A stretch of 64,000 nucleotides of DNA from an uncultured beta proteobacterium. Its GTDB lineage: Bacteria; Pseudomonadota; Gammaproteobacteria; Burkholderiales; SG8-39. Positions within the stretch are counted from its first letter, which is position 1. Each line of letters begins with the position of its first letter. This document shows positions 1-64,000 of this stretch, piece by piece. The notes beneath the pieces were generated by a model that did not search any database, was not told the origin of the DNA, and saw only the letters and a program-made list of their open reading frames with translations. The stretch spans positions 137 through 64,136 of the forward strand of contig CAWJNP010000035.1 in NCBI GenBank assembly GCA_963844255.1, read 5' to 3'. A program made the position numbers and the translations under genes.

Positions 1-45
1 ACGCAGCAGACGCTGCGCGCCGTTCTGCGCCGGCCAGACTCGTAA

Positions 46-63
46 CTGTATCGATATCGATAC
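46..63. promoter_or_regulatory. Perfect 18-bp palindrome TGTATCGATATCGATACA (copy 1 of 2; near-identical to the site at 10011-10028)
   Basis: Read directly from the sequence. The left half TGTATCGAT equals the reverse complement of the right half ATCGATACA. It lies in non-coding DNA 3' of the AstE-like gene and 5' of whatever lies left of the window. Confidence 0.5.
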
Positions 64-132
64 ACAAACTGGCAGGGAACCAGCCTGCAGAGCCGGTTTC
101 GTAAAAACAATCTTAAAGAATCGAGTGCCGGC

Positions 133-1014
133 TCAGGCCGGAAGCGTCATCCGCGTGCCGAAGTAGAACCACTCCCCGCCGGCGTCGGCCGATTCCTTGG
201 GCAGCACGATGTAACCGTCCTCGGGCGCGGCAAGGATCTCACCGCCCTGGAGCCTGGCCATCGCTTCGCCCTTCGCGACCGGATCGAAGTGGCGCCACGG
301 TTTAGCGAAGACCGCACCGGCCTCGCGACGGTAGACGCTCTTCATCCGCACGCAACGCTTCGCGGCGGACGGAACCGAGGCCGCCGCGCTCGCGTCCAGC
401 ATGCCCAGATGCGCCATTGCGCGGAGGATCGCGCGGTAGCCGACATCCGGGGCATCTGCGTTGTGGTGGTTTCCGCATTCGAGCGTGACCGCGAGCGCGC
501 CCCGGGTTCGCGCATATTCGGTCGTGCCCTGCGACTCCTTGCTGCCCTGTCCGTCGCCGAAGGCATCGCTCCAGCCGCAGACGAAGTCGCTCACGCCAAG
601 TGAAGTCCCGAAGGCCAGTTCCTTCGGGTCCTTCGGATCCAGGAAGATGAACGGGCCGCCCTGCGAGGTGTAGGAGTGCAGATCCAGCAGCACGTCGGTC
701 CGGTCCAGAAGATCGCAGACGATGGGGTCGAGGTGGTCTTCGTAGTGGCGCTTCTCGTCCTTCGGGTAGAGGTAGCGGTTCAGGTTGCGTTCCACGAAGC
801 GCACGTTCTGCGCATAGGCTCCGGGGTTGGTCACCGGGACCAGTTGCAGGGTTCCGAGTTTCGGGACGAGCACGCCGGCGTCGATGTCCGCGATCAGGCG
901 GCGGATCGCCTCGGCCCCGCAGCGCTCGTTGCCGTGCACCGCGCCCAGCACCGTGAGGGTGGGGCCGGGTACAAGTGAACGGTAGGTGACGATCCTGATG
1001 CTCATGGCGTCCAT
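133..1014 (-). CDS. Succinylglutamate desuccinylase/aspartoacylase (AstE/AspA) family zinc hydrolase
   Basis: 293-aa ORF with an HGNE-C zinc-binding N-terminal motif, a DLHS motif and a C-terminal His/Glu pattern typical of the AstE_AspA family. Its start codon overlaps the stop of the upstream OMF gene by 13 bp. Confidence 0.7.
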   Translation of the reverse strand: MDAMSIRIVTYRSLVPGPTLTVLGAVHGNERCGAEAIRRLIADIDAGVLVPKLGTLQLVPVTNPGAYAQNVRFVERNLNRYLYPKDEKRHYEDHLDPIVCDLLDRTDVLLDLHSYTSQGGPFIFLDPKDPKELAFGTSLGVSDFVCGWSDAFGDGQGSKESQGTTEYARTRGALAVTLECGNHHNADAPDVGYRAILRAMAHLGMLDASAAASVPSAAKRCVRMKSVYRREAGAVFAKPWRHFDPVAKGEAMARLQGGEILAAPEDGYIVLPKESADAGGEWFYFGTRMTLPA

Positions 1015-2414
1015 CCGCCGCCCAGCGCCTTCATGAGGTCAACGCTCGCCGCGAGCCGCGCCTGGCGGTTGCGCACGAACGCGAGTTCGGCGTCATTGGC
1101 ATTGCGCTGCGCATCCAGCACCTCGAGATAGGCCGAGTAGCCGGCATCGTAGCGCAGGCGCGCGAGGTGCAGGGTGCGGCGGGTCGCGGTCACGCGCGTC
1201 TGGTAGTCCGCTTCGGCCGCGTCGGTCTGCTGCGCGTTCGACAGGGCATCGGCGACCTCGCGAAACGCGCTCTCGATGCTCTTCTGGTACCCAGCCAGCG
1301 CTTGACGCTCGCGCGCGATCGCCGCGTCGGTGCGCGCCTGGAAGCGGCCGTGGTCGAAGATCGGCAGGCTGAGCGCAAATCCGAGCGACCAGATGTTGGA
1401 AGTTCCCTGGATGAGCGAGGAGAGCGCCTTGCTTTCCCAGCCGTCCGACCCGGTGAGCAGGATCGTCGGCAACATCGCGGCCTTCGCGACGCCGATCTGC
1501 GCGTTGGCCGAGATCAGGGACTGCTCGGCGACGCGGATGTCGGGACGCCGCTCGAGCAGGGCCGAGGGCAGGCCGGCCGGCGGCAGCGGCGGCACCGGCA
1601 GGGCGAGCAGATCGCGCTGCGGGTCTGGCGCAACGGCGAGGTCGAGGCGACCCGCGATCGTGGCGAGCTGGTGCTCGACCAGCGCGCGTTGGCGCACCAG
1701 TTCCTTCAACTGCGCCGAACTGTCGGCGCGGGCACTCTCGGCCTGGCTGATATCCAGATCCGAGGACACGCCGCCCCGCGCGCGGCGGCGGACGTAATCG
1801 AGCGCCTCGTCGCGGCTCGCGAGGGACTTCTGCGTGACCCCGATCTGCGCGTCCAGCGCGCGCAGCGAGAAATATGCCTGCGCGGTGAGTCCGGCGAGCG
1901 AGAGGGAGACGACGTCCTTCGCATAGCGCGTGCCCAGTGCCTGGGCGCGCACCGCCTCGACGCCGCGCCGCAGCCGGCCCCAGAAATCGAGCTCGAACGA
2001 GGTCGTGGCCGAGAGGCGCACGTTGTTGCGCACCGGCGGCACGGTTCCCGGCAGCGGCGTGGCCTGGGTGGAACTGATGCGCGAGCGGGTCGGCACCGCA
2101 TTGAGGTCGATCTGCGGCAGGAAGCTCGCGCCGGCCTCGCGCAGGTTGGCGTCGGCTTCTTCGATGCGCGCGACCGCGAGTCGGATGTCGCTGTTCTTTT
2201 CCAGCGCGTTGGCGACGAGTTCGTTCAGATTCGCGTCGCCGTACAGCGTCCACCAGTCTGCCTTGACCGTGACGCCGGCGGCGCCGGCAGGCGAGGCCGG
2301 GTAGTTCTGCGGCAGGTCCACGCTCGGACGGGCATAGTCGGGTCCGACCGGGGCGCATGCGGTCGCGAGCAGCGCGGCGGCGCAGGCAAGCCGGGTGAGG
2401 CGGATGCGGTTCAT
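1002..2414 (-). CDS. oprM: RND efflux outer-membrane factor lipoprotein (NodT/OprM family)
   Basis: 470 aa with a lipoprotein signal and LATAC lipobox. Length and coiled-coil OMF architecture fit. It is the last gene of the MFP-RND-OMF operon and overlaps the RND stop by 4 bp. Confidence 0.85.
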   Translation of the reverse strand: MNRIRLTRLACAAALLATACAPVGPDYARPSVDLPQNYPASPAGAAGVTVKADWWTLYGDANLNELVANALEKNSDIRLAVARIEEADANLREAGASFLPQIDLNAVPTRSRISSTQATPLPGTVPPVRNNVRLSATTSFELDFWGRLRRGVEAVRAQALGTRYAKDVVSLSLAGLTAQAYFSLRALDAQIGVTQKSLASRDEALDYVRRRARGGVSSDLDISQAESARADSSAQLKELVRQRALVEHQLATIAGRLDLAVAPDPQRDLLALPVPPLPPAGLPSALLERRPDIRVAEQSLISANAQIGVAKAAMLPTILLTGSDGWESKALSSLIQGTSNIWSLGFALSLPIFDHGRFQARTDAAIARERQALAGYQKSIESAFREVADALSNAQQTDAAEADYQTRVTATRRTLHLARLRYDAGYSAYLEVLDAQRNANDAELAFVRNRQARLAASVDLMKALGGGWTP

Positions 2415-5400
2415 GGCCCCCCCACTTCGCTCGGGGGCGGCTCCTCGCGCGGCGGTTTGCGTTTGCCGAGCAGCACGAAGAACAGCGGGATGAAGAGCGT
2501 CGCGACGAAGGTGGCGGCGAGCATGCCGCCGAACACGCCCGTGCCCATGGATTTACGCGCCGCGGCACCCGCGCCGGAAGCCAGCACCAGCGGAAGCACG
2601 CCCAGCACGAAGGCAAGCGAGGTCATCACGATCGGGCGGAAGCGCAGGCGCGCCGCCTCGACCGCGGCATCCCTGAGCGACATGCCCTGCGCCTGCTTCT
2701 GCGCGGCGAACTCGATGATCAGGATCGCGTTCTTGGCGGCCAGCGCGATCAGGGTCACCAGACCGATCTGGAAATAGATGTCGTTGCTCATGCCGCGCAG
2801 CAGGATCGACACCAGCGCGCCGAGCACCGCGAACGGCACCGCCAGCAGCACCGCGACCGGCAGCGACCAGCGCTCGTACTGCGCGGAGAGGATCAGGAAC
2901 ACCATGATGAGCGCGAAGCCGAACGCGAACACCGAGGCGTTGCCGATGCGGCGTTCCTGGAATGCCTGCGCCGACCATTCGAGGAAATAGCCGGGCGGCA
3001 GGGTCTTTGCCGCGACTTCCTCGACCGTGGCGATGGCCTGCCCCGAGCTGATGCCAGGCGCGCCGGCGCCGAGCAGCTTGGTTGCGAGGAAGCCGTTGAA
3101 GCGGTCCAACTGCTCCGCGCCCACGGTCCGCTCGAGGCGCACCAGGGTCTTCAGGGGCAGCATTTCGCCCGTGGTGGTCGAACGCACATACACTGCGCCC
3201 AGATCATCGGGCTTGGAGCGGAACGCGGGTTCGGCCGAAATCTGCACCCGGAACGTCCGCCCGAACTTGTTGAAGTCGTTCACATACAGCGAGCCCATCG
3301 TGCCCTGCAGCGCGTCGAACACGTCGCCGACCGGCACGCCGAGCGAGAGCGCTTTCTCGCGGTCGATTTCGGCGAACAGTTGCGGCACCGTGGGGCGAAA
3401 GAAGCTGTTGATGCCGGTGAGCTCCGGGCGCTTGCGCAATTCCCCGGTGAACGTGTTCAGCACCTGGGCGAGCTTTTTCGGATCGCCGCTTACGCGGTCC
3501 TGCAGGTAGGCCTCGAACCCGGCCGCCTGGCCGAGGCCCCGGATCGGCGGCGGGTTGAACAGCAGCGAAATGCCGTCGCGCAGGCCGCCGTTCTTGCCGG
3601 CGTTGTAGGCGATCACGTCATACGAACTGGTGGTGCGCTCGTCCCAGGGATGCAGGGTGACGAACATGGTGCCGGCGTTGGTCTTGTTGCCCCCGCCAAT
3701 GAGGTCGAAGCCGCTGATCGAGAACACGTGCTCCACCGAGGGGTTTTCGGCCAGGTTTTTCTGCACTGTCGCGCCGAACCGGCCGGTGCGTTGCAGGGTC
3801 GCCCCGTCCGGCAGGACCATCGCGCCGTAGAGGAAGCCCATGTCCTCCGAGGGCACGAAGCTGCGCGGCACCGTGCGGATCAGCCAGACCGAGGCGGCGA
3901 GCAGCGTGGCGAACACCAGCATCGCAATCACGCCGTGCCTGAGCACGAAGCGCACGCCGGTGATGTACGCCCGGGTCAGCCCGGCAAAGCCCTGGTTGAA
4001 GGGGCGGAAGATCGGCGACTCCTTGTGGGTGGGCTTCAGCAGCACGGCGCACAGCGCAGGGGTCAGGGTGAGCGCGACGAAGCCGGAGATGACCGCCGCA
4101 ATCGTGACCGTCACCGCGAACTGCTGGTACAGCTTGCCGGCGATCCCGCCGAGGAAGGCCACCGGGATGAACACCGCGCAGAGCACCAGCACGATCGCGA
4201 CGATCGCGCCCGACACTTCCTTCATCGCCTCGATCGCCGCCTGGCGCGGCGTGAAGCCGCGCTCGGCCATCAGGCGCTCGACGTTCTCCAGCACCACGAT
4301 CGCATCGTCGACCACGATGCCGATCGCCAGCACCATGGCGAACAGGGTCAGGGTGTTGATCGAGAAACCGAATGCGTAGAGACCCGCGAAGGCGCCGATC
4401 AGCGAGATCGGCACCGCGATGATCGGGATCAGGGTCGCGCGCCAGCTCTGCAGGAACACGAACACCACCAGCAGCACCAGTGCGGCGGCGATCAGCAGCG
4501 TGTGCACCACCTCGTTGATCGAGGCCTGCACGAAGCGCGTGGTGTCGAACGGCACGATGTAGGTGATCCCCTGCGGAAAGGTCTTCGAGACTTCCGTCAT
4601 CGTCTTGCGCACCGCCTCGGCGACCTTGAGCGCGTTGGCGCCCGATTGCAGCCAGATCGCGGTGCCGATGGTCGGCTTGCCGTCGACGGTGACGAACTGG
4701 TCGTAGCTCTGTGCGCCCAGCTCCATGCGCGCCACGTCCTTCAGGCGCAGCACGCCGCCGGGGCCGCTCGAGCGCAGGATGATCTCGCCGAACTCCTGCG
4801 GGTCGGCCATGCGGCCCTGCGCGGTGACGGTGTACACCAGTTCCTGTCCGGGCGGCGCAGGCTCGGCGCCGATCTTGCCCGCGGCGTACTGCGCGTTCTG
4901 CGAGCGGATCGCGCTTGCCACGTCGGTGGTGGTGATGCCCAGTTGTGCCATGCGGTCCGGCCGCAGCCAGATGCGCATCGAATAGTCGCGCGCGCCGAAG
5001 ATCGTCGCGTCGGCCACCCCGGGCACGCGCTTCAGGATGTCGAGCACGTTGACCGTGATGTAGTTCGACAGGTACAGCGTGTCGTAGCGCGGGTCGGTCG
5101 AACTCACCGCCACCGCCATCAGGATGTCGTTCGAGCGCTTCTGCACCACCACGCCGGTGCGCCGCACGTCGTCCGGCAGGCGCGGCAGGGCGATCTGCAC
5201 CCGGTTGTTGGTCTGGATCGTGGCGTTGTTGATGTCGGTGCCGACCTCGAAAGTGACGGTGATCGTCAGCGCGCCGTTGGAGGCGGCGCTCGAATTGAAA
5301 TACAGCAGGCCTTCGATGCCCGAGAGCTGCTCCTCGATCGGCGCTGCGACGGTGCGCGCGAGGGTCTCGCCGCTGGCGCCGGGATAGTTGGCCGTGATGG

Positions 5401-5530
5401 TCACGGTGGGTGGTGCGATTTCGGGGTACTGCGCGATCGGCAGGACCTGGGAGGCGACGAGTCCCGCGAGTGTGATCACGATCGAGATGACGCCGGCAAA
5501 GATCGGCCGGCTGATGAAGAAGCGGGTCAT
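2411..5530 (-). CDS. acrB: RND multidrug efflux permease (HAE1 family, AcrB/MexB-like)
   Basis: Intact 1039-aa ORF with 12-TM RND topology and two large periplasmic loops. It has a conserved N-terminus (MTRFFISRPIFA) and the C-terminal charged tail typical of AcrB/MexB. Confidence 0.92.
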   Translation of the reverse strand: MTRFFISRPIFAGVISIVITLAGLVASQVLPIAQYPEIAPPTVTITANYPGASGETLARTVAAPIEEQLSGIEGLLYFNSSAASNGALTITVTFEVGTDINNATIQTNNRVQIALPRLPDDVRRTGVVVQKRSNDILMAVAVSSTDPRYDTLYLSNYITVNVLDILKRVPGVADATIFGARDYSMRIWLRPDRMAQLGITTTDVASAIRSQNAQYAAGKIGAEPAPPGQELVYTVTAQGRMADPQEFGEIILRSSGPGGVLRLKDVARMELGAQSYDQFVTVDGKPTIGTAIWLQSGANALKVAEAVRKTMTEVSKTFPQGITYIVPFDTTRFVQASINEVVHTLLIAAALVLLVVFVFLQSWRATLIPIIAVPISLIGAFAGLYAFGFSINTLTLFAMVLAIGIVVDDAIVVLENVERLMAERGFTPRQAAIEAMKEVSGAIVAIVLVLCAVFIPVAFLGGIAGKLYQQFAVTVTIAAVISGFVALTLTPALCAVLLKPTHKESPIFRPFNQGFAGLTRAYITGVRFVLRHGVIAMLVFATLLAASVWLIRTVPRSFVPSEDMGFLYGAMVLPDGATLQRTGRFGATVQKNLAENPSVEHVFSISGFDLIGGGNKTNAGTMFVTLHPWDERTTSSYDVIAYNAGKNGGLRDGISLLFNPPPIRGLGQAAGFEAYLQDRVSGDPKKLAQVLNTFTGELRKRPELTGINSFFRPTVPQLFAEIDREKALSLGVPVGDVFDALQGTMGSLYVNDFNKFGRTFRVQISAEPAFRSKPDDLGAVYVRSTTTGEMLPLKTLVRLERTVGAEQLDRFNGFLATKLLGAGAPGISSGQAIATVEEVAAKTLPPGYFLEWSAQAFQERRIGNASVFAFGFALIMVFLILSAQYERWSLPVAVLLAVPFAVLGALVSILLRGMSNDIYFQIGLVTLIALAAKNAILIIEFAAQKQAQGMSLRDAAVEAARLRFRPIVMTSLAFVLGVLPLVLASGAGAAARKSMGTGVFGGMLAATFVATLFIPLFFVLLGKRKPPREEPPPSEVGGP

Positions 5531-5540
5531 GGGCTGCGCC

Positions 5541-6776
5541 CTACTTCTTTGCGGCGCTTTGCGCCGGGGCCGGCTTGTCCGCCGCGGGCTTGTCCGCCGC
5601 GGGCTTGTCCGCCACGGGCTTGTCCGCCACGGGCGTTACGGACGAGCCGGGCCGGATCTTGAGCAGGTTGTCGACGATGACGCGGTCGCCCGGTTTCAGG
5701 CCCTCGAGGATCATCCAGTCGGAACCCACCCAGGGGCCGAGCTTCACCGGGTGCAGCGCCGCCTTGCCGTCCGCGCCGAGCACGAACAGGAGCGAGCCCT
5801 TTTCGGTCTGCAAAACGGCTGGCTGCGGCACGAGGTAGACCTGGTTGCGTTCGCCGGCGACCACCATGACGCGCACGAACTGGCCGGGCAGCAGTTGCTG
5901 TTTCGGATTTTCGAATGCTGCGCGCAGCTGCTGGGTGGCAAGTTTCGGATCGATCTGGGTGGCCGTGAAGTTGAGCTGCCCGCGCCCGGCATAGGTGCTG
6001 CCATCGGGCAGGACCAGCTTGAGCTCGGTGCCTGCACCGCGCGCAAGCCGTCCGCCGGGCAGCTTGGCGAGGTCCGAGTCCGAGAGGCTGAACCGGACCC
6101 AGATCGGGTCGATCTGGTTGATCGTCGTGAGCAGGCTGTCCGTCCCGGCGCTGATCAGACTGCCTTCGGAGCGCACCGCGCGGCCGCTGACGCCGGACAC
6201 CGGCGCGGCGACCTGCGTGTAGGACAGGTTCAGCTCGGCTTGCTTCACGTTGGCTTCGGCCACCTGCAGCGTCGCGTCCGAGAGTTTCAGCGTGGAAGTC
6301 GCATCGTCGTACTCCCTGCGGCTGATCGCCTTCTCGTCGGCCAGAGACTTGAGCCGGCCCGCCTCGCGCTTTGCCTGGTCGTTGCGCGCGCGCTCCTGCG
6401 CGAGCTGGGCGCGGGATTGCGCCAACGCGATTTCGAACGGCGTGGGGTCGATCTGGAACAGTGGCGCACCGGCGCGCACCACTTCGCCCTCGGTGTAGAG
6501 GCGCTTTTGCAGGATGCCGGTGACGCGTGCGCGCACCTCGACTTCCTTTGAACCCTCGACCTGGCCGACCAGTTCGAGCCGTACGGGCACGCGCTGCGGC
6601 TGCGCTTCGATGATCCTGGCCTGCACCGCAGGCGGCGGCTTGGGCGCGGTGTCGGGGGCTTGCTTGCCGCAGGCGCACAGCAGTGCGATGAGGGCCATGG
6701 CGGCGGCGGGTGTGCGAATGTGTCGGGGAGTCATGCTCGCTGGACGTGTGGCCGTAGGATGCGAAGGACTATACAA
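5541..6776 (-). CDS. acrA: RND efflux membrane fusion protein (AcrA/MexA family) with a C-terminal (D-K-P-x-A)n repeat tail
   Basis: Lipoprotein signal (LLCACG lipobox), so the start is probably the internal Met near 6734. It has the HlyD/biotin-lipoyl-like MFP fold. The C-terminus is PVADKPVADKPAADKPAADKPAPAQSAAKK. Confidence 0.88.
   Translation of the reverse strand: MYSPSHPTATRPASMTPRHIRTPAAAMALIALLCACGKQAPDTAPKPPPAVQARIIEAQPQRVPVRLELVGQVEGSKEVEVRARVTGILQKRLYTEGEVVRAGAPLFQIDPTPFEIALAQSRAQLAQERARNDQAKREAGRLKSLADEKAISRREYDDATSTLKLSDATLQVAEANVKQAELNLSYTQVAAPVSGVSGRAVRSEGSLISAGTDSLLTTINQIDPIWVRFSLSDSDLAKLPGGRLARGAGTELKLVLPDGSTYAGRGQLNFTATQIDPKLATQQLRAAFENPKQQLLPGQFVRVMVVAGERNQVYLVPQPAVLQTEKGSLLFVLGADGKAALHPVKLGPWVGSDWMILEGLKPGDRVIVDNLLKIRPGSSVTPVADKPVADKPAADKPAADKPAPAQSAAKK
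5572..5634. repeat. Tandem 15-bp repeat (ggcttgtccgccgcg / gccacg variants, about 4 copies) encoding the DKPxA repeats of the MFP C-terminus
   Basis: Direct tandem repetition visible in the sequence at the 3' end of the MFP gene. Confidence 0.8.
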
Positions 6777-6811
6777 TCAGACATGTATGTTTACAAGCAA
6801 CTGAGAATCAT

Positions 6812-7480
6812 TTGCGCAGGACAAAAGAAGACGCCGAGAAGACGCGCCAGCGGATCATAGCGGCGGCCGCGAGGGTGTTCTGCCGCCAGGGCGTCGGGCG
6901 CACCTCGATGGAGCAGATTGCGCGCGATGCGGGCGTCACCCGCGGTGCGGTCTACTGGCACTTTGCCAACAAGGCGGCCCTGTATTTTGCGATGCGCGAA
7001 CACGTGACGGTGCCGATGATCGATCGCGTCGATCTCGCGCTCAAACGCGGCGGCGCGGCCGACGCGCTTGACTCGGTCCAAGCGCTCCTCGGGGGCATAC
7101 TCGACGCGCTCGAGACCGACCGGGACACCCGACGGGCCCTGGACATCATCCATTACAAATGCGAATACGTGGACGAGCTGGCCGGCGAGCTGGATACCCA
7201 CCGGGTGCGCACCGCAGAGTTTGTCGCCAAGCTTGCGCGGGCTTATCGCGCGGCCCGCGCGGCCGGGACACTGCGGACCGGCCTGGAACCGGCACTGGCG
7301 GCACGCGACAGCTGCGCTTTCGTAGTCGGCCTGATCCGCATCTGGTTGATCGACGCGAGTGGGTCGTTGGTAAAAAGGCGGGCCCGGGACCTCATACGCG
7401 CGCATGTCGAATCCAGGCGCGCACCGCCGGCAGCCGCCAGGCTGCGCGGGGGAGGGCGCAGAGTTTCAACCTGGGGTTAG
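6812..7480 (+). CDS. acrR: TetR/AcrR family transcriptional repressor, divergent from the efflux operon
   Basis: N-terminal TetR HTH (RTSMEQIARDAGVTRGAVYWHF). It is divergently arranged from the MFP gene with a 35-bp intergenic region. It starts with a TTG codon, and the intergenic region has an ACATGT-centred imperfect palindrome. Confidence 0.85.
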   Translation: MRRTKEDAEKTRQRIIAAAARVFCRQGVGRTSMEQIARDAGVTRGAVYWHFANKAALYFAMREHVTVPMIDRVDLALKRGGAADALDSVQALLGGILDALETDRDTRRALDIIHYKCEYVDELAGELDTHRVRTAEFVAKLARAYRAARAAGTLRTGLEPALAARDSCAFVVGLIRIWLIDASGSLVKRRARDLIRAHVESRRAPPAAARLRGGGRRVSTWG

Positions 7481-7558
7481 AATGTGCCGGCACCGGGGGC
7501 TGCGCGCTTTTCGACTCCTCCGGACTGTCGACCCCACACAATAAGGTGCCAGGTGCGA

Positions 7559-9716
7559 ATGAAACAGAAACTGCTTTGGCTGCTCCTTGTACTCGCGAGT
7601 GCGGTGCGCGCGGCGGCGCCCGAAGACGGTGCGCTCTCCGCAGGAGCTCAAGCCCGTCCCGCAGGAGGCACGCGCGGCCCACGTGGCCGCCGAGGTGCTC
7701 ACCCGCTACCACTACACGGGGACGCCGCTGGATGTGGCGCTCTCGAACCGGATCTTCGACCAGTACGTGAAATCGCTGGACGGCGAAAAACTGCTGTTCG
7801 TCCAGTCCGATATCGACCAGCTGTCTGCCAACCGCGCCAGGCTGGGCGAGGCGATCGTCAAGGAAGATCTCTCCGTGCCGTTCGCGATATTCAATCTGTA
7901 CAGGCAGCGCGCGGCCGAGCGCTTCACCTATGCCCGCAGCCTGCTCAAAAAGGGATTTGATTTTCACAAGGAGGAGGGCTACCAGTTCGCGCGCGACAAG
8001 GCGGTCTGGGCGAAATCCGAAGCCGAGATCCAGGATTTCTGGCGCAGGCGGGTGAAGAACGACTGGCTGCGTCTGAAGATCGCCGGCAAGAACGACAAGC
8101 AGATCGTCGAGTTGCTCGACCGGCGCTATGACAGCTTCATCAAGCGGATCGGGCGCGTACGAGGCGCCGACGCCTTTCAGACGTTCATGAACGCCTATAC
8201 GACGGCGATCGAGCCGCACACCAACTACATGGGACCGCGGGCCGCGGCCGAGTTCGACATCTCGATGCGGCTGTCGCTGGTCGGCATCGGCGCCTCGCTG
8301 GCCGAACTCGACGATTACGTCACCATACGCGAGCTGATACCCGGCGGGCCGGCGATCCTGTCGGGGCTGATCAACGTGGGTGACCGCATCGTTGGTGTCG
8401 CCCAGGGCGAGAGCGGTCCCGTGACCGAGATCCTTGGCTGGCGGCTCGACGATGCCGTGGCGCTGATCCGGGGCGCCCCCGATTCGGTGGTGGTGCTCGA
8501 CATCCTGCCGGCGGACGCCGGGCCGGATGGCAAGCACAGGCGGATTTCCCTGGTGCGCAAGAAGATCAGCCTCGAAGCGCAGGCTGCGAAGTCCTCGGTG
8601 CACGAGGTGACGGACGGGCAGGTCACCCGCCGTGTCGGCGTGATCGCGCTGCCCTCGTTCTACGAGGATTTCGCGGGCAGGCAGAAGGGCACGAAGGATT
8701 ACCGCAGCGCGACCCGCGACGTGGTCCGCCTGCTCGAGGACCTGAAGACGAAGAAGGTCGACAGCCTGCTGATCGACCTGCGCAACAACGGCGGCGGGTC
8801 GCTCACGCAGGCCATCGAACTCACGGGCCTGTTCATCGACAAGGGGCCGGTGGTGCAGCAGCGGAACGCGCGCGGCCAGATCTCGGTGGGCAGCGACAAC
8901 CTGGCCGGTGTGGCCTGGGACGGACCGCTGGGCGTGCTGATCAACCGGCGTTCGGCCTCGGCCTCCGAAATATTTGCGGCGGCCATCCAGGACTACGGCC
9001 GCGGAGTGATCATCGGCGAGGCGAGTTTCGGCAAGGGCACGGTGCAGAACCTGGTCGATCTCGATCGGATCGCGAGGAACAACAAGCCGCAGTTCGGCGA
9101 ACTCAAGATGACGATTGCACAGTTCTTCCGCATCAACGGGGGCACGACACAGCTGCGCGGCGTGATTCCGGACATCCCGTTCCCTGCGGTGTCCGACGCG
9201 CAGCACGTCGGCGAGTCGAGCTTCGACAATGCCTTGCCCTGGGTGCAGATCAAGGCGCTCGACTACGCGCCGGTCGCGGACCTCAAGAGTGTCCAGTCGG
9301 CGCTGCTGGCACGGCACGAGGCCCGCGTGAAAGCCGACAAGGACTTCCGCCTGCTGCAGGAGAGCCTTGCGGAGGCGAAGACGCAGCGCGAGAAAAACCT
9401 GGTTTCCCTGAACGAGGCTGCGCGCCGCAAGGAACAGTCAGCGCTGGAGGCGCGCCAGGCGGCGCGTGAGGCGCAGTTGAGTCCGGCGGCGAAGACCTCC
9501 GCCCCGGGTGCGGACAATCCGTTGCGGGACGATGGTCTGCAGTTTGGCGAGCGCAAGCTCTCGAGGGAGCTTGCGGCCGAAAAGGCGCGCAAGTCGGTCA
9601 AGGACATCCTGCTGAACGAGGCCGTGCGCATCCTGGCCGACGCGGCCGCGATACTGCCCGCGAGCCCCGGGCTGGCGGCCATCGTCAAGCCGGGCGCGGC
9701 GCTGCTGCCGAACTAG
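7559..9716 (+). CDS. prc: Carboxy-terminal processing (tail-specific) protease Prc, S41 family; apparent +1 frameshift near 7625-7645
   Basis: The Sec signal peptide MKQKLLWLLLVLASAVRAAAPEDG is encoded from the ATG at 7559 with an AAGGTG Shine-Dalgarno. The mature Prc body (LKPVPQEARAAHVAAEVLTRYHY..., PDZ and S41 regions) continues in a different frame, the one starting at 7587. Confidence 0.85.
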
Positions 9717-9728
9717 CCGGCCGGCGGC

Positions 9729-9992
9729 TCAGTCGCTGACGTAGGGCCGCGCGAGCTTGAGACGCACGCTCAGGCCGACGCGCAGGGCGACGCGCAGCAG
9801 CGCTTCGAGGCTGAATTCCGCGGCGCGGCCGTTCATCAGCAGGTTCAGGCGGGGCCTTGTCAGGCGCAGCATCGCGGCCAGCTGTGTCTGTGTCATTCCT
9901 TCTTCGCCTGCCTGCTCGACGATGTGATCGAGGCGCCCCCTGATCGCGGCAATCGCCTGTTTGCGCAATGCGAGCATCGGGTCTGCAGCCAT
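9729..9992 (-). CDS. XRE-family helix-turn-helix transcriptional regulator (HigA/antitoxin-like, no toxin partner present)
   Basis: 87 aa with an HTH core MTQTQLAAMLRLTRPRLNLLMNGR, the typical C-terminal EALLRVALRVG, and a GRLDHI N-terminal helix. No adjacent RelE/HigB-like ORF was found on either side. Confidence 0.75.
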   Translation of the reverse strand: MAADPMLALRKQAIAAIRGRLDHIVEQAGEEGMTQTQLAAMLRLTRPRLNLLMNGRAAEFSLEALLRVALRVGLSVRLKLARPYVSD

Positions 9993-10010
9993 CCTTCACC
10001 TCCACATGGG

Positions 10011-10028
10011 TTGTATCGATAACGATAC
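10011..10028. promoter_or_regulatory. 18-bp palindrome TGTATCGATAACGATACA (copy 2) in the divergent promoter region between the XRE regulator and the UGSC-selenoprotein gene
   Basis: It differs by one base from the copy at 46-63. It lies 19 bp upstream of the XRE start codon and about 140 bp upstream of the ATG at 10169. Confidence 0.55.
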
Positions 10029-10168
10029 ACTAACTGACACCAAAGTGGCTACAGAAGCGGACTTTGCCAAATAGATTAGTCAGATTCAGGCGGACTGCGG
10101 GTGGTGGCCACGGTGGGCCATCTGCGTGCTAGCATCGCCTGAAACCGGCACCTTCCAGGAGAGCGCAC

Positions 10169-11899
10169 ATGGTCAGCATCGAGTTCTACGATCCTTCCGG
10201 CGGCATCGAGGTCACGCAACCGCACGCCGCGCGCCTGGACACGCTGGCCGGCAAGCGGATCGGCATCGTCACCAACGAGCAATGGCAGGCCTATCGGATG
10301 CTGCCGATGCTGAAAGAGTGGTTCGAACGCGATTTTCCGGACAGCGAAGTGCTGCCGATTGACGCCTTTCCGCAGGGCAACGGGCTGATCGGCGAGCCGG
10401 AGACTGCGCGGCTGGTGCAGGCCTCGGGTGTCGACGCGGTGATCATCGGCAACGCCGCCTGAGGGTCCTGCGCCACAGCGTGCGGCCGTGCTGCCGCACA
10501 CATCGAAGCACTGGGCATCCCCACCGTGACGCTCACGCGGTCGGATTTCGTCGGTGTCATGAAGAATGCCATCTCGGGCCTCGGCCTTGCGCCGGATGCG
10601 GCCATGGTCGAGTTTTCGATCGAGCTGTTCCTGCCCGGCAGCGATATCGGCGCGGTCGAGGCCCGCAGGCATGAGTTCTATGCCGGGCTGACCGGCTGGA
10701 AATCCGTGCTGCAACCCTCGGCTGACGGCGCCGTGCCGATGCTGAGCGTCGCGGGTGCGAGCTACGAAGACGCGCTGGAGCGTGCCAACCACCTGCTGAT
10801 CACCAGCCTGCAGGGCGACGGCCTGCCGCTGTGGCCGGCCACGCGCGAGCGCGTCGAGCGGATCCTCGCAGGCAGCGCGCAGCCGCGCACGCAGCTGCTC
10901 GGCAAGTTTCCGCCGCGCGGCGGGCTCGCCACGGTCGAAACCTGCGCGGTCGCGCTGGCGATGGCGGGAGGGCGGCCCGAATACCTCCCGGTGCTGATCG
11001 CCGCGGTCGAAGCCTTCCTCGATCCGGACACCAACGCCGAGCAGCTGCAGGCGGCCTCGGGCAGCGCGTTCCCCGTGGTCATCGTCAACGGTCCCATCGC
11101 AAAGCAGATCCGCCTGAATTCGGGATTCGGATGCCTCGGGCCCGACCCGCAGCGTCCGGCCGGTGCGAGCATCGGCCGCGCGCTGCGCCTCATACAGCAG
11201 AACGTCGGCGGCGCGCTGCCCGGCATCGGCGCGATGGCCAACTATGGCGGCATGCGCGCCACCAACATGGTGTTCGCCGAGGACGAAGACACTCTTCCCC
11301 CGGGATGGCCCACGCACGCCGCAGAGCGCCACGGATTTGGGCCGGGCGTGAACTCGGTTTCGCTGCTGTTCGCCAACGGTGCGACCAACATCCGGCGGCG
11401 CGGCGCGATGAAGGAAACGCCGGAAGAAGACGCCACCCAGGGCATGCACCGCATGGCCGATTTCATGCGCGTGCCGAACCTCACCAACCTGCAGGGCTGG
11501 GAGCACGGCACGCCCGGGGCGCTGCTGCTGCCCGGGATCGTTGCGCAGAACATGGCCAGGCTGGGCTGGACCAAACCTGCGATGCGCGAATTCTTCTGGA
11601 CGCATTCGCGGATTCCGGCCGCCGAGCTGCGACGCGCGGGCGGCCCGGCGTGGATCGAGATGGACGCGAACCCGGTCACGCGCGCCAGCGTCGCGCTCGA
11701 CCCCTGGCCGCTCACCGCGGTTCCGGAAAACTTCGTGATCGTCGTTGCGGGGGGCGGGCACCCGACCAACAGCTTCTGGCTGCAGGGCTACAGTCCGCGC
11801 GTGACGGGGCGCGAGATCCATCTGCCGAATGGCTACGATCGCCTGCTCGCGCAGGCCGACCGCGACCTGGGCTGCGGATCGGACGCCTGCCTGATCTGA
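10169..11899 (+). CDS. Putative selenoprotein of about 576 aa: an N-terminal domain carrying the U-G-S-C motif (in-frame TGA at 10460-10462 read as selenocysteine) fused to a roughly 480-aa C-terminal region of unknown function
   Basis: The ATG at 10169 has an AGGAGA Shine-Dalgarno 7 nt upstream. The 97-codon ORF ends at TGA, and the next codons in the SAME frame are GGG-TCC-TGC (G-S-C), continuing without a stop to 11899. The downstream part has no independent Shine-Dalgarno at its candidate starts (GTG 10526, ATG 10558). A hairpin with a GU-containing loop lies just downstream of the TGA. Function of the C-terminal region was not recognised. Confidence 0.6.
10480..10499 (+). other. Candidate bacterial SECIS-like hairpin, 18 nt downstream of the in-frame UGA
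   Basis: The stem GTGCGGC/GCCGCAC (7 bp) with a 6-nt loop cGUgcu lies inside the coding sequence. The position and the apical GU are compatible with a bSECIS, though spaced about 6 nt further than in E. coli fdhF. Confidence 0.4.
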
Positions 11900-11900
11900 G

Positions 11901-13314
11901 GTGACGCGCGCGTCCTCCGCCGGCCGTCCCGTCCTCGGCCTGTGCGTGGTCGGGTTGGGCGCCTCGCTGCCGCCGCTGGACCTCGCGGTCAATGTCGCGT
12001 TTCCGGCGATTACCGCCGCATTCAGTCTGGACACACCCGGAATCCGATGGGTGGTGGCCGCCTATGTCGTGAGTTATGCGAGCCTGATGCTTGCGTTCGG
12101 CAGCCTCGGGGACCTCATCGGCTACCGGCGGATCTTTCGCGCGGGACTCGTGCTCGGTGCCGTGGCCTTCGTGCTCTGCGCCCTTGCGCCCGACTACGCC
12201 TGGCTGCTTGCGGCACGCACGGTGCAGGGCGTCGCCGCCGCGCTGCTCCTGAGTTGCGCGCCCGCGCTGGCGACTTCGCTGTTCGAGGAGAGTCGCCGGA
12301 TCTGGGTGCTCGGCGCGTATTCGAGCATGGCCGCCGCGGCCGGTGTGGTCGCGCCCTTGCTCGGCGGCGCCAGCATCGCGGTGTTCGGCTGGGCGGGGGT
12401 GTTCTGGTTTCGCGTGCCGATTGCCCTGCTAGCCCTGCTCCTGCTGCCCGCATTGCCGGTGCTGCCGCATGCCGGGCATCCGCTGGCGGCGCGCAGGTTC
12501 GATGCCGCCGGCGCGTCCCTGCTGGGTGCGGGCATCGCCATGCTGCTGCTGGCCCCGATGCTGGTGCAGGCGGCCGAAGCGCCATGGCTTGCGTTTTCGG
12601 CCGCCGCCGCGGGTACGTTCCTGTTCGCCGGGTTCCTGCGCCACCAGCGCCGTGCCGCGCAGACCGTGCTGCCGCTTGCGTTGCTACGCGATTCCGGCTT
12701 CGTGTTCCTCAATCTGGTCAGCAGCGCGGTACATTTCTGCGGCTTTACGGTTCCGCTGATCGTGCCTTACTACCTGACCCGCATCTCGGGCTACGGTCCG
12801 CTGGATGCGGGTGGCGTGCTGACGGCGTGGCCGCTCGGCATGCTGGCCGGTTCGGCGCTCGGTGCGCCGGCGGCGCGCGCGTTCGGGCGCGGGCGCACCG
12901 CGCTGATCGGTGGCGGGTTGCTGGTCATCGGCCTGGTCGCCATCGGGTTCTGGCCGGCGGCGCTGGCCGCGCTGCCCATGCTGCCGGGCCTGTTCCTGCA
13001 TGGCGCGGGAATCGGCCTGTTCCAGGTGGCCTATACCGACATGGTGATTGCGATGCTGCCGCAGCATGACGCGCGGCGTGGCCGGCAGCCTGACGATCCT
13101 CACGCGCACCGTCGGCATCATGCTCGGTGCGGCAGGACTGAGCGCGGCGCTGCAACTTTCCGAGGCGGGGTATCTCACCGCGGGACGCGCCGCGCCGGAG
13201 GCGTTTCTTGCCGCGTTCCAGTCGGTGTTCCAGTATGCCGCGGCCGGATTCGCAATCCTGCTGGCACTCAGCTGCCTGCACCGCCGCGTCTGGGTCGATG
13301 CGCGTGGCGATTGA
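11901..13314 (+). CDS. MFS transporter (12-14 TM, DHA-like); apparent frameshift near 13065-13075
   Basis: The GTG start overlaps the selenoprotein stop. The TM-rich MFS signature runs up to MLPQHD in frame 0. The conserved continuation RGVAGSLTILTRTVGIMLGAAGLSAAL is in the +1 frame (ORF 13048..13314). Confidence 0.8.
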
Positions 13315-14179
13315 TCAGCCGCCCTGGCTGCGTATCTCCGTCAGAACCGGCCGCAGGTAGTCGAGGAAGGCTTCCGGATTCTCGCTCATCGGGAAATGGC
13401 CCAGCCCCTTCATGATCGTGACCTTCGCGCCCTTGATGAGGGCCGCAGCGGCCTCGGTGTCCCTCGGTGAGGCCGAGTAGTCGTACTCGCCGGTCAGCAT
13501 GTAGAGCGGACACACCGTGGTGTCGATCGCGCCGATGCGCGCCCGGATGTCGCCTTCCACCTGATAGAAGAAGAGATCCCCGGTGAACACGCCCGGCCCG
13601 CCCTGCATGTAGTGCCAGACCGTCTCCCATCGATGCGCCTCGGGGCTCAACGGCGACATCAGCCCGTAGGCGACCGCGCCGCAGGCCTGCCCGCCATGCA
13701 CCTCGGCATGATTCAGCCAGGCCGATTCGTAGTAGCGCTCGACATAGGCCGCTGACTGCAGCCCGACCAGGGCACGCAGTTCGGAAGCGTGTTCGAGGGC
13801 CAGGTTGAGCACGATGCGACCGCCGATCGAGCAGCCCATCACGACCGGGCGATCCTTGCCGTGCAGGCCGAGCGCCTTCGCGACCGCCATGATCTGGCGC
13901 GTATAGCTTTCGGTGGTGAGCCGGTAGTCGTCCTTTTCCCAGCCCTCGGGCGGCGAGGACTTGCCGTGCCAGGGCATGTCGAATGCGATGACGCGATAGT
14001 GACGGGTGATCTCCGGGTCGTTCAGCACCGCGCGGAACTGGCGGCTGTCGGAGCCCGCAGTGTGCAGGCAGAGCGAGCGGGATGCCTTGTCCGGCTTCCT
14101 CGAAATACAGGCGATGCGGCTTGCCATCGAGTTCCATGTGCACGTAGCGGCCGGTGACGTTCTCCAGACGGGCAGTCAT
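13315..14179 (-). CDS. Alpha/beta-fold hydrolase (GCSIGG nucleophile elbow); apparent frameshift near 14085
   Basis: The N-terminus MTARLENVTGRYVHMELDGKPHRLYFEEAGQGIP is in one frame (start 14179). The remainder LCLHTAGSDSRQF...GCSIGG...H is in the frame of ORF 13315..14127. The stop abuts the MFS stop (TGATCA, no intergenic space). Confidence 0.8.
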
Positions 14180-14538
14180 GCGGCCACCCTGCGCGGCGAG
14201 GCCAGCACCAGCTTGAGGTACAGAAGATAGGCCATCAGCACGCGCTGGTCGCCTTCGAAGGCCACATCGCCCCGGCGCAGAAGCGCAAAGAAATCGTGCC
14301 AGCCGGGCGCGGGCACGGGTCGCCAGAATTTTTCCCAGCATTCCGCCTTCGCGCGGATCGCGAAGCGCCAGGCGCGCATCACGAAGGGCCCCTTGGCCAC
14401 GGGTTCGATGCGCCCGGCGCGCACCGTGAGTAGGTATTGCTGCTCGCCGACCTCGACCATGAAGGTCTCGTTCATGTCGCGGCCCCAGCGCACGATGGCG
14501 GGGTCACCGTTCACCAGTTCGGGGATGCGTTCGATCAT
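14176..14538 (-). CDS. Hypothetical 120-aa protein (possibly an SCP2-like small lipid-binding fold), translationally coupled (ATGA) to the alpha/beta hydrolase
   Basis: The ORF stop TGA overlaps the hydrolase ATG as gcATGAct. No confident family assignment could be made. Confidence 0.5.
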   Translation of the reverse strand: MIERIPELVNGDPAIVRWGRDMNETFMVEVGEQQYLLTVRAGRIEPVAKGPFVMRAWRFAIRAKAECWEKFWRPVPAPGWHDFFALLRRGDVAFEGDQRVLMAYLLYLKLVLASPRRVAA

Positions 14539-14559
14539 GTGTCGCTCCTTGGGAGGATC

Positions 14560-15729
14560 CTAACCCTGGGGTTTGTCGAAGCCGAGCGCTGCTGCCCGCG
14601 CGAGACAGCGCCGGTGCCGCTCGTCGACCCGGTTGGCAAACCATTCGGTCGTGAGCTTGCGTTTGATCTTCGGTCCGTGCAGGGCAATGCGCGGCAGGAC
14701 CGCACGCGGCAGGGGTTTGCGCTCGATGCGCTCGGCCAGTTCGTAGACGCGCGCATACAGCGTGGTGCGCTCGAATTCCCTGCTGCCACCTTGCTCGAGG
14801 GCGTCGCGGATGTCGTCGCCACCCATGCCGAGCCTCTTGCCGAGGGAGCGCACCGCGCGCTCGGTGCTGCCCGGCGCCGAATCGGAACCCGCACCGTGGC
14901 GTATCAGATCGCCATCGAGATCGAGCGGGATGCCCGAGGCCAGGCTCACCGCATTCTGGAACGCGGCGTTGCGGCTGGCATAGCGGCCGGCGTTGAAGTC
15001 GGCGAATCGATAGATGGGCTTGTCGTACGCAGCCGGATAGTCGAGCAGGTGGGCAATGCCGAAATACAGCCCGCCGCGCCGCGTAAATACCTCGTGGCGG
15101 ATCGAACCGGACACCGGGTAGGGGTAGTCGCGCGAGCGCGTGCGGCTTTCGGCGAAGGCGATGCTGACCTGCATTGCACCTCCTGTCCGCACCGGATTCA
15201 GTCCGGCGAAGAGTCTTTTGCCGAGCGGGACCTCGCTGATGAGGTCTTCGAATATTTCGCTCAGTTCCCTTTCGGTCTTTACGGCATCGATGCGTTCGCC
15301 ATAGGACTTCCCGTTCGGGGATGAAAGTTTCAAGGCGACGCGCACCGCAAACGCCGGGACGCCCAGGCTTTCGGCGCGGCGGTCGATTTCTTCCCATGAA
15401 ATTTTGGGGAGCTGAGGCACGGCGGGGTCGGCCTGGAAACCCGATTCCTGCTCGCTGATTGCCAGCACCGCGCAGGTGTTGGAAGCGGTCGGTGCGATTT
15501 CCATCGCCGCAAATGCGGCATAAATGTCGACCGCCCACCCCTGTCGATCGCGCACAGTCGTTGGGAGCAGGTTGACGATTTTTGCGCGCACATCCGCCGG
15601 CCGGGGTGGCTGGGTGTCGGGCAGTCGTTCATCGGTGGCACAGCCGGACATCAGCGCAACGGCCAGGGCAGGCAGCCACGCGGCCGTGCGAAATCGAAAG
15701 GGCGGTTGAACGGGAAATCTCAATTGCAT
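14560..15729 (-). CDS. Conserved lipoprotein (DUF1615-like, unknown function)
   Basis: 389 aa with a signal peptide and LMSGC lipobox. The family is assigned from memory and is uncertain. Confidence 0.6.
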   Translation of the reverse strand: MQLRFPVQPPFRFRTAAWLPALAVALMSGCATDERLPDTQPPRPADVRAKIVNLLPTTVRDRQGWAVDIYAAFAAMEIAPTASNTCAVLAISEQESGFQADPAVPQLPKISWEEIDRRAESLGVPAFAVRVALKLSSPNGKSYGERIDAVKTERELSEIFEDLISEVPLGKRLFAGLNPVRTGGAMQVSIAFAESRTRSRDYPYPVSGSIRHEVFTRRGGLYFGIAHLLDYPAAYDKPIYRFADFNAGRYASRNAAFQNAVSLASGIPLDLDGDLIRHGAGSDSAPGSTERAVRSLGKRLGMGGDDIRDALEQGGSREFERTTLYARVYELAERIERKPLPRAVLPRIALHGPKIKRKLTTEWFANRVDERHRRCLARAAALGFDKPQG

Positions 15730-15735
15730 GAAGGG

Positions 15736-16449
15736 CTAGACGCCGAGGTAGCGGTGCCACAGGCCGTGGTCGGCATCGAGCTCGGCGGAGGTTCCCTGCC
15801 AGGCCACACGGCCGCGCTCTAGGATGGTGTGGCGGTCGGCGAGCTTGATGAGCCGTTCGACGTACTTGTCGACGACCAGGATGGTCTGTCCCGCCGCGCG
15901 CAGGGTTGCGAGGCAGTGCCAGATTTCCTCGCGAATGAGCGGCGCAAGGCCTTCGGTCGCCTCGTCGAGTACGAGCAGGTGCGGATTGGTCACCAGCGCA
16001 CGGCCGATGGCGAGCATCTGCTGCTCGCCGCCCGAGAGCTGGTTGCCCATGTTGCCCGAGCGCTCCCTGAGCCGCGGGAACAGGCCGTACACCTTGTCCA
16101 CGGTCCAGGGGTCGGAACGCCCGCTGCGGTTGCCGGCGAACGCGACGAGGTTTTCGCGCACCGTGAGGTTGGGAAAGATCTGCCGTCCCTCGGGCACCAG
16201 CGCGATGCCGGCGCGCGCGATCCGGTCCGGGGACTGGCGCTCGATGCGCCGGCCGCGAAACGCGATCGCGCCGCCGCGCGCGGGGGTGAGTCCCATGATC
16301 GAGCGGATCGTTGTGGTCTTGCCCATGCCGTTGCGGCCGAGCAGCGCCACGCACTCGCCGGGCCCGATCTCGAGGTCGATGCCGAACAGCACCTGGCTGC
16401 GGCCGTAAGCGGTCTCCAGCCCTTCCATCCGCAGCAGGGAATCGCTCAT
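15736..16449 (-). CDS. livF: Branched-chain amino acid ABC transporter ATP-binding protein LivF
   Basis: Walker A GRNGMGKTT, ABC signature LSGGEQQ and Walker B LLVLDE. It is the last gene of the liv operon. Confidence 0.9.
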   Translation of the reverse strand: MSDSLLRMEGLETAYGRSQVLFGIDLEIGPGECVALLGRNGMGKTTTIRSIMGLTPARGGAIAFRGRRIERQSPDRIARAGIALVPEGRQIFPNLTVRENLVAFAGNRSGRSDPWTVDKVYGLFPRLRERSGNMGNQLSGGEQQMLAIGRALVTNPHLLVLDEATEGLAPLIREEIWHCLATLRAAGQTILVVDKYVERLIKLADRHTILERGRVAWQGTSAELDADHGLWHRYLGV

Positions 16450-17201
16450 GCGATCGCCTCGTCGCCGAGGTAGGCGCGCTTCACTTCGGCGTTGTCGCGG
16501 ATCTCTCCCGGCGTGCCGGTCGCGATGATGCTGCCGTTGACCAGTACCGAGATCCGGTCGGCCAGACGGAACACGGCGTCCATGTCGTGCTCGACCAGCA
16601 GCACGGTCGCGCGTTCGCGAACCCGCCCGATGAGTTCAATCATGCGTTGAGATTCGTCCGGTCCCATGCCGGCCATCGGCTCGTCGAGCAGCACCAGCTT
16701 CGGCTGCGTGGCCAGCGCGAGCCCGACCTCCAGACTGCGCTGTTCGCCATGCGCGAGATTCCCGGCCTGCGTCCCGATGCGCCCTGCAAGCCCGATGTCC
16801 GCTGCGATCCGGCGGGCTTCCTCGAACAGGGCGGCCTCTGACGCAACCGGACGCCAGAACCCGAGGCTCGAGCCGCTGCGTGCCTGCACCGCCAGGGCAA
16901 GGTTGTCCTCGACGCTGAACTTCCCGAAGATGCTGGTGATCTGGTAGCTGCGCGCAAGGCCTGCGCGCACGCGCGCATGTTGAGCTGTTCCGGTGATGTC
17001 CGCACCGTCGAATTCGATCCGTCCGCCATCGGGCGCGAGCGAGCCCGCGATCTGCGCGATCAGCGTGGTCTTGCCGGCGCCGTTCGGTCCGATCAGGGCA
17101 TGCACTTCGCCGCGACGCACCGACAGGCTGACGCTGTCGGTGGCAACGACCCCGCCGAAATGCTTCTGCAGGCCGTCTATTTTCAGGAGCTCGTCACTCA
17201 T
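16446..17201 (-). CDS. livG: Branched-chain amino acid ABC transporter ATP-binding protein LivG
   Basis: MSDELLKIDGLQKHFGGV... with Walker A GPNGAGKTT. The start at 17201 (MSDELL) is preferred over the 17234 ORF start by alignment to E. coli LivG. It has a 4-bp overlap with livF. Confidence 0.88.
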   Translation of the reverse strand: MSDELLKIDGLQKHFGGVVATDSVSLSVRRGEVHALIGPNGAGKTTLIAQIAGSLAPDGGRIEFDGADITGTAQHARVRAGLARSYQITSIFGKFSVEDNLALAVQARSGSSLGFWRPVASEAALFEEARRIAADIGLAGRIGTQAGNLAHGEQRSLEVGLALATQPKLVLLDEPMAGMGPDESQRMIELIGRVRERATVLLVEHDMDAVFRLADRISVLVNGSIIATGTPGEIRDNAEVKRAYLGDEAIA

Positions 17202-18189
17202 GGTCGCCTGATCGGGAGCCGAAGACGCGCGCAAACAGGGCGGAAAAAATTCCGGCGATACCTCTGGGCGCGAACAGCACTGCGGCGAGCAGGACGCTGC
17301 CTACCGCAAGCAATGAATGCTGCTGGTAATCCGGATAGAGCGCGGCGAGCCACGCAATGCGGTAGTTGGCGAGAAACTCCTCCAGTCCCAGCAGTCCGAC
17401 TGCGCCCAGCACTCCGCCGTACAGGGTGCCGACGCCGCCGAGAATCACCATGATCATCAGGGTGCCCGACTCGGTCCAGTGCAGGATTCCGGGATTGACG
17501 TAGCTGTTCTGGTTGGCCAGCAGCGCGCCGGCAAGCCCGCCGAGCGCGCCGGCGAGCGCAAAGCAGATCAGCTTGTAGCGAAACGCGGGGAACCCGATGG
17601 CCTCCATGCGTGTTTCGTTTTCGCGGATCGCCTGGATCACGCGACCGAAGCGCGCGTTGACCAGGCGCGAAAGGAGGGTCAGCACCGTGGCGAGGATGCC
17701 GAGAACGATGTAGTAGAACGTCATGTCGTCCCTGAGATCGAGGCCGAATCCGACGGTGGCGCGCTCTGTAAGGGTGAGGCCCTCGTCGCCGCCGTAGGCT
17801 TTCATCGACACCGTGAGGTAGTAGATCATCTGCGCAAAGGCCAGGGTGATCATGATGAAGTAGACCCCGCGGGTGCGCAGCGACAGCGCACCGATGGCGA
17901 GCGCCAGCAGGCCGGAGACCGCCATGGCCAGCGGCCAGCCGAGCCACGCGCAGGTGGCGCCTTCGACAATCATCACCGACGCGGTGTAGGCGCCTGCGCC
18001 GACAAAGGCCGCATGGCCGAACGAGATCATGCCGCCGTAGCCGAGTATCAGGTTCAGGCTGGTGGCCGCCAGCGCGTAGATCAGGATCCGGCTGGCCATC
18101 GTGACGTAGTAGAGCTGGTCGAGTGACTTCATCGCGATCGGAAACGCGATCGCGGCGAGCAGCAGGACGACTGGGAGGAGCCGACGCAT
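17194..18189 (-). CDS. livM: Branched-chain amino acid ABC transporter permease LivM
   Basis: 331-aa polytopic permease in liv operon position. Confidence 0.88.
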   Translation of the reverse strand: MRRLLPVVLLLAAIAFPIAMKSLDQLYYVTMASRILIYALAATSLNLILGYGGMISFGHAAFVGAGAYTASVMIVEGATCAWLGWPLAMAVSGLLALAIGALSLRTRGVYFIMITLAFAQMIYYLTVSMKAYGGDEGLTLTERATVGFGLDLRDDMTFYYIVLGILATVLTLLSRLVNARFGRVIQAIRENETRMEAIGFPAFRYKLICFALAGALGGLAGALLANQNSYVNPGILHWTESGTLMIMVILGGVGTLYGGVLGAVGLLGLEEFLANYRIAWLAALYPDYQQHSLLAVGSVLLAAVLFAPRGIAGIFSALFARVFGSRSGDHE

Positions 18190-18193
18190 GCGC

Positions 18194-19123
18194 TCAGCCT
18201 CGCGCCGGGAACAGGCCCTGCGGCCGCCAGAACAGCACGCCGGCCATCAGAACGTAGATGAGGATCGAGGCCAGCGCCGGGCCGATCGCGCCGGCAAAGG
18301 CGGGCGTCAGGAATTCGCGCAGGATCGCCGGGATGAACGCACGGCCCATGGTGTCGACCATGCCGACGAGGATCGAGCCGACCAGTGCACCGCGGATCGA
18401 GCCGATGCCGCCGATCACGATCACCACGAAAGCGAGGATCAGGATGTTCTCGCCCATGCCGACCTGCACCGCGAAGATCGGCCCGAGCATCGCGCCGGCC
18501 ACTGCGCACAGCGCCGCGCCGAAACCGAATACCAGGGTGAACAGGCGCTTGATGTCGACGCCCATCGCGAGCGCCATCTCGCGGTTCGATGCGCCGGCGC
18601 GCACCAGCATGCCCAGGCGCGTCTTCGCGACGACGAAATAGAGCAGTACCGCAACCGCAAGGCCGACGCCGATGATCAGCAGCCGGTAGGCGGAGTAGGG
18701 CATGCCGGGAAGCAACTGGACCGGACCCGCGAGCGCATCCGGCGCGGAAAGCGGCAGGTCCGAACCCCAGATCATGCGCACCAGTTCGTTGATGATCAGG
18801 ATCAGCGCAAAGGTGGCCAGCACCTGGGAAAGGTGGTCGCGCGCATACAGCGTTCTGAGGACCGTGACTTCGAGCAGCATCCCGACGACGGCGGTCGCGG
18901 GGACCGCAAGCAGCACGCCGAGCGTGAACGACCCCGTGGCCTGCACCAGGGTCGCCGCAAGGAACGCGCCGACCATGTAGAGCGATCCATGCGCGAGGTT
19001 GATCATGTCCATGATGCCGAACACCAGCGTCAGGCCGGCGGCAAGCAGGAACAGCATCAGGCCGAACTGCACGCCGTTCAGGGACTGCTCGAGGATCAGG
19101 ATGTAGGACATGGCAGAAATCAA
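18194..19123 (-). CDS. livH: Branched-chain amino acid ABC transporter permease LivH
   Basis: 309-aa permease with the typical MISAMSYILILEQSLNG N-terminus of LivH. Confidence 0.88.
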   Translation of the reverse strand: MISAMSYILILEQSLNGVQFGLMLFLLAAGLTLVFGIMDMINLAHGSLYMVGAFLAATLVQATGSFTLGVLLAVPATAVVGMLLEVTVLRTLYARDHLSQVLATFALILIINELVRMIWGSDLPLSAPDALAGPVQLLPGMPYSAYRLLIIGVGLAVAVLLYFVVAKTRLGMLVRAGASNREMALAMGVDIKRLFTLVFGFGAALCAVAGAMLGPIFAVQVGMGENILILAFVVIVIGGIGSIRGALVGSILVGMVDTMGRAFIPAILREFLTPAFAGAIGPALASILIYVLMAGVLFWRPQGLFPARG

Positions 19124-19199
19124 AAGGGCGGAGTCTTGGCTCCGCCCTCGGGTCAGCGGGGAGGTCTGAGGAGGGGCGGCAGCCCCTCTTCTCGTCTCG

Positions 19200-20366
19200 T
19201 CACTTCATCCCGCAGTCTTGCACGTACGCGTCGCCATGGTCCTTGAATACCGTCCCGATGGTCTTGTTGACCAACCGGCCCTGTGCGTCCTTGCCGACCA
19301 CACGCAGGTAGTAGTTCTGAATCGGGTACTGGTTCTTGTTGATCTTGAACGGTCCGTGGGTCGAATCGAACTTGACGTTCTTCAGCGCCTTGCGCAACGC
19401 GTCCTTGTTCTCGATCTTTCCCTTCAGGCTCTTCACTGCGGCATCGATCATCAGCGCGGTGTCGTAGCCCTGCGCGGCGAACACCGAGGGCAGGCGCTTG
19501 TACTCCGCTTCGAAGTCGGCGACGAACTTCTTGTTGACTGCATTGTCGAGGTCGAGCGCCCAGTGCGAGGTGTCGAACAGGCCAAGCATCGCATCGCCCA
19601 CCGGCCGGATGATGTCCTGGTCCGAGGCGAAGCCCGGCGTCATCAGCTGGATGTCCTTGGACAGACCCGAGCCGACGAACTGCTTGATGAAGTTGATCCC
19701 CATCCCGCCGGGCAGGAAGACGTAAAGCGTTTCGGGCTTGGCCGCGCGGATCTGGGCGAGTTCGGCCGAGTAGTCGAGCTGACCGAGCTTGGTGTACACC
19801 TCGTCCACGATCTTGCCCTTGTAGAAGCGCTTGAACCCCGCAAGCGAATCCTTGCCCGCCTGGTAATTCGGCGCCAACAGGTAGGCGTTCTTGTAGCCCT
19901 TGTCGGTCGCATTCTTGCCGGCAGCTTCGTGAAACGCGTCGTTCGGCCAGGAGGTGACGAAAAACCACGGGTTGCACTGTTTTCCGGCCAGCGGCGAGGG
20001 TGCCGCGTTCGGACTCACGTAGGGCGTCTTGGAATTGAATGCCTCGGGCACCGCGGCCAGCATGATGTTGGAGAACACCATGCCGGTGAGGATGTCGACC
20101 TTGTCCAGGCGGATGAATTTTTCCGCGAGCTGCTTGCCGACCTGCGGCTTGAACTGGTCGTCGCCGATCTCGACATCCGCCGGCAGTCCGCCGAGCTTGC
20201 CGCCGTTCAGCTTTACCGCAAGGTTGAACGCGTCGCGTATGTCCACGCCCAGCGCGGCGCTCGGGCCGGACAGCGTGCTGATGAAACCGATCTTGATCTT
20301 GTCCGCGGCTGTCGCGGTTCCGGCCACGGTCAGCGCGAACGCGGCGATGGCAATCTGTTTGAGCAT
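19200..20366 (-). CDS. livK: Branched-chain amino acid ABC transporter periplasmic substrate-binding protein (LivK/LivJ family)
   Basis: Signal peptide MLKQIAIAAFALTVAGTATA and the type-I periplasmic binding fold. It is the first gene of the operon. Confidence 0.88.
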   Translation of the reverse strand: MLKQIAIAAFALTVAGTATAADKIKIGFISTLSGPSAALGVDIRDAFNLAVKLNGGKLGGLPADVEIGDDQFKPQVGKQLAEKFIRLDKVDILTGMVFSNIMLAAVPEAFNSKTPYVSPNAAPSPLAGKQCNPWFFVTSWPNDAFHEAAGKNATDKGYKNAYLLAPNYQAGKDSLAGFKRFYKGKIVDEVYTKLGQLDYSAELAQIRAAKPETLYVFLPGGMGINFIKQFVGSGLSKDIQLMTPGFASDQDIIRPVGDAMLGLFDTSHWALDLDNAVNKKFVADFEAEYKRLPSVFAAQGYDTALMIDAAVKSLKGKIENKDALRKALKNVKFDSTHGPFKINKNQYPIQNYYLRVVGKDAQGRLVNKTIGTVFKDHGDAYVQDCGMK

Positions 20367-20393
20367 GAGAATCCCCCCGGTAAAAAAGGCATT

Positions 20394-21230
20394 CTACTTC
20401 ATGCTGCGGCGGGCTTCTTCGGAGGCGGAACGGGCCGCATTGTAGAGCGGGAGCACGCGTGGCAGATTGGCCTCGATCTCCCTGATCCGGCTGGCGTGGG
20501 CCGGATGCGTGGAAAGGAACTGCGGCGGCTGGCCGCCACCCAGCTTTGACATCTTGCGCCAGACCTCGGCGGCGGCGCGAGGGTCGTAGCCGGCACGCGC
20601 GGCCAGTTCCATGCCGACCAGATCCGCGTCGGTCTCATGCTGGCGCGAAAACGGCAGGCTGACCGCAAGGTCGGTTGCCTGCGCAAGCATCGACGTCGAA
20701 ACCTGGCCGAGGTTGAGCAACGCCGCCGCGACGCTCACGCCGACGTTCTTGAGCACCTGCTCGGACATCCGTGCGCGCCCGTGCTCCAGCAGTGCGTGTG
20801 CGATTTCGTGTCCCATGATCACGGCGACTTCGTCATCGGTCAGCTGCAACGCGCTGATGATCCCGGTAAAGAACGCAATCTTGCCGCCGGGCATGCAGAA
20901 CGCGTTGACCGACTTCGAACTGATCAGGTTGACTTCCCAGCGCCAGCGCTGCGCATCGGCATTGAAGCGCGCCGCCGGCGGGATGAGTCTTCTTGCAATG
21001 TCGCGCAGCCGCTCCACCTGCCGGCGGTCATTGTTGAGGGCGTTCTTCTGCGCGGCGCTGCGCATCAGCTGGCCGTATTGCTGTCCGGCGCTGTTTTCCA
21101 CCGTAGATTTCGGAAGCAGCAGGAGGCGGCTTTTCCTGACGTCGACGCCTTCGTGCGCCTGTGGGAAGGCAGCAAGGGACGCAAGCGCCAGCGCGATCGC
21201 CAGCAGGCCGGCTTGGAAACGGCGCGTCAC
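20394..21230 (-). CDS. M48-family zinc metallopeptidase with signal peptide
   Basis: HEIAHALLEHG (HExxH) and a downstream Glu. The GTG start at 21230 gives the signal peptide VTRRFQAGLLAIALALASLAAFPQA and overlaps the AKR stop as GTGA. The longer ORF to 21374 would lack a signal. Confidence 0.75.
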   Translation of the reverse strand: MTRRFQAGLLAIALALASLAAFPQAHEGVDVRKSRLLLLPKSTVENSAGQQYGQLMRSAAQKNALNNDRRQVERLRDIARRLIPPAARFNADAQRWRWEVNLISSKSVNAFCMPGGKIAFFTGIISALQLTDDEVAVIMGHEIAHALLEHGRARMSEQVLKNVGVSVAAALLNLGQVSTSMLAQATDLAVSLPFSRQHETDADLVGMELAARAGYDPRAAAEVWRKMSKLGGGQPPQFLSTHPAHASRIREIEANLPRVLPLYNAARSASEEARRSMK

Positions 21231-22144
21231 AGGCTGGCGAAATGCCGGGCCATGCGCGTGCGCATGGCCGCATCCGGCAGTGGGCCGCTGCCGGCGGCAA
21301 GGTTGTCCTGCATGTGCGCGGGCTTGCCGGTGCCGGGGATTGCACAGGTGACGGACGGGTGCGAGATGATCCACTTGAGGAAGTACTGGGCCCAGCTGGT
21401 CGCGCCGAACTCCGCGGCCCAGGCTGGCAGGGGCTTGCCGCGTGAGCGGCGGAACATCTCTCCTTCCGCAAACGGGCGGTTGACCAGGACGGCGACGCCC
21501 TTTTCGCGCGCCAGCGGCAGCAGGCGTGCCTCGGAGTCCGGTTCGGCCAGCGAATAGTTGATCTGGAGGAAATCGTATTTTCCGGCTTTCAGCCAGCGCT
21601 CGACCTCGTCGTAGGCCGAGCGGGTGTAGTGGGTGATGCCGATGTAGCGCACCCGCCCCGCGGACTTCCAGTCCTCAAGCGTTCTGGTATGCACGGCCGC
21701 ATCGACGAGGTTGTGGATCTGCATCAGGTCCATGCGCGCGACCCGCAACTTCTTGAAGGAGGCTTCCATCTGAGCGATGCCTTCTTCGCGGCCCCGCGTC
21801 CATACCTTGGTTGCGACAAACAGCCGGTTCGTGATCCCGAGGTCCGCTGCGATATCGCCTGCGACGGTCTCGCTCGAGCCATACATCGGCGAGCTGTCGA
21901 TGACGCGTCCGCCGGCTGCCGCAAACAATGCTAGAACTTCCTTCAGCGCACCGAGGGTTGTCGCGTCTCCGCCTGCATCGAACGTCTGCCATGTCCCGAC
22001 GCCGATTGCGGGCAGGGTTTCACCGCTGGAAGGAATGACGCGCGCGACGAGTCCCTCGGCAGCCTGTACCGGAACCGGACTCACCGCGGCAAGCCCGGCA
22101 AGGCCCGCAAGCCCGCGAAGTGCACTACGACGTGCCGGATCCAT
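21227..22144 (-). CDS. Aldo/keto reductase with twin-arginine (Tat) signal peptide
   Basis: N-terminal RRSALRGLAGLAGLAAV Tat motif with the AKR (alpha/beta)8 signature regions (e.g. GITHYTRSAYDE). Confidence 0.8.
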   Translation of the reverse strand: MDPARRSALRGLAGLAGLAAVSPVPVQAAEGLVARVIPSSGETLPAIGVGTWQTFDAGGDATTLGALKEVLALFAAAGGRVIDSSPMYGSSETVAGDIAADLGITNRLFVATKVWTRGREEGIAQMEASFKKLRVARMDLMQIHNLVDAAVHTRTLEDWKSAGRVRYIGITHYTRSAYDEVERWLKAGKYDFLQINYSLAEPDSEARLLPLAREKGVAVLVNRPFAEGEMFRRSRGKPLPAWAAEFGATSWAQYFLKWIISHPSVTCAIPGTGKPAHMQDNLAAGSGPLPDAAMRTRMARHFASL

Positions 22145-22243
22145 GCGTGCATTCTCGAATCAGGAAGGCTCAAACCGCGATGGTATCTCAGCCCGCGGAC
22201 CGCTACGGGAAAGATTCAGGCATCTCGATCGGTAGAGGGGGAC

Positions 22244-25200
22244 ATGGAGCGCGCATCGGCTAAAATGCGCAGCTCGATGAAAGCCGAGTTGCAAGCAGAA
22301 TTCCAAACCGATCAGGCTGCGGCACTGGCGGCGGCGCTATCCGCAGCGATCGCGGGAGAGGTTCGCTTCGATGCGGGCAGCCGCGCGGTGTATTCGGCGG
22401 ACGCCTCCAACTATCGCCAGATCCCGATCGGGGTCGTGCTGCCAAAGACCTTCGATGACGTGGTCGCCGCAGTGCGCATCTGTCGCGCGCATGGCGCGCC
22501 GCTGTTGCCGCGCGGCGGGGGCACCTCGCAGTGCGGGCAGTGCGTGAACGTCGCCGTGGTGCTCGATTTTTCGAAGTACCTCGGCCACGTCGTGTCGGTG
22601 GATCCCGCAGCCCGCACCGCGCTCGTCCAGCCCGGTGCCGTGTGCGACGCCCTGAAGGCCGCCGCCGAAGCGCACGGGCTCACGTTCGGCCCCGATCCCG
22701 CGACCCACAGCCGGTGCACCCTCGGCGGGATGATCGGCAACAACTCCTGCGGCGCGCACTCGGTGATGGCGGGCAAGACGGTGGAGAACATCGAGTCGCT
22801 CGAGGTGCTGACCTACGACGGTGCGCGCTTCTGGGCCGGACCGACCTCGGAGGGCGAACTCGAGGCGATCATCGCGCGCGGCGGAAGGCAGGGAGAGATC
22901 TACGCGCAGCTGAAGGCGCTGCGCGACAAGTATGCCGACCTGATTCGCGCGCGCTTTCCGCAGATCAAGCGCCGCGTGTCGGGCTACAACCTCGACCAGC
23001 TTCTGCCGGAGAACGGGTTCAACGTTGCGCGCGCACTGGTCGGCAGCGAGGGCACCTGCGCGATTACGCTGCAGGCAGTCACCCGGCTGGTGAAGAACCC
23101 TGCAGCGCGCGTGGTCCTGATCCTGGGCTTTCCCGACATTTATGCCGCGGGCGACGTGGTGCCGGAGGTGCTGCGTGCGGCGCCGATCGCCTGCGAGGGA
23201 CTCGACGAAAAGATCATCGGTGGCCTGCGCGAGCGTCGCCTGAAACTCGAAGACATCGACCTGTTGCCCGCAGGATCTGCCTGGCTGATGGTCGAGTTCG
23301 GCGCCGCGACCCGGCAGGCCGCCGTGGCACAGGCGCGCGGTCTCATGGATGCGGTCGCGGGCAGGAACCCGCGACCCAGTGCATGGCTGATCGAGGACAA
23401 GCCGACGATCGAGCGCATGTGGACGATCCGCGAGACAGGGGCCTCGGCGACGGCACTGGCGCGCGGCGCGGATGAAGCCACGCGCGGTCCGGACCCGGTG
23501 GTGGGTTGGGAAGATGCTGCGGTCGATCCGCTGCGCCTGGGTGACTACCTGCGCGAATTCCAGGCGCTGATCGATGCCTGCGGGTATCGCACCTCGCTCT
23601 ACGGGCATTTCGGAGACGGCTGCATTCACGCGCGCATCACGTTCGACCTGCGCAGCCCCGAAGGCATCGCGCAATGGCGCGGTTTCCTGAAGCAGGCGGC
23701 CGACCTCGTGGTCAAGTACGGCGGATCGCTGTCAGGCGAGCACGGCGACGGACAGGCGAAGGCCGAATTCCTGCCGGCGATGTATGGCGAGGAACTGATG
23801 GGCGCCTTCCGGGAGTTCAAGGCGATCTGGGATCCGGAGAACCGCATGAACCCGGGCAAGCTGATCAACGCGAATGGTCCGGTGAACGCGGCCGACGCGA
23901 ATCTGCGCCTCGGGCCGGCGTACAAACCGGTCACGTTCGCCACGCGCTTTGCCTTCAGGAGCGATGTGGGCGACGGATTCACGCGGGCGACGGAGCATTG
24001 CATCGGGATGGGAAAGTGCCGCGCGACGTCCGGGGGCACGATGTGCCCGAGCTACCGGGTGACCGGCGAGGAGCGTTACTCGACGCGCGGCCGCGCGCGG
24101 CTGCTGTTCGAAATGCTGCAGGGCGAGGTCATCAAGGACGGCTGGCAGAGCGAAGAAGTGAAGGAGGCGCTCGACTGGTGCCTCGCATGCAAGGGATGCA
24201 AGAGCGACTGTCCCACGCACACCGACATGGCCACCTACAAGGCGGAGTTTCTATCCCACTACCATGAGAAGAAGGCCCGGCCCCACCAGGCCTGGTCGAT
24301 GGGCCGTATCGGCGACTGGGCGCCGCTGGCCGCGAAGTTTCCGCGCATCGCCAATTTCTTCTCCCAGACTGCAGCATTCGCGCCGCTGGCCAAGCGCGTG
24401 TCCGGCGTTGCGCAGGAACGGTCACTTCCCGCATTCGCGAGGCAAAGTTTTCGTGAGCAGTTCAACGTGCTTCACGCCAGCCGTCGGGATCCGGATCAGC
24501 CGCGCGCAGTGCGGCGTGGAGAGCCTGTGATTCTGTGGGCGGACACCTTCAGCAATTATTTCCGTCCGGAAACGGCGCTCGCCGCGGTCGAGGTACTGGA
24601 AGCGGCCGGCTGCCGGGTCAGTATCCCGCCGGAACGCCTGTGCTGCGGGCGTCCCTATTACGATTTCGGTTTTCTGGACGCGGCAAAGGACGCTCTCGCA
24701 CGGATCCTCGAGTCGCTCGGAGCCTCGATCTATTCAGGCACGCCGGTGGTCGGGTTGGAGCCCAGTTGCGTTGCGGTTTTCCGCGATGAGCTGCGCAATC
24801 TGTTCCCGGATGACGAAAGGGCGCAGCGCCTGGCCAGCCAGACGTTTACGCTGGCGGAGTATCTGGAGCGCAGGGAATGGCGTCCTCCGCAGAGGCGCGA
24901 TCTGATCGGCTCGCGTGCGCTGGTGCATGGCCATTGTCATCAGAAGGCAGTGCTCGGCATGCAGTCCGAACTCAGGCTGCTCGAGGCCGCAGGTTTCAGC
25001 GTCGACGTGCCGGATTCAGGCTGCTGCGGCATGGCCGGCTCGTTCGGATTCAATCCGGCTCACTATGCGGCCTCGCAACAGATCGGCGAACGCATCCTGC
25101 TACCGAAGGTGCGTGAGGCGACGGACGAAACCCTGATCGTTGCGAACGGGTTTTCCTGCCGCGAGCAGATCGAACAGGCGACCGGTCGCAAGACGCTTCA

Positions 25201-25270
25201 CATTGCCGAGGTTCTCGCCGGCGTGCTGCGAAATGCGTCTGCTTCCGGCAGCGACGGCCCGCAGGGTTGA
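22244..25270 (+). CDS. ydiJ: FAD-linked oxidase fused to an Fe-S (CCG/GlpC-like) domain, YdiJ-like D-2-hydroxyacid dehydrogenase (1008 aa)
   Basis: N-terminal PCMH FAD-binding domain (GGGTSQCGQ), a central 4Fe-4S CxxCxxC region, and a C-terminal cysteine-rich CCG domain. The size and architecture match E. coli YdiJ. Confidence 0.85.
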   Translation: MERASAKMRSSMKAELQAEFQTDQAAALAAALSAAIAGEVRFDAGSRAVYSADASNYRQIPIGVVLPKTFDDVVAAVRICRAHGAPLLPRGGGTSQCGQCVNVAVVLDFSKYLGHVVSVDPAARTALVQPGAVCDALKAAAEAHGLTFGPDPATHSRCTLGGMIGNNSCGAHSVMAGKTVENIESLEVLTYDGARFWAGPTSEGELEAIIARGGRQGEIYAQLKALRDKYADLIRARFPQIKRRVSGYNLDQLLPENGFNVARALVGSEGTCAITLQAVTRLVKNPAARVVLILGFPDIYAAGDVVPEVLRAAPIACEGLDEKIIGGLRERRLKLEDIDLLPAGSAWLMVEFGAATRQAAVAQARGLMDAVAGRNPRPSAWLIEDKPTIERMWTIRETGASATALARGADEATRGPDPVVGWEDAAVDPLRLGDYLREFQALIDACGYRTSLYGHFGDGCIHARITFDLRSPEGIAQWRGFLKQAADLVVKYGGSLSGEHGDGQAKAEFLPAMYGEELMGAFREFKAIWDPENRMNPGKLINANGPVNAADANLRLGPAYKPVTFATRFAFRSDVGDGFTRATEHCIGMGKCRATSGGTMCPSYRVTGEERYSTRGRARLLFEMLQGEVIKDGWQSEEVKEALDWCLACKGCKSDCPTHTDMATYKAEFLSHYHEKKARPHQAWSMGRIGDWAPLAAKFPRIANFFSQTAAFAPLAKRVSGVAQERSLPAFARQSFREQFNVLHASRRDPDQPRAVRRGEPVILWADTFSNYFRPETALAAVEVLEAAGCRVSIPPERLCCGRPYYDFGFLDAAKDALARILESLGASIYSGTPVVGLEPSCVAVFRDELRNLFPDDERAQRLASQTFTLAEYLERREWRPPQRRDLIGSRALVHGHCHQKAVLGMQSELRLLEAAGFSVDVPDSGCCGMAGSFGFNPAHYAASQQIGERILLPKVREATDETLIVANGFSCREQIEQATGRKTLHIAEVLAGVLRNASASGSDGPQG

Positions 25271-26025
25271 GCGTGCGAGCGGTATTCCTCGCCTTGCTGC
25301 TTGCCGCAGCATGCAATGCCTGGCCGCAAGGCGCCGCAGTTCCAGTCGAAGCGCGACTTTTCGACGCGATCGATGCCGGCAAGGAAATCTACGCCGAAGG
25401 ACTTCTGCTGAACGGCAAACCCGATCTGAATGCACGCAACTCCACGGGCGAAACCGTGTTGCATCGTGCCGTCAGCAAGGGCATGAAGGAACTGGTCCAA
25501 TTGCTGATCAAAGCGGGTGCCAGCGTTCGCGCACGCTCGGGCAACGGCGAGTCCGTGCTGCATCTCGCCGCACTGAACGCCGAGCCGGAGATGACGTCGC
25601 TGCTTCTGGCCGCGGGCGCGGATCCGAAAGCGCGCAACGACGACGGCGAATCGGTCCTGCACTGGGCCGCGCTTTCCGGCAATGCCGCTGTTGTCGCCGT
25701 ATTGCTCGATCACGGAGCCGACCCGGAGGTGGCGGATCTGCGAGGTTATCGTCCGCTGCATTCGGCGGCGGATTCGGGCAGCGTCGAAACCGTGAAACGC
25801 CTGCTGGCGGCAGGCGTGGATCCGGCGGCCAGGAACCGCGCCGGGTTGGGTGCGATCGATGTCGCGCGCGCGCGCGGGACCCCTGAAATCATCCGCCTGC
25901 TGTCCGTTGAAAGTCAGGGCGGTGCTGCCTCGGTCGGCCGGGCCGGCGGGTCGAACCGCGGATCAAACCGCGGGTCGAACTTCGGCACCGTCGATATTGA
26001 TCAGCAGCCCAAGGTGAGCTACTAG
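25267..26025 (+). CDS. Secreted ankyrin-repeat protein (about 5 ANK repeats) with a G-S-N-R repeat C-terminal tail
   Basis: Signal peptide MSVRAVFLALLLAAACNA with repeated TVLHRAV / SVLHLAA / SVLHWAA / RPLHSAA ankyrin motifs. The start overlaps the ydiJ stop (TTGA). The C-terminus is GGSNRGSNRGSN. Confidence 0.85.
   Translation: MSVRAVFLALLLAAACNAWPQGAAVPVEARLFDAIDAGKEIYAEGLLLNGKPDLNARNSTGETVLHRAVSKGMKELVQLLIKAGASVRARSGNGESVLHLAALNAEPEMTSLLLAAGADPKARNDDGESVLHWAALSGNAAVVAVLLDHGADPEVADLRGYRPLHSAADSGSVETVKRLLAAGVDPAARNRAGLGAIDVARARGTPEIIRLLSVESQGGAASVGRAGGSNRGSNRGSNFGTVDIDQQPKVSY
25948..25983. repeat. Short 12-bp tandem repeat (gggtcgaaccgc x about 3) encoding the GSNR repeats of the ankyrin protein tail
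   Basis: Visible direct repeats in the sequence. Confidence 0.7.
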
Positions 26026-27635
26026 CGCAGCAGCCGCTCGGCCGCGCGGACGCCGGCGTAGTGCGCTTCTTCGAACAGCGACATCCCGGACAGGTCCGAG
26101 TGCGCGAACGATAGCGGGCGCTCGAGGCCTGCCAGGATCGTGCGCAGTGGCGCGCCAAGAAAGCCCGGCGCCGGGCGCGGCATCGCATGACCCCAGCGCC
26201 AGATGTCGATGCGCTTCAACATTGACGGAAGCGCAGGGTGCGGGCGGGAGAGTTCAGCGACGATATCGTCCACCCAGCCCTTCCAGGTGGTATTGGCCAG
26301 GCGTGCGCGCGCCTCACGGGCAGTGCCTTCGGTCATTGGACGATACCAGGTCAGTACGGTCGGGCCCGGCCTGGACCGGACTGCCTGATGGGTCGCCACG
26401 ACATACCCAAGCGAGGTGCTGCCATAGAGAACGTTGTCCCAGGCGAGCCCCGCAGGCCCGAGATCCTCGGGCAGGCCGTCCAGGGTCAGGTTGGCAACCA
26501 GCCAGGGCGCGTAGTCGACCTGTGCGCTCGCTTCGCGCAGTCCCGCGGGTGGATTGTCCCAGACGCGTGCAAGCACGAAGGCCGGGGCGGCCCAGATGAC
26601 CTGTCCGGCATGTACCTTGATGGTTCGCTGTTCGGCCGCCAGGTAAATATCAAGTTCCGCACCTTTGCGGCCGGTGGTGACGCGTGTGCAGAGTGCACGC
26701 GCCTGGACGGGTGCCGTGTGGCGCGCGCTCAGCCACTGAATCATGCGCCTCACCAGCCAGCCGTTGCCTTCCGGCCAGGTCAGCACGCTGTGCGGATCGG
26801 AGTGCGCGGCCTGCCCGTCGCGGCAGGCGTGGTAATGCAGGCCGGCCCAGGCCGAGGTTCCCTGCGCGAGCGTTCCGTAGTCGTCCCGGCACGCGTAGTC
26901 GACGTACCAGTTCAGGAACGGGGAATCGAATCCTTGTGTGAACATCCACGCGCGCATCGAGACCTGGTCCAGTTCGCGATGATGCTTGTCCATGCCCGAA
27001 AGGAGGGAGGGCACAGTGAACGGTTTGCGCCCCGCGGCATCCCGCGCCGACTTGTACTTCTCGACGATGTCATCGAAACGCCGGTACTGGTCAAGATCGC
27101 GTTGCGCCACACCCATTCTCGGCAGCAGGCCTTCCTGCCACAGCCCGTTGAAGTACAGGCGCTCGCGCGGTTCGTGGACGAGATAACGCTCGTCGTACAC
27201 GGGAAGCCGGGCGTCGACCGGTCCACTGAGCACGCCCAGATCGGCGAGCAGGGTTCGCACCGAGCGGCTCTCCATGGTCGGCAGCGGCAGGTAGTGCGCG
27301 CCCCATGGGTAGGGGGTGACCGGATTCGCTCCCGAGCGCGCGTTGCCGCCGGGTTCGCCCTCCATTTCGAAGAGCCTGAAATCGGTGACCCCATTCCGTG
27401 CCAGGTGCCATGCCGCCGACAGCCCGCCGATCCCGCCGCCGATGATGGCCACCGGCACATGCAGCGTCTGCTGCGCACTCGCGCGCCCGCGTCCCGGGGC
27501 TGGGTTGCGCAGACGATGGCCGAGTTCAAGGTCCGGGCCGAGCAGCAGACCTTCGGGCTGGGGCACGCCGTTGGCGAATTCGCAGGACGCCAGCAGCGGG
27601 CTGGCAAGTGCGGCGAGGAAGGTGCGGCGATCCAC
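26022..27635 (-). CDS. Tat-exported FAD-dependent amine oxidase-family oxidoreductase
   Basis: N-terminal MDRRTFLAALASPLLASC (Tat RR plus a possible lipobox) and a dinucleotide-binding VAIIGGGIGGLSAAWHL motif. It is the last gene of the SPFH-DUF4178-DUF350-SpeE-like cluster. Confidence 0.8.
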   Translation of the reverse strand: MDRRTFLAALASPLLASCEFANGVPQPEGLLLGPDLELGHRLRNPAPGRGRASAQQTLHVPVAIIGGGIGGLSAAWHLARNGVTDFRLFEMEGEPGGNARSGANPVTPYPWGAHYLPLPTMESRSVRTLLADLGVLSGPVDARLPVYDERYLVHEPRERLYFNGLWQEGLLPRMGVAQRDLDQYRRFDDIVEKYKSARDAAGRKPFTVPSLLSGMDKHHRELDQVSMRAWMFTQGFDSPFLNWYVDYACRDDYGTLAQGTSAWAGLHYHACRDGQAAHSDPHSVLTWPEGNGWLVRRMIQWLSARHTAPVQARALCTRVTTGRKGAELDIYLAAEQRTIKVHAGQVIWAAPAFVLARVWDNPPAGLREASAQVDYAPWLVANLTLDGLPEDLGPAGLAWDNVLYGSTSLGYVVATHQAVRSRPGPTVLTWYRPMTEGTAREARARLANTTWKGWVDDIVAELSRPHPALPSMLKRIDIWRWGHAMPRPAPGFLGAPLRTILAGLERPLSFAHSDLSGMSLFEEAHYAGVRAAERLLR

Positions 27636-27699
27636 AATCGGTCAGGGCGGGTTCAGCCGGCTGCGCCCGGACGTGGATCGAACGGTGGCTCCGCCCATG

Positions 27700-29199
27700 T
27701 CAGCGCAGCACCCGATGCCATTCCGACTCGAAGGTGCGCACCAGAACCTGGTTGTTCAGGCGGTTGACTTCGGCCGGGACGCGCGCCATGTCGGCGGGAA
27801 AGTCCAGCATGGATTTCAGCGTGTCCGCCGTGAGGTAGCGTGTTGGAACCGGGAAGGATGCGGGGCGTGCATATTCGCCGCGTCCGGCGATGATGTAGCC
27901 CCATTCACCGAACGAAGGCACGTAGGCGTGGTAAGGCGCGGTGCGCAGGCCCGCATCCTCGAGCGTGGCGACGATGCACCAGAAGGATTGCCGCGCATAC
28001 AGCGGCGAGGTGGCCTGGATCACCGCCAGTCCGCGCGCCGAAAGACGTTTTTCAAGGAGGCGGTAGAAGGCGCTCGAATACAGCTTGCCGAGCGAATAGT
28101 TGGATGGATCCGGAAAATCGATCACGACAAGGTCGAATGTCTCCGGATGGGTGTCCAGCCAGACGAAGGCGTCCTCGTTCACTACCTTGAGTTTCGGCGA
28201 GGAGAGCGATCCGAGGTTCATTCCCGCGAGCAGGGGATTTTCGCGAAACAGGCTGGTCATCCTGGCATCGAGGTCGACGAGCGTGATCGATTCGATCTGC
28301 GAATACTTGAGCACTTCGCGTGCCGCGAGGCCGTCGCCGCCGCCGAGGATCAACACCCTGCGGGCACCCGGCAGGGTGGCCAGGGCTGGATGAACCAGGG
28401 CCTCGTGATAGCGGTATTCGTCACGCGAGGAGAACTGCAGGTTGCCGTTGAGGAACAGGCGCACGTCGTCCCGCCAGCGTGTGATCACGATCCGCTGGTA
28501 AGGCGTCGAGCCGGCGTACACGATCTGGTCGGAATAGATGCCTTCCTCGGCGAGCGTGGTCAGGTACCCGGAAAAGCCGAAACCGGCCATCAGCACCGCG
28601 AATGCGGCAACCCCCTGGGCGCGCAGGGCGCGCGCGCCGCGATGGGCCGCGCCCAGCAGCCGGATCGCCCAGAGCGCGACCAGCACATTGAGCAGGCCGA
28701 ACAGAAATCCCGTGCGCATTAGTCCCAGGTGCGGCGCGAGCACAAGCGGGAACAGAATCGACACTGCAAGTGCTCCGAGGTAGTCGAAGCTGAGCACCTG
28801 GGCCACCAGTTCCCGGAAGTCGATCTCGCTTTTCAGGATCCGCATGATCAGCGGTATTTCGAGTCCCACCAGCACACCGGTAAGCGATACCGTGGCGTAA
28901 AGCACGAGGCGGAACGCATCGGTCAGGTGCGCGAAAGCGAGAAACAGGAACGCCGCCGAGCAACCGCCGATCACCCCCACAAGCAGTTCGATCTGCACGA
29001 ACCACACCACGAGTGCGCGTCCGATGTAGCGTGACAGCCACGAACCGATTCCCATGGAAAACAGGTAGGTACCGATGACCGTGGAAAACTGGGTGATCGA
29101 ATCCCCCAGCACGTAGCTTGCGAGCGCGGCCGAGATCAGTTCGTAGGCGAGTCCACAGGATGCAACGACGAAGACGGAAAAAAGAAGCGCGTGGCGCAC
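27700..29199 (-). CDS. speE: Membrane-anchored polyamine aminopropyltransferase (spermidine synthase-like, about 7 TM N-terminal domain)
   Basis: TM-rich N-terminal half followed by the aminopropyltransferase core (ILGGGDGLAAREVLKY, VDLD). Confidence 0.8.
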   Translation of the reverse strand: MRHALLFSVFVVASCGLAYELISAALASYVLGDSITQFSTVIGTYLFSMGIGSWLSRYIGRALVVWFVQIELLVGVIGGCSAAFLFLAFAHLTDAFRLVLYATVSLTGVLVGLEIPLIMRILKSEIDFRELVAQVLSFDYLGALAVSILFPLVLAPHLGLMRTGFLFGLLNVLVALWAIRLLGAAHRGARALRAQGVAAFAVLMAGFGFSGYLTTLAEEGIYSDQIVYAGSTPYQRIVITRWRDDVRLFLNGNLQFSSRDEYRYHEALVHPALATLPGARRVLILGGGDGLAAREVLKYSQIESITLVDLDARMTSLFRENPLLAGMNLGSLSSPKLKVVNEDAFVWLDTHPETFDLVVIDFPDPSNYSLGKLYSSAFYRLLEKRLSARGLAVIQATSPLYARQSFWCIVATLEDAGLRTAPYHAYVPSFGEWGYIIAGRGEYARPASFPVPTRYLTADTLKSMLDFPADMARVPAEVNRLNNQVLVRTFESEWHRVLR

Positions 29200-29292
29200 T
29201 TACGGACGCTCTCTGATCGAATGGGGTGCGGGTCGGCGAAATTCGCCGCACCCGTTTACGACTGAAATCGCGTCGATGCCGGAAGCAACGGC

Positions 29293-29508
29293 TCAGCCAT
29301 GAACCGAGGCCGCGACGATGAGCGCGATCCCAAGGCACATGGCGCCGACGACGATGGCAAGGGAGAGATTCTGCTTCTCGACGATTTCCTTCCACAGATC
29401 GTATGGCGTGATCTTGTCTATGATCACGAACGAAAGCCAAAATACGACGATCCCGAGTATCGAGTAGATGATCGAGTTGAGAAGGTACTGCGGATTGACG
29501 AAGTCCAT
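29293..29508 (-). CDS. DUF350 small membrane protein (YjfL-like)
   Basis: 71 aa with two TM helices, typical DUF350 size and sequence pattern. It sits between the DUF4178 and SpeE-like genes. Confidence 0.75.
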   Translation of the reverse strand: MDFVNPQYLLNSIIYSILGIVVFWLSFVIIDKITPYDLWKEIVEKQNLSLAIVVGAMCLGIALIVAASVHG

Positions 29509-29726
29509 CTTGGTGGTCTCCTATTTGTGGGATATGCGGCTCGAACCGCCTGACGTGCGCTGGCTTGAACTGTGTTGTGCAACGGAATCCGAATTCGGGA
29601 GAAACGTCATGCCATGCTGCTGGGCATAGGTGAAGAAAGACAGCGCCGCTGCGCTGATGACGAGGTAGATGTGTCTCACCGGAGAGCCCTCATGGCCGGG
29701 CTGCGCGGGTGGCAGGCGCCGCGCGG

Positions 29727-31667
29727 TCAGTCATCATCGTCATCCGATTCGGTTTCCCGTGGGTGATCACTATCGGCCCAGCGGCGGATCTCGAAGGCGC
29801 GCGATCGCCATGCAACGAAAAGCGGCAGCAACAGCAGACCGATTTGCAGCGCCAGCCAGTTGTACCAGGATGGCGATCCCCGTTCGACCCGGAGCCTCGC
29901 TGACACCGCCCGTCGGGCGTCCCTGGGCAGGTCGGTCGATATGTTCAGGAGGTACTTTCCCGCCGGCACCCCCGAGAACACGGCGTCGTCGCTGCGGGTG
30001 CCTTCGCTCCAGGATTCTCCGTCCGTGTAACCGCTGTAATGCGCGAGTTCGCGGTCGCTGCGCCAGGATTTCCCGGTATCGGGATCGACCAGGGTGTAGG
30101 TCAGGCTCATCCAGCCGTTGTCGAGGTCGGTCTCGGTGCGCACCACGACGTTGGTTGCGGCACCCGTGATTTCGAACGGTTGCGTCGTGATGCTTTTTTC
30201 TTCCCCCGGGGAAATTGCGATCCGGTCGCTGTGCACGGTTTGGCTGCGCAGCGCGAAGAACAACTGTACGCACAGTGCAAGCACCGTAAAGATTGCGAAG
30301 TGCTTCCAGACCGTGGCGCCGGTTTCAGCCCAGGGGGAAGGCTGGTTGGACGCAATGTCTTTCGGTTCCGGCAGCCCTGATTTCAGACCGAACGCGACCT
30401 GTATTTCCTGCGGTGTGGCGTACCTTCCGGCCGACCAGCTGAGCTCCTTCTCGGTTCGCTCTGCGCTGATGATTCGCGGGGGTGCGACATAGTCGACCAC
30501 CTTGACTTCATCGCCGACCTTGACCCGCCAGTAGAATTCGCCAAGCACGTGCAGGACCGTCGCATCGTAGGTCTGGAATTCGTCGTAGCGCTCACCATCG
30601 TAGATGACAGCCGAAGTGGCCATCACTGGCGGCTTGTCGGCGGTGCGCACGAAGCTCCAGTGTCCGTCTGACTCGACCAGCCAGCGGTAACCCTCCTTGG
30701 CGTTGAACAGCAGGTACTCGCTCCAGGTGAATCGTATCTGCGGGCCGTCGGTCGACATGCCGCGGCGCATGTGCCCGATGACTTCCCACTTGACCCTGTC
30801 GATGATGCCGGTCGAATTCAGCTCCAGGCGCATCGGAAACGCCTGATTCTCCTGTGCCGTTGCCACCAGCTGAATGGTCTTGTTTCCAGTATCGAGAATC
30901 GAGCGGCATCCGGGGCAGGCGTACGTGAGGATGCTCTTGTTGGAAAGCTTGAAGGGCGCGGCGCACGCCGGGCAGTTCAGGGCTTCGACGCTGATCTTCT
31001 CGGTGATCCCGAATCCGCCGGATCCGGGCTTGTGTCTTTCCGGATCGCGCAGATTTGCAAGTTTCAGGCCGCGCACCTCGGCGCGCTCACCCAGATAGAC
31101 GCGCACCCCGTCATCGGCGTAGTCGAGGGTCGCAAACTCGGTTCCACGGCGCAGATCGACGACCGGCGCGCTGAAGCCGGGGCCTACCGTGAAGGGCAGT
31201 TCACCCTGCCCGGCGATGCAGACGGCATTCTCGATATTACCGACTTCGAACGGCCCCTCGCTGTCGGCCTTGCCCAGATCGATCCGGTCACCTGCCCGGA
31301 TGGCATCGTACGATGGCACACCGCCCGGCGCAGGGACTTCGAAGGTGACATAGAATTCCCCGCCGGCCTCTCCGAGCCAGCCATTGCGCATATCGTCGAA
31401 CAGCAGGTACCACTCGTTCCAGAGGCCTTGTTCGTAGCGCAGCTGGATCCGTCCGATGACGCCGAAATGCACCCCCTTGTGGACGCCTTCGGTTCCTATC
31501 TGGATAAGGGTCGGGTCGTCCTGAAGCTCGGCCATGCGGCCGATGTTTTCAAGCGCCTCACCCTTGCGAACGATCGTCGAAGTGCAGTACTCGCAGACGG
31601 CGATGACCGATGAAGCGGCACGAAACAGGACCGGCGCGCCACAGGACGGACAGCTGCCAGTCTTCAT
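29727..31667 (-). CDS. DUF4178 domain protein with an N-terminal zinc-ribbon (CPSCGAP...CEYC)
   Basis: 646 aa with two Cys pairs at the N-terminus and repeated beta-rich DUF4178-like modules. It has a C-terminal TM segment plus an acidic tail. Confidence 0.7.
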   Translation of the reverse strand: MKTGSCPSCGAPVLFRAASSVIAVCEYCTSTIVRKGEALENIGRMAELQDDPTLIQIGTEGVHKGVHFGVIGRIQLRYEQGLWNEWYLLFDDMRNGWLGEAGGEFYVTFEVPAPGGVPSYDAIRAGDRIDLGKADSEGPFEVGNIENAVCIAGQGELPFTVGPGFSAPVVDLRRGTEFATLDYADDGVRVYLGERAEVRGLKLANLRDPERHKPGSGGFGITEKISVEALNCPACAAPFKLSNKSILTYACPGCRSILDTGNKTIQLVATAQENQAFPMRLELNSTGIIDRVKWEVIGHMRRGMSTDGPQIRFTWSEYLLFNAKEGYRWLVESDGHWSFVRTADKPPVMATSAVIYDGERYDEFQTYDATVLHVLGEFYWRVKVGDEVKVVDYVAPPRIISAERTEKELSWSAGRYATPQEIQVAFGLKSGLPEPKDIASNQPSPWAETGATVWKHFAIFTVLALCVQLFFALRSQTVHSDRIAISPGEEKSITTQPFEITGAATNVVVRTETDLDNGWMSLTYTLVDPDTGKSWRSDRELAHYSGYTDGESWSEGTRSDDAVFSGVPAGKYLLNISTDLPRDARRAVSARLRVERGSPSWYNWLALQIGLLLLPLFVAWRSRAFEIRRWADSDHPRETESDDDDD

Positions 31668-31721
31668 GACATCTTTCCGTTTCCTGCGCGGATTTTTCTG
31701 GGATCCCTGAGTTCGTCCGGT

Positions 31722-32843
31722 TCAGCCGAGCTTCTTCAGCAGTTCGGCCTTCTTTGCGTCGAACTCCTGCTGGGAAAGAATGCCTTTCCCGACCAGGCCG
31801 TGAAGTTTTTCCAGCGTCGCCATGACTTCGTCGGTAGTCGAAGCGGGCGAACTGCCGGCCGCAGCTGCGCCGGCTGCCGCGCCGATGGCTGCACCGGCCG
31901 CCGGACTGCCGGCAGGTGCTGGTGGTTGTCCCCCCGCAGGTGCAGGGGCGGCCGGACCCGGTTGTCCGGGCTGCATCGCCGCCATGGCGCCTGCCATGCC
32001 GGCAGCCATCTGGCCGCCGATTCCGACACCCGCCGCGAGGCTGGCGCCGATACCGGCCAGGCCACCCTGATTGGCTGCAGCGATCGGGATTGCATTGGCC
32101 GTCTGGTATTGCGTGTAGCGGTTCATGTCGCCGAGCATGTTCATGCCGATTCGAGTATCCAGGACCTTCTGGATTTCCTCGGGCAGGGAGATGTTCTCCA
32201 CCACAAGGCTGTCCAGCGTCAGGCCGAGGCGGGTGAACATCGGCTCCATCTGTACCCGGACTGCCTTGGCGAATTCGAGTTGATTGCCGGCCATGTCGAG
32301 AAACGGAACATTGCCCGAGCCGAAGGCGCTGGAGATCGCCGAGATCATGGTGTTTCGCAGCTGCCCGTCGAGATCTTCAACAGTGAATGTGTCGCGCGTG
32401 CCGCTGACTTCCCTGTGGAATGTTTTCGGGTCGGTCAGGCGGTACGAATAGATGCCGAATGCGCGCAGCCTTACCATCCCGAAATCCTTGTCGCGGATCG
32501 TGATCGGGTTCGGCGTGCCCCATTTGCGATCGAGGCGCAGGCGGGTTGAAAAGAAGTAGACGTCGCTCTTGAACGGGGAAGCGAAGAGCTTGTCCCAGTT
32601 CTTCAGGTTGGTCAGCAGCGGCAGGGTCTGCGTGGTCAGCTTGTACAGCCCGGGGCCGAACGCATCCGCCAGGTTGCCTTCGTTGATGAATACCGCCATC
32701 TGGGATTCGCGCACCGTCAGCTGGGCGCCGTTCTGGATCTCGAAATCCTCCATCGGATAGCGGTAGGCGAGGATTTCGTCCCCGTCTTCCGTCCAGTGGA
32801 TGACATCAATAAACTGCTTCTTGATGAAGTCCATCAGCGCCAT
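31722..32843 (-). CDS. SPFH/band-7 domain protein with Gly/Ala/Pro-rich linker and C-terminal SHOCT domain
   Basis: SPFH core, a low-complexity AGxG/PAxPA linker, and a terminal SHOCT motif ILSQQEFDAKKAELLKKLG. Confidence 0.8.
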   Translation of the reverse strand: MALMDFIKKQFIDVIHWTEDGDEILAYRYPMEDFEIQNGAQLTVRESQMAVFINEGNLADAFGPGLYKLTTQTLPLLTNLKNWDKLFASPFKSDVYFFSTRLRLDRKWGTPNPITIRDKDFGMVRLRAFGIYSYRLTDPKTFHREVSGTRDTFTVEDLDGQLRNTMISAISSAFGSGNVPFLDMAGNQLEFAKAVRVQMEPMFTRLGLTLDSLVVENISLPEEIQKVLDTRIGMNMLGDMNRYTQYQTANAIPIAAANQGGLAGIGASLAAGVGIGGQMAAGMAGAMAAMQPGQPGPAAPAPAGGQPPAPAGSPAAGAAIGAAAGAAAAGSSPASTTDEVMATLEKLHGLVGKGILSQQEFDAKKAELLKKLG

Positions 32844-32916
32844 GGCGACCCCCCCCGCATAGACGAAAGAATCAGCCTAGCACAAGCCAATTCAGGTTGC
32901 AGTCGTGGCGTGAGCG

Positions 32917-33591
32917 CTAGAGCAGTCCTCGTTCGGCGAAGGACAGGGTCGATCGACCCGCCACGATAAAGTGGTCAAGCACCTTCACGTCGACCATCGC
33001 GAGCGCCTCCTTCAGCTGGCGCGTAAGCAGTTCGTCGGCCTGGCTCGGCTCGGCCACGCCGCTGGGATGGTTGTGGGCGAATATTACGGCCGCCGCGTTT
33101 GCCTTCAACGCAGCCTTCACGATTTCCCTGGGATAGACGCTGGTCTGAGTCAGGGTGCCGCGGAACAGTTCTTCGGCCGCGATGACGCGATGCTGCGCGT
33201 CGAGGAACAGGCTGACGAATACCTCGTGCTCGCGGGTGCCAAGCGCGAGGCGCAGGTAGTCGCGCACGGCCTGTGGCGAAGTCAGTGCGCTGCGTGCCCT
33301 GATTTCCTCGGCGAGCGAACGCCGTGCAAGTTCCAGCACTGCGACGAGCTGCGCCAGTTTGGCGCTGCCCAGGCCCCGGACCGCACGCAGGGCGGCCTGG
33401 TCTGCAGAAAGGAGTCCGCGCAGACCGCCGAATGCAGACAACAGCTCGCGCGCGAGTTCCACAGCGCTCTTGCCGGGGATTCCGGTGCGCAGGAACAGCG
33501 CGATCAGCTCCGCGTCGGAAAGCACCCCGGCGCCAAGAGCGAGCAGACGTTCGCGCGGCCGCTCGGCGGCCGGCCAGTGTGAAATCGCCAT
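32917..33591 (-). CDS. radC: RadC-family JAB/MPN domain protein (UPF0758)
   Basis: HhH N-terminus and the JAMM motif HNHPSG...D. It starts at the ATG at 33591 (the 502-aa ORF upstream of this is spurious). It is divergent from coaBC as in E. coli. Confidence 0.85.
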
Positions 33592-33630
33592 GCGGATTTC
33601 TTTCCCGTAGAATGCCCCTCCCGTGTAAAC

Positions 33631-34860
33631 GTGCGCGGCGGAAAACCGATGACAGCGCAGATGACTTCGAATGTCGGAAAACGCGTTCTCCTGGGAATGA
33701 CGGGAGGGGTTGCGGCGTTCAAATCCGCTCATCTGGTACGCCTGCTCGTCAAGTCGGGCTACGACGTGCGGGTCGTGATGACCGAAGCCGCATGCCGGTT
33801 CATCACGCCAGTCACGCTGCAGGCCCTGTCCGGGCAGACGGTATGGACCGACCTGTGGGATGCGCGCATTCCGGACAACATGGGCCACATCGAGCTCTCG
33901 CGCGACCGCGATTTGGTCGTGATCGCCCCTGCGTCGGCGGATTTCATGGCCAAGGTCGTGCACGGTCTTGCAGATGACCTGCTTTCCACGCTGTGCCTTG
34001 CACGCGACTGCCCGCTGATGCTCGCGCCCGCGATGAACCGCCAGATGTGGGACAACGCGGCGACGCAGAGAAACGTCGCCCAACTGCGCAAGGATGGCGT
34101 GCTGTTTGCGGGCCCGGAGGCCGGAGACCAGGCCTGCGGCGAGACCGGAATGGGCCGGATGCTGGAAGCAGAGCAGATCTTCGAGGAGATCGAGGCCTGC
34201 TTTCAGCCGAAAATTCTGGCGGGAAAACGCGTGCTTGTCACCGCCGGTCCGACCCGCGAGCCAATCGATCCGGTGCGCGCGATCACCAATTCGAGTTCCG
34301 GAAAAATGGGCTACGCGGTGGCGCGGGCGGCGCGCGAGGCGGGGGCGCAGGTCACGCTGGTCAGCGGACCGACGGCGCTGGCGACACCCGCGGGCGTGGT
34401 GCGCATCGATGTGGAGAGCGCGCAACAGATGTTCGAGGCCGTCAAGAAGGCGGTCGCCTCCGTCGATATCTTCATTTCAGTGGCGGCCGTCGCGGATTAT
34501 CGCGTCGCCGACCAGTCGAAGCAGAAGATCAAGAAGGGCGAGCGCAAGGTAATGACGCTGGAGCTGGTCGAGAATCCGGACATCCTCGCCCATGTGGCCA
34601 GGCTGGCGAAGCCGCCGTTCTGCGTGGGATTTGCCGCGGAGACCGAAAAGCTCGCGGCACACGCGATGCAGAAGCGCGAAAGGAAGGGCATCCCCCTGCT
34701 CGCGGCCAATCTTGCCCAGCATGCGCTGGGTGCCGACGAAAACGAGCTCACGCTGTTTGATGCGAATGGCGAACACCGGCTAGCGCGCGGTCCCAAGCTG
34801 GGGCAGGCGCGAAGCCTGATCGCTCACATCGCGGCGCTGCTCGCACGCAAGAAACGCTGA
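33631..34860 (+). CDS. coaBC: Bifunctional phosphopantothenoylcysteine decarboxylase/phosphopantothenate-cysteine ligase CoaBC
   Basis: Flavoprotein N-domain ([13 protein letters not shown]) and a CoaB C-domain. The real start is likely the Met at 33649. It shows radC-coaBC-dut synteny. Confidence 0.9.
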
Positions 34861-34862
34861 AC

Positions 34863-35312
34863 GTGCGCCGCCTCGACGTAAAGATCCTCGACGCGCGCCT
34901 CAAGGGCAATCTTCCGGCGTATGGGACACCGGGAGCGGCGGGTCTCGATTTGCGCGCCTGTCTGGAGGACGCGCTGGTACTGCAGCCAGGAGACAGCCAT
35001 CTGGTGCCTGCGGGAATTGCAATCCATATCGGCGATCCGGGTTACGCCGCAGTGATTCTGCCGCGCTCCGGGCTCGGGGCCAAGCATGGCATCGTCCTCG
35101 GCAATCTCACCGGACTGATCGATTCGGACTACCAGGGCCAGATCTTCATATCGCTCTGGAATCGTGGCAAGGCCTCGTTCACGGTCAATCCGATGGAACG
35201 GATTGCGCAGCTCGTCGTCGTCCCGGTCGCACAGGTCGAGTGGAACGTGGTCGATGAGTTCGCGGCCAGCGAACGCGGTAATGGCGGATTCGGCAGCACC
35301 GGAAAGCACTGA
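34863..35312 (+). CDS. dut: dUTP diphosphatase
   Basis: 149 aa, near-colinear with E. coli Dut ([28 protein letters not shown]). GTG start 2 nt after the coaBC stop. Confidence 0.92.
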
Positions 35313-35356
35313 GTGACGTACAGAGTCGCGAGGCCGGCATCGCCCGGCAGATTGGC

Positions 35357-35962
35357 ATGAAGGTCCGTGCCCTTGCAGTGTGGCTGGGTCTGTTGCTGAT
35401 TCCCGCGTCTGCGGTATCCAGCGCCGAGGAGCTCGACCGCGCGAAGGAAATCATTGCAGGCAGGTGCTTTCTCTGCCACGGCATGACGGGCGAGAGTTCG
35501 ACAGAGCTTTATCCGAGACTGGCTGGACAGCATCCACGCTATCTGGAGAAGCAGCTCAAGGATTTTCGCGCCGGACGACGCATTGGCGGCAGCATGGAAA
35601 AGATGGCCGCCGATCTGAACGATGCGGATATCGTTGGACTCGCTGTTTTTTTCAGCATGCAGAGGTCGGGCGCCGTTGTGGCGGCTGACCCTGTGCTCAT
35701 CGCGCCGGGACGCACGCTGTTTCTGGCAGGCAATCCTGGTGCGGGCTGGCCGGCATGCGCGTCCTGCCACGGGGAGAAAGGCGCCGGTACCGAAAATCTG
35801 CCGAGGCTGGCAGGACAGCTCCCCGACTATCTGGTCCGTCAACTCAGGAATTTCAGAAATCGCGTGCGTACCAACGATAACGAAGTGATGCACGCAATCG
35901 CGGAACGTCTGTCTGAAACGGAAATCCAGGCGGTGTCGGCATACCTGAGCGCGCAGGACTAG
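35357..35962 (+). CDS. Dihaem cytochrome c4
   Basis: Signal peptide with two CxxCH motifs (CFLCHG, CASCHG) in a 201-aa protein. Confidence 0.85.
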   Translation: MKVRALAVWLGLLLIPASAVSSAEELDRAKEIIAGRCFLCHGMTGESSTELYPRLAGQHPRYLEKQLKDFRAGRRIGGSMEKMAADLNDADIVGLAVFFSMQRSGAVVAADPVLIAPGRTLFLAGNPGAGWPACASCHGEKGAGTENLPRLAGQLPDYLVRQLRNFRNRVRTNDNEVMHAIAERLSETEIQAVSAYLSAQD

Positions 35963-36000
35963 AGCCGGCCGGCACTGCGCCGGCCGGAGGGGACCTCGGA

Positions 36001-37268
36001 TCAGGTCAAGCTGTCAGCCCAGATGTTTCGCGCCCAACCCCAGGCGAAATCCGCTTCGAGTTGATTGCGTGCCGCCGACACGCCGCCTGCGCCGGCGACC
36101 GGAGCGAGCGTGCGGTCCTTGGCGTTCCATGCGTGAACGGACGAAACACGGATCGCCTCCTTTTCGGCAACGTAGCTGTAGCAGGTATTGAGAATCTTCG
36201 GTTCAGGGTCGGGTTGGCGGCCGTTCAACAATTCGACCACTGCGGCCGCGCAGATCTTGGCATGATTGTTGGCCATGCTGGCCGACTTGGGCATCCCCGG
36301 TCCGGACAGCGTGGCGTCGCCCAGCACGTGGATGCCCTTGGCCGCGGTGGATTCCAGGGACTGCCAGTCGACCGTGCACCAGCGGTTGTTGGCGTTCACG
36401 AGGCCAGACTTCATCGCGATATCGCCGGCGCGTTGCGGCGGGACGACGTTCAGGACGTCACCCTTGACGTCTTCCAGTTCGAGCTTGACGGTCATGGTGC
36501 CGGCATCGATATCGACGGCCCGGCTGTTACCGCGATACTCGATGATGCCCTTGTACAGATCCGCCCAGGCTTTCTTGAACAGAGGGCCTTTGGAGGTCAC
36601 ATCCGGGTTGGCGTCGACGATCAGGACCTTGGAACGCGGCTTGGCCTGCTTGAAGTAGGCAGCCACCATGCTCGCGCGCTCGTACGGTCCCGGCGGGCAG
36701 CGATAAGGCGCAAGCGGGATCGACAGTACGTAGACGCCGCCATCCCGCATGTCCGCCAGTTGCTTGCGCAGCGCCACCGTCTGCGGTCCCGCTTTCCAAG
36801 CGTGCAGCACCTTGCCCGCGCCCATCGCGCTCCGGTAGGCCGGCAGCTGGTCGTACATGAATTCGATGCCGGGTGCGACGATCAGCCTGTCGTATGACAG
36901 GTCTGCGCCCCGCGCCAGGCGGACGATGCGTTTTGTCGCGTCGATCGCCTGCGCCTCGTCATGGACGATCTGTACACCGTGGTTGCGCAGCCCGTCGTAG
37001 CCGTGCGTGATATCGGCCATCTGCTTGTAGCCGGCGAGCACGAGGTTGGAAATCGGGCAGGAGGTGAACGCGCTTTCCCGCTCCACCAGGATGACTTCGA
37101 TGGCAGGATCCCACGAGCGGATGTACTTCGCGGCGGTCGCGCCGCCAAATCCGCCGCCGATCACGACCACGCGCGCCTTGGGTGAGACGGTGGCACAGCC
37201 GGCAGACGCGAAAGTGCGGCCGCCGCGCCAGAGAGTTTGAGAAATTCGCGACGATCAAGTGTTTTCAC
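36001..37268 (-). CDS. fccB: Flavocytochrome c sulfide dehydrogenase flavoprotein subunit (FccB/SoxF-like); Tat signal separated from body by an apparent 1-base homopolymer indel near 37208-37212
   Basis: Body VVVIGGGFGGATAAKY... matches FccB. The Tat leader VKTLDRREFLKLSGAAAAL is encoded from the GTG at 37268 (GGGGA Shine-Dalgarno) in a different frame. Inserting one A in the AAA run gives a contiguous RREFLKLSGAAAALFASAGCATVSPKARVVVIGGG. Confidence 0.8.
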
Positions 37269-37271
37269 GAT

Positions 37272-37587
37272 TGGATCCCCTATTTCTTCTGCGCTGGCGA
37301 AAAACTCGGCGAGCAGGGCGATTTCCTTGTCGGAGTAACCCTTCGAAATCTGGTGCATGACCGTGGCCGGTTTGGCGCCGCTCTTGAACTCGCCGAGCTT
37401 TGCGCACCATGTCCGGCCGTGGCATCCCGGCGAGAGGCTCGGAGCCACCGACGCTGCGGCCATCTGTTCCGTGACAGATTGCGCAGGGGGCAGCGAGATT
37501 GCGGCCCGGCGCTGGCGCGCCGGCTTGGGCGAGTGCGGTGTTGAAAGTGGCAGCGATGGCCACCGCCGCAAGAATTCTAGAATACAT
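37272..37587 (-). CDS. fccA: Flavocytochrome c cytochrome subunit (monohaem c-type, FccA-like); frameshift at a homopolymer near 37393-37399 and 3' end unresolved
   Basis: ATG 37587 with a GGAGGA Shine-Dalgarno. The signal peptide plus CAICHG haem motif are in frame 0. The conserved LGEFKSGAKPATVMHQISKGYSDKEIALLAEFFAS continues in another frame after a ttt/aaa run. No in-frame stop occurs before fccB in the sequence as given. Confidence 0.6.
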
Positions 37588-37758
37588 CGTCGTCTCCTCC
37601 GGTTTCGGACAGTCGGGCGACCGTGCGGACGGAGCAGTCTCCGCTCGGCGGCACGAAACTGTCAAGGTCACGCGGCCTCTGTGCCGGGCGGGCGCCTCCG
37701 TTTCCAGACGAAAAAAAGCCGCGTCGCGCGCGGCCTTTCGGGCAATCGAGAATCAATC

Positions 37759-40020
37759 TCAGGCCACTACGGCGGGCTCTTCCTCGAAGCGCAGTACCAC
37801 CTTGCCTGCATCGTCCACGTCGATGGTGACCTTCCCGCCAGAGGCCAGACGGCCGAAAAGAAGCTCGTCCGCCAGCGCCCGCCGGATGGTGTCCTGGATG
37901 AGGCGGGACATCGGCCGTGCACCCATCAGCGGGTCGAACCCCTTCTTGCCCAGATGCGCCTTGAGTTTCGGCGTAAAGCTCGCCTCGACCTTCTTCTCAT
38001 GCAGCTGTTCTTCGAGCTGGATCAGGAACTTGTCCACCACGCGCATGATGATGTCGTGATCGAGCGCGGCGAACGAAATCGTCGCATCCAGGCGGTTGCG
38101 GAATTCGGGCGTGAACAGGCGTTTGATGGCCTCCATTTCGTCGCCGGCTTCCTTATTGATCGTGAAGCCCATGGTGTTCTTTGTCAGCATTTCGGCGCCG
38201 GCATTGGTGGTCATGACGATCACCACATTTCGGAAATCCGCCTTGCGGCCATTGTTGTCCGTCAGCGTGCCGTGGTCCATCACCTGAAGCAGGATGTTGA
38301 AGATGTCCGGATGCGCTTTCTCGATCTCGTCGAGGAGCAGAACCGAGTACGGCTTCTTGGTGATCTGCTCGGTCAGCAACCCGCCTTGCTCGAAACCGAC
38401 ATAGCCCGGCGGAGCGCCGATCAGGCGCGAAACCGCGTGCCGCTCCATGTACTCTGACATGTCGAAGCGAATCAGCTCGATGCCCAGGCAGTACGCGAGC
38501 TGGCGCGCGACCTCGGTCTTGCCGACGCCGGTGGGACCGCTGAACAGAAAGCTGCCAATCGGCTTTTGCGGGTTGCCAAGACCGGAACGGGCCATCTTGA
38601 TAGCACTTGCGAGTGCCTCGATGGCCTTGTCCTGGCCGAAGACGACTGCCTTGAGGTCGCGGTCGAGTTTGGCCAGCGCGCTGCGGTCGTCGACCGACAC
38701 GCTGCGCGGCGGAATCCGGGCGATCTTGGCGATGATGTCCTCGATCTCGGCCTTGCCGATCACCTTCTTCTGCTTGGATTTCGGCTGGATGCGCTGGGCT
38801 GCGCCGGCCTCGTCGATCACGTCGATCGCCTTGTCCGGCAGGTGGCGATCGGTGATGTGCCGCGCGGACAACTCCGCCGCCGTGGTCAGTGCGACCGCCG
38901 TGTATTTCACGCCATGGTGGGCCTCGAACCGGCTCTTGAGGCCTTTCAGGATCTCGACCGTTTCCTCGACCGAGGGCTCGTTCACGTCAATCTTCTGGAA
39001 ACGCCGCGAAAGCGCGTGATCCTTCTCGAACACGCCGCGGTACTCGGTATAGGTCGTCGCCCCGATGCACTTGAGCTGGCCGTTGGAGAGAACCGGCTTC
39101 AGCAGGTTGGATGCGTCCAGCGTCCCGCCCGATGCCGCCCCGGCGCCGATGACGGTATGGATTTCATCGATGAACAGGATCGCATGGGGATTGTCGACGA
39201 GCTGCTTCAGCACGGCCTTTAGGCGTTGTTCGAAATCACCACGGTACTTTGTCCCGGCGAGCAGCGCACCCATGTCGAGTGAATACACCGTGCTCTTTTC
39301 CAACAGCTCGGGCACGCTGTTCTCCACGATCCGCCGTGCGAGTCCTTCGGCGATCGCAGTCTTGCCCACGCCCGCTTCACCGACCAGCAGCGGGTTGTTC
39401 TTTCGCCGGCGGCAAAGGGTCTGGATGACGCGCTCAACCTCCTTGTCGCGCCCGATCAGGGGATCGATCTTTCCGGCCAGCGCCTGCGCGTTGAGGTTCT
39501 GGGTATAGTTGTCGAGCGGGCTGTTGGATGCGTCGGCCTGCCCTTCCTGTTCGCTTTCCTGCTCGCTCTTGGCGGTCTGCGCCTGCGGCGTCTTGGTGAT
39601 CCCGTGCGAGATGAAGTTGACCACGTCGAGACGCGTGATTCCCTGTTGCTGAAGGAAATAGACGGCGTGGGAATCCTTTTCGCCGAAAATCGCGACCAGG
39701 ACGTTGGCGCCGGTGACCTCCTTCTTGCCCGAAGACTGCACGTGCAGGATGGCGCGCTGGATCACGCGCTGGAAGCCGAGCGTGGGCTGGGTGTCGACTT
39801 CGCGTTCGGTGCCGATCCGGGGTGTCTGCTCCGCAATGTGCTGGGTAAGCTGTTTGCGCAGCTCGTCCAGATTCGCACCGCAGGCGCGAAGAACTTCCGC
39901 CGCCGTCGGGTTGTCCAGCAGGGCGAGCAGCAGGTGCTCGACCGTGATGAACTCGTGGCGCTTCTGACGCGCCTCGACAAACGCCATGTGCAGGCTGACT
40001 TCGAGTTCCTGGGCAATCAT
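37759..40020 (-). CDS. clpA: ATP-dependent Clp protease ATP-binding subunit ClpA
   Basis: 753-aa ORF with an N-domain and two AAA+ modules, each carrying a Walker A (GEAGVGKT, GPTGVGKT). Confidence 0.93.
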   Translation of the reverse strand: MIAQELEVSLHMAFVEARQKRHEFITVEHLLLALLDNPTAAEVLRACGANLDELRKQLTQHIAEQTPRIGTEREVDTQPTLGFQRVIQRAILHVQSSGKKEVTGANVLVAIFGEKDSHAVYFLQQQGITRLDVVNFISHGITKTPQAQTAKSEQESEQEGQADASNSPLDNYTQNLNAQALAGKIDPLIGRDKEVERVIQTLCRRRKNNPLLVGEAGVGKTAIAEGLARRIVENSVPELLEKSTVYSLDMGALLAGTKYRGDFEQRLKAVLKQLVDNPHAILFIDEIHTVIGAGAASGGTLDASNLLKPVLSNGQLKCIGATTYTEYRGVFEKDHALSRRFQKIDVNEPSVEETVEILKGLKSRFEAHHGVKYTAVALTTAAELSARHITDRHLPDKAIDVIDEAGAAQRIQPKSKQKKVIGKAEIEDIIAKIARIPPRSVSVDDRSALAKLDRDLKAVVFGQDKAIEALASAIKMARSGLGNPQKPIGSFLFSGPTGVGKTEVARQLAYCLGIELIRFDMSEYMERHAVSRLIGAPPGYVGFEQGGLLTEQITKKPYSVLLLDEIEKAHPDIFNILLQVMDHGTLTDNNGRKADFRNVVIVMTTNAGAEMLTKNTMGFTINKEAGDEMEAIKRLFTPEFRNRLDATISFAALDHDIIMRVVDKFLIQLEEQLHEKKVEASFTPKLKAHLGKKGFDPLMGARPMSRLIQDTIRRALADELLFGRLASGGKVTIDVDDAGKVVLRFEEEPAVVA

Positions 40021-40326
40021 CTATGTTTCCTCCATCACGCACTGCAGCGGATGCTGATGTATGCGCGCAAAGCCTGCCACCTGCTGAACCTTCGTCGCAG
40101 CAATGTCCTTAGGATACACGCCGCAGACCCCGATGCCTTCGCGATGCACGGCGAGCATCACCTGCGTCGCCCGCTCCCGCGTCATGTCGAAGAACTTCTG
40201 AAGTACCAGCACTACGAACTCCATCGGGGTGTAGTCGTCGTTCAGCAACATGACCTTGTACATCGGCGGCGGCTTGACCCGGGATTTCGCCGCCTTCAGT
40301 AATGTGTCGTCCTTGAACTGCGCCAT
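40021..40326 (-). CDS. clpS: ATP-dependent Clp protease adaptor ClpS
   Basis: 101 aa, [18 protein letters not shown] core. It lies immediately upstream of clpA. Confidence 0.92.
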
Positions 40327-40550
40327 GGGCCGCCTGCTCTATATCCGCGCCGTTTTGCCTGCCTTGACCGGACACGCCGTTTCCGCTCCGGTTCCCCCAT
40401 CGAGAAGTGGATCAACGGTAACGGCTTCATCCTAATCAATGTACCCGGGCAGCGCAATGAAATATCTGGGCGGATTTGCGCAATGCAAGACATTGCGGGA
40501 GAGTTCTTTGGGCGGGCTTTTCGCATCGAATTCGCCACATTGGCCGGGTC

Positions 40551-40579
40551 TTGACGGAGTCGGCGTACGCGGGTTAAAA
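40551..40579 (+). promoter_or_regulatory. Putative sigma70 promoter of the cold-shock gene (TTGACG-17 bp-TTAAAA), giving a roughly 120-nt 5' UTR
   Basis: The hexamers and spacing were read from the sequence. A long leader is typical for csp genes. Confidence 0.35.
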
Positions 40580-40705
40580 GGCGCCTGTGTTTGGGTTCAG
40601 GCTTTCTGTAACGTCATGGAGAAGGGCGGCGGAGCTGTGAAGTTCAGGCATGTCCCGGGGTTACCTCCCGGGTTTTCCGCAATCAACGCAAAGGATGCAC
40701 CAACT

Positions 40706-40909
40706 ATGGCAACAGGCACTGTTAAATGGTTCAACGACGCAAAAGGCTTTGGTTTTGTAACGCCGGACGACGGCAGCGAAGATTTGTTCGCGCATTTCTC
40801 CGCAATCAACATGGCAGGATTCAAGACGCTCAAGGAAGGTCAGAAAGTGTCCTTCGATATCGTGCAGGGTCCGAAAGGCAAACAGGCTTCGAACATCCAG
40901 AAAGCCTGA
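40706..40909 (+). CDS. cspD: Cold-shock protein (CspA family; divergent from clpS as cspD is in E. coli)
   Basis: 67 aa: [18 protein letters not shown], with RNP1/RNP2 motifs. AAAGGA Shine-Dalgarno. The long upstream ORF 40439..40909 is an artefact of the open frame. Confidence 0.9.
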
Positions 40910-40937
40910 CGCTGCACCTCGCACTACCGACTCCGAT

Positions 40938-40967
40938 GAAAAAGGCCGCCCTCGGGCGGCCTTTTTA
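40938..40967. terminator. Bidirectional rho-independent terminator between csp and the convergent hypothetical gene
   Basis: GGCCGCCC-tc-GGGCGGCC hairpin flanked by A-run (5') and T-run (3'). Confidence 0.7.
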
Positions 40968-40991
40968 TGTCCCGCGCGATTGTACTGCGCG

Positions 40992-42369
40992 TCAGTTGCT
41001 GCCCCACGGCTTGATCGCCGCCTTCAGCTGCTTGTAGCCGTCGAGGTAACGCGGACGCTTGCCGCCGTAGATCTTGTCGAATGTTGCCAATTGCGCGTCA
41101 AGCCACTTGGCGAGTTCGGCATTGCCCGGGTTGGCCGCCTTGTAGGCCTCGGTGATCAGAACGAAATGGATGCGCGGATCGTAGGGCTGCTTGGTGCCGC
41201 CCTCGGATTCGTCGCCCGCCAGCAACCTGAGCAGCATGGCATCGGCCGAACCCAGGGTCTGCTCGAAGATCGGCTCGCCGACCATGCGGTACATGACGCT
41301 GGTCATGTCCTTGCCGTTTTTCATCGTGAAGCCCATGTCGCTCCACACCTTGTTCATGTCGGTGCCGGGCTTGACCTTGTCGAGCACCATCTGCCCCCAG
41401 CTGCGCAGGAAATCGGGCGCGTCGGCCATCAGGTCGGTGAGGCGGTCGCCGTCGAGGTCCGTGGCGTACACGATGACGCCCTTCTGCTGAATCATGTCGT
41501 GCAGCAGCAGGCCAAAGTTGGTATCGGAAATATGTTCTGAAATCTCGCCGCTCCAGTTTTCCATGCCGGCCTTGAAGTCCTTCGGCAGGAGCGCGACGAT
41601 TGCGTCGACGTTGGCCTTGTGTTCTTCGTACGCATCGACCGAGTAACGACGGGTCAGGCTGGAACTTCGTGCCCTGGAGCATCCAGCGCACGATGCCGGC
41701 GTTGATGGCGTCTTCCTGCGCCTGGGTGGGTTTGGTGGCAACGCGGCCCACCTGTCCGGTTTCGTGCACCATCTTGAGGAACAACCGTACCGCGTAGGCC
41801 ATGCGCACGCCCGGCGTGTTCATTTCCGAATGCACGACACCGGTGGCGCGGTCGACCACGAATTTCTTCTTGTCCTGCGAATAGGGCAGACCCGGCATGA
41901 AGCGGATGCTGGTGATCGTGCCGTAAGGCCGGACGTTGCAGTACACGCCGGCGGCGGTACGCAGCGGCGCATTCGCTGACTTGCCGTTCACGACGACTTT
42001 TTTGCCGTTTTCGTTCACCAGGAAGTCGCCGGCGGTAGACCACTTGAGCGCGGTGTACTCGAGCTTGCCGAACCAGTCGAGCGAGACGAGTTTCGTGTCG
42101 TGGCGGAACTGCGCCATCATCGGTACGCCGAGGAAAGGCAGTCCGAGGACGTCGAGCGCCATCAGCGTGCCGTTCAGGGCGAACATGTCGGTGAATGCGT
42201 GCGCCACGGGCTTGACGCCGCCGGCGCTGTTGCCGCCTTCCCAGATGATTGCGTCGGTGCAGCCCTTGGGCTGGATGGTCGAGCGCTTGTAGATGCCGTC
42301 CAGCATCTTGAACAGGTCGCCGTTCTGCTCTTCCTGGGCGATCTTCAGCAAGTCGAGTTGATTGCTCAT
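40992..42369 (-). CDS. Conserved hypothetical cytoplasmic protein (about 459 aa, family not recognised); apparent 1-base frameshift near 41660-41675
   Basis: Two overlapping ORFs (41098..42369 and 40992..41741) are both protein-like. One joins to the other (…WMLQGTKFQPDPS | YSVDAYEEHKANVDAIV…) at a tt run. Confidence 0.6.
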
Positions 42370-42466
42370 GGGGCCTCGCGTGAGTTGGGAATTCGGGGTT
42401 CGGGGATTGCTAAAAGATATATTATATAAGACTTAGGCCGTCCGAGGCAGGCCGCGCAGGTCGGTG

Positions 42467-43606
42467 CTAGGCCGGGAACAGCTTAAGCACGAAAACCCGC
42501 TCTGCCATCCAAATTGCTGCGATCAGCGCGATAAGCGCCGATCCACCTACGAAAATCATACGCCGGTACAGGCTCGACCGCCGCAAACCATAGGCCAGCG
42601 GCAGGAACGCGCAGACGATGGCCAGTTGGCCGGCCTCCACGCCAATGTTGAATCCGACCAGCGCAATCAGCAAAGTGCCCTGCGGCAGGCCGAGGTCGGC
42701 CAGCACGCTGGCGAAGCCGAAGCCGTGGATCAGCCCGAATCCGAAGGCCACGGCCCAGCGTCGCCCGGCAACGACCGGCCACAGGTTGTTGAGCGCCGCG
42801 AGCAACACCGAAAGCGCGATGGTCGACTCGACCAGCCTGGAAGGAAGCGAAACGACCGAGAGGGCGGCCAGACTGAGCGTGATCGAATGAGCCAGCGTGA
42901 ACGCGGTCACCACCCTCAGCACATCCCAGAACACGGTGGCAAACCGCTCGGCCGGCTCCCAGCGGCGGCCCCGGAGAAGAAATACCGCGGGCAGAAGCAG
43001 CGAGACCAGGAACAGGATGTGGTCGAAGCCGATGAGGATGTGCCATACGCCCTCTCGCGCAAAGTCGATGAACTGCGAAAATCGCGAGATGCCAGCCAGG
43101 TCGAATCGCTGAACAGGCCGCTCGGGCCCGAGTATCGCGGTTCGCGTGCGGCCGCCGTGCTGCAGACGCAACAGGCCCCGATGCGAAGGATCAAGGTCGG
43201 AGAACAGGCTGTATTCGATCGTGATTTCGTGCGGTGGCGCCGTCAAACCGCATTCGATGGAAAAGCGCAGAACCGCGTAAGTACCATCGCTGTGATCGTC
43301 CACCAGATGGGCCAGGGGTGCGAGCGCGCAGCGCCGCCCGTCGACGGACAGGCCCAGGCGCGTCAGCACGTACGCGTCCAACTCGACGTGCTTCGCGCGC
43401 AATTCCCCCCAGGTAATTTCGCCGTCACTGTTGGCGTCAAGGCCGACGGCGAAATCGAGGTCGCGCAAAGCGATGTCCCACTGACCTCGCAGGACGCCAT
43501 TCTCCGAGACGACTCCCAGGTAGCTGTCACTTGGTTTATGGGCCCAGGCAAGGCCGGCCGCAGCAGCCAGCACGAGCCCGAGCAACAGACGGAATACCGG
43601 CTTCAT
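42467..43606 (-). CDS. HupE/UreJ-family membrane protein with an extra N-terminal periplasmic domain (putative Ni/Co or metal transporter)
   Basis: Signal peptide and a roughly 180-aa soluble domain. The C-terminal 6-TM region has HupE/UreJ-like His motifs (FDHILFLVS, HSITLS, LIHGFGF). Confidence 0.7.
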   Translation of the reverse strand: MKPVFRLLLGLVLAAAAGLAWAHKPSDSYLGVVSENGVLRGQWDIALRDLDFAVGLDANSDGEITWGELRAKHVELDAYVLTRLGLSVDGRRCALAPLAHLVDDHSDGTYAVLRFSIECGLTAPPHEITIEYSLFSDLDPSHRGLLRLQHGGRTRTAILGPERPVQRFDLAGISRFSQFIDFAREGVWHILIGFDHILFLVSLLLPAVFLLRGRRWEPAERFATVFWDVLRVVTAFTLAHSITLSLAALSVVSLPSRLVESTIALSVLLAALNNLWPVVAGRRWAVAFGFGLIHGFGFASVLADLGLPQGTLLIALVGFNIGVEAGQLAIVCAFLPLAYGLRRSSLYRRMIFVGGSALIALIAAIWMAERVFVLKLFPA

Positions 43607-44790
43607 CTGGACGCCGTCGCCAGCCGGCTGGCGAGCCAGTGCAGTGTTGCGCTCTCGAAACCCGACTGCGCCAGCCAGTCTGCGGCAGGCTTCGCCGCCG
43701 CCGGATCGTGCGCAGCAAGTGCGGCCTCGAGCAGGATGGCCGCATCGCGCGGCTCTCTCTGCGCCTTCCAGTTCTCCACGGCAAGCCTCAGGGCGCCGCG
43801 CGGGTCGGCCTTCAGATGGAGTCGGAAACGTGCCTCTTCCTGCAGATGCAGCTGCTCTCCCCGCAGCGCGGACTCCGCAAAGCGATCCTCCAGCGCTTGG
43901 ATATGCCTCGCCGCAGAAGGCGAGCCGAGCGTCTTTTCTGCGAGCGCGAGGCGAAGCAGCAGGGTGTCCGATCGTGCCCAGTTCCTGAGCAGATCGGCTA
44001 CCTCGCCGGGACGGTTCTCCTCGAGCAGGAAATCCGCATAGGCCGCGAGCAGGAAGTTATCGGTAATCCCGAGGCCGAGCGCAGCGCGGTAGTGTTGTTC
44101 TGCCAGTACCGGTTGCTTCAGGCGCTGTGCCATCTCGGCCAGCCGAGTCAGGTTCCAGAGTCTGGATTCGGCCGAAGCGCCGGGATTGCGCCGGAGAACT
44201 TCGGCGAGGCTGTCGTGGGCAGACCGTGCCCTGCCGGTCGTCGCGTCTACATAGGCAGTGCAGCCTGCGGCAAACAGCTCGCTTGCGTACGGAGCCAATG
44301 CGGCACATTCACTGCGCGCTTCCGAATAGCGTGCCTGGACCATGAAAATTGCGGCCCGCCACGCATGAATTTCCACGGCCGCCGGTCCCGATGCCGGCGC
44401 GGACGTCAGATCTTCGAGCGCGCCTGCGAAGTCGTGCCTGTACTGGCGCAGCAGCGCCCGGACAACGCGCAGCTCCGGAGGAATTTCGCCGCCACTGTTC
44501 CAGGAACGCAACGCTGCTTCCGCGTACCCGATATAGCGTGGGTCGCCTTCGGCCATCGCGAGGTCGAAGTATCGGCGCGCCAGCGCCTCTGCGCGCACGG
44601 GATCGTGCGGTGACTCCTGGAGTGCGGCGCGCAGGGTGCGCAACTCACGTGCGGCCGGATCACCCGGCTTGAACGGGAGCTTCTCAAGCACCTGTGCGTC
44701 GCTGGACGGTACGTACGGCACTGCCAGCGCGGAGTGTGCGACGCAGAGCACAACGCCGGCAAAGGCGCTTAGGATCAGGCGTTGGAACAT
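43603..44790 (-). CDS. Secreted tetratricopeptide-repeat protein
   Basis: Signal peptide MFQRLILSAFAGVVLCVAHSALA and helical TPR-like repeats throughout. It overlaps the HupE/UreJ gene by 4 bp (operon). Confidence 0.75.
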   Translation of the reverse strand: MFQRLILSAFAGVVLCVAHSALAVPYVPSSDAQVLEKLPFKPGDPAARELRTLRAALQESPHDPVRAEALARRYFDLAMAEGDPRYIGYAEAALRSWNSGGEIPPELRVVRALLRQYRHDFAGALEDLTSAPASGPAAVEIHAWRAAIFMVQARYSEARSECAALAPYASELFAAGCTAYVDATTGRARSAHDSLAEVLRRNPGASAESRLWNLTRLAEMAQRLKQPVLAEQHYRAALGLGITDNFLLAAYADFLLEENRPGEVADLLRNWARSDTLLLRLALAEKTLGSPSAARHIQALEDRFAESALRGEQLHLQEEARFRLHLKADPRGALRLAVENWKAQREPRDAAILLEAALAAHDPAAAKPAADWLAQSGFESATLHWLASRLATASR

Positions 44791-45004
44791 GCATCAGGGC
44801 AGGAAAAACAACAGGTTATCACTATTGTTAATCCGGTTCTCTCTGACTTAGAATGCTCTCGTGGGAAAGCCCACAGGGAGGCAAGACGGGACAGAGGCCG
44901 GGTCACCGGTCCACCTGAGCGAATCCGCCGGTTGTCGGGGCTGGATAGCGCGCCGAATTCGTTGCGCCGAACCCGCACACAACCTAATCGAGGAGAAGAT
45001 TCAA

Positions 45005-45190
45005 GTGAGAAAATTGCTAGCAGTTGTGATTTCCGCTGCGTTCGCCGCCGTCAGCTTCAACGTCCTGGCCGCTTCGCACGCAGGCGCGCAGAAGATGGAG
45101 AAGGGGGAAGTGAAGACCAAGGACGGCAAGGCTGTCACCACCAAGAAGGAAGGCAAGAAGGTCGAAACCAAGGAAGAGAAGAAGAAGTAG
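45005..45190 (+). CDS. Small secreted Lys/Glu-rich protein (MxK-repeat type), paralogue 1
   Basis: GTG start with an AGGAGA Shine-Dalgarno. Signal peptide RKLLAVVISAAFAAVSFNVLAASHAGA, then KMEKGEVKTKDGK...KKEGKKVETKEEKKK. Confidence 0.7.
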   Translation: MRKLLAVVISAAFAAVSFNVLAASHAGAQKMEKGEVKTKDGKAVTTKKEGKKVETKEEKKK

Positions 45191-45386
45191 TCGTCGCTCC
45201 TTGGTCTCTGTGACAGCGAGCGGCATGGCCGCTCGTGTGTGTTATATGTTATTAATTTAAATGAAATTAAAACCTCGTTGGTGCTTGCTTGCTTGCTTGT
45301 CAACCGATAGGCTTGGAGCGCGTTTAAGGAAGCTCGGCTGGCTTGTCCGGCCGACTAAAATTAACCATCTGCTGAAGGAAGATAAA

Positions 45387-45569
45387 ATGCAAAAGCTGCT
45401 GTCGATCGTTATCGCCGCCATGTTCGCGGCCGTGAGTGTCTCCGCCTTTGCCGCCTCGCACGCCGGCGCTGCGAAAGACGACAAGAAGATGGAGAAGAAA
45501 GAAGACAAGAAGATGGACAAGAAAGAAAAGAAAGCAAAGACGGAAAAGAAGGAAGAAATGAAGAAGTAA
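45387..45569 (+). CDS. Small secreted Lys/Glu-rich protein (MxK-repeat type), paralogue 2
   Basis: ATG with a GAAGGAAG Shine-Dalgarno. Signal peptide MQKLLSIVIAAMFAAVSVSAFAASHAGAA, then KDDKKMEKKEDKKMDKKEKKAKTEKKEEMKK. It is followed by a strong terminator. Confidence 0.75.
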   Translation: MQKLLSIVIAAMFAAVSVSAFAASHAGAAKDDKKMEKKEDKKMDKKEKKAKTEKKEEMKK

Positions 45570-45590
45570 GTTTTCTTCACTTTCACAAAG

Positions 45591-45621
45591 AGGCAGGGTA
45601 AGGTTCCCTGCCTTTTTTTAT
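45591..45621 (+). terminator. Rho-independent terminator after the second small-protein gene
   Basis: AGGCAGGG-taaggtt-CCCTGCCT perfect 8-bp stem followed by TTTTTTTA. Confidence 0.85.
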
Positions 45622-45637
45622 TGTCACAGGGAACGCA

Positions 45638-46075
45638 ATGCCCCGGCTCATCTTTCTCGCGCTCATGGCCGCTTTGCCGATGCTTGTCTCGGCGCAGCCG
45701 CTGCCCCGTGTTCAGCTATCGGCCGGGCTGTACTTGATCCATGCAGAGGTTGCCGATACGTTTGTCAGCAGAATGCAAGGTTTGATGCATCGAGAGTCAA
45801 TGGGTGCGAACGACGGAATGTTGTTCATCTTCGACGAGCCGGGCATCCAGTGCATGTGGATGAAAAATACGCTGATCCCGCTCTCCGTTGCCTACATTGC
45901 CGACGATGGGTCGATCGTCAATATCGAAGAGATGAAACCTCAGACCGAGGATGCGCACTGCACCAAGAAGCCGGTTCGTTTCGCACTTGAAATGAACCGG
46001 GGCTGGTTCTCCTCCAAAGGCATGGGCGCCGGCACAAAGTTGCGCGGCCTGGAAAAGCTCAAACCCGGGCGCTGA
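45638..46075 (+). CDS. DUF192 domain periplasmic protein
   Basis: 145 aa with a signal peptide and the DUF192 size and pattern (LSVAYIADDGSIVNIEEM...). Confidence 0.65.
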   Translation: MPRLIFLALMAALPMLVSAQPLPRVQLSAGLYLIHAEVADTFVSRMQGLMHRESMGANDGMLFIFDEPGIQCMWMKNTLIPLSVAYIADDGSIVNIEEMKPQTEDAHCTKKPVRFALEMNRGWFSSKGMGAGTKLRGLEKLKPGR

Positions 46076-46090
46076 AGCCGCCCCGAGGTC

Positions 46091-47146
46091 TCAGTGCCCG
46101 TGGCGGTGGTGTATATCTGGAAAATGCCGATGGGCGTGGGTGAGCGGTTCGTGCCGATGGCGATGCGTGTGGGGCTCTGATCCGGTCCAGCCCGATTCGT
46201 GTTCATGCCGATGGTGCTCGTCGTGAATGTGGCTGTGCTCGTGCTCCTGTGGTACGTGCGTATGCGCATGCATGTGTCGTTCGCTTGCATGCAGCCACAC
46301 GCCGCAGGCCATCAGTGCAGTGGCGGCCCAGAACCACGGGCCGGGCGTCTCGCCCAGAAGGAGGACCGCAAGGCATATCCCGACAAAGGGCGCGGTTGAA
46401 AAATAGGCGCCGGTGCGCGCCGCCCCGAGCTCACGCAAGGCGACCACGAACAGAACCAGGCTCAGGCCGTATCCGGCGAAGCCGACGGCCATTGCACTCA
46501 ACGCGACACCGGATGAGGGCATGGCCGAACCCGCCATGTAGGCAAGGGACAGGTTCGAAGCGCCCGCGACACAGCCTTTGATCGCCGCGATGGCCGTCGC
46601 GTCGCCCGCAGAAATCCTGCGGGTCAGATTGTTGTCGATTGCCCAGCAAAGGCAGGCAGCCGAGACGAGCAGTGCGGCGCCACCTGCATCCATGAGCGGG
46701 CCGGGCTGCAAGCCGAGCAGCATTCCGCCTGCCACGATCAGCGCCATGCCTGCGGCGATGCGCCGGTCGAAACTCTCCCGAAACACAAACCAGGCAATCA
46801 GCGCGGTGTAGACACTTTCGAGATTCAGGAGCAGTGAGGCGACCGAGGCCTCCGTTCGTGCCAGCCCGAACATCAGCAAGGCTGGTGCGACGATTCCGCC
46901 CACGAGTACTGCGGCAGCGAGCCAGGGCAGTTCGCCCGACGGGATGCCGAGGGTCGTGCGATGCCCAAAGATGCGCCTCCCGGCGATCCACGCCACCAGG
47001 CCCAGTCCGCTGCCCGCATAGAGCAGGCCGGCCAGTGCGAAGGGGTGCAATTCCACGCCAATCGCTTTTGCCGCCGGGGTGCTGGCGCCGAAAAGTGCCG
47101 CAGCGGCGAGTGCGCCGGCAATTGATTTTCCGTCGCGCGTGTTCAT
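46091..47146 (-). CDS. DMT-superfamily (EamA-like) transporter with a roughly 60-aa histidine-rich C-terminal tail
   Basis: 10-TM EamA-like body starting at MNTRDGK (ATG 47146). The tail is HMHAHTHVPQEHEHSHIHDEHHRHEHESGWTGSEPHTHRHRHEPLTHAHRHFPDIHHRHGH. Confidence 0.75.
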   Translation of the reverse strand: MNTRDGKSIAGALAAAALFGASTPAAKAIGVELHPFALAGLLYAGSGLGLVAWIAGRRIFGHRTTLGIPSGELPWLAAAVLVGGIVAPALLMFGLARTEASVASLLLNLESVYTALIAWFVFRESFDRRIAAGMALIVAGGMLLGLQPGPLMDAGGAALLVSAACLCWAIDNNLTRRISAGDATAIAAIKGCVAGASNLSLAYMAGSAMPSSGVALSAMAVGFAGYGLSLVLFVVALRELGAARTGAYFSTAPFVGICLAVLLLGETPGPWFWAATALMACGVWLHASERHMHAHTHVPQEHEHSHIHDEHHRHEHESGWTGSEPHTHRHRHEPLTHAHRHFPDIHHRHGH

Positions 47147-47177
47147 CGCCGGTCCTTTGGATGCACCCGCACCATCG

Positions 47178-49214
47178 TCAGAAATACAGCATCGCGGACA
47201 GTCGCAGGCTGCGTGGTTCGGCGGGATGGCTGTGCAGATCATTCGCCCCCGCGGCGGCCTCCCCGGAAAGGCGCGACGCATAGTAATAGTCGATGTCGTT
47301 CGTCACCCGATTGAGGAGGTTGTGCACTTCGAGCCCGAGCCGCAACTGCTGAGAAACGACGTAACTGATTTTCGCGCTCAGCAGCGCAGAGGGCCTGGAG
47401 CGCTGGCTGTTGTCGGCAACCAGGGGCCGTGCGCCGAAATAGCGCAAACGCAGACCCGCGTTCCACGGCCCAGATGCGTAGGTCAGTCCCGCCGAGGTTG
47501 TTCGGTCAGGCGCGCCCGGGATGAAGTTTCCCGTTGCGGCCGAATCTTGAAAGCGGGCCCGGGACCAGTTCGCGTCAAGGTCCACCGTAACGGACCGGAT
47601 TGGTTTGAGCTGGTTGCTCCATTCGATGCCGGAGCGCTGGCTGGGCCTGCCTGGGGTGGTGGTGCCGGCATCGCCGACAAACAGCAGTTCGGAGTCGACC
47701 TCCAGTCGCCAGAGCGCAACTGAAGTCTGAAACCCCCTGAACGGCGCGGAGCGCAGTCCGATTTCCGTGCCTCGCGCGCGCACCAGAGGCGTAACCCGCG
47801 CCGCGGGTGCGCCGGTCCCCGGATCCACCGTGATGGTCGCTCCGCGGGCGTCATTGCTGTGAAACCCGTACCCCCAGTTGAAGAAATATTCAGTATCCGC
47901 CCAGGGTCCGAGAATCAGGCCGAATTTCGGACTGACAATTGCGTCCCGCACGGTGCCGGAGTTGGCGATGTTGTCGCTGTTGACCTTGAACCGGTAAGCG
48001 TCGCCGCGCATGCCAGCGGTCGTGCGCAGCCATTCATTCCAGCGGATGGCATTGATAAAGTACAGTCCCACGCTGCTTTGAACGACCGCGTCGCTGCGCA
48101 CCGTCGCGATTCGCTGACGACCAACCGTATTGAACAGCCCTACTTCGCCGATGTTGTCGTTGCGAAGGCGCATGCCCACGGTGTTTTCCGTGTCAAGTCC
48201 GGCCAGACGGGTTTGCCAAGTGTGCGCGACATCGCCACCGCTGACGATGCGCCTGTCGACCTGTTCGAACTGGTCACCGGTCGCAGGGCGGTTGAGGAAA
48301 TAGGTGAAATTGGAAAACAAGTCCAGCCGGGAGCGAATCACATAGGCGCTCGCGCGCGTGCTGTTGCTGCCCTCGGTCCTGGCCCAACTCGCCGACAGGC
48401 TGTTGCGCGAGGACCGTCCGCCATCGGTCGGGTCGATCGTGCCGAATCTGCCAAGCGTGCCGGCATCCACGGCACGCTGCGGTATCTGGTCAGTCGCATT
48501 CCAGCGGTTCGAGTAGCTCATCGCAGTGATTGAGAAACCGTCCGCCTGTGTTCCGGCGGCGTAGCGCAGCAACCCGTTCAGCTTGCGCAGTTTTTCGGGA
48601 GAGTCCCAGGGGCCGTTGTCGCCTACGACTTCCAGGGCGCCGATCAGCCTGCCTCCGCCGATCGCGCCGCCCGTAGCGAACAGGCCGCGCCGGTATCCAA
48701 AGCTGCCCAGAGAAAAATCGGCGAAGTCCCGCACGAGCATGCGTTTGTAGTGAATACGCGCGGAACCTGCTGCGGAAAAGTCGCCCTCGTCGGCCGAGTA
48801 TGGCCCCTTGCGATAGTCGATCCGATCAACCAGCTCGGGTATCAGGAAATTGAGATCGGCATATCCCTGTCCGTGCCCGTGACTCGGGAGATTGACCGGC
48901 ATGCCGTCGACGTTCACTGAAAAGTCGGTGCCGTGGTCGAGGTTGAAACCGCGCAGGAAATACTGATTCGCCTTGCCGGCGCCGCTGTGCTGCGTGATCA
49001 CGACGCCGGGGATCGCCTCCAGAACTTCTGAGGGTCTGAGCAGCGGGCGGCTTTCGAGGCGATCATCTTCGACCGCCCCCTGGCTCGCCGCTTCCAAATC
49101 GCCGGTCAGTCCGCCGGTTCCGGGCGTGACGATGATTGCATCGTTCGCGGACGGATCCGCAGCCCGGCACGCAAGCGAAGCGCAGAGGAGCACAAAAACG
49201 GGGAGGCGGCGCAT
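47178..49214 (-). CDS. TonB-dependent outer-membrane receptor
   Basis: Signal peptide, a TonB-box-like DAIIVT, a plug domain and 22-strand barrel length (678 aa). Terminal aromatic residue (…AMLYF). Confidence 0.85.
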   Translation of the reverse strand: MRRLPVFVLLCASLACRAADPSANDAIIVTPGTGGLTGDLEAASQGAVEDDRLESRPLLRPSEVLEAIPGVVITQHSGAGKANQYFLRGFNLDHGTDFSVNVDGMPVNLPSHGHGQGYADLNFLIPELVDRIDYRKGPYSADEGDFSAAGSARIHYKRMLVRDFADFSLGSFGYRRGLFATGGAIGGGRLIGALEVVGDNGPWDSPEKLRKLNGLLRYAAGTQADGFSITAMSYSNRWNATDQIPQRAVDAGTLGRFGTIDPTDGGRSSRNSLSASWARTEGSNSTRASAYVIRSRLDLFSNFTYFLNRPATGDQFEQVDRRIVSGGDVAHTWQTRLAGLDTENTVGMRLRNDNIGEVGLFNTVGRQRIATVRSDAVVQSSVGLYFINAIRWNEWLRTTAGMRGDAYRFKVNSDNIANSGTVRDAIVSPKFGLILGPWADTEYFFNWGYGFHSNDARGATITVDPGTGAPAARVTPLVRARGTEIGLRSAPFRGFQTSVALWRLEVDSELLFVGDAGTTTPGRPSQRSGIEWSNQLKPIRSVTVDLDANWSRARFQDSAATGNFIPGAPDRTTSAGLTYASGPWNAGLRLRYFGARPLVADNSQRSRPSALLSAKISYVVSQQLRLGLEVHNLLNRVTNDIDYYYASRLSGEAAAGANDLHSHPAEPRSLRLSAMLYF

Positions 49215-49263
49215 GGGGTGCGGATTCTCCCAGTCTTTGCATCCGCCGAAAAGGGCCAGGTGA

Positions 49264-49755
49264 TCAGCGAGTCATGTATATCGCGGTGTGCGCGCCGGCC
49301 GCCATGAAAAACAGCAGAGGAAACGAAAGTGCAAGGTTTGCACGGGATACGAGGAACGCGATCCTGCGCGCGCGCGCCTTCTGCGCTTCGTCGGCCGGTA
49401 CGATGCCCAGAATCTTCTTCTGATTTGGCCAGATCAGTGCCCAGACGTTGATCAGCATGATGGTTCCAAGCCATGCGCCGATGCCGATGGGCAGATGCGC
49501 CGGCTGGAGCGTGAATGCAGCGACGAAATTCTTTCCGAGCAGCGCGGCGCCGGAAAGCCAGGTCGCCACCGCGGACCAACGGAACCAGAACAGTGCACGG
49601 GGTGCGACGTGTCTGGCGATGCCTGCGGCCGATCCGTCCGCCTGCGCCTCCTTCATCGCTTGCGCCTGGACGAAGTTGAAGTAATACAGCAGGCCGACCC
49701 ACATGATGCCGGCCATCAGATGCATCCAGCGCGACAATGCCGGGACATAGTCCAT
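49264..49755 (-). CDS. Small polytopic membrane protein resembling the DUF989/urate-hydroxylase (PuuD) N-terminal membrane domain
   Basis: 163 aa from MDYVPALSRWMHLMAGIMWVGLLYYFNF (W-x-H-x5-W-x-G-x3-Y-F pattern). The family is assigned from memory and is tentative. The upstream ATG at 49788 is also possible. Confidence 0.55.
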   Translation of the reverse strand: MDYVPALSRWMHLMAGIMWVGLLYYFNFVQAQAMKEAQADGSAAGIARHVAPRALFWFRWSAVATWLSGAALLGKNFVAAFTLQPAHLPIGIGAWLGTIMLINVWALIWPNQKKILGIVPADEAQKARARRIAFLVSRANLALSFPLLFFMAAGAHTAIYMTR

Positions 49756-49756
49756 C

Positions 49757-49855
49757 TCAGCTCCCGAGCATCGCGCGCGCCAGCGCATAGAGAACCAACG
49801 TGAGCACGATGCCCGTGGCGGCGGTGCCGATCAGCGTATCCAGTGGATTACTCAT
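49757..49855 (-). CDS. Putative 32-aa single-TM small protein (MSNPLDTLIGTAATGIVLTLVLYALARAMLGS), translationally coupled to the DUF989-like gene
   Basis: The ATG is preceded by GGAG (spacing 8). Its TGA stop is separated by 1 nt from the ATG of the next gene (TGAgATG). It is below the six-frame track length cutoff. Confidence 0.4.
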   Translation of the reverse strand: MSNPLDTLIGTAATGIVLTLVLYALARAMLGS

Positions 49856-49868
49856 CTAGCTGCTCCAA

Positions 49869-49896
49869 GAAAAAACCCCGCGATCAGCGGGGTTTG
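49869..49896 (-). terminator. Rho-independent terminator downstream of sodB
   Basis: On the minus strand: AAACCCCGC-tgatc-GCGGGG followed by TTTTTTC. Confidence 0.8.
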
Positions 49897-49914
49897 AACG
49901 AGTCCGAGATGCGA

Positions 49915-50496
49915 TCAGCCGAAGTTCTTTGCGGCAAAATCCCAGTTGGCGAGGCTGTTGAGATAGGTCTCGACGAATTTCGGGCGCGCGTTGCGGAAGT
50001 CGATGTAGTAGGCATGCTCCCATACGTCGATCGTCAGCAGGGGCTTGTCCGCTCCGGTGAGCGGGCTGCCGGCATTCGAGGTGTTTGCGATATCCACCGA
50101 ACCGTCGGCCTTCTTTACCAGCCACGTCCAGCCGGAGCCAAAATTTCCGACCGCGCTCTTTGCGAAGGCATCCTTGAAAGCGTCGAACGAGCCCCACTTC
50201 TTGTCGATCGCTGCGGCCAGCGCGCCGCCCGGCTTGCCGCCCCCGCCTGGTTTCATGCTGTTCCAGAAAAACGTGTGGTTCCAGACCTGGGCCGCATTGT
50301 TGAATATGCCGGCCGAGGATTTCCTGATGATGTCCTCAAGGCTGGCGTTCTCGAATTCGCCGCCCTTGATCAGGTTGTTCAGGTTCGTGACATAGGCCTG
50401 ATGGTGCTTGCCATAATGGAACTCGAAGGTCTCCTTGGAGATGTGCGGAGCGAGTGCATCCATTGCGTAGGGAAGTTTCGGGAGTTGATGTTCCAT
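49915..50496 (-). CDS. sodB: Fe/Mn superoxide dismutase (Fe-SOD-like)
   Basis: 193 aa with metal ligands in the conserved HYGKHH, WEHAYY and DVWEHAYY contexts. Starts at ATG 50496 with a GAGGA Shine-Dalgarno. The longer 333-aa ORF is spurious upstream extension. Confidence 0.92.
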
Positions 50497-50621
50497 GTAT
50501 CGTCCTCGGGGAGTTGGGAAATGGCGCCTTGGAAACGGAATTCTAGGGGAACCCGCGGGTGGCTGACAACGCGGGTTTAGCGCTGCCGCCGCAACTTTGC
50601 GGGAGCGATACGATACATCAA

Positions 50622-52349
50622 TCACGCGGGGGCTGGTGGCGTCGCGGCCGGGGTCTGTTCCGATTCTCCCGCAGTTCGTGCAGAAAGCGCATCCAGCGCA
50701 CCGGACTCGGTATAGAAGAAATTCCCCCGGCCTATCCGTTCCGCGAGGCCGGTACGCTCGAGGACTGTCATGACCTGAGCCTTCGTTGCGCTGAATACAA
50801 CAATGATGTTCTTCTTGCGCAATTCCTCGATCAGCGAGGTCAGCATTTCCACGCCGGATGCGTCGATATGATTGATCGCGCCGGCCGACACCAGAATGAA
50901 CCGCAGGCCGGTACATTCCTGCTCGAGGCGCAACACCGCCCCTTCAAAGTAGGCGGCGTTCACGAAGATCAGGGAGGCGTCGAAGCGCACGATGCCGAGA
51001 ATCCCCGGAAGTTCCGGCGGCACGTGCTCGCGCGCCATTGCCTCCGAACCGGCCGAAACGACCGTCAAGGTCGGGCGCATCCGGCGGTAGATGAACAAGC
51101 CGAGGGAGAGGATGATCCCCGTAAGAATCCCGTCCTGGATCTGTGGCGCGAATGCGAGCGTCGCGGCGAATGTGACCAACGCGGCAAACGCGTCGTCGCC
51201 GCTTGCGCGCCAGGCATTGCGCAGACTGCGTACGTTCACGAGGTTGCTCAGAACCATGATGATCACTGCGGCCAGCACCGGCTGGGGAAGATATTTCAGC
51301 AACGGAGTAAAGAACAGTATCGTCAGCAGCACGCACAGGGCGCATACGATCGAGGAGACCCCCGTTCTTGCGTTGGAGGCCAGGTTCAGCGCGGAGCGCG
51401 AAAACGAACCGCTCACAGGCATCGTGTGGCACAGGGCTGCGGCGATTTTCGCCAGCCCCTGACCGATCAGCTCCTGGTTCTCGTCCCACCGGGTGGCGGT
51501 CTTGATTGCCGCGATCTTTGCGCTCGACATGGCTTCCATGAAACTGATCACTGCGATGACGAAAGCGGCCGGGATCAGGGAAACAACCATGCCCCACTCG
51601 AGGTCCGGCAGTGAGATGCTAGGCAGCCCCCGCGGTATTTCGCCGACAATGCGCCCGCCGGCGGCGGCGTAGCCCAGAAAATAGCTGGCGGCGGTAAAGA
51701 CCACTGCCGTGATGAGCACACCCGGCCATTTCGGCCTGTAGCGGCGAAACGCCAGCAGCGAAGCCAGGGCGAAAAGGCCGCATGCAAGGGAAACGAAGTG
51801 CACGCGATCCGGATTGGTCAGCAGGAAGAACGCGTCCGAGATGACGTGCCCGGTGGCAGGCGGTTTCGCACCCAGGAGCACGGGGATCTGCGACAGCGTG
51901 ATGAGAATCGCGGCAGCGTTCACGAAACCCATCAGCACCGGATTCGACAGCAGGTTCATGAGTGCGCCGAGGCGCATCAGTCCGAACCCCAATTGGAACA
52001 AGCCTGCGAGCAATCCGACCGCAATGGCATAGCTGATGTATTCGGGCGCGTCGGCACCCGCCAGCTGGGCCACGCTCGCGGCGGTCAGCAGGGAAGTGAG
52101 TGCGACCGGGCCGGTCGACAGCTGCGCCGAGGATCCAAACAGCGCGCCGATAATCGTCGGGATCAGCGCTGCGTAGAGACCGTAGAACGCGGGCAGGCCC
52201 GCGAGCTGCGCGTACGCCAGAGATTGGGGAATCGCGACGAGCGCAACCGTGAGACCTGCCATCGCGTCGACGCGCAGGGTTTCGCGGTTCAACTTCGGCA
52301 CCCAGGCGAGGAACGGCAGCACGCGTTGGAGATAGGTCAGGGGGGCCAA
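50622..52349 (-). CDS. SulP-family anion (sulfate) permease with C-terminal STAS domain
   Basis: 575 aa. It carries the SulP signature region ([18 protein letters not shown]), 10-12 TM segments and a STAS fold at the C-terminus. Confidence 0.88.
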
Positions 52350-52600
52350 TTTTCTGTTCCGGGCAGAAAAATCTGTTTGTTTTCTAGTATCTTAGCAGTA
52401 TGACTGCGCAAGCCGCGCGACTCTGCGCCGGCCGCGAAGCCGGGTTTCCGTTGCGTGGAGTGCCAGTTTCGCTATGCGTACGACAAACACGATGTCGCTG
52501 CGCGTGCACTCCCCGCGGTTGTGCAGACGGCTGTGAGTACAATCCCGCTGCGGGAACACTGGCCGGACTGGGCTGGGCCGCACCCTACCTGAAGATCTGA

Positions 52601-54094
52601 ATGGGCGCAGAAGAGAACATCGCACCGAAAATCAGCCTCGCGCGACAGCGCGAAGTCGTGGCTGCGCTGCGTGCGTTCATGCCTGAACACGCGGTGCTGT
52701 ACCGCGAGGAGGAAACGCGGCCTTACGAGTGTGACGGCCTGTCGGCCTATCGGCAGTTGCCGATGGTGGTCGCGCTACCGGAAACCGAAGACCAGGTGTC
52801 GCGCATCTTGAGGACCTGCTACGCGATGCGCGTGCCGGTGGTGCCGCGGGGCGCGGGGACGGGCCTGTCCGGTGGGGCACTGCCCTCGGCGGAAGGTGTG
52901 CTCCTGGGCATGGCGAAGTTCAACCGGATACTCTCGATCGACCCGCGTGCGTGCACCGCGCGTGTCCAGCCCGGCGTCAGAAACGCTGCAATCTCGGAGG
53001 CGGCTGCAATGCATCGCCTCTACTACGCGCCGGACCCGTCGAGCCAGATCGCCTGCACGATCGGCGGGAACATCGCCGAGAATTCGGGCGGACTGCACTG
53101 TCTGAAGTACGGCCTGACCGTGCACAATGTGTTGCGGGTGCGGGGCTACACGATCGAGGGCGAACCGGTCGAGTTCGGCTCCGAGGCGCTGGACGCACCC
53201 GGATTCGACCTGCTTGCGCTGGCCATCGGGTCGGAGGGCATGCTTGCGGTGACCGTGGAAGCGACGGTAAAGCTCGTCCCCAAACCGGAAGTGGCGCGAG
53301 TGATCATGGCCTCGTTTGCGCAAGTGGAGACGGCCGGCAATGCCGTGGCAGACATGATCGGCGCCGGCATCATCCCTGCGGGTCTGGAGATGATGGACCG
53401 GCCCGCGACGCACGCGGTGGAGGAGTTTGTGCACGCGGGCTACGATCTCGATGCCGCGGCGATCCTGTTGTGCGAGTCCGACGGAACCCCTGAAGAGGTG
53501 GCCGAGGAAATCGGGCGCATGAAGGATGTCCTGTCGCGCTCGGGCGCGACGCAGCTGCGGGTTTCAGAGAGCGAGGCGGAGCGCATCCGCTTCTGGGCCG
53601 GACGCAAGGCCGCATTCCCTGCCGTGGGACGGATATCTCCGGATTACTACTGCATGGACGGAACCATCCCGAAAAAGCGTCTGGGCGAAATGCTGGGCTT
53701 CATCGCCGAGATGGAACAGAAGTACGGGCTGCGCTGCCCGAACGTATTTCACGCGGGCGACGGCAACCTGCATCCGCTGATTCTCTATGATGCTAACGCC
53801 CCTGACGAACTGCGCCGCACAGAGGAGTTTGCCGCCGAAGTTCTGGAAAAATGTGTGGCTGTCGGGGGGACGATCACCGGCGAGCACGGCGTGGGGATCG
53901 AGAAGATCAACCAGATGTGCGTCCAGTTCGGAGCGCGGGAAATCGAGTTGTTTCTTGCGGTAAAGAAGGCCTACGACGAGCACGGCTTGCTCAATCCGGG
54001 CAAGAACATTCCGACCCTGCACCGGTGCGCCGAATACGGCCGCATGCATGTTCATGCGGGCCGGTTGCCATTCGCCGACCTGCCGCGGTTCTGA
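52601..54094 (+). CDS. glcD: Glycolate oxidase FAD-linked subunit GlcD
   Basis: 497 aa with PCMH FAD-binding and a C-terminal oxidase domain. It is followed by glcE and glcF. Confidence 0.9.
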   Translation: MGAEENIAPKISLARQREVVAALRAFMPEHAVLYREEETRPYECDGLSAYRQLPMVVALPETEDQVSRILRTCYAMRVPVVPRGAGTGLSGGALPSAEGVLLGMAKFNRILSIDPRACTARVQPGVRNAAISEAAAMHRLYYAPDPSSQIACTIGGNIAENSGGLHCLKYGLTVHNVLRVRGYTIEGEPVEFGSEALDAPGFDLLALAIGSEGMLAVTVEATVKLVPKPEVARVIMASFAQVETAGNAVADMIGAGIIPAGLEMMDRPATHAVEEFVHAGYDLDAAAILLCESDGTPEEVAEEIGRMKDVLSRSGATQLRVSESEAERIRFWAGRKAAFPAVGRISPDYYCMDGTIPKKRLGEMLGFIAEMEQKYGLRCPNVFHAGDGNLHPLILYDANAPDELRRTEEFAAEVLEKCVAVGGTITGEHGVGIEKINQMCVQFGAREIELFLAVKKAYDEHGLLNPGKNIPTLHRCAEYGRMHVHAGRLPFADLPRF

Positions 54095-54095
54095 C

Positions 54096-55184
54096 ATGGG
54101 GCTCGCTGCAGACAGCACGCTGAGCCGTTTTGCGGACCGTATTCGCGCTGCGTCAGAAGGTGGCGGCCGCTTGTGCATCCGCGGGCGCGGCACCAAGGAC
54201 TTCTACGGCGGGCCGCTCGAGGGCGACACGCTGGACGCGAGCGAATACAAGGGCATCACCAGTTACGAGCCAACGGAACTGGTGCTGACTGCGCGCTGTG
54301 GAACCCCGCTCGCCGAAATCGAGGAAGCACTTGCCGCACGGCACCAGATGCTGGCCTTCGAGCCGCCGCACTTCGGGTCGGGTGCCACTGTGGGGGGATG
54401 CATCGCGGCGGGCCTGGCGGGTCCGCGACGCGCAGCCAACGGGCTCTACTACGGCGCCGTACGCGATTTCGTCCTGGGTTGCAGTCTCATGGACGGTCGC
54501 GGCAACGCCATGCGCTTTGGCGGGCAGGTGATGAAGAACGTTGCCGGTTACGACGTGTCCCGGCTGGCCGTGGGTTCAATGGGCACACTCGGACTGATTC
54601 TGGACGTGTCGTTGAAAGTACTGCCGATCCCCGTGGCTTCGGGAACCCTCCGATTCGCCATGAACGAGCGGGATACGCTTGCGAAGCTCAACGAATGGGC
54701 GGGACTGCCGCTGCCGGTCAGCGCGAGCGTCTGGACTCAGGGCACCCTTACGGTGCGACTCGAGGGTGCTGCGGCTGCGGTCGACGCCGCGCGCGGCAGA
54801 TTGGGCGGCGAGTCTGTCGAAGCGACACACGCTGTACCGTTCTGGCGAGGCATACGCGAACAGGAAGACGAATTTTTCGCCCAGCCCGGCGCGCTGTGGC
54901 GCCTCTCGCTGCCCTCGACCGCTGGTCCGGTTTCTCTCGCGGGCGAACAGCTCATCGAATGGGGTGGTGCGTTGCGCTGGTGGAAAACCGGTGCGGACGC
55001 GTCCACGGTGCGGGCAATTGCAAAGGCAGCCGGCGGGCACGCGACCCTGTTCCGCGGCGGCGACCGCCAGGCAGGTGCTTTTTCTCCACTGGATGCGGTA
55101 CTTTCCCGCCTGCATCGGAACCTCAAGGCGACCTTCGACCCGGCCGGTGTCTTCAACCATGGCCGGCTGTACCCCGAATGGTGA
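54096..55184 (+). CDS. glcE: Glycolate oxidase FAD-binding subunit GlcE
   Basis: Starts at ATG 54096, overlapping the glcD stop (TGAcATG). Truncated PCMH FAD-binding domain typical of GlcE. Confidence 0.85.
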   Translation: MGLAADSTLSRFADRIRAASEGGGRLCIRGRGTKDFYGGPLEGDTLDASEYKGITSYEPTELVLTARCGTPLAEIEEALAARHQMLAFEPPHFGSGATVGGCIAAGLAGPRRAANGLYYGAVRDFVLGCSLMDGRGNAMRFGGQVMKNVAGYDVSRLAVGSMGTLGLILDVSLKVLPIPVASGTLRFAMNERDTLAKLNEWAGLPLPVSASVWTQGTLTVRLEGAAAAVDAARGRLGGESVEATHAVPFWRGIREQEDEFFAQPGALWRLSLPSTAGPVSLAGEQLIEWGGALRWWKTGADASTVRAIAKAAGGHATLFRGGDRQAGAFSPLDAVLSRLHRNLKATFDPAGVFNHGRLYPEW

Positions 55185-55227
55185 GCTCGGTGACCTCAGT
55201 GAACTCCGAGAGCCTGGTGAGCCGGCC

Positions 55228-55878
55228 TCAGGACGAAGTTTGCGCCTGCCGCTGCAGTTCTTCGGCACGCGCGCGTGCAAAGTTAGCGAACCCCGCCTCA
55301 GGATACCGTTCGACGAGTTCCAGATACAGGCGGCGTGCTGTTTCCAGCTGCCCCGAGACCGCGGCCTTTCCTGCGACCTCTGCGAGCTTCTTCTCTGCGG
55401 CGACGGCGTCGCCGGCCGCGATCGCGCCCGCATGCAGTGCCCATCCGGCATCAAGGTATGCGCGTCTTTCCAGCAGCGTCTGGCCGAGTTTGTCGAGTGT
55501 GCCGGCATCGAGCGTGAGTTGGTCGCGCAGGGCGGAAAATTCTTCGAACAGGCCCGCCGCGAGCGCCATGTCCGTTGATCTCACGGCTGATGCGATCGAA
55601 CGCGTCGCAAGTGCCGCCCGGGACAGGCGAGGCATTTCCCGGGCTTGCACGGGCGCTATGGGTGTTTCAGGGATTTCGGGTGCGGCGTCCGCAGACTGCA
55701 GGAACGCAGCGAAGCGCTCCTCTTCGTCCGTTTGTGCGGCGCTGCCTTCGCGCCGGTCGTTCCACGCGTATGCCGCCAGCGCGACCATCGGCGCGACGAA
55801 TGCTCCCCAGAAGCCGAATCCGGCGTATCCGGCGATGGCGGCGAGCGAAAATATGACGGACCAGTTTCGGCGACGCAC
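55228..55878 (-). CDS. Hypothetical membrane-anchored protein (2 N-terminal TM, acidic linker, helical C-terminus) encoded antisense between glcE and glcF
   Basis: GTG start with a GAAGG Shine-Dalgarno. It occupies the otherwise unexplained 800-bp glcE-glcF gap. The composition is protein-like, but it could be a spurious high-GC ORF. Confidence 0.45.
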   Translation of the reverse strand: MRRRNWSVIFSLAAIAGYAGFGFWGAFVAPMVALAAYAWNDRREGSAAQTDEEERFAAFLQSADAAPEIPETPIAPVQAREMPRLSRAALATRSIASAVRSTDMALAAGLFEEFSALRDQLTLDAGTLDKLGQTLLERRAYLDAGWALHAGAIAAGDAVAAEKKLAEVAGKAAVSGQLETARRLYLELVERYPEAGFANFARARAEELQRQAQTSS

Positions 55879-55989
55879 GGACCCAGCCTTCGTGTAAATC
55901 CCTGAGTACTATAACTTCTTGTACGGCCGGTCTCCAGAGTACGAGGCGGGCGTCCTTCAGCACCATCAACAGGCAGCAGCAAAGAACGA

Positions 55990-57234
55990 ATGCAGACCAG
56001 TCTTGCCGAGTTCATCCGCGATACGCCCGAAGGCCGAGAGGCCGACGCGATCCTGCGCAAATGCGTGCACTGCGGTTTTTGTACCGCGACCTGCCCGACC
56101 TACCAGCTACTGGGTGACGAGCTGGACAGTCCGCGCGGGCGGATCTATCTGATCAAGCAGGCGCTGGAGGGCGAGGCAGTCACTTCGCAGACGCAGCTGC
56201 ATCTCGACCGTTGCCTCACCTGCCGCTCCTGCGAGACCACCTGTCCCTCCGGCGTCGAGTATGGTCGCCTGGTCGACATCGGACGAAAGGTCGTGGAAGA
56301 GCGTGTGCCGAGGAGCGCATGGGCTGCAATGCAACGCACGGTGCTTGCCGCGGTGCTGCCGCGCACGGGCCTGTTCAGTGCGCTGCTGGCCTTGGGCCGG
56401 GCAGTGCGGCCGGCGCTGCCCGGTGGTTTGCGCGACAAGATTCCAGCACCGGCTGCCCCGGCCGGCACCTGGCCGTCGCCGCGACATGCACGGAAAATGC
56501 TGGTGCTGGCCGGTTGCGTGCAGCCGGGGTTGGCCCCGGACATCAACGCGGCGGCGGCTCGCGTGCTCGACCGGCTCGGGATTTCGCTGGTGGAGGCCGG
56601 CGGCGCGGGCTGCTGCGGCGCCGTGCGATTTCACCTCAATGCCCAGGCCGCGGGACTCGCCGACATGCGCGCACTGATCGATTTCTGGTGGCCGCACGTT
56701 GAGGCAGGGGCGGAAGCGATTGTGATGACGGCGAGCGGCTGCGGCGCGACGGTGAAGGAGTATGGGCATCTGCTGCGAGATGATCCCGTATACCGCGACA
56801 GGGCTGCGCGCATCTCCGGCATGACGCTGGATCTCTCGCAGGTCGTGGCGGCTGAGCGCTCGACATTGACGGCACTGTTGCCGGCACAGACGGCAGCGAG
56901 CGACCGGATCGCGTTTCATTCCCCGTGCACGCTGCAGCATGGGCAGAAACTGGGTGGAGTCGTCGAGCAGCTGTTGGTTGCCGCTGGCTTCGAACTGTCC
57001 CCGGTGACGGATGCACACCTGTGTTGTGGGTCTGCAGGCACCTACTCGATCCTTCAGCCGGAACTGTCTCAGCGGCTGCGCGCCGGCAAGCTGGACTCGC
57101 TGCAGGCAGGCAAGCCCGCCGCGATCGTTACGGCAAACATCGGTTGCCTCACCCATCTTCAATCGGGGACAGGGACACCGGTGCTGCACTGGATCGAGCT
57201 TCTCGATCGGCGCCTGCAGGCAGACTCCGCATAG
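55990..57234 (+). CDS. glcF: Glycolate oxidase iron-sulfur subunit GlcF
   Basis: Two ferredoxin-type CxxCxxCxxxCP motifs at the N-terminus plus two CCG domains. Confidence 0.9.
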   Translation: MQTSLAEFIRDTPEGREADAILRKCVHCGFCTATCPTYQLLGDELDSPRGRIYLIKQALEGEAVTSQTQLHLDRCLTCRSCETTCPSGVEYGRLVDIGRKVVEERVPRSAWAAMQRTVLAAVLPRTGLFSALLALGRAVRPALPGGLRDKIPAPAAPAGTWPSPRHARKMLVLAGCVQPGLAPDINAAAARVLDRLGISLVEAGGAGCCGAVRFHLNAQAAGLADMRALIDFWWPHVEAGAEAIVMTASGCGATVKEYGHLLRDDPVYRDRAARISGMTLDLSQVVAAERSTLTALLPAQTAASDRIAFHSPCTLQHGQKLGGVVEQLLVAAGFELSPVTDAHLCCGSAGTYSILQPELSQRLRAGKLDSLQAGKPAAIVTANIGCLTHLQSGTGTPVLHWIELLDRRLQADSA

Positions 57235-57412
57235 CGGAAGTGCGATCGAGGCGGTGCTGAAATCGCTGGAGGCGATGAGGGCTTCGGAATTCGCGAGGGT
57301 TCACCGTCCGTGCGCCACCGGCGTACCGTTCGTCGGAATCTGCCGGGCGAAGTGAAAGAAATCGTCACGCGCGCGCATTGCTACCCGGCGTGCGCTGCGG
57401 TCGGCAACTAAG

Positions 57413-60124
57413 GTGGCGTATCGATATAGAAGCGAAGGGGGGGCGATGAATACAGCAGGCCACGCCCGGGATGGTTCAGAGTTCGTAGCGGAGCAGGCGG
57501 GTCGCGCTTTCGATGCGGCCAGGATCTCGCATCTGTATCGCAGCGCGGTTCCCGCGTACATCGCGTCTCCCGTATACGTAGGCATGCTGATGCTCGTGCT
57601 CTGGGAAACCGATTCCGCGGGACCACTGCTTGCCTGGTTCACCGGAATGGTGACGTTGAGCCTGATTCGAGCCGCCGTGCACTTCGCCTACATACGCTCC
57701 GATCAGTCGGATTTCGCGCTCTGGGAGCGGCGGTTCGTTCTGGGCACGCTGGCGGTCGGAGCGGCCTGGGCGGCCGCCCCCCTGCTGTTTTTCCCGTCCG
57801 CCACGCTGGTGGGAAAGCTGGCGATCGTCTTCGTGATCGGCGGAGCGTTGATCGGTGCAGCAGGGCTGTATTCGGCGAGCCGCGCCGCCTTCCTCGCCTT
57901 CCTGGTGTTTCCGATGGCCGGATCGACCTACAGCCTCGTAGTGCAGCCCGGCAATGCGTACCGCATGATGGCCGTGATGCTGGTTCTGTTCATCGTCCTG
58001 CTTGCACTGGTCTATTCCCAGTTGCGGCGCAGTGTGACGGCGACGCTTCGGATCCGGTTCAGGAATGATGCCCTGATCGATCGTCTGGCCGCCAGTGAGG
58101 GTCGTCTGCGCGATGCGATCGAGAATTCGCCCGACGGCATCGCGCTGTACGACAAAAGCGACAGGCTGGTCACCTGCAATGCGACATTTGCGGCCCTGTA
58201 CGCGCCGGGGAAGGGCCCCGATACTCTGGAGGGAACGCCATTCCGCGCTATCGCAGAGGCTGCGTTCGACCATGCGGAGCGTATCCCGGAGGGGGCGCGC
58301 GCCGACCGCGACGGCTGGATCGAGGCTCGCGTGCAGCGCCATCTTGCGGGTGACGGCGCGTTGCGCCAGTACCGTGCCCGCGATGGCCGCTGGCTCCAGG
58401 GCAAGACGGTACGCACGCCACTGGGAGGGCTGGTCGGCGTGTTCACTGACATCAGCGAGGCCAAGCGCGCCCAGGCCGCATATCAGTCGCTGGTTGCAGA
58501 GGAAGACATGATTTTCGACGTCCTCCCGGTAGGCATCATGTTCGTGGAACAACGCCGGATCGTGCGCTGCAACCGGCGGATGGAACAGATGCTCGGTTAC
58601 GAACCCGGGGAGCTCATAGGCAAGGCCACCCGGGATCTGTACGGTTCGGAACGCTCGTGGAAAACGGTCGGAAACGATATCTATGCACGGCTCAAGCGCG
58701 GGGTGATTGTGGAGGACGACACGCGGCTGATCTGCAAGGACGGATCCACGCTGTGGTGCCGCAGCCTGGGAAGGGCGATCGACAGCAACCAGCCGGAAGC
58801 GGGCGCAATATTTGCGATCTCCGACGTACACGAGCGACATGCGGCCGAACGCGCATTGCGCGAGAGTGAGGCGATGTATCGAAATCTGGTCGAAACATCG
58901 AACGATCTGATCTGGTCGGTCGATCTCGAGGGACGATGGACCTATCTGAACGGGGTCGCCGTGCGCCGCATCTGGGGTGGTGCTGCCTCGGAGATGCTGG
59001 GCAAGCCCTTCAAGAACTACGTTTCACCCGAGGTCCGCGAGAGGGACCAGGCGGTATTCGGCCGGATACTCGCGGGTGAGCATGTGCAGAATTACGAAAC
59101 GCGCCACCTGCGTGGCGACGGCGGGCATGTCGACCTATCCTTCAACGTGATACCCCTGCGCGACCCGTCCGGCGCGATCATCGGTGCCACCGGTACGGCG
59201 CGCGACGTTACCCAGGCCAAGCTGGCCGATGCGGCGCTCTACGAGAGCGTGGAAAGGCTGCGCCTTGCGGTCGATGCAGCCGATCTCTACTACTGGGAAT
59301 GGAGCGTATCGGAGGACAGGTTCTCCTGGGGCCGCGAACCCGGTGGGCTGCTCGGCTCACCTGCCGAGGACGGGCAGCCGTATCCGGACCTGCGCACCCT
59401 CGTACACGCCGACGACCGCGAGCGTTTCAACGCGGCTGCGAAGCGGACGCTTGAAACGGGTGAAGCCTACTTCTGCGAATTCCGAATCGTGGGGCCCGAG
59501 GGGCGTATCCGCTGGCTAGCCGCGCGTGGCAAGCTGGTCTCCGGGAACGGCGGCCGGGCCGAGCGAATCATCGGTGTGTCGCAGGACGTCAGCGACAGAA
59601 AACGCCACGAGGAGGAAGTCCAGTTCCTTGCATATCACGACACCCTGACGGGACTGCCGAACCGGCGCCTGCTTGACGACCGCCTGCGGCAGGCGGTGTA
59701 CTCGGCCCAGCGGCGCGATGCGCGACTTGCGGTGATGGTGATCGACCTGGACCACTTCAAGAACGTCAACGATACGCTCGGACACAAGGCGGGCGACGCG
59801 GTGCTGCGCGAAGTCGCCAACCGACTGGCAGGCTGCGTTCGCAAGGCCGACACGCTTGCCCGGCAGGGCGGGGACGAGTTTGTAATCGTGATCCCCGAAC
59901 TGCCCCTGGAAGCGGATTGTGCCGTGGTGGCGGAAAAGATCCTGCGTACCCTGTCACCTGAAATCCTCGTCGATGGACGGGGATTCACCATCGGGGCGAG
60001 CATCGGGATCAGCCAGTTTCCCGGAGACGCGGGCGACGGGGAGTCGTTGCTGCGAAACGCGGATGTCGCCATGTATCGCGCCAAGGAACTCGGCCGCAAC
60101 AACTACCGTTTCTACGGAAGGTAA
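57413..60124 (+). CDS. Membrane-anchored sensor diguanylate cyclase (about 6 TM, 3-4 PAS/PAC, GGDEF)
   Basis: 903 aa. It has an intact GGDEF active site (RQGGDEFVIV) and an I-site RxxD, and no EAL domain. Confidence 0.88.
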   Translation: MAYRYRSEGGAMNTAGHARDGSEFVAEQAGRAFDAARISHLYRSAVPAYIASPVYVGMLMLVLWETDSAGPLLAWFTGMVTLSLIRAAVHFAYIRSDQSDFALWERRFVLGTLAVGAAWAAAPLLFFPSATLVGKLAIVFVIGGALIGAAGLYSASRAAFLAFLVFPMAGSTYSLVVQPGNAYRMMAVMLVLFIVLLALVYSQLRRSVTATLRIRFRNDALIDRLAASEGRLRDAIENSPDGIALYDKSDRLVTCNATFAALYAPGKGPDTLEGTPFRAIAEAAFDHAERIPEGARADRDGWIEARVQRHLAGDGALRQYRARDGRWLQGKTVRTPLGGLVGVFTDISEAKRAQAAYQSLVAEEDMIFDVLPVGIMFVEQRRIVRCNRRMEQMLGYEPGELIGKATRDLYGSERSWKTVGNDIYARLKRGVIVEDDTRLICKDGSTLWCRSLGRAIDSNQPEAGAIFAISDVHERHAAERALRESEAMYRNLVETSNDLIWSVDLEGRWTYLNGVAVRRIWGGAASEMLGKPFKNYVSPEVRERDQAVFGRILAGEHVQNYETRHLRGDGGHVDLSFNVIPLRDPSGAIIGATGTARDVTQAKLADAALYESVERLRLAVDAADLYYWEWSVSEDRFSWGREPGGLLGSPAEDGQPYPDLRTLVHADDRERFNAAAKRTLETGEAYFCEFRIVGPEGRIRWLAARGKLVSGNGGRAERIIGVSQDVSDRKRHEEEVQFLAYHDTLTGLPNRRLLDDRLRQAVYSAQRRDARLAVMVIDLDHFKNVNDTLGHKAGDAVLREVANRLAGCVRKADTLARQGGDEFVIVIPELPLEADCAVVAEKILRTLSPEILVDGRGFTIGASIGISQFPGDAGDGESLLRNADVAMYRAKELGRNNYRFYGR

Positions 60125-60159
60125 CTGAGGGCCCCGCGCCTGCGGTAGAGTGCGGGCCC

Positions 60160-61255
60160 ATGTCAGTATTCAACGACCGCCTGCCTGACCGGCCGGGCAG
60201 CCGCAACTTTTCCCAGTTCCTTCGTCTGGCGCGTTTCCTCTCGCCCTACCGGTTGCGAATCGCCTGCGCGGTGGGCGCGCTGCTTGTCGCCGCGGCCTGC
60301 GTACTTGCGCTTGGCCAGGGCCTGCGTTACGTGATCGATGCGGGATTCGCCGCTGCGAGCCCGGCCGTACTCGACCGCGCGCTGGGAGCGACCATCGGGC
60401 TCGCGGTCGTGCTCTCGCTGTCAACGTACGCGCGTTTCTACCTCATGCTCAGCACGGGAGAGCGAGTGATTGCCGACATACGGCGCGCGGTGTTCGACCA
60501 CCTGCTGCGATTTGCTCCGGGCTATTTCGAAACCGTGCGCACCGGCGAGGTGATTTCCCGCCTCACCAACGACACGACGCTGTTGCAGGCGGTGGTCGGG
60601 TACGGGTTTTCGCTTGCGCTGCGAAACGCGCTCCTGCTTGCGGGTGCGCTCTGCATGCTGGTCTACACGAACTTCAGGCTGACGCTGATCGTGCTGGTGC
60701 TCGGGCCGCTGATCGTGCTGCCGATCGCGGTACTCGGCCGGCGCGTACGGGGCGCTTCGCGCGCAAGCCAGGACCGGGTCGCGGATGTGAGCGCCTTCAT
60801 CGACGAAGCGCTGCACGAGGTGCGCACCGTGCAGGCCTACGTGCATGAAGATGCGACCCGCCGCGCGTTTGCCGCGCACGTGGAGGCGGCCTACGCGACA
60901 GGCGTGCGCCGGATCGGCCAGTCTGCGCTGCTGGTCGGGTTGATCATGCTGATCGTATTCGGCGGTGTCGGCGTGATCCTCTGGATGGGAGGGCACGATG
61001 TTCTGGATGGGCGGCTGACCGCCGGCGATCTGTCTGCGTTCGTGTTCTACAGCGCGATCGCCGCGGGTTCCGTCGCAGCCATTTCAGAGGTTCTGTCGGA
61101 CCTGCAGCGCGCGGCCGGTGCGACCGAGCGCCTGGTGGAATTGCTCGAAACCGAGCCGGCGATCAGCGCGCCGGCCCGGCCGGCCGTGCTGCCTGAACTG
61201 GGCGCCGGTGGTGTGGCGTTCGACGCGGTGAGCTTCGCCTATCCGGCGGCGGCCG
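60160..61255 (+). pseudogene. ABC exporter (fused TMD-NBD, MsbA-like), 3'-truncated at the compositional junction
   Basis: 6-TM ABC_membrane domain, then the beginning of the NBD (…VAFDAVSFAYPA). The reading frame then decays into non-ABC sequence and GC content drops. Walker A and everything after it is missing. Confidence 0.75.
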
Positions 61256-61319
61256 GGCACGACTCTCGGCAAGCGAGTTCAGTCGTAAATTGCGGCGCCT
61301 CGGCACTGTCGTGACGTCT

Positions 61320-62206
61320 TGGCCTTTTTCTTCACATTCTTTTCGAATGTTTTTCGCAAGTGTTTCATATTCTCTCTCATACGCTTTTTTCGAAAACACA
61401 ATGAGCCATCGTTGGGTAACTCCCGCATAGGTTTCCTGCACTTCCCGATAGCTGTACCCCTCTTGATCAGATGGAGTGAGGTGTGAGGAATCAGTCTCGA
61501 GTATTCGTTCTCTTGCCTGCCTGATCGTTTCAGGTACTCGTGTCACCCATCTGATGTCTGACATTTGCGAAAGTCCTTCTTTGGTATATAGCGCACTGTC
61601 GGCGACAAAATACGGAAGTCGTTTCGCGCGAAACTGTTTCTTGTATTCTGCAATGCTTTTGTGGAAACTTTTCTTGTCGCTCTCGTTGCCACTTAAGACT
61701 TCCAGCCATACTGGTATCGTACTGCGATGCGCACACATCAATGAGAGAATAACTTGATTGAGCTCTGGATGTTGGTCTTTCGAAAACCCTTTGGTGATGG
61801 ATACGACTTCCGGATCATCTTCGTGTTTTCGTTCCCCACTTACGTCGTACTCTCCATGCAAAGAGAACGTCGTCGAATCCAGATGCACAAAACGATGTTT
61901 GATTCCCGCTGCCGACAATGCTCGACTGCTAACTGAGTAAAATACTTCGGTGATTCCGTTCTCATACAACGCATCCAGCGCAGTCCCCAGACAATCATCA
62001 TGCAAATCTGAAGCCTGAACGCCTTCTGCGATGAGCAACTCAACCGGCCGATTCTCGTAAAACTGGGGTGTCAGATACAACGCTTTATTGCTAAATCCCA
62101 GAGCATTGACGATCATCGCTTTGACCGCCGTTCCCACGCTGATCTTCCTCCCTGGTAAGTTTACAATACGATCAATATTCTCAACGATTCTTGCTTCGTC
62201 ACACAT
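61320..62206 (-). mobile_element. IS4/IS1634-superfamily DDE transposase gene fragment (C-terminus missing; reading frame runs into unrelated GC-rich DNA)
   Basis: About 295 aa of transposase-like sequence (…HLDSTTFSLHGEYD…, DDE-type). The predicted ORF tail RRRNLRLNSLAESRARPPPDRR is translation of the flanking high-GC DNA. A short upstream ORF, MSTYEAKLLQHLGS, in another frame suggests a further frameshift or truncation at the N-terminus. Confidence 0.65.
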
Positions 62207-62413
62207 GCCCGCTACGATCCCAGGTGTTGCAGGAGCTTCGCTTCATACGTACTCATGTTCCCCTCCGGGAAGAGGATATCAGGTACAATAAAGGAGTAAT
62301 ACTAGTCATATGTTAAGTAAGTTGCGGGTAAGAAAATCCTCAGAGTTGCCTATAGAGGTGCGGAAAGTGGGATTCGCGATACCGGGATAACTCACGCGCT
62401 GCTGGGAATTTAG

Positions 62414-62626
62414 ACCGAAAATGACTTGCTTGGGCACCCAGTATATGGTTCATCTTGGGAGAGCTACTGCATTGAACAAATCTGCAGTGGGCTGTCAAAT
62501 TGGACCCCATCGTACATCAAACGGAAACGAGATGACCTCATTTTGGAGAAAGGGACCCGCAAAGTCGCAATTGAGATGAGGTCAGCTCCACGGCAACTAT
62601 TGGAGCGGGTTTCTATCACGCTCTAG
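62414..62626 (+). pseudogene. C-terminal remnant of a DUF4143/AAA-ATPase family gene
   Basis: …NDLLGHPVYGSSWESY…WTPSYIKRKRDDLILEKGTRKVAIEMRSA matches the C-terminal W-x-T…E-V-D-F-V…I-E-V-K pattern of DUF4143 proteins. The frame opens just after a stop at 62411, so the 5' part is absent. Confidence 0.5.
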
Positions 62627-63165
62627 CCGATCTTGGAATAGCTGACGCACACATCGTTGCCCTGTACAAATGGATGAGCTGTATCTGATAAAACCTGGAG
62701 TGCAGGTAAGTTCGATCCAGCAACTTGTCACGCATTTGACTTCCCGAATTTCAACTGATTAGGAATTGGGGAAAAGTAGTGAACAACAATACCCTTAGAA
62801 GCAAATGATGAGCAGTTGATACCAGTATCGGCCGAAGCAGTTCTAAGAGAAATCAAGCGAATAGAGCGGTATGGTCAATTTAACATTCGCTTAAGCCTGA
62901 ACGCGTACATGGCGCAGATTGCGTCAAAGCAAACGCCTTAATTTCAAGAAATATCTGCAATGCACAATTCTGTGCCATAGCGTTCTAGGCTTGAAGCGGT
63001 TGTTAGATTGATCACTTATAGATTATTGCTATTATCCCCACCGCAATACCATCCAATCCCGTCAAAGCTATAATTATTTGAGTATAATATTTTAATGTAT
63101 TATATTTTCTATTTCTTAGTTCTTCATGGATATCACTAATCCCATTGTTGCTAATTATTTTAATA

Positions 63166-63495
63166 TTAGGATGGAAGACTCGATTCTACCCAAAAATTAC
63201 TATCAGTTCGTGCAGGCATTTTTAGATATTTTTTTTCAAGAAGCCGCCAGTAGTATTTTGTCCTTACTATTTCAATATCATACTCTATTATATCTACCTC
63301 GCTACTTCTTTCAGATTGAAGTGATTGAAATTCTTCTTCGTAATATCTGCTCTTATTTTCAAGTAAATCAAATTGTTTTTCATATTCTTTAAATACTCTT
63401 TCTTTTTTCTTTTCAAGTGGATAACGTTTAAAGAAATATGATATCTTTTCAAACATAAATAACTCCTCAAAAAATATCAATATTAATAATATCAC
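63166..63495 (-). CDS. Hypothetical Lys/Glu-rich coiled-coil-like small protein in very AT-rich DNA (uncertain; overlaps an opposite-strand ORF 63126..63392)
   Basis: ORF only; about 25% GC locally. Either strand's ORF could be spurious. Confidence 0.25.
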   Translation of the reverse strand: MILLILIFFEELFMFEKISYFFKRYPLEKKKERVFKEYEKQFDLLENKSRYYEEEFQSLQSERSSEVDIIEYDIEIVRTKYYWRLLEKKYLKMPARTDSNFWVESSLPS

Positions 63496-63645
63496 TAATT
63501 ATTTGTAATATTATTATTCAATCTAACATCTTGTTAACTTGTGAGGCTTTAGCCGAATCAAGTTGAACAATTTGTTAGATGATCCTATTCTTGAAATGCG
63601 GGTATAATATAATCTTTCATAAGTACAAAGGGTTGATTTTGCTTT

Positions 63646-64000
63646 TCACTGTTGTAGGCAGATCCTGTGAATACTCCGAGTAAATTCATCCTTAGGAATG
63701 CCAATTAAATACTGCCCCCCATTACCTCTGGATTGGAATGAGGTAACAACTCCGTTGATGACAGGCTCTTGCCACCATAAATATCCCATATAGGGTCCTG
63801 CCACTGAAGTATCAAATATTTTAGTAATCGGATTGTTTATTTGGCTTATCCATTGAGAAGATATTATCTGTCTACTTTGCCATATTCCATTTTGGAGCAC
63901 AAGCAAACCAATTTTTGCAAAATCAATAGGTTTTATTTTTAAATGGCCACCTGAATCGATTTCCCCTGCTAGCAATACGTCGTCCAAGTAAGTTAGACAG
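63646..64000 (-). CDS. Partial serine hydrolase (beta-lactamase/transpeptidase-like C-terminal region), continues beyond window end
   Basis: C-terminal 113 aa with a …GNGGQYLIGIPKDEF… pattern resembling class-C beta-lactamase-family C-termini. The N-terminus lies beyond 64000. Confidence 0.4.
   Translation of the reverse strand, partial: CLTYLDDVLLAGEIDSGGHLKIKPIDFAKIGLLVLQNGIWQSRQIISSQWISQINNPITKIFDTSVAGPYMGYLWWQEPVINGVVTSFQSRGNGGQYLIGIPKDEFTRSIHRICLQQ

Follow-up and report, generated by a model that had tools for sequence, protein, structure and literature searches.

The 18-bp palindrome upstream of a gene for an 87-aa XRE-type regulator, found in a 64-kb stretch of DNA from an uncultured Burkholderiales bacterium (the whole stretch is called the window here), is very probably the putative operator of a clade of HTH_37 antitoxins, and the same palindrome heads a dispersed repeat of about 85 nt. 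The explanation preferred here, with a probability of roughly 0.6, takes the palindrome as the clade operator, the XRE protein as an orphan antitoxin, and the operator-headed repeats as elements kept as putative binding sites. According to it, TGTATCG-N4-CGATACA would be the operator of TRPR-type HTH_37 antitoxins, the partners of Gp49/HigB-type toxins, and in plasmid and island operons of Alphaproteobacteria it would lie between the -35 and -10 boxes and overlap the latter. In the Burkholderiales lineage of the window the toxin would have been lost, with the 87-aa XRE protein as a stand-alone descendant, which most likely would bind as a dimer to the palindrome 19 nt from its start codon and repress its own gene. 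In this lineage the palindrome would also head the repeat, which has weak outward -35/-10-like boxes at its AT-rich end and would be present as one copy upstream of each XRE homologue and as many more over the chromosome, mainly in convergent gaps. Copy 1 of the window would then be one of the scattered copies, and copy 2 the copy belonging to the XRE locus. At the scattered sites, candidate effects are a block of read-through, silencing of an outward promoter, and titration of the protein.

The two matching 18-bp palindromes described in the earlier note on this DNA are real, with coordinates one base higher than those first given: copy 1, TGTATCGATATCGATACA, is at 47-64 and copy 2, TGTATCGATAACGATACA, at 10012-10029. 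When as many as two mismatches to TGTATCGNTNNCGATACA were tolerated, only these two palindromes were found in the 64-kb window, and shuffled sequences give an expectation of 0.01. Copy 2 was confirmed to be in the 176-bp divergent region between the XRE gene (ATG at 9992) and the UGSC-family selenoprotein gene (ATG at 10169), 19 nt and 139 nt from the start codons, respectively. A literature search with the palindrome sequences returned no relevant paper. Coordinates of the features are collected in Table 1.

Table 1. Features of the window that are discussed in the text, with positions counted from its first nucleotide
Feature	Position	Strand	Remarks
Open frame	1..45	+	TAA at 43-45; possibly the left neighbour's 3' end, or else non-coding spacer
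Repeat element, copy 1	41..131	+	nhmmer E = 5e-17; fills the gap to the AstE-like stop codon
Palindrome, copy 1	47..64	.	In a gap whose right border is the AstE-like 3' end
Sigma-70-like boxes, copy 1	94..121	+	CGGTTT, 16 nt, AAGAAT; into the AstE-like 3' end; speculative
AstE/AspA-type deacylase gene	133..1014	-	Stop codon abuts element copy 1
XRE gene, 87 aa	9729..9992	-	HTH_37; recognition-helix motif L-T-R-P-R; predicted orphan antitoxin-type DNA-binding protein
Repeat element, copy 2	10008..10100	+	nhmmer E = 2e-19; flank of about 70 nt towards UGSC
Palindrome, copy 2	10012..10029	.	Putative XRE operator, 19 nt upstream of the XRE start codon
Sigma-70-like boxes, copy 2	10058..10086	+	CGGACT, 17 nt, CAGATT; towards UGSC; speculative
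UGSC-family selenoprotein ORF, 576 codons	10169..11899	+	Divergent from XRE; in-frame TGA at 10460-10462
MFS (DHA2-type) transporter	11901..13415	+	Downstream of UGSC

The XRE protein matches Pfam HTH_37 with E = 5e-10, above the gathering score, and its AlphaFold2 model has a mean pLDDT of 86.6. Its nearest solved relative is PDB 2A6C (NE1354), with a sequence E-value of 2.7e-6 and fold TM-scores of 0.70 and 0.80. Homologous proteins are few, with only 19 clusters among 5.8 billion. The proposal that the protein is HigA-like and has no toxin partner on either side was borne out by the HTH_37 match, by the spacing of the genes and by a negative tblastn search. There is no room for a toxin gene beside the XRE gene, because just 19 nt separate the palindrome from its start codon, and its stop codon is 12 nt from the stop codon of prc. 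No match was obtained when the Bosea toxin (see below) was compared to the window by tblastn, and no toxin gene was seen at the XRE homologue loci inspected. In the alignment, the XRE lineage is without about 11-14 N-terminal positions found in its toxin-linked relatives. From these sequence comparisons we infer that the XRE protein is an orphan antitoxin, which would regulate its own gene. No convincing sigma-70 promoter was recognized for the XRE gene in consensus and weight-matrix scans; a speculative candidate is TAGCCA and TATCGT separated by 18 nt, with TATCGT inside the palindrome.

Contigs with XRE homologues (54-100% identical) were chosen through their proteins, so that no DNA motif entered the selection. 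In all XRE homologues examined, from seven independent lineages and with 54-100% identity, the palindrome is located about 19-21 nt upstream of the start codon. Its arms are identical to those of the window at 14 of 14 positions in three loci (L006, L038, and L014), at 13 of 14 in two (L107 and L109), and at 12 of 14 in one (L002), while flank identity in the same comparisons goes down to 45-78%. About eight loci provide arm comparisons that are free of motif selection.

The same palindrome is met in promoters of toxin-antitoxin operons. When 185,579 species genomes were scanned with the palindrome only, the matches listed were mostly chance ones. However, three alphaproteobacterial loci in the list, from Aminobacter (L022), Bosea (L082), and an uncultured alphaproteobacterium (L080), have an HTH_37 homologue (37-43% identity) a few hundred bases from the palindrome. 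At all three, 9-10 nt separate the palindrome from the ATG of a gene for a Gp49 (HigB/RelE-fold) toxin, followed by the gene of a 98-aa HTH_37 antitoxin. The palindrome is preceded by -35-like boxes (TCGACA/TAGCCA/TTGCCA) and overlaps -10-like boxes (TACATT/TACAGT/TACAAT), and this placement in the predicted promoters is the classic position of a repressing operator. Plasmid operons of Mesorhizobium and Sphingomonas with TRPR-type antitoxins have TGTATCA-N4-CGATACA at the same place, so that the palindrome is found inside the core promoter of toxin-antitoxin operons in five Alphaproteobacteria. In a third TRPR-type operon, on Sphingobium pUT1, one recognisable half-site only is present, and the palindromes of TQPR-type relatives from Xanthomonas and Pseudomonas differ. 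Taken together, the position kept upstream of the homologues and the promoter palindrome of the toxin-linked relatives point to the palindrome as the operator of this antitoxin clade, and the earlier assignment of it to the XRE protein is very likely correct. As a separate observation, L080 (1-402) has the palindrome and an intact antitoxin gene, with the toxin reduced to about 35 codons, of which residues 44-69 still match; it is a plausible intermediate on the way to an orphan antitoxin.

The sequence similarity of the two window palindromes extends rightward, which had been overlooked before. The repeat unit of about 85 nt has the palindrome as its head and a flank of 60-70 nt with conserved blocks in the order CaAACTg.C, aAGCcGCTcCaG, a G-containing -35-like box, and an AT-rich end (aA.taAAT.Tt...aAtTt); the blocks next to the palindrome can also be written as CAAACTG.C followed by AGCCGCTCCAG. 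Such a flank exceeds the needs of a simple operator. Both elements of the window have the same orientation, and no degenerate copies besides them were detected over the 64-kb window with the nhmmer profile of the repeat. The alignment of the repeat comprises 43 non-redundant elements with a mean pairwise flank identity of 50%. With the profile, the unit was recognized upstream of every XRE homologue, down to 54% identity, and no element was recognized in the alphaproteobacterial toxin-antitoxin loci and viral contigs. A metagenome scan with the palindrome plus the first flank block yielded 16 contigs with full elements, none of which adjoins an XRE gene.

The MAG of Burkholderiales bacterium Co_metawrap_2003 (JBBQVP01), with an XRE locus 83% identical in DNA to that of the window, holds 17 of the 74 loci among the matches listed in the palindrome scan. 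At least 20 elements were counted in this MAG, namely 16 exact-palindrome sites, three elements in contig L060, and one in contig L128. The three extra copies of L060 have imperfect palindromes and were found with the repeat profile; the element of L128 has one arm mismatch and was found via a neighbouring gene. Most of the scattered copies were found through the exact-palindrome scan, so their perfect arms are partly due to the search; the copies seen decaying are in L129, L060 (three copies), and L128. The earlier note had named a palindrome common over the genome and unrelated to promoters as the result that would speak against its regulon, and in the closest available genome the search gave essentially this, with tens of copies off promoters.

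Placement was counted for the 24 elements with both neighbours known within 150 nt. Fifteen (62%) are in convergent gaps, five to six are co-directional, and three divergent; the probability of 15 or more convergent gaps in 24 is 1e-4 against an expectation of 25%. Typically the palindrome is 4-20 nt past the stop codon of one gene, and 46-71 nt separate it from that of the other, so the element fills the gap, bounded closely by stop codons on both sides. The neighbours have unrelated functions: RNase D, a response regulator, a TIM-barrel enzyme, a methyltransferase, acyl carrier protein, a desaturase, a cupin, a GNAT acetyltransferase, and uracil-DNA glycosylase. Since arms stay intact as flanks drift, the scattered copies are most likely maintained as putative binding sites of the XRE protein, and would not be promoters of a coherent regulon.

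Two contigs have a special arrangement of elements. In L060 (JBBQVP010000178.1, 1-8000), four elements in one orientation are present within 8 kb, each preceded by about 120 nt of the galE 3' end as a repeated fragment, and they separate toxin-antitoxin modules (MntA/HepT, HI1420-type antidote, Phd, and HigB/HigA). The contig looks like a toxin-antitoxin island formed by repeated recombination at one site. Elements bracket toxin-antitoxin cassettes in L115 as well. Both contigs hint at recombination events in or close to the elements, but neither a recombinase nor a signature of insertion was detected there. In L115 (5197-8073), an ORF of 958 aa lies beside a DUF6036 nucleotidyltransferase module and two repeat elements, and by eye it looks like a Cas3-type HD nuclease-helicase.

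Copy 1 fills an 87-bp gap between the end of a short open frame (45) and the stop codon of the AstE-like gene (133). The source contig reaches at most 136 nt to the left of the window, and the gene on that side was checked via the orthologous contig L127, which encodes an AstE protein of 89% identity and carries the same element, with 14 of 14 arm positions and 41 of 60 flank positions (68%) identical. To the left of the element, L127 has a FadB-like gene, and 30 nt of spacer lie between the end of that gene and the palindrome. Copy 1 was formerly taken as a promoter site of an unseen gene to the left, a reading that is not upheld, as the copy sits between convergent gene ends and the left gene of the orthologue ends there. 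In the sister MAG (L128, 3874-4537), genes for a WXXGXW-repeat protein and an MscS channel flank the element between the AstE and FadB blocks, and in the window lineage the element occupies this junction alone, without the two genes. At the same junction of a more distant relative the palindrome has decayed. Exact-sequence look-ups of the AstE-like ORF (293-aa call and 290-aa form P0020) and of NodT returned no record.

On the other side of copy 2, the UGSC ORF has an in-frame TGA followed by G-S-C and is matched by Pfam UGSC (E = 7e-19), with the NCBIfam UGSC_fam score below its cut-off. Split gene calls of this ORF (97 aa and 446 aa) recur in orthologous contigs. A 7-bp hairpin, GTGCGGC...GCCGCAC, starts 17 nt past the TGA (10460-10510) and could be a SECIS element; its z-score is +1.0, and its energy is not unusual for the G+C content. 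Further lineages, with XRE identities of 67-100%, also have the XRE and UGSC genes as a divergent pair; one of them, L109, has another gene in place of prc. The UGSC gene is missing from L107, where palindrome and flank are present, and the corresponding neighbour in L014 is of xanthine-dehydrogenase type. Across the loci the distance from the palindrome to the UGSC start codon varies from 97 to 189 nt, and a single promoter-like site faces the UGSC operon, with the centre of the copy 2 palindrome about 72 nt upstream of it. Control of this operon by the XRE protein is possible. The downstream MFS gene has a 1-nt insertion near 13068 in comparison with the 99.85% identical metagenome contig L001, and its C-terminal part continues in another frame (ORF 13048-13314); it is either a pseudogene or a sequencing error. 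At the right end of the window, an ABC transporter gene (60160-61314) is reduced to its membrane domain and cut by a transposase ORF on the minus strand (61163-62206, DUF4277 and DDE_Tnp_1), and beyond about 62.2 kb the G+C content is 39%, against about 65% elsewhere in the window. This end looks like an IS element with foreign DNA.

The flank was also searched for known signals. A sigma-70 weight-matrix scan revealed an outward-facing site in fixed register relative to the palindrome (-35 box at +46, -10 box at +69). In 17 of the 43 elements no other site scores higher, and in both window copies it is weak; in a stricter consensus scan the boxes of copy 2 were not reported, and the AAGAAT box of copy 1 is conserved in L127. 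In convergent gaps, such an outward site would fire antisense into the neighbouring gene, a speculative lead drawn from box positions. A sigma-54 promoter in the CTGGAGCGGC block was dismissed by eye, as the GG/GC spacing does not fit. An integron attC site does not agree with the bases beside the palindrome (GTTTG and CAAAC), which by eye misfit GTTRRRY, nor with the lack of a whole-element hairpin. A dif site and the ends of Tn7, Mu, and Tn402, compared by eye, gave no fit. A phage origin of the element was discarded because the 18 viral contigs with the palindrome have it bare, in low-GC DNA, and none has the flank; for a plasmid origin of the flank, blastn gave no match.

Three other explanations were weighed against the preferred one. 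It is unlikely that the unit is a selfish, non-autonomous MITE- or REP-like element, with a palindrome that binds some transposase and a copy at the XRE locus that is a mere insertion. Such an element would explain why dispersed copies abut stop codons on both sides and are strongly enriched in "safe" convergent gaps, why adjoining gene content varies between relatives (the MscS and WXXGXW genes of L128), and why copies bracket toxin-antitoxin cassettes and repeated galE 3' fragments (L060 and L115); many copies per genome (at least 20 in one MAG), in gaps and mostly at gene 3' ends, are also REP/BIME-like. Against it, terminal inverted repeats of a MITE are absent, the palindrome end and the AT-rich end being dissimilar, no target-site duplication or transposase was found at the elements, and no empty site among the recovered loci; no RAYT was seen in the 8-kb loci inspected. 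The copies are old, as their flank identity indicates, and vertically inherited at orthologous sites with intact arms, so that host-level selection is needed to explain them, not recent transposition. Moreover, related antitoxins have this palindrome, with no flank, in their promoters, and every XRE homologue, down to 54% identity, is preceded by the element. The least probable reading makes the elements RNA or DNA signals connected with transcription (for instance a small-RNA family, terminators working in both directions, or hairpins that stabilise 3'-UTRs), with the palindrome as an RNA hairpin. Elements do follow stop codons directly, the palindrome can form a 7-bp hairpin, and the terminator scan flagged one weak, terminator-like hairpin in copy 1, with nothing at copy 2. 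However, there is no U-tract on either strand and no consistent hairpin across copies, which speaks against an intrinsic terminator; hairpins in the flank have z-scores close to 0, and in a helix test with 43 elements the pairing rate was 37%, compared to 19-32% in shifted controls. RNAalifold on 25 elements recovered only the palindrome hairpin with no covariation, and the pairs of the palindrome never vary, the arms being conserved as sequence and not merely as pairs. An Rfam search of the element had no match at the gathering score or at E <= 1.

The small regulon proposed in the earlier note, in which the XRE protein is a dedicated repressor of its own gene, of the UGSC-MFS operon, and of the gene on the left, with the palindromes as promoter operators, is very unlikely. 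The palindrome in the XRE-UGSC divergent region agrees with it, and so does the conserved pairing of the two genes in several lineages, even where prc is replaced. However, copy 1 lies between gene ends and not in a promoter, L107 and L014 keep the palindrome without a UGSC neighbour, and the palindrome, at its variable distance from the UGSC start, overlaps no promoter-like site facing UGSC. The palindromes do not mark a small dedicated regulon, because each heads a repeat of about 85 nt scattered between the ends of unrelated genes, mostly convergent, with at least 20 copies in the sister genome. Within the preferred reading, in which the scattered repeats carry putative binding sites of the orphan antitoxin, a role can be proposed tentatively: the protein may be kept as the DNA-binding partner of operator-bearing repeats at tens of sites over the chromosome, mostly in convergent gaps, and could act there as a roadblock or insulator, or as a repressor of antisense promoters.

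Orphan antitoxins are frequent in annotated genomes, but few have been linked to a particular DNA site. For the present one, comparative genomics suggests a specific pairing between the T-R-P-R recognition helix and TGTATCG-N4-CGATACA. The sites beyond the XRE promoter are in a repeat and mainly where promoters are unexpected, unlike the usual moonlighting of antitoxins. If the XRE protein occupies them, the system could be a model for the insulation of convergent genes, or for a repeat that spreads and fixes the sites of a regulator; the repeat family would in that case be an example, seldom met in bacteria, of a transcription-factor site that a repeat has dispersed and selection has since retained. 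A regulon should not be deduced from two matching palindromes in one window without a genome-wide count.

Among known systems, REP/BIME/RIP and ERIC repeats of enterobacteria and Correia repeats of Neisseria are 35-150 bp long, have many copies, and typically occupy transcribed gaps at gene ends, and some of them carry protein-binding sites (IHF, gyrase) or outward promoters. The window repeat differs from them in having no overall hairpin, no terminal inverted repeats, and no RAYT or other transposase found; its core is a perfect 18-bp palindrome matching the putative operator of an antitoxin clade, and its copies are apparently in the tens, not hundreds. The closest solved protein by sequence and fold, NE1354 of Nitrosomonas europaea (PDB 2A6C), is an uncharacterised HTH_37 protein with T-Q-P-R in its recognition helix, in place of the T-R-P-R of the window protein. 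The Gp49/HigB2 and HTH_37 (HigA2) operons of Bosea (L082), Aminobacter (L022), Mesorhizobium (L130), and Sphingomonas (L133) share with the window the HTH_37 domain, the T-R-P-R motif, and TGTATC(G/A)-N4-CGATACA just upstream of the first gene. In contrast to these operons, the window has no toxin gene, the N-terminus of its XRE protein is shorter by about 11-14 residues, and its palindrome is 19 nt from the XRE start, whereas theirs overlaps a leaderless-type promoter; the flank of 60-70 nt accompanies the palindrome of the window and not those of the alphaproteobacterial toxin-antitoxin loci. MqsA of E. coli is an antitoxin with an operator-like palindrome also upstream of rpoS and csgD (PMC4803016). 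As with the XRE protein, an antitoxin-type HTH protein is concerned whose palindrome recurs elsewhere in the chromosome, and regulation beyond its own operon was proposed (PMC4803016). However, MqsA keeps its toxin, and its extra sites are few and in promoters, whereas the sites described here are in a long repeat and mainly at convergent gene ends. A putative antitoxin operator heading a conserved dispersed repeat sets this lineage apart from the Gp49/HTH_37 operons, from MqsA, and from the REP, ERIC, and Correia repeats alike.

Follow-up and report, generated by a model that had tools for sequence, protein, structure and literature searches.

An in-frame UGA very probably encodes selenocysteine and joins two open reading frames into one UGSC-partner fusion gene in a Burkholderiales contig

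We report that positions 10169-11899 on the forward strand of the window, the 64-kb stretch of DNA analysed here, very likely constitute one gene, in which a UGSC domain is fused to a second, larger domain that we call the partner domain. Its product would be a selenoprotein of 576 residues, with an internal UGA decoded through a bacterial SECIS hairpin. From sequence comparison, the TGA at 10460-10462 is very probably a selenocysteine (Sec) codon. An earlier note on this DNA had proposed that the TGA is decoded as Sec and that the two open reading frames on either side of it make a single protein, and this proposal is now supported by the continuity of a protein domain across the TGA, by the pairing of TGA in some relatives with Cys in others, by agreement with the published constraints on bacterial SECIS elements, and by RNA-level selection that is seen in the Sec forms only.

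The layout of the locus is as the earlier note had described it. An ATG at 10169 lies 6 nt behind a Shine-Dalgarno-like AGGAGA (10157-10162, forward strand, read from the sequence) and opens a frame of 97 sense codons, which runs into TGA at 10460-10462 followed directly by GGG TCC TGC. The frame then remains open for 478 codons and ends at a second TGA, at 11897-11899, which gives a complete gene of 576 codons plus stop in which Sec is codon 98 and the internal TGA is the sole break. With that TGA translated as U, residue 98 stands in the context IIGNAA-U-GSCATACGRAAAHIEALGIPTVTLTR and opens the motif U-G-S-C-A-T-A-C, that is, UxxCxxxC with an extra Cys at +7. No purine-rich Shine-Dalgarno sequence precedes the internal starts GTG 10526 and ATG 10559, again in agreement with the earlier note. 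Because the gene itself ends with TGA at the position where its homologues end, TGA is a normal stop codon in this genome.

The Pfam family UGSC (PF24696) matches residues 7-146 (10187-10606, forward strand) with 69 bits against a gathering threshold of 25, and since the match spans this whole interval, the TGA falls inside a single recognised domain. Together with the position of the motif, which is the conserved one, this establishes the membership of the UGSC family that the earlier note had suggested. The motif reads U-G-S-C in the window and U/C-G-[SATG]-C over the homologues. The equivalog model NF041046 of NCBIfam gives the window protein 45.5 bits, below its cut-off of 125, which places the protein in a related subfamily and not among the NF041046 equivalogs; the same model matches all 21 of 21 fused homologues (43 bits for the first, best E among them 5e-13). 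UGSC proteins were described in 2007-2008 as selenoproteins of unknown function (PMC1976440, PMC2398784), and they are still listed as uncharacterised (PMC9312934; 2026 review PMC13188914). The window gene shares with this family, as defined by Zhang and Gladyshev and by PF24696 and NF041046, the U/C-G-S-C motif at the same place in the domain, a predominance of Sec over Cys forms, a SECIS hairpin just 3' of the UGA, and a function that is uncharacterised. It differs in length, at about 576 aa against about 150-190 aa for family members, and in the extra Cys at +7. A thioredoxin-like fold was proposed for UGSC in 2008 (PMC2398784); we considered this fold and set it aside, since the AlphaFold2 model of the domain resembles flavodoxin/Rossmann-like alpha/beta domains instead.

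A search of 5.8 billion proteins revealed two classes of relatives. Among the matches listed, 79 are full-length Cys-type proteins of 563-621 aa (most of them 573-586), which are 58-65% identical, those of 573-586 aa aligning end to end at 59-65%, and have Cys in the column of U98 in 79 of 79 cases (motif C-G-[SAG]-C); Cys homologues aligned over the UGA, which the earlier note had named as a test of its proposal, are therefore present. The closer relatives among the matches listed, 41 proteins at 72-100% identity, were called at only 431-466 aa from assorted starts just past the TGA position. The DNA of the related loci explains these short calls, since the aligned codon is TGA in 150 loci (144 unique genes) and TGC or TGT in only 7 of those retrieved. 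The TGA loci are 69-100% identical at the protein level, each has an upstream 97-residue UGSC ORF and an in-frame protein conserved over the junction, and their hosts are Betaproteobacteria/Burkholderiales and Rokubacteria/Methylomirabilota metagenome-assembled genomes. The occurrence of the identical TGA codon in 150 independent loci indicates that the arrangement did not arise by chance.

It could be argued that the TGA is a true stop, leaving a 97-residue truncated UGSC fragment and a separate protein of about 446-457 residues, as gene callers have it in all Sec-form contigs. The absence of Sec machinery from the 64-kb window would be in keeping with this: ARAGORN found no tRNA genes in the window, tRNA-Sec included, and a Pfam scan found no selA, selB or selD among its approximately 45 ORFs. 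Similarly, no tRNA-Sec (ARAGORN) and no selA, selB or selD were found in 1.96 Mb of related loci. We nonetheless regard a true stop as very improbable. The UGSC domain extends over the TGA, the Cys homologues are contiguous, and the called starts differ among homologues in both codon (ATG, GTG or TTG) and position and lack a Shine-Dalgarno sequence. Moreover, the 63-96 nt between the TGA and these starts are conserved in frame as protein; in the 21 codons up to the first possible restart the protein sequence (GSCATACGRAAA..IPTVTLTR) is maintained, and synonymous sites at +1, +5, +6, +10 and +12 vary. Lastly, RNA-level selection on a SECIS-type hairpin is seen only where the TGA is present.

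This hairpin lies at 10480-10499 on the forward strand and begins at the 18th nucleotide after the TGA, where the earlier note had seen it. It consists of GTGCGGC (10480-10486), the loop CGTGCT (10487-10492) and GCCGCAC (10493-10499), with a conserved stem core of GCGGC (10482-10486) paired with GCCGC (10493-10497). The published constraints for bacterial SECIS elements are a loop of 3-9 nt, a stem of 4-16 bp, a G among the first two loop nucleotides, a spacing of 16-37 nt between UGA and loop, and a minimum free energy of -7.5 kcal/mol or lower (PMC13188914). The window hairpin, with 7 bp, the loop CGUGCU, 24 nt from UGA to loop and -12.2 kcal/mol, satisfies all of them, as do the hairpins of 121 of 129 unique Sec forms, compared with none of 7 Cys forms. 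No hairpin of this kind accompanies the terminal TGA at 11897-11899. Folding energy does not by itself single out the structure, which is unexceptional for this G+C-rich sequence (z = +1.0 against shuffles), and we have therefore relied on comparative evidence. An Rfam scan of 9900-12000 gave no relevant match, there being no curated model for this SECIS type.

The comparative evidence separates the Sec from the Cys forms. Of 129 unique Sec forms, 128 preserve the 5-bp core GCGGC/GCCGC and all 129 have the loop G, whereas none of the 7 Cys forms has the core. The core varies only by a G-C to G.U change in 13 sequences, which turns Ala into Val and keeps the pair; two-sided covariation was not found in the stem, the core being invariant. 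Since the stem codons also encode conserved residues, RNA-level selection was tested on 145 conserved four-fold-degenerate codons in 144 Sec-form genes, with a median third-base entropy of 1.19 bits. The Gly codon at +8 is GGC in 129 of 129 Sec forms and ranks first of the 145, being the sole codon among them with zero synonymous variation. Likewise, the codon at +7 is TGC in 128 of 128 and that at +11 is GCC in 115 of 116, whereas neighbouring codons for Ala, Thr and Gly show free variation. The Cys forms, a DNA control of 7 sequences only, do not have the hairpin; they carry Leu at +7, and the Gly and Ala codons that are frozen in the Sec forms vary in them. Since the first two pairs of the stem can come from NGC codons alone, we infer that the extra Cys at +7 of the Sec forms is imposed at least partly by RNA structure. 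Coding and RNA structure thus appear to be coupled in the Sec forms, with the Gly and Ala codons frozen by the hairpin stem.

These results also bear on the possibility that the UGA is recoded as something other than Sec, whether Trp, Gly, Cys or by SelB-independent suppression. The support for selenium here is indirect, being drawn from sequence, and when selenium is limiting, Sec codons can receive Cys. Against such recoding, the residue aligned with U98 is Cys in every case, within a CxxC-type motif, the hairpin 3' of the UGA fits the SelB-type SECIS model, the same gene is terminated by TGA, and UGSC is an established Sec/Cys family (PMC2398784, PMC13188914); we consider this explanation highly unlikely. 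An error of sequencing or assembly at the TGA, or decay of the gene into a pseudogene, is barely credible and effectively refuted by the comparative data, since the same TGA occurs in 150 independently assembled loci, even though an apparent 1-nt frameshift in the adjoining MFS gene near 13070 indicates that the sequence is imperfect or decaying locally.

We then considered the remainder of the protein. The partner domain comprises residues 186-576 (10724-11896, forward strand), and these approximately 390 C-terminal residues have no match in Pfam, NCBIfam or PDB sequences, nor does their predicted fold have a PDB neighbour; they belong to no described family, as the earlier note had also concluded for the C-terminal region. 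AlphaFold gives confident models, with pLDDT 82 and pTM 0.84 for a full-length model built on the natural Cys homologue P0004, and pLDDT 80.5 and pTM 0.85 for the C-terminal region of the window protein alone. The universal residues of the domain are polar or charged (DGLPxxPPT, AGxxPEY, NGP, NATIGRAxRL, AEDE), and no universally conserved Cys or His was found in it. Pyruvoyl-type self-processing at the invariant FGCLGPD loop, by analogy with PrdA/GrdE, was considered and rejected, because the Cys of that loop is not conserved in divergent relatives. The protein ends in a tail, C569-G-S-D-A-C574 (11873-11890, forward strand), which is specific to this clade and absent from divergent relatives; C574 is invariant and C569 at least 90% conserved, and the tail is predicted to be flexible, residues 570-576 having pLDDT below 50.

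An exhaustive profile search with the partner domain returned 3,972 representative clusters at E <= 1e-3, 637 of them at E <= 1e-30, and revealed the domain in several architectures. The UGSC-partner fusion is also found in divergent lineages (P0204, P0214, P0246 and P0263), P0175 is a tandem duplicate, and P0227 and P0240 are 'standalone' partner proteins of about 350 aa. P0208, from locus L172, contains Sec and joins three domains: UGSC, the partner and, at the C terminus, FeThRed_B, the catalytic domain of ferredoxin:thioredoxin reductase. The two domains are also encoded by separate adjacent genes. At L168-171 a Cys-form UGSC gene lies directly upstream of a standalone partner gene, with overlapping stop and start; at L173 a Sec-form UGSC gene (GVGD-U-GGCTSW) precedes the partner gene; and at L174/175 and L176/177 standalone UGSC genes are immediately followed by partner-domain genes (HMM E values from 1e-12 to 1e-36). 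At L178 the UGSC gene is followed by a partial ORF of 192 aa that has no match to the partner HMM. In two of the split operons a homologous small CxxC protein follows the partner gene. The SECIS stems of the divergent Sec forms differ in sequence, being GCGGC/GCCGC from the codons of C-G-R-A-A in the window and CGUGGA/UCCACG from those of W-S-V-H in L172 and L173. Taken together, the split-gene and fusion contexts indicate that the window gene is the fused Sec form of a conserved UGSC-plus-partner module, and across these sequences the association is shown to look obligate, with alternative, putatively disulfide-reducing add-ons. One further UGSC contig carries a family-less gene of 344 aa directly upstream.

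The window architecture is very probably that of the 'UGSC/Unknown_1 fusion' of the GOS metagenome, whose extra domain was reported also to occur alone (PMC2398784, Fig. S1A), to judge by the published description. The gene is therefore an addition to the known UGSC selenoprotein family and not a new kind of system; what is added here is the SECIS evidence and the recognition of the UGSC-partner module.

The immediate neighbours of the gene in the window are an MFS transporter gene on the forward strand (11901-13296, Pfam MFS_1), which starts 2 nt after the stop codon, and a divergent HTH_37/XRE-type regulator gene on the reverse strand (9729-9992, Pfam HTH_37, 5e-10). The earlier note had read the gene as the head of an operon with the MFS transporter, divergent from the regulator, and as a plausible redox/transport module. 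Both genes are present, but the arrangement is not conserved: the MFS type of the window stands next to the gene in 6 of 145 loci, no HTH cluster was found among the recurrent neighbours of the related loci, and the MFS gene is itself frameshifted near 13070-13072, where tblastn with the intact homologue from L008 changes frame at about 13070. Analysis of conserved neighbourhoods over the 145 loci revealed no gene that consistently accompanies the fused form, and the MFS/XRE operon is accordingly rejected as a feature of the family. The commonest neighbours are TctC/Bug binding proteins (41 of 145 loci), followed by acyl-CoA dehydrogenases (16), TauD-like dioxygenases (14), amidohydrolases (13 and 10), SDRs (12) and CoA-transferases (11). 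Judged by this gene content, the flavour of the neighbourhood is apparently that of small-organic-acid catabolism.

On the basis of these observations we propose a mechanism for the synthesis and action of the protein. The hairpin 20 nt 3' of the UGA would act as a SECIS and recruit SelB carrying Sec-tRNA(Sec), presumably in a SelB-dependent manner, whereas the hairpin-free TGA at 11897-11899 would terminate translation. In the finished protein, U98-G-S-C101 of the UGSC domain would form a redox centre and the partner domain would bind a small organic substrate; from the gene neighbourhoods, candidates would be di- and tricarboxylates, substrates of CoA-transferases and acyl-CoA dehydrogenases, and taurine-like compounds. 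Sec98 would serve as nucleophile or reductant, with Cys101 resolving the intermediate to a selenenylsulfide. This could then be re-reduced by a thiol relay, provided in this clade by the flexible C569-x4-C574 tail or by thioredoxin, and in relatives by the small CxxC protein or the fused ferredoxin:thioredoxin-reductase domain. As a whole, a selenol/thiol relay that serves a reaction on the partner domain appears plausible to us, although we would put it at somewhat less than even.

Analogies with known systems suggest how electrons may reach such a centre. The flexible Cys-x4-Cys tail of this clade may be likened in function to the C-terminal redox tails of the thioredoxin-reductase type, and the fused FeThRed_B of L172 to ferredoxin:thioredoxin reductase; by these functional analogies, the tail and the FeThRed_B fusion suggest electron delivery to the U/CxxC centre. 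The window protein differs from thioredoxin reductases in having no flavin or NAD(P)H domain.

A further comparison is with selenoprotein B of the glycine, betaine, sarcosine and D-proline reductases (GrdB, GrdF, GrdH and PrdB); in both, UxxC opens a helix of an alpha/beta domain. Residues 77-123 match the Sec-containing part of the profiles for PrdB and GrdB weakly but recurrently, at best with E = 0.002, and both scores are below threshold (16.2 bits against a cut-off of 300 for PrdB, 12.1 against 602 for GrdB). Of the resemblance to GrdB that the earlier note had drawn, what stands is this sub-threshold similarity; the motif is UxxCxxxC and not the UxxCxxC of that comparison. Neither a pyruvoyl proprotein (PrdA/GrdE) nor a GrdA/thioredoxin system was found among the window genes or the listed neighbours of the related loci, and the hosts differ, being aerobic-type Burkholderiales here and Stickland fermenters in the case of the selenoprotein B reductases. 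The similarity to PrdB/GrdB hints at related chemistry and is no more than a lead towards it.

The proposed function has to be weighed against the possibility that the UGSC-partner protein is no substrate reductase at all, and is instead a factor for Fe-S or metal handling or maturation, or a non-redox isomerase or hydratase in which UGSC has a regulatory or structural role. The variable gene neighbourhoods, P0216 and the partner domain without universal Cys or His all count against the function that we propose. In split operons the partner gene is followed by genes for small NifU-like proteins, one relative carries a fused 4Fe-4S FeThRed_B domain, and aconitase-type and PrpD-type dehydratases are among the neighbours; in addition, the universal residues of the partner are acidic, basic and polar, not redox-active, and the motif in the UGSC-like domain of the relative P0216 contains no Cys and no Sec, which indicates that members need not all be redox-active. 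However, Sec is used almost exclusively for redox catalysis, nearly all members of the family carry the U/CxxC motif, FeThRed_B and the CxxC proteins are disulfide-reducing modules, and the recurrent similarity, weak as it is, is to the Sec segment of reductases. We therefore judge a non-reductase role to be unlikely, though not negligible.

More speculatively, and with less confidence than we attach to the relay itself, UGSC plus partner may represent an unrecognised class of two-component selenol/thiol enzymes whose catalytic fold would be new and which would be widespread among the Burkholderiales and Rokubacteria of soil and freshwater. Such a class might be an aerobic counterpart of the PrdB/GrdB type, acting on an organic-acid or amino-acid-like substrate and using interchangeable modules for electron entry, namely the Cys-x4-Cys tail, the small CxxC protein and the FTR-like domain.

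The one Sec-containing gene proposed here exposes a widespread annotation error, as every retrieved Sec-form homologue has been split into two ORFs by gene callers. For the UGSC family, the regular pairing of UGSC with the partner provides a defined two-domain unit, an active-site residue and candidate electron donors for functional work.

Among the 80 best metagenome loci (L088-L167), 73 carried TGA at the selenocysteine (Sec) position rather than a cysteine codon, even though a Cys form had been used as the query. Sec forms of the fused UGSC subfamily, in which the N-terminal UGSC redox domain is joined to the C-terminal partner domain, appear to be far commoner than Cys forms in the environments sampled. 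The two forms also differ at codon +7 from the TGA (10481-10483 in the window), which in Sec forms is TGC and encodes a second cysteine, giving UGSCATAC, and which in most Cys forms encodes leucine. The SECIS stem takes its first two pairs from the TGC at this codon, and therefore the protein sequence at +7 appears to be shaped by the RNA structure. Near-identical genes of betaproteobacterial type were found in L008, L013, L016, L035, L070 and other loci, and the metagenome-assembled genomes carrying them were labelled Bordetella parapertussis, Streptomyces sp., Chitinophaga pinensis, Nitrosotalea sp. and Acidoferrum sp.; the bins appear to have been mislabelled or contaminated.

The MFS transporter gene (11901-13415) that follows the selenoprotein gene is frameshifted when set against its L008 homologue, which is intact and 466 aa long, with residues 1-389 of the window copy in one reading frame, residues 390-464 in the next, and the switch near 13070-13072. 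The window copy is either a pseudogene or the product of an assembly error. Elsewhere in the window, a large ORF of 1,111 aa (21935-25270, + strand) combines FAD-linked oxidase, 4Fe-4S dicluster and CCG cysteine-rich domains; it is a GlcD/GlpC-like fusion and bears no relation to the selenoprotein finding.

The partner domain was also found in other architectures. At the locus L172, read-through of an in-frame TGA (motif GIAS-U-GSCTAW) yields a 677-residue protein (4452-6485) that unites the UGSC and partner domains with the catalytic domain of a ferredoxin:thioredoxin reductase (FeThRed_B), and the adjoining genes encode an FAD_binding_2 flavoprotein, a 2Fe-2S protein, UbiD, OYE and CoA-transferases. 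The relative P0216 (561 aa) joins a UGSC-like domain to the partner domain, but its motif, GNAGGGAAAHH, contains neither Cys nor Sec, and it may be a non-redox variant. Two tandem copies of the partner domain occur in P0175 (717 aa), and at L174 (4559-6617) a split or frameshifted copy is followed by a second paralogue.

In the split operons L168 and L176, where separate adjacent genes encode the UGSC and partner domains, a gene for a small protein of 75-82 aa (L168, 6063-6311; L176, 5624-5851) lies directly 3′ of the partner-domain gene. The two small proteins are homologous (blastp E = 2e-9) and have in common the CxxC motif AACA[ED]C, and one of them gave a weak Pfam match to NifU. They may represent a third component of the UGSC-partner module.

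Follow-up and report, generated by a model that had tools for sequence, protein, structure and literature searches.

A conserved six-gene operon predicted to combine an SPFH membrane-scaffold set with enzymes acting on polyamine-like amines

Gene content of the operon

Six genes were called on the minus strand at positions 26022-32843 of the window, the whole 64-kb stretch of DNA that was analysed, with an intergenic spacing of 12-93 bp and a common direction that make the arrangement operon-like. Five co-directional genes had been described in an earlier note; all of them are present, with domain assignments that Pfam and NCBIfam profile matches bear out, and the sixth, coding for a microprotein of 52 aa, had been missed. 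Judged from its domains, the operon would pair a set of membrane-scaffold proteins with enzymes making and oxidising polyamine-like amines. This type of operon is experimentally unstudied, and it is real and widely conserved among bacteria.

The first gene (31722-32843) codes for an SPFH (Band_7_1) protein of 373 aa (Pfam PF13421, 2.3e-76; PF01145, 1.8e-15), in which an SPFH core lacking an N-terminal TM helix is followed by a Gly-zipper hydrophobic segment (around residues 250-292), a Pro/Ala-rich linker and a C-terminal SHOCT domain, the last scoring 25.5 bits, slightly below Pfam's cutoff of 27 bits. This tail architecture is kept in 13 homologues, and the SPFH gene lies directly 5' of the DUF4178 gene in 70 of 77 loci. 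The DUF4178 gene (29727-31667) encodes a membrane protein of 646 aa that matches the DUF4178 profile in two stretches (4.4e-25), each preceded by a CxxC...CxxC zinc ribbon (ribbons at residues 3-34 and 227-260, DUF4178 at 60-196 and 285-418). Two TM segments (447-473 and 601-630) enclose a beta-sandwich (476-596), predicted to be periplasmic and flanked by two long helices in the AF2 model, and the protein ends in an acidic tail, ...SDHPRETESDDDDD. DUF4178 was named in a single work in our literature search (a preprint and its published version), so the DUF-containing members are as uncharacterised as the earlier note had held.

Directly 3' of the DUF4178 gene, an ORF at 29521-29679 codes for the microprotein, MRHIYLVISAAALSFFTYAQQHGMTFLPNSDSVAQHSSSQRTSGGSSRISHK, which carries no annotation, matches no Pfam or NCBIfam family and was missed by one gene caller, being uncalled on the Logan copy of the contig. 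It has a GTG start with a GAGGG Shine-Dalgarno sequence 7 nt upstream, and consists of a single N-terminal TM helix, an F..AQ..G motif, a Gly/Ser-rich tail, whose charge distribution suggests a periplasmic location, and a C-terminal His-Lys. A homologous ORF occupies the same place in 76 of 76 loci (72 distinct sequences), with the His-Lys invariant in all of them, and in 34 of 48 loci its start shares 1 nt with the stop codon of DUF4178, which points to translational coupling to DUF4178. Next comes a DUF350 (YjfL-family) protein of 71 aa with two TM segments (29293-29508; Pfam PF03994, 2e-15), whose match covers profile positions 6-66 of 133 and equals half of the 4-TM repeat of E. coli YjfL. 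Among relatives the gene occurs either in this short, downstream form (20 loci) or upstream of SPFH in a 133-aa form (52 loci), which shares 32-40% identity with YjfL of E. coli.

The two remaining genes code for enzymes. The first (27700-29199) encodes a membrane-fused aminopropyltransferase of 499 aa (Spermine_synth, 6.4e-35; NCBIfam NF002956, 666 bits against a cutoff of 472), with about seven TM helices in residues 1-215, counted by reading the sequence and by a crude hydropathy scan, and a catalytic domain of spermidine-synthase fold (about 220-499). All 36 family members have intact YHE, GGGDG, VDLD and D[FL]PDP motifs. Among proteins of solved structure, the enzyme comes closest to broad or long-chain polyamine aminopropyltransferases and to thermospermine synthase (7xif, 3anx/1uir, 6bq2; E 1e-30 to 1e-32). 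The second (26022-27635) codes for a predicted Tat-exported lipoprotein of 537 aa from the FAD amine-oxidase superfamily (Amino_oxidase, 4.1e-15; NAD_binding_8, 2e-13), with the signal MDRRTFLAALASPLLAS followed by C (N-terminus MDRRTFLAAL...LLASC) and a GxGxxG at around residues 64-71. All 25 oxidase homologues carry the RR motif and 21 match the lipobox Cys pattern; in the other four a Cys ends the hydrophobic region (PGC or PAC), outside the pattern used. The periplasmic FAD amine oxidase of the earlier note is thus upheld in export signal and superfamily, and is in addition a predicted lipoprotein. No PDB relative was found at sequence level; Foldseek searches with the AF2 model (pLDDT 89) returned putrescine oxidase, MAO, PPOX, LAAO and SpdH at 14-19% identity (target-normalised TM up to 0.77), a range of matches that places the enzyme in the flavin amine oxidase superfamily but assigns it no substrate.

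Conserved core and accessory enzyme genes

Conservation was counted over 80 genome loci at species level, whose flanks are unrelated, and the denominators vary by gene. An identical gene set in identical order was found in Burkholderiales, Nitrosomonadales, Rhodocyclales, Methylococcaceae and Competibacteraceae, co-conservation spans at least five orders, and the carriers include the cultivable Methylogaea oryzae. Because the same genes recur in the same order across these groups while the genes flanking the cluster in the window (RadC, ankyrin) do so in 0 of 80 related loci, the arrangement far exceeds chance. A gene-neighbourhood search was the check by which the earlier note had proposed that its cluster be judged, and across the 80 loci the outcome speaks strongly in favour of co-conservation.

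These neighbourhoods also bear on an anti-phage or abortive-infection membrane system, which we consider very improbable. Defence islands often contain such motifs as SPFH, SHOCT, zinc-ribbon membrane proteins and a neighbouring RadC gene, and both SPFH and SHOCT domains are known from certain defence settings. The cluster itself has a RadC-like JAB gene as its direct upstream neighbour, and PADLOC gave a weak match of the methyltransferase-fold domain to mad2. However, this match is confined to the generic SAM-binding fold, no PADLOC model was matched by the SPFH, DUF4178 or DUF350 proteins, and RadC adjoins none of the 80 relatives. Furthermore, relatives lie among housekeeping genes, such as birA and coaX in Ferribacterium or purD in a Burkholderiales MAG, and occur in at least 513 candidate stretches of a one-genome-per-species collection.

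The genes are not equally constant. DUF4178 and the microprotein occur together in every one of 76 loci, and the DUF350 gene is present in 72 of 80. The aminopropyltransferase (SpeE-like; 29/69 loci), the oxidase (24/62) and an AdoMet decarboxylase (SpeD; 16/62) form a frequent accessory module outside the invariant core, present in about 40% of relatives and in under half of the loci. The polyamine enzymes of the earlier description are therefore present in this cluster, but not part of its conserved core. Where they occur, the enzyme genes almost always lie 3' of SPFH-DUF4178-microprotein(-DUF350), co-directional and separated by short gaps, in several orders and with differing flanks. This near-constant position argues against an ordinary operon for synthesis and catabolism of polyamines (spermidine or longer) placed by chance beside unrelated membrane-protein genes. 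Such an operon, which we regard as unlikely, would account for an enzyme scoring above the cutoff of the NCBIfam equivalog model 'polyamine aminopropyltransferase', for SpeD adjoining in those 16 relatives and for an oxidase whose fold resembles, among others, those of putrescine oxidase and spermidine dehydrogenase. However, housekeeping polyamine metabolism does not tether its synthase to the membrane or use a lipid-anchored oxidase in the periplasm, and cytoplasmic synthesis with periplasmic oxidation within one operon makes no simple pathway.

Relation to known operons

The operon type is already known from comparative genomics, the microprotein gene being additional. Ravi et al. 2024 (mSystems, PMC11237479) described PspA/CesT-DUF350-DUF4178-TM-spermidine-synthase operons, for example Shewanella oneidensis SO_3763-3766, and a variant with a band-7-2TM-SHOCT protein instead of PspA and with AdoMetDC and a polyamine oxidase in addition. 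They linked all these components to PspA-type membrane systems, and remarked that the clustering of a membrane-domain/SpdSyn-like fusion with DUF350 and AdoMetDC had also emerged from work on the gene linkages of AdoMetDC (PMC11237479). The idea that a band-7/SHOCT protein takes the position of PspA is thus stated in that work. The window shares with these operons DUF350/YjfL, DUF4178 and a 7TM-fused spermidine-synthase-like enzyme, and with the variant a band-7 protein with hydrophobic segment and SHOCT in place of the CesT-PspA dyad, a polyamine oxidase and a lipoprotein component, AdoMetDC being found only in the window's relatives. In contrast, PspA and CesT are absent from the window, and neither a Ctha_1186 lipoprotein nor an RHH regulator was noticed among the genes of the cluster. 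Additionally, the DUF4178 of Ravi et al. is an intracellular beta-rich protein (PMC11237479), whereas here it is duplicated, each copy following a zinc ribbon, and fused to a TM-beta-sandwich-TM-acidic-tail module; the obligate microprotein gene after DUF4178, common to the window and its relatives, is mentioned neither in PMC11237479 nor in one supplement file to it.

The likeness to the E. coli yjf neighbourhood drawn in the earlier note extends, at the level of detectable homology, no further than DUF350/YjfL. The yjfIJKLMC cluster codes for DUF2170, the PspA-like YjfJ, DUF2491, the DUF350 protein YjfL, DUF1190 and the peptide--spermidine ligase YjfC; only DUF350/YjfL is detectably common, and the other five proteins (YjfI, YjfJ/PspA, YjfK, YjfM and YjfC) gave no tblastn match in the window or the 80 related loci. 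Likewise, homologues of PspA, DUF2170, DUF2491, DUF1190 and ATP-grasp proteins were undetectable in the window. Homology of DUF4178 with YjfK/DUF2491 found no support (hhalign probability 1-3%). What the two clusters have in common is DUF350/YjfL, an enzyme of polyamine chemistry and a membrane-associated scaffold protein, the enzyme being an aminopropyltransferase here and an ATP-grasp ligase in E. coli, and the scaffold SPFH instead of PspA.

In B. subtilis, the SPFH protein YdjI is soluble and depends on both YdjG and YdjH for its recruitment to the membrane (PMC8581546; bioRxiv 10.64898/2026.02.06.704340). The window resembles this pspA-ydjGHI (samGHI) operon in combining a zinc-ribbon membrane protein, small membrane proteins and an SPFH protein, but lacks PspA and a YdjH with its TPM domain; the domain of YdjG is a different one from DUF4178, and the SPFH tail consists of Gly-zipper and SHOCT rather than a zinc finger. 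Unlike the window, the B. subtilis operon is controlled by sigma-W and has no polyamine enzymes. A further parallel is offered by the MFS-spermidine-synthase-like fusions (NCBIfam NF037959), in that a membrane domain fused to an SpdSyn-like domain clusters with DUF350 here too and, among the window's relatives, with class 1b AdoMetDC. Li, Kurihara, Kim, Liang and Michael reportedly linked these fusions to AdoMetDC and DUF350 in 2019. The aminopropyltransferase of the window belongs to a different family, since it scores 22.8 bits with NF037959 (cutoff 40) and 666 bits with NF002956.

Proposed membrane complex and amine chemistry

The most likely reading is an SPFH scaffold or sensor complex docked at the membrane, with aminopropylation and oxidation as an optional module, that is, a cytoplasmic-membrane complex with an enzymatic add-on serving cationic amines and envelope homeostasis, to which we give a probability of about one half. 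The core would consist of the DUF4178 protein, its coupled 52-aa microprotein, the DUF350/YjfL membrane protein and the soluble-type SPFH protein with its Gly-zipper and SHOCT. The DUF4178 protein would span the membrane twice, with both zinc-ribbon/beta-barrel repeats and the acidic tail in the cytoplasm, and its periplasmic beta-sandwich could be a sensing or ligand-binding element. By analogy with SamG/SamH/SamI (YdjGHI) of B. subtilis, the integral membrane proteins may dock and organise SPFH oligomers at the inner face of the membrane, an analogy of architecture between membrane partners that are not homologous.

Local polyamine synthesis and oxidation, as the earlier note had it, agrees with the enzyme domains; the AdoMet decarboxylase is missing from the 64-kb window and the oxidase is known to superfamily level only. 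As SpeD is not encoded in the window, a supply of decarboxylated AdoMet is assumed; some relatives encode the decarboxylase beside the cluster, and this genome presumably does so at another place. At the membrane, the 7-TM-anchored aminopropyltransferase would then transfer an aminopropyl group to an amine, in the simplest case a free diamine or polyamine, and the lipid-anchored flavin oxidase would oxidise an amine on the periplasmic face. The two enzymes would jointly set how much cationic amine is present at the membrane surface, as a contribution to envelope homeostasis. Another membrane-fused SpdSyn-like family is said to have made no spermidine in the 2019 work of Li and colleagues, which calls for caution in assuming a free-polyamine product.

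That family reportedly acts on a non-putrescine substrate, a point in favour of a protein- or lipid-directed aminopropylation, in which the enzyme would modify a membrane-bound amine instead of a free polyamine and the periplasmic oxidase would process or remove the modification. We find this rather unlikely, and the same holds for its candidate targets, such as the lysine that ends the microprotein, a lysine of some other protein or the headgroup of an amino-lipid. It is consistent with the invariance of the microprotein His-Lys and with the 7-TM tether of an enzyme whose closest counterparts of solved structure accept a broad range of substrates. Ravi et al. also speak of 'aminopropylation of other substrates' (PMC11237479). 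In addition, YjfC of the thematically related E. coli cluster now carries the annotation peptide--spermidine ligase (Pederick et al. 2023, cited in PMC10948618), indicating that polyamine-peptide chemistry exists within the operon theme. However, the microprotein tracks DUF4178 and not the aminopropyltransferase, which points to a primary role independent of aminopropylation; its tail is probably periplasmic, whereas chemistry with dcAdoMet should be cytoplasmic, and the acidic amine-binding motif D[FL]PDP, typical of polyamine-using enzymes, is retained.

Lastly, the link to stress sensing that had been suggested for the cluster stays a conjecture. The conserved promoter-like element upstream of the SPFH gene looks like an ordinary housekeeping sigma-70 extended -10 and not like a stress sigma-factor site. 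No sigma-E- or sigma-54-like elements were obvious in the upstream regions when read by eye, and a generic promoter scan did not flag the extended -10-like element. This element, TGTGCTAGGCT (32874-32884, minus strand), was read from the sequence by consensus resemblance only and lies about 30 nt 5' of the SPFH start codon; TGCTAG(A/G)(A/C)T or TAGAAT-type elements are found at a similar position 5' of SPFH in most of 16 related loci inspected.

Gene content and conservation of the cluster

Six genes lie on the minus strand between 26022 and 32843, five of which had been listed there by the earlier note, whose positions are correct as written and whose domain calls agree with the Pfam and NCBIfam matches of all five proteins. 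These code for an SPFH (band-7) protein of 373 aa (31722-32843; PF13421 Band_7_1, 2.3e-76; SHOCT 25.5 bits, below the Pfam cutoff of 27 bits), a DUF4178 protein of 646 aa (29727-31667; PF13785, 4.4e-25, in two stretches with a CxxC...CxxC zinc ribbon before each), a DUF350 protein of 71 aa (29293-29508; PF03994, 2e-15, half of the profile covered), an aminopropyltransferase of 499 aa (27700-29199; PF01564, 6.4e-35; NCBIfam NF002956, 666 bits against a cutoff of 472) and an amine oxidase of 537 aa (26022-27635; PF01593 Amino_oxidase, 4.1e-15; NAD_binding_8, 2e-13). The sixth gene lies within the 218 bp that separate the DUF4178 gene from the DUF350 gene and codes for a single-pass microprotein of 52 aa (29521-29679), with homologous ORFs in relatives. 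Intergenic gaps in the cluster are 12-93 bp, GC content around the locus is 0.61-0.68, and the best relative, a MAG of Betaproteobacteria from groundwater, shares 68-85% amino-acid identity with the cluster.

When one genome per species was scanned with a sequence pattern, relatives of the DUF4178 protein were found in at least 513 candidate stretches, among them stretches of the cultivable Methylogaea, Dechloromonas, Azonexus and Ferribacterium, and the best 80 were taken with 10-kb flanks each and all their ORFs compared by tblastn and jackhmmer. These 80 loci were drawn from Burkholderiales, Nitrosomonadales, many Rhodocyclales, Methylococcaceae and Competibacteraceae. An SPFH-SHOCT gene was found directly upstream of the DUF4178 gene in 70 of the 77 loci with room for it, and a DUF350 gene in 72/80. 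The aminopropyltransferase gene lies immediately downstream in 29 of 69 loci with room (and within 10 kb in six more), the oxidase gene is present in 24/62, and a homologue of class 1b AdoMet decarboxylase (SpeD) in 16/62, either just after the oxidase gene or divergent upstream of the SPFH gene. Co-conservation of the cluster genes in related genomes, which the earlier note had proposed as a test of the neighbourhood, is therefore borne out. Furthermore, 23 of the 24 oxidase-bearing loci have an adjacent aminopropyltransferase. No SpeD was detected in the 64-kb window by tblastn or motif regex, and the window carries the full core and accessory set minus this gene.

The genes on either side of the cluster in the window, a co-directional RadC-like gene upstream and a convergent ankyrin-repeat gene downstream, were found in 0/80 loci, and the flanks of the other loci consist of unrelated housekeeping genes. 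Chance adjacency of the cluster genes is ruled out by their co-conservation across 80 loci with differing flanks. All these counts point to an invariant core, formed by the DUF4178 protein and the microprotein and nearly always by DUF350 and SPFH proteins, together with a frequent accessory module of aminopropyltransferase and oxidase, with or without SpeD.

The DUF350 protein occurs in two forms, one of 71 aa encoded after the microprotein gene (20 loci, the window being of this type) versus one of 133 aa encoded upstream of the SPFH gene (about 52-53 loci). The longer form is 32-40% identical to E. coli YjfL, whereas that of the window is half as long, with two TM segments. In the Competibacteraceae loci (L061, L056, L058, L068, L074 and L077) the DUF4178 protein and the microprotein are kept while SPFH and DUF350 are missing; in the only one of these inspected, L061 from Ca. 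Competibacter, unknown ORFs and a TrkA_N-domain protein lie ahead of the aminopropyltransferase (12183-18020 of that locus). Additionally, in the Methylogaea oryzae locus (L083, 14284-18036) a HAMP-SpoIIE phosphatase, DUF6272, SiaC and GGDEF proteins, which together make up a SiaABCD-like signalling module, are encoded between the aminopropyltransferase and oxidase genes.

Core proteins and accessory enzymes

The microprotein ORF of the window, MRHIYLVISAAALSFFTYAQQHGMTFLPNSDSVAQHSSSQRTSGGSSRISHK, begins with GTG, 7 nt downstream of a GAGGG. A homologue was found in 76/76 genome loci with sufficient sequence downstream of the DUF4178 gene, by which these loci had been selected, and for three relatives gene callers had predicted unnamed ORFs of 47-63 aa in this position; the gene calls of the Logan copy of the same contig lack it. 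The 76 loci gave 72 distinct sequences. In each, the N-terminal part forms a single hydrophobic helix and the tail is rich in Gly and Ser; an F..AQ..G motif is nearly invariant, and all of them end in His-Lys. In 34/48 loci the start codon of the microprotein gene (ATG) shares one base with the stop codon of the DUF4178 gene, an arrangement that usually marks translational coupling. No Pfam or NCBIfam model matched the microprotein, even at E<=10, and at least three near-identical matches were found in a database of 5.8 billion proteins.

The DUF4178 protein is conserved over its entire length and gave a confident AF2 model (83 homologues; pLDDT 85, pTM 0.74), in which a zinc ribbon (3-34) and a beta-domain (60-196) are followed by a second zinc ribbon (227-260) and beta-domain (285-418), with a conserved NQPSP linker. 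The C-terminal part consists of a helix (447-473), a beta-sandwich (476-596) and a second helix (601-630), then FEIRRWADSDHP...DDDDD. We infer from this layout that the N-terminal repeats and the acidic tail would be cytoplasmic and the beta-sandwich periplasmic. The SPFH protein has no N-terminal TM helix; its core is followed by a Gly-zipper segment (IP.AA.NEGG.AG.GA..G.G.G) and a SHOCT domain, conserved and highly conserved respectively, which are joined by a Pro/Ala linker that varies. None of the solved structures is similar to it in sequence.

Regarding the enzymes, the aminopropyltransferase has about seven hydrophobic helices ahead of its catalytic domain, according to our reading of the sequence and a crude scan. 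The catalytic domain is closest to broad and long-chain polyamine aminopropyltransferases and thermospermine synthase (E about 1e-31), with classical spermidine synthases ranking behind (1e-18 to 1e-25). The window protein retains the motifs YRYHEAL(V/I)H, GGGDG, (V/I)DLD and D(F/L)PDP intact, as do 36/36 family members. The score above the NF002956 cutoff, together with the intact motifs for binding dcAdoMet and amine, indicates that the window enzyme is a predicted member of the polyamine aminopropyltransferase family. The fused MFS/spermidine synthase family (NF037959) was also considered and discarded, as its cutoff of 40 bits is well above the 22.8 bits scored by the window enzyme.

The oxidase belongs to the flavin amine oxidase superfamily (PF01593, 56.4 bits against a cutoff of 19.8), with the dinucleotide-binding GxGxxG motif and the two-domain amine-oxidase fold. 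Its AF2 model (pLDDT 89) was matched by Foldseek about equally to putrescine oxidase (PuO), MAOs, protoporphyrinogen oxidase (PPOX), L-amino-acid oxidase (LAAO) and spermidine dehydrogenase at 14-19% identity, with E about 1e-22 and target-normalised TM up to 0.77 (PuO, MAO, PPOX, LAAO). By sequence, it had no match in the PDB, and its top NCBIfam match, to PigB, was partial and far under the cutoff (56.6 vs 850). The N-terminus in the window, MDRRTFLAALASPLLAS-C, combines a twin-arginine motif of the (S/T)RRxFL type, a hydrophobic region and a lipobox Cys. The RR motif is present in 25/25 oxidase homologues from the loci and the hydrophobic stretch ends in Cys in all of them; 21/25 match the lipobox pattern, and the remaining four have PGC or PAC there. 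The twin-arginine motif and the terminal Cys thus predict a Tat-exported lipoprotein.

Our preferred reading, to which we assign a probability of about 50%, is that the core forms a membrane-docked SPFH scaffold or sensor complex, co-expressed in this lineage with enzymes that would tune the cationic amines there. The DUF4178 protein, the microprotein and the DUF350 protein would be the base on which SPFH docks, and the amines would be adjusted by the tethered aminopropyltransferase and the periplasmic lipoprotein oxidase. Alternatively, the transferase could aminopropylate a protein or lipid amine, for instance the terminal lysine of the microprotein; this is unlikely, and is weakened because the microprotein follows DUF4178 rather than the enzyme. 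A plain polyamine pathway among unrelated neighbours seems rather improbable, since the linkage is conserved in order and localisation signals are present. We hold as a doubtful, more speculative idea that the undescribed single-pass microprotein, of about 45-60 aa and ending in His-Lys, is the invariant partner of a long-form DUF4178 subfamily in an SPFH-organised protein or lipid polyamination system, where the substrate of the SpeE-like enzyme and the oxidase would be an amine bound to the membrane (such as the terminal lysine or an amino-lipid) and not free putrescine. If true, this would supply a substrate for the "polyamine-independent" aminopropyltransferases that Li et al. 2019 reportedly proposed.

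Relation to known systems

Ravi et al. 2024 (PMC11237479) reported both the E. coli-type yjfIJKLMC operon and operons such as Shewanella SO_3763-3766, in which CesT/Tir-PspA is joined by DUF350/YjfL, DUF4178, a lipoprotein and a spermidine-synthase-like enzyme fused to 7TM; their one-sentence description of a band-7 variant fits the family of the window cluster. Those operons and the cluster have in common a YjfL-family DUF350 protein and a DUF4178 protein, and the replacement for the CesT/Tir-PspA dyad, a "band-7 + C-terminal 2TM + SHOCT" protein, corresponds to the SPFH protein and its tail in the window, with SHOCT just below the cutoff. With respect to the polyamine genes of those operons, the window has the TM-SpeE and the amine oxidase, and SpeD is adjacent only in relatives. 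The TrkA_N protein of the Ca. Competibacter locus recalls the K+-channel component of E. coli-type operons in that work. An example accession, the long ZnR/2xDUF4178/2TM architecture and the microprotein are absent from the paper's text and one supplement file.

The earlier note had likened the cluster to E. coli yjfJKLMC, with an SPFH protein in place of PspA. The latter holds, as band-7/SHOCT was found and PspA is absent from the window. The analogy itself stands for DUF350/YjfL, the sole protein of yjfIJKLMC with homologues in the window family, and fails for YjfI, YjfJ, YjfK, YjfM and YjfC. No tblastn match was found for PspA-family YjfJ or DUF2170 YjfI in the window (E<=1) or the 80 loci (E<=1e-3), nor for DUF2491 YjfK in either; the DUF1190 lipoprotein and the GspS-like ATP-grasp YjfC likewise gave no tblastn match, and no such Pfam domains occur in the five cluster proteins and ten flanking ORFs. 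DUF4178 as a homologue of YjfK/DUF2491 is not supported (hhalign probability 1.2% and 3.4%; no Pfam cross-match at E<=10). A short pattern, kWEV...EYLL.n.e.gF..L.E...W.f, is common to E. coli YjfK (~159-206) and the window DUF4178 protein (~290-343), with a non-significant hhalign P of 0.013-0.044. The interpretation given earlier is thus partly right: its theme is backed by the literature (PMC11237479), and the enzymes proved to be accessory, not core (29/69 and 24/62 loci).

In the E. coli operon, which is related in theme, YjfC is now annotated as a peptide--spermidine ligase (Pederick et al. 2023, as cited in PMC10948618; RefSeq name in E. coli K-12, L085, 10029-11192), so that conjugation of peptides with polyamines is an established chemistry there. 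Among systems studied by experiment, B. subtilis YdjGHI/SamGHI comes nearest to the core, a likeness that is architectural and not one of family membership: two membrane proteins, one of them with a zinc ribbon, bring the soluble SPFH protein YdjI to the membrane, and PspA is then recruited by YdjI (PMC8581546; bioRxiv 10.64898/2026.02.06.704340). Features of SamGHI missing here are PspA (no tblastn match), the TPM-domain YdjH (no TPM_phosphatase in the cluster proteins) and a YdjG-type protein. That the cluster is a defence system is very improbable: PADLOC-DB 2.0 gave no match for the SPFH, DUF4178, DUF350 and RadC proteins, and the contexts in relatives are housekeeping ones. The PADLOC matches obtained are to generic folds in the two enzymes (the SAM-binding region of the aminopropyltransferase to mad2; the FAD-binding region of the oxidase, E 0.0012).

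Operons of this type have been catalogued in silico before and have never been studied experimentally. To this our analysis adds the obligate microprotein, a quantified core/accessory split, the prediction that the oxidase is a lipoprotein, the finding that the catalytic motifs are intact, and a confident DUF4178 model. SPFH, DUF350/YjfL, DUF4178 and membrane-fused spermidine-synthase-like proteins are widespread. The cluster family overturns no current view; it offers a clean natural dissection of an invariant membrane core (DUF4178, microprotein, DUF350, SPFH) from detachable enzymes (aminopropyltransferase, oxidase, SpeD), which opens to test both how soluble-type bacterial SPFH proteins dock at membranes and which target membrane-tethered aminopropyltransferases modify.

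Upstream elements and flanking DNA

A promoter-like element, TGTGCTAGGCT (32884-32874 (-)), which looks like a sigma-70 extended -10, precedes the SPFH start by about 30 nt, and a hairpin (32893-32869) overlaps it. Most of the 16 relatives inspected carry TGCTAG(A/G)(A/C)T or TAGAAT-type elements at comparable positions ahead of their first cluster gene; by eye, no obvious sigma-E- or sigma-54-like elements were seen in the upstream regions of the window and these relatives, and Rfam gave no match at E<=0.1 in 25000-35500. Terminator-like hairpins within the cluster are not enriched (10 vs 7.2 +/- 3.3 in shuffled sequence). The sequence itself gives no pointer to a stress-specific control.

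Lastly, the RadC-like ORF upstream (502 aa, 32917-34425 (-)) carries its JAB domain in residues 281-501 only, so that its true start is probably near 33600. Just past the convergent ankyrin-repeat gene, a 1008-aa ORF (22244-25270 (+)) has 4Fe-4S dicluster and CCG domains fused to an FAD-linked oxidase (FAD_binding_4/FAD-oxidase_C). Next to a dihaem-type cytochrome c (35357-35962 (+)) is encoded the flavoprotein of a flavocytochrome c sulfide dehydrogenase (36001-37170 (-)), a pair that suggests a sulfur-oxidising lifestyle of the host. Over 61163-64000, GC content falls from about 0.60-0.65 to 0.39, and a putative transposase-like ORF of 347 aa (61163-62206 (-)), recognised by reading the sequence, overlaps the 3' end of an ABC-transporter-membrane-domain-like ORF (60160-61314); an IS insertion or foreign DNA probably accounts for this stretch, which lies at the end of the contig.
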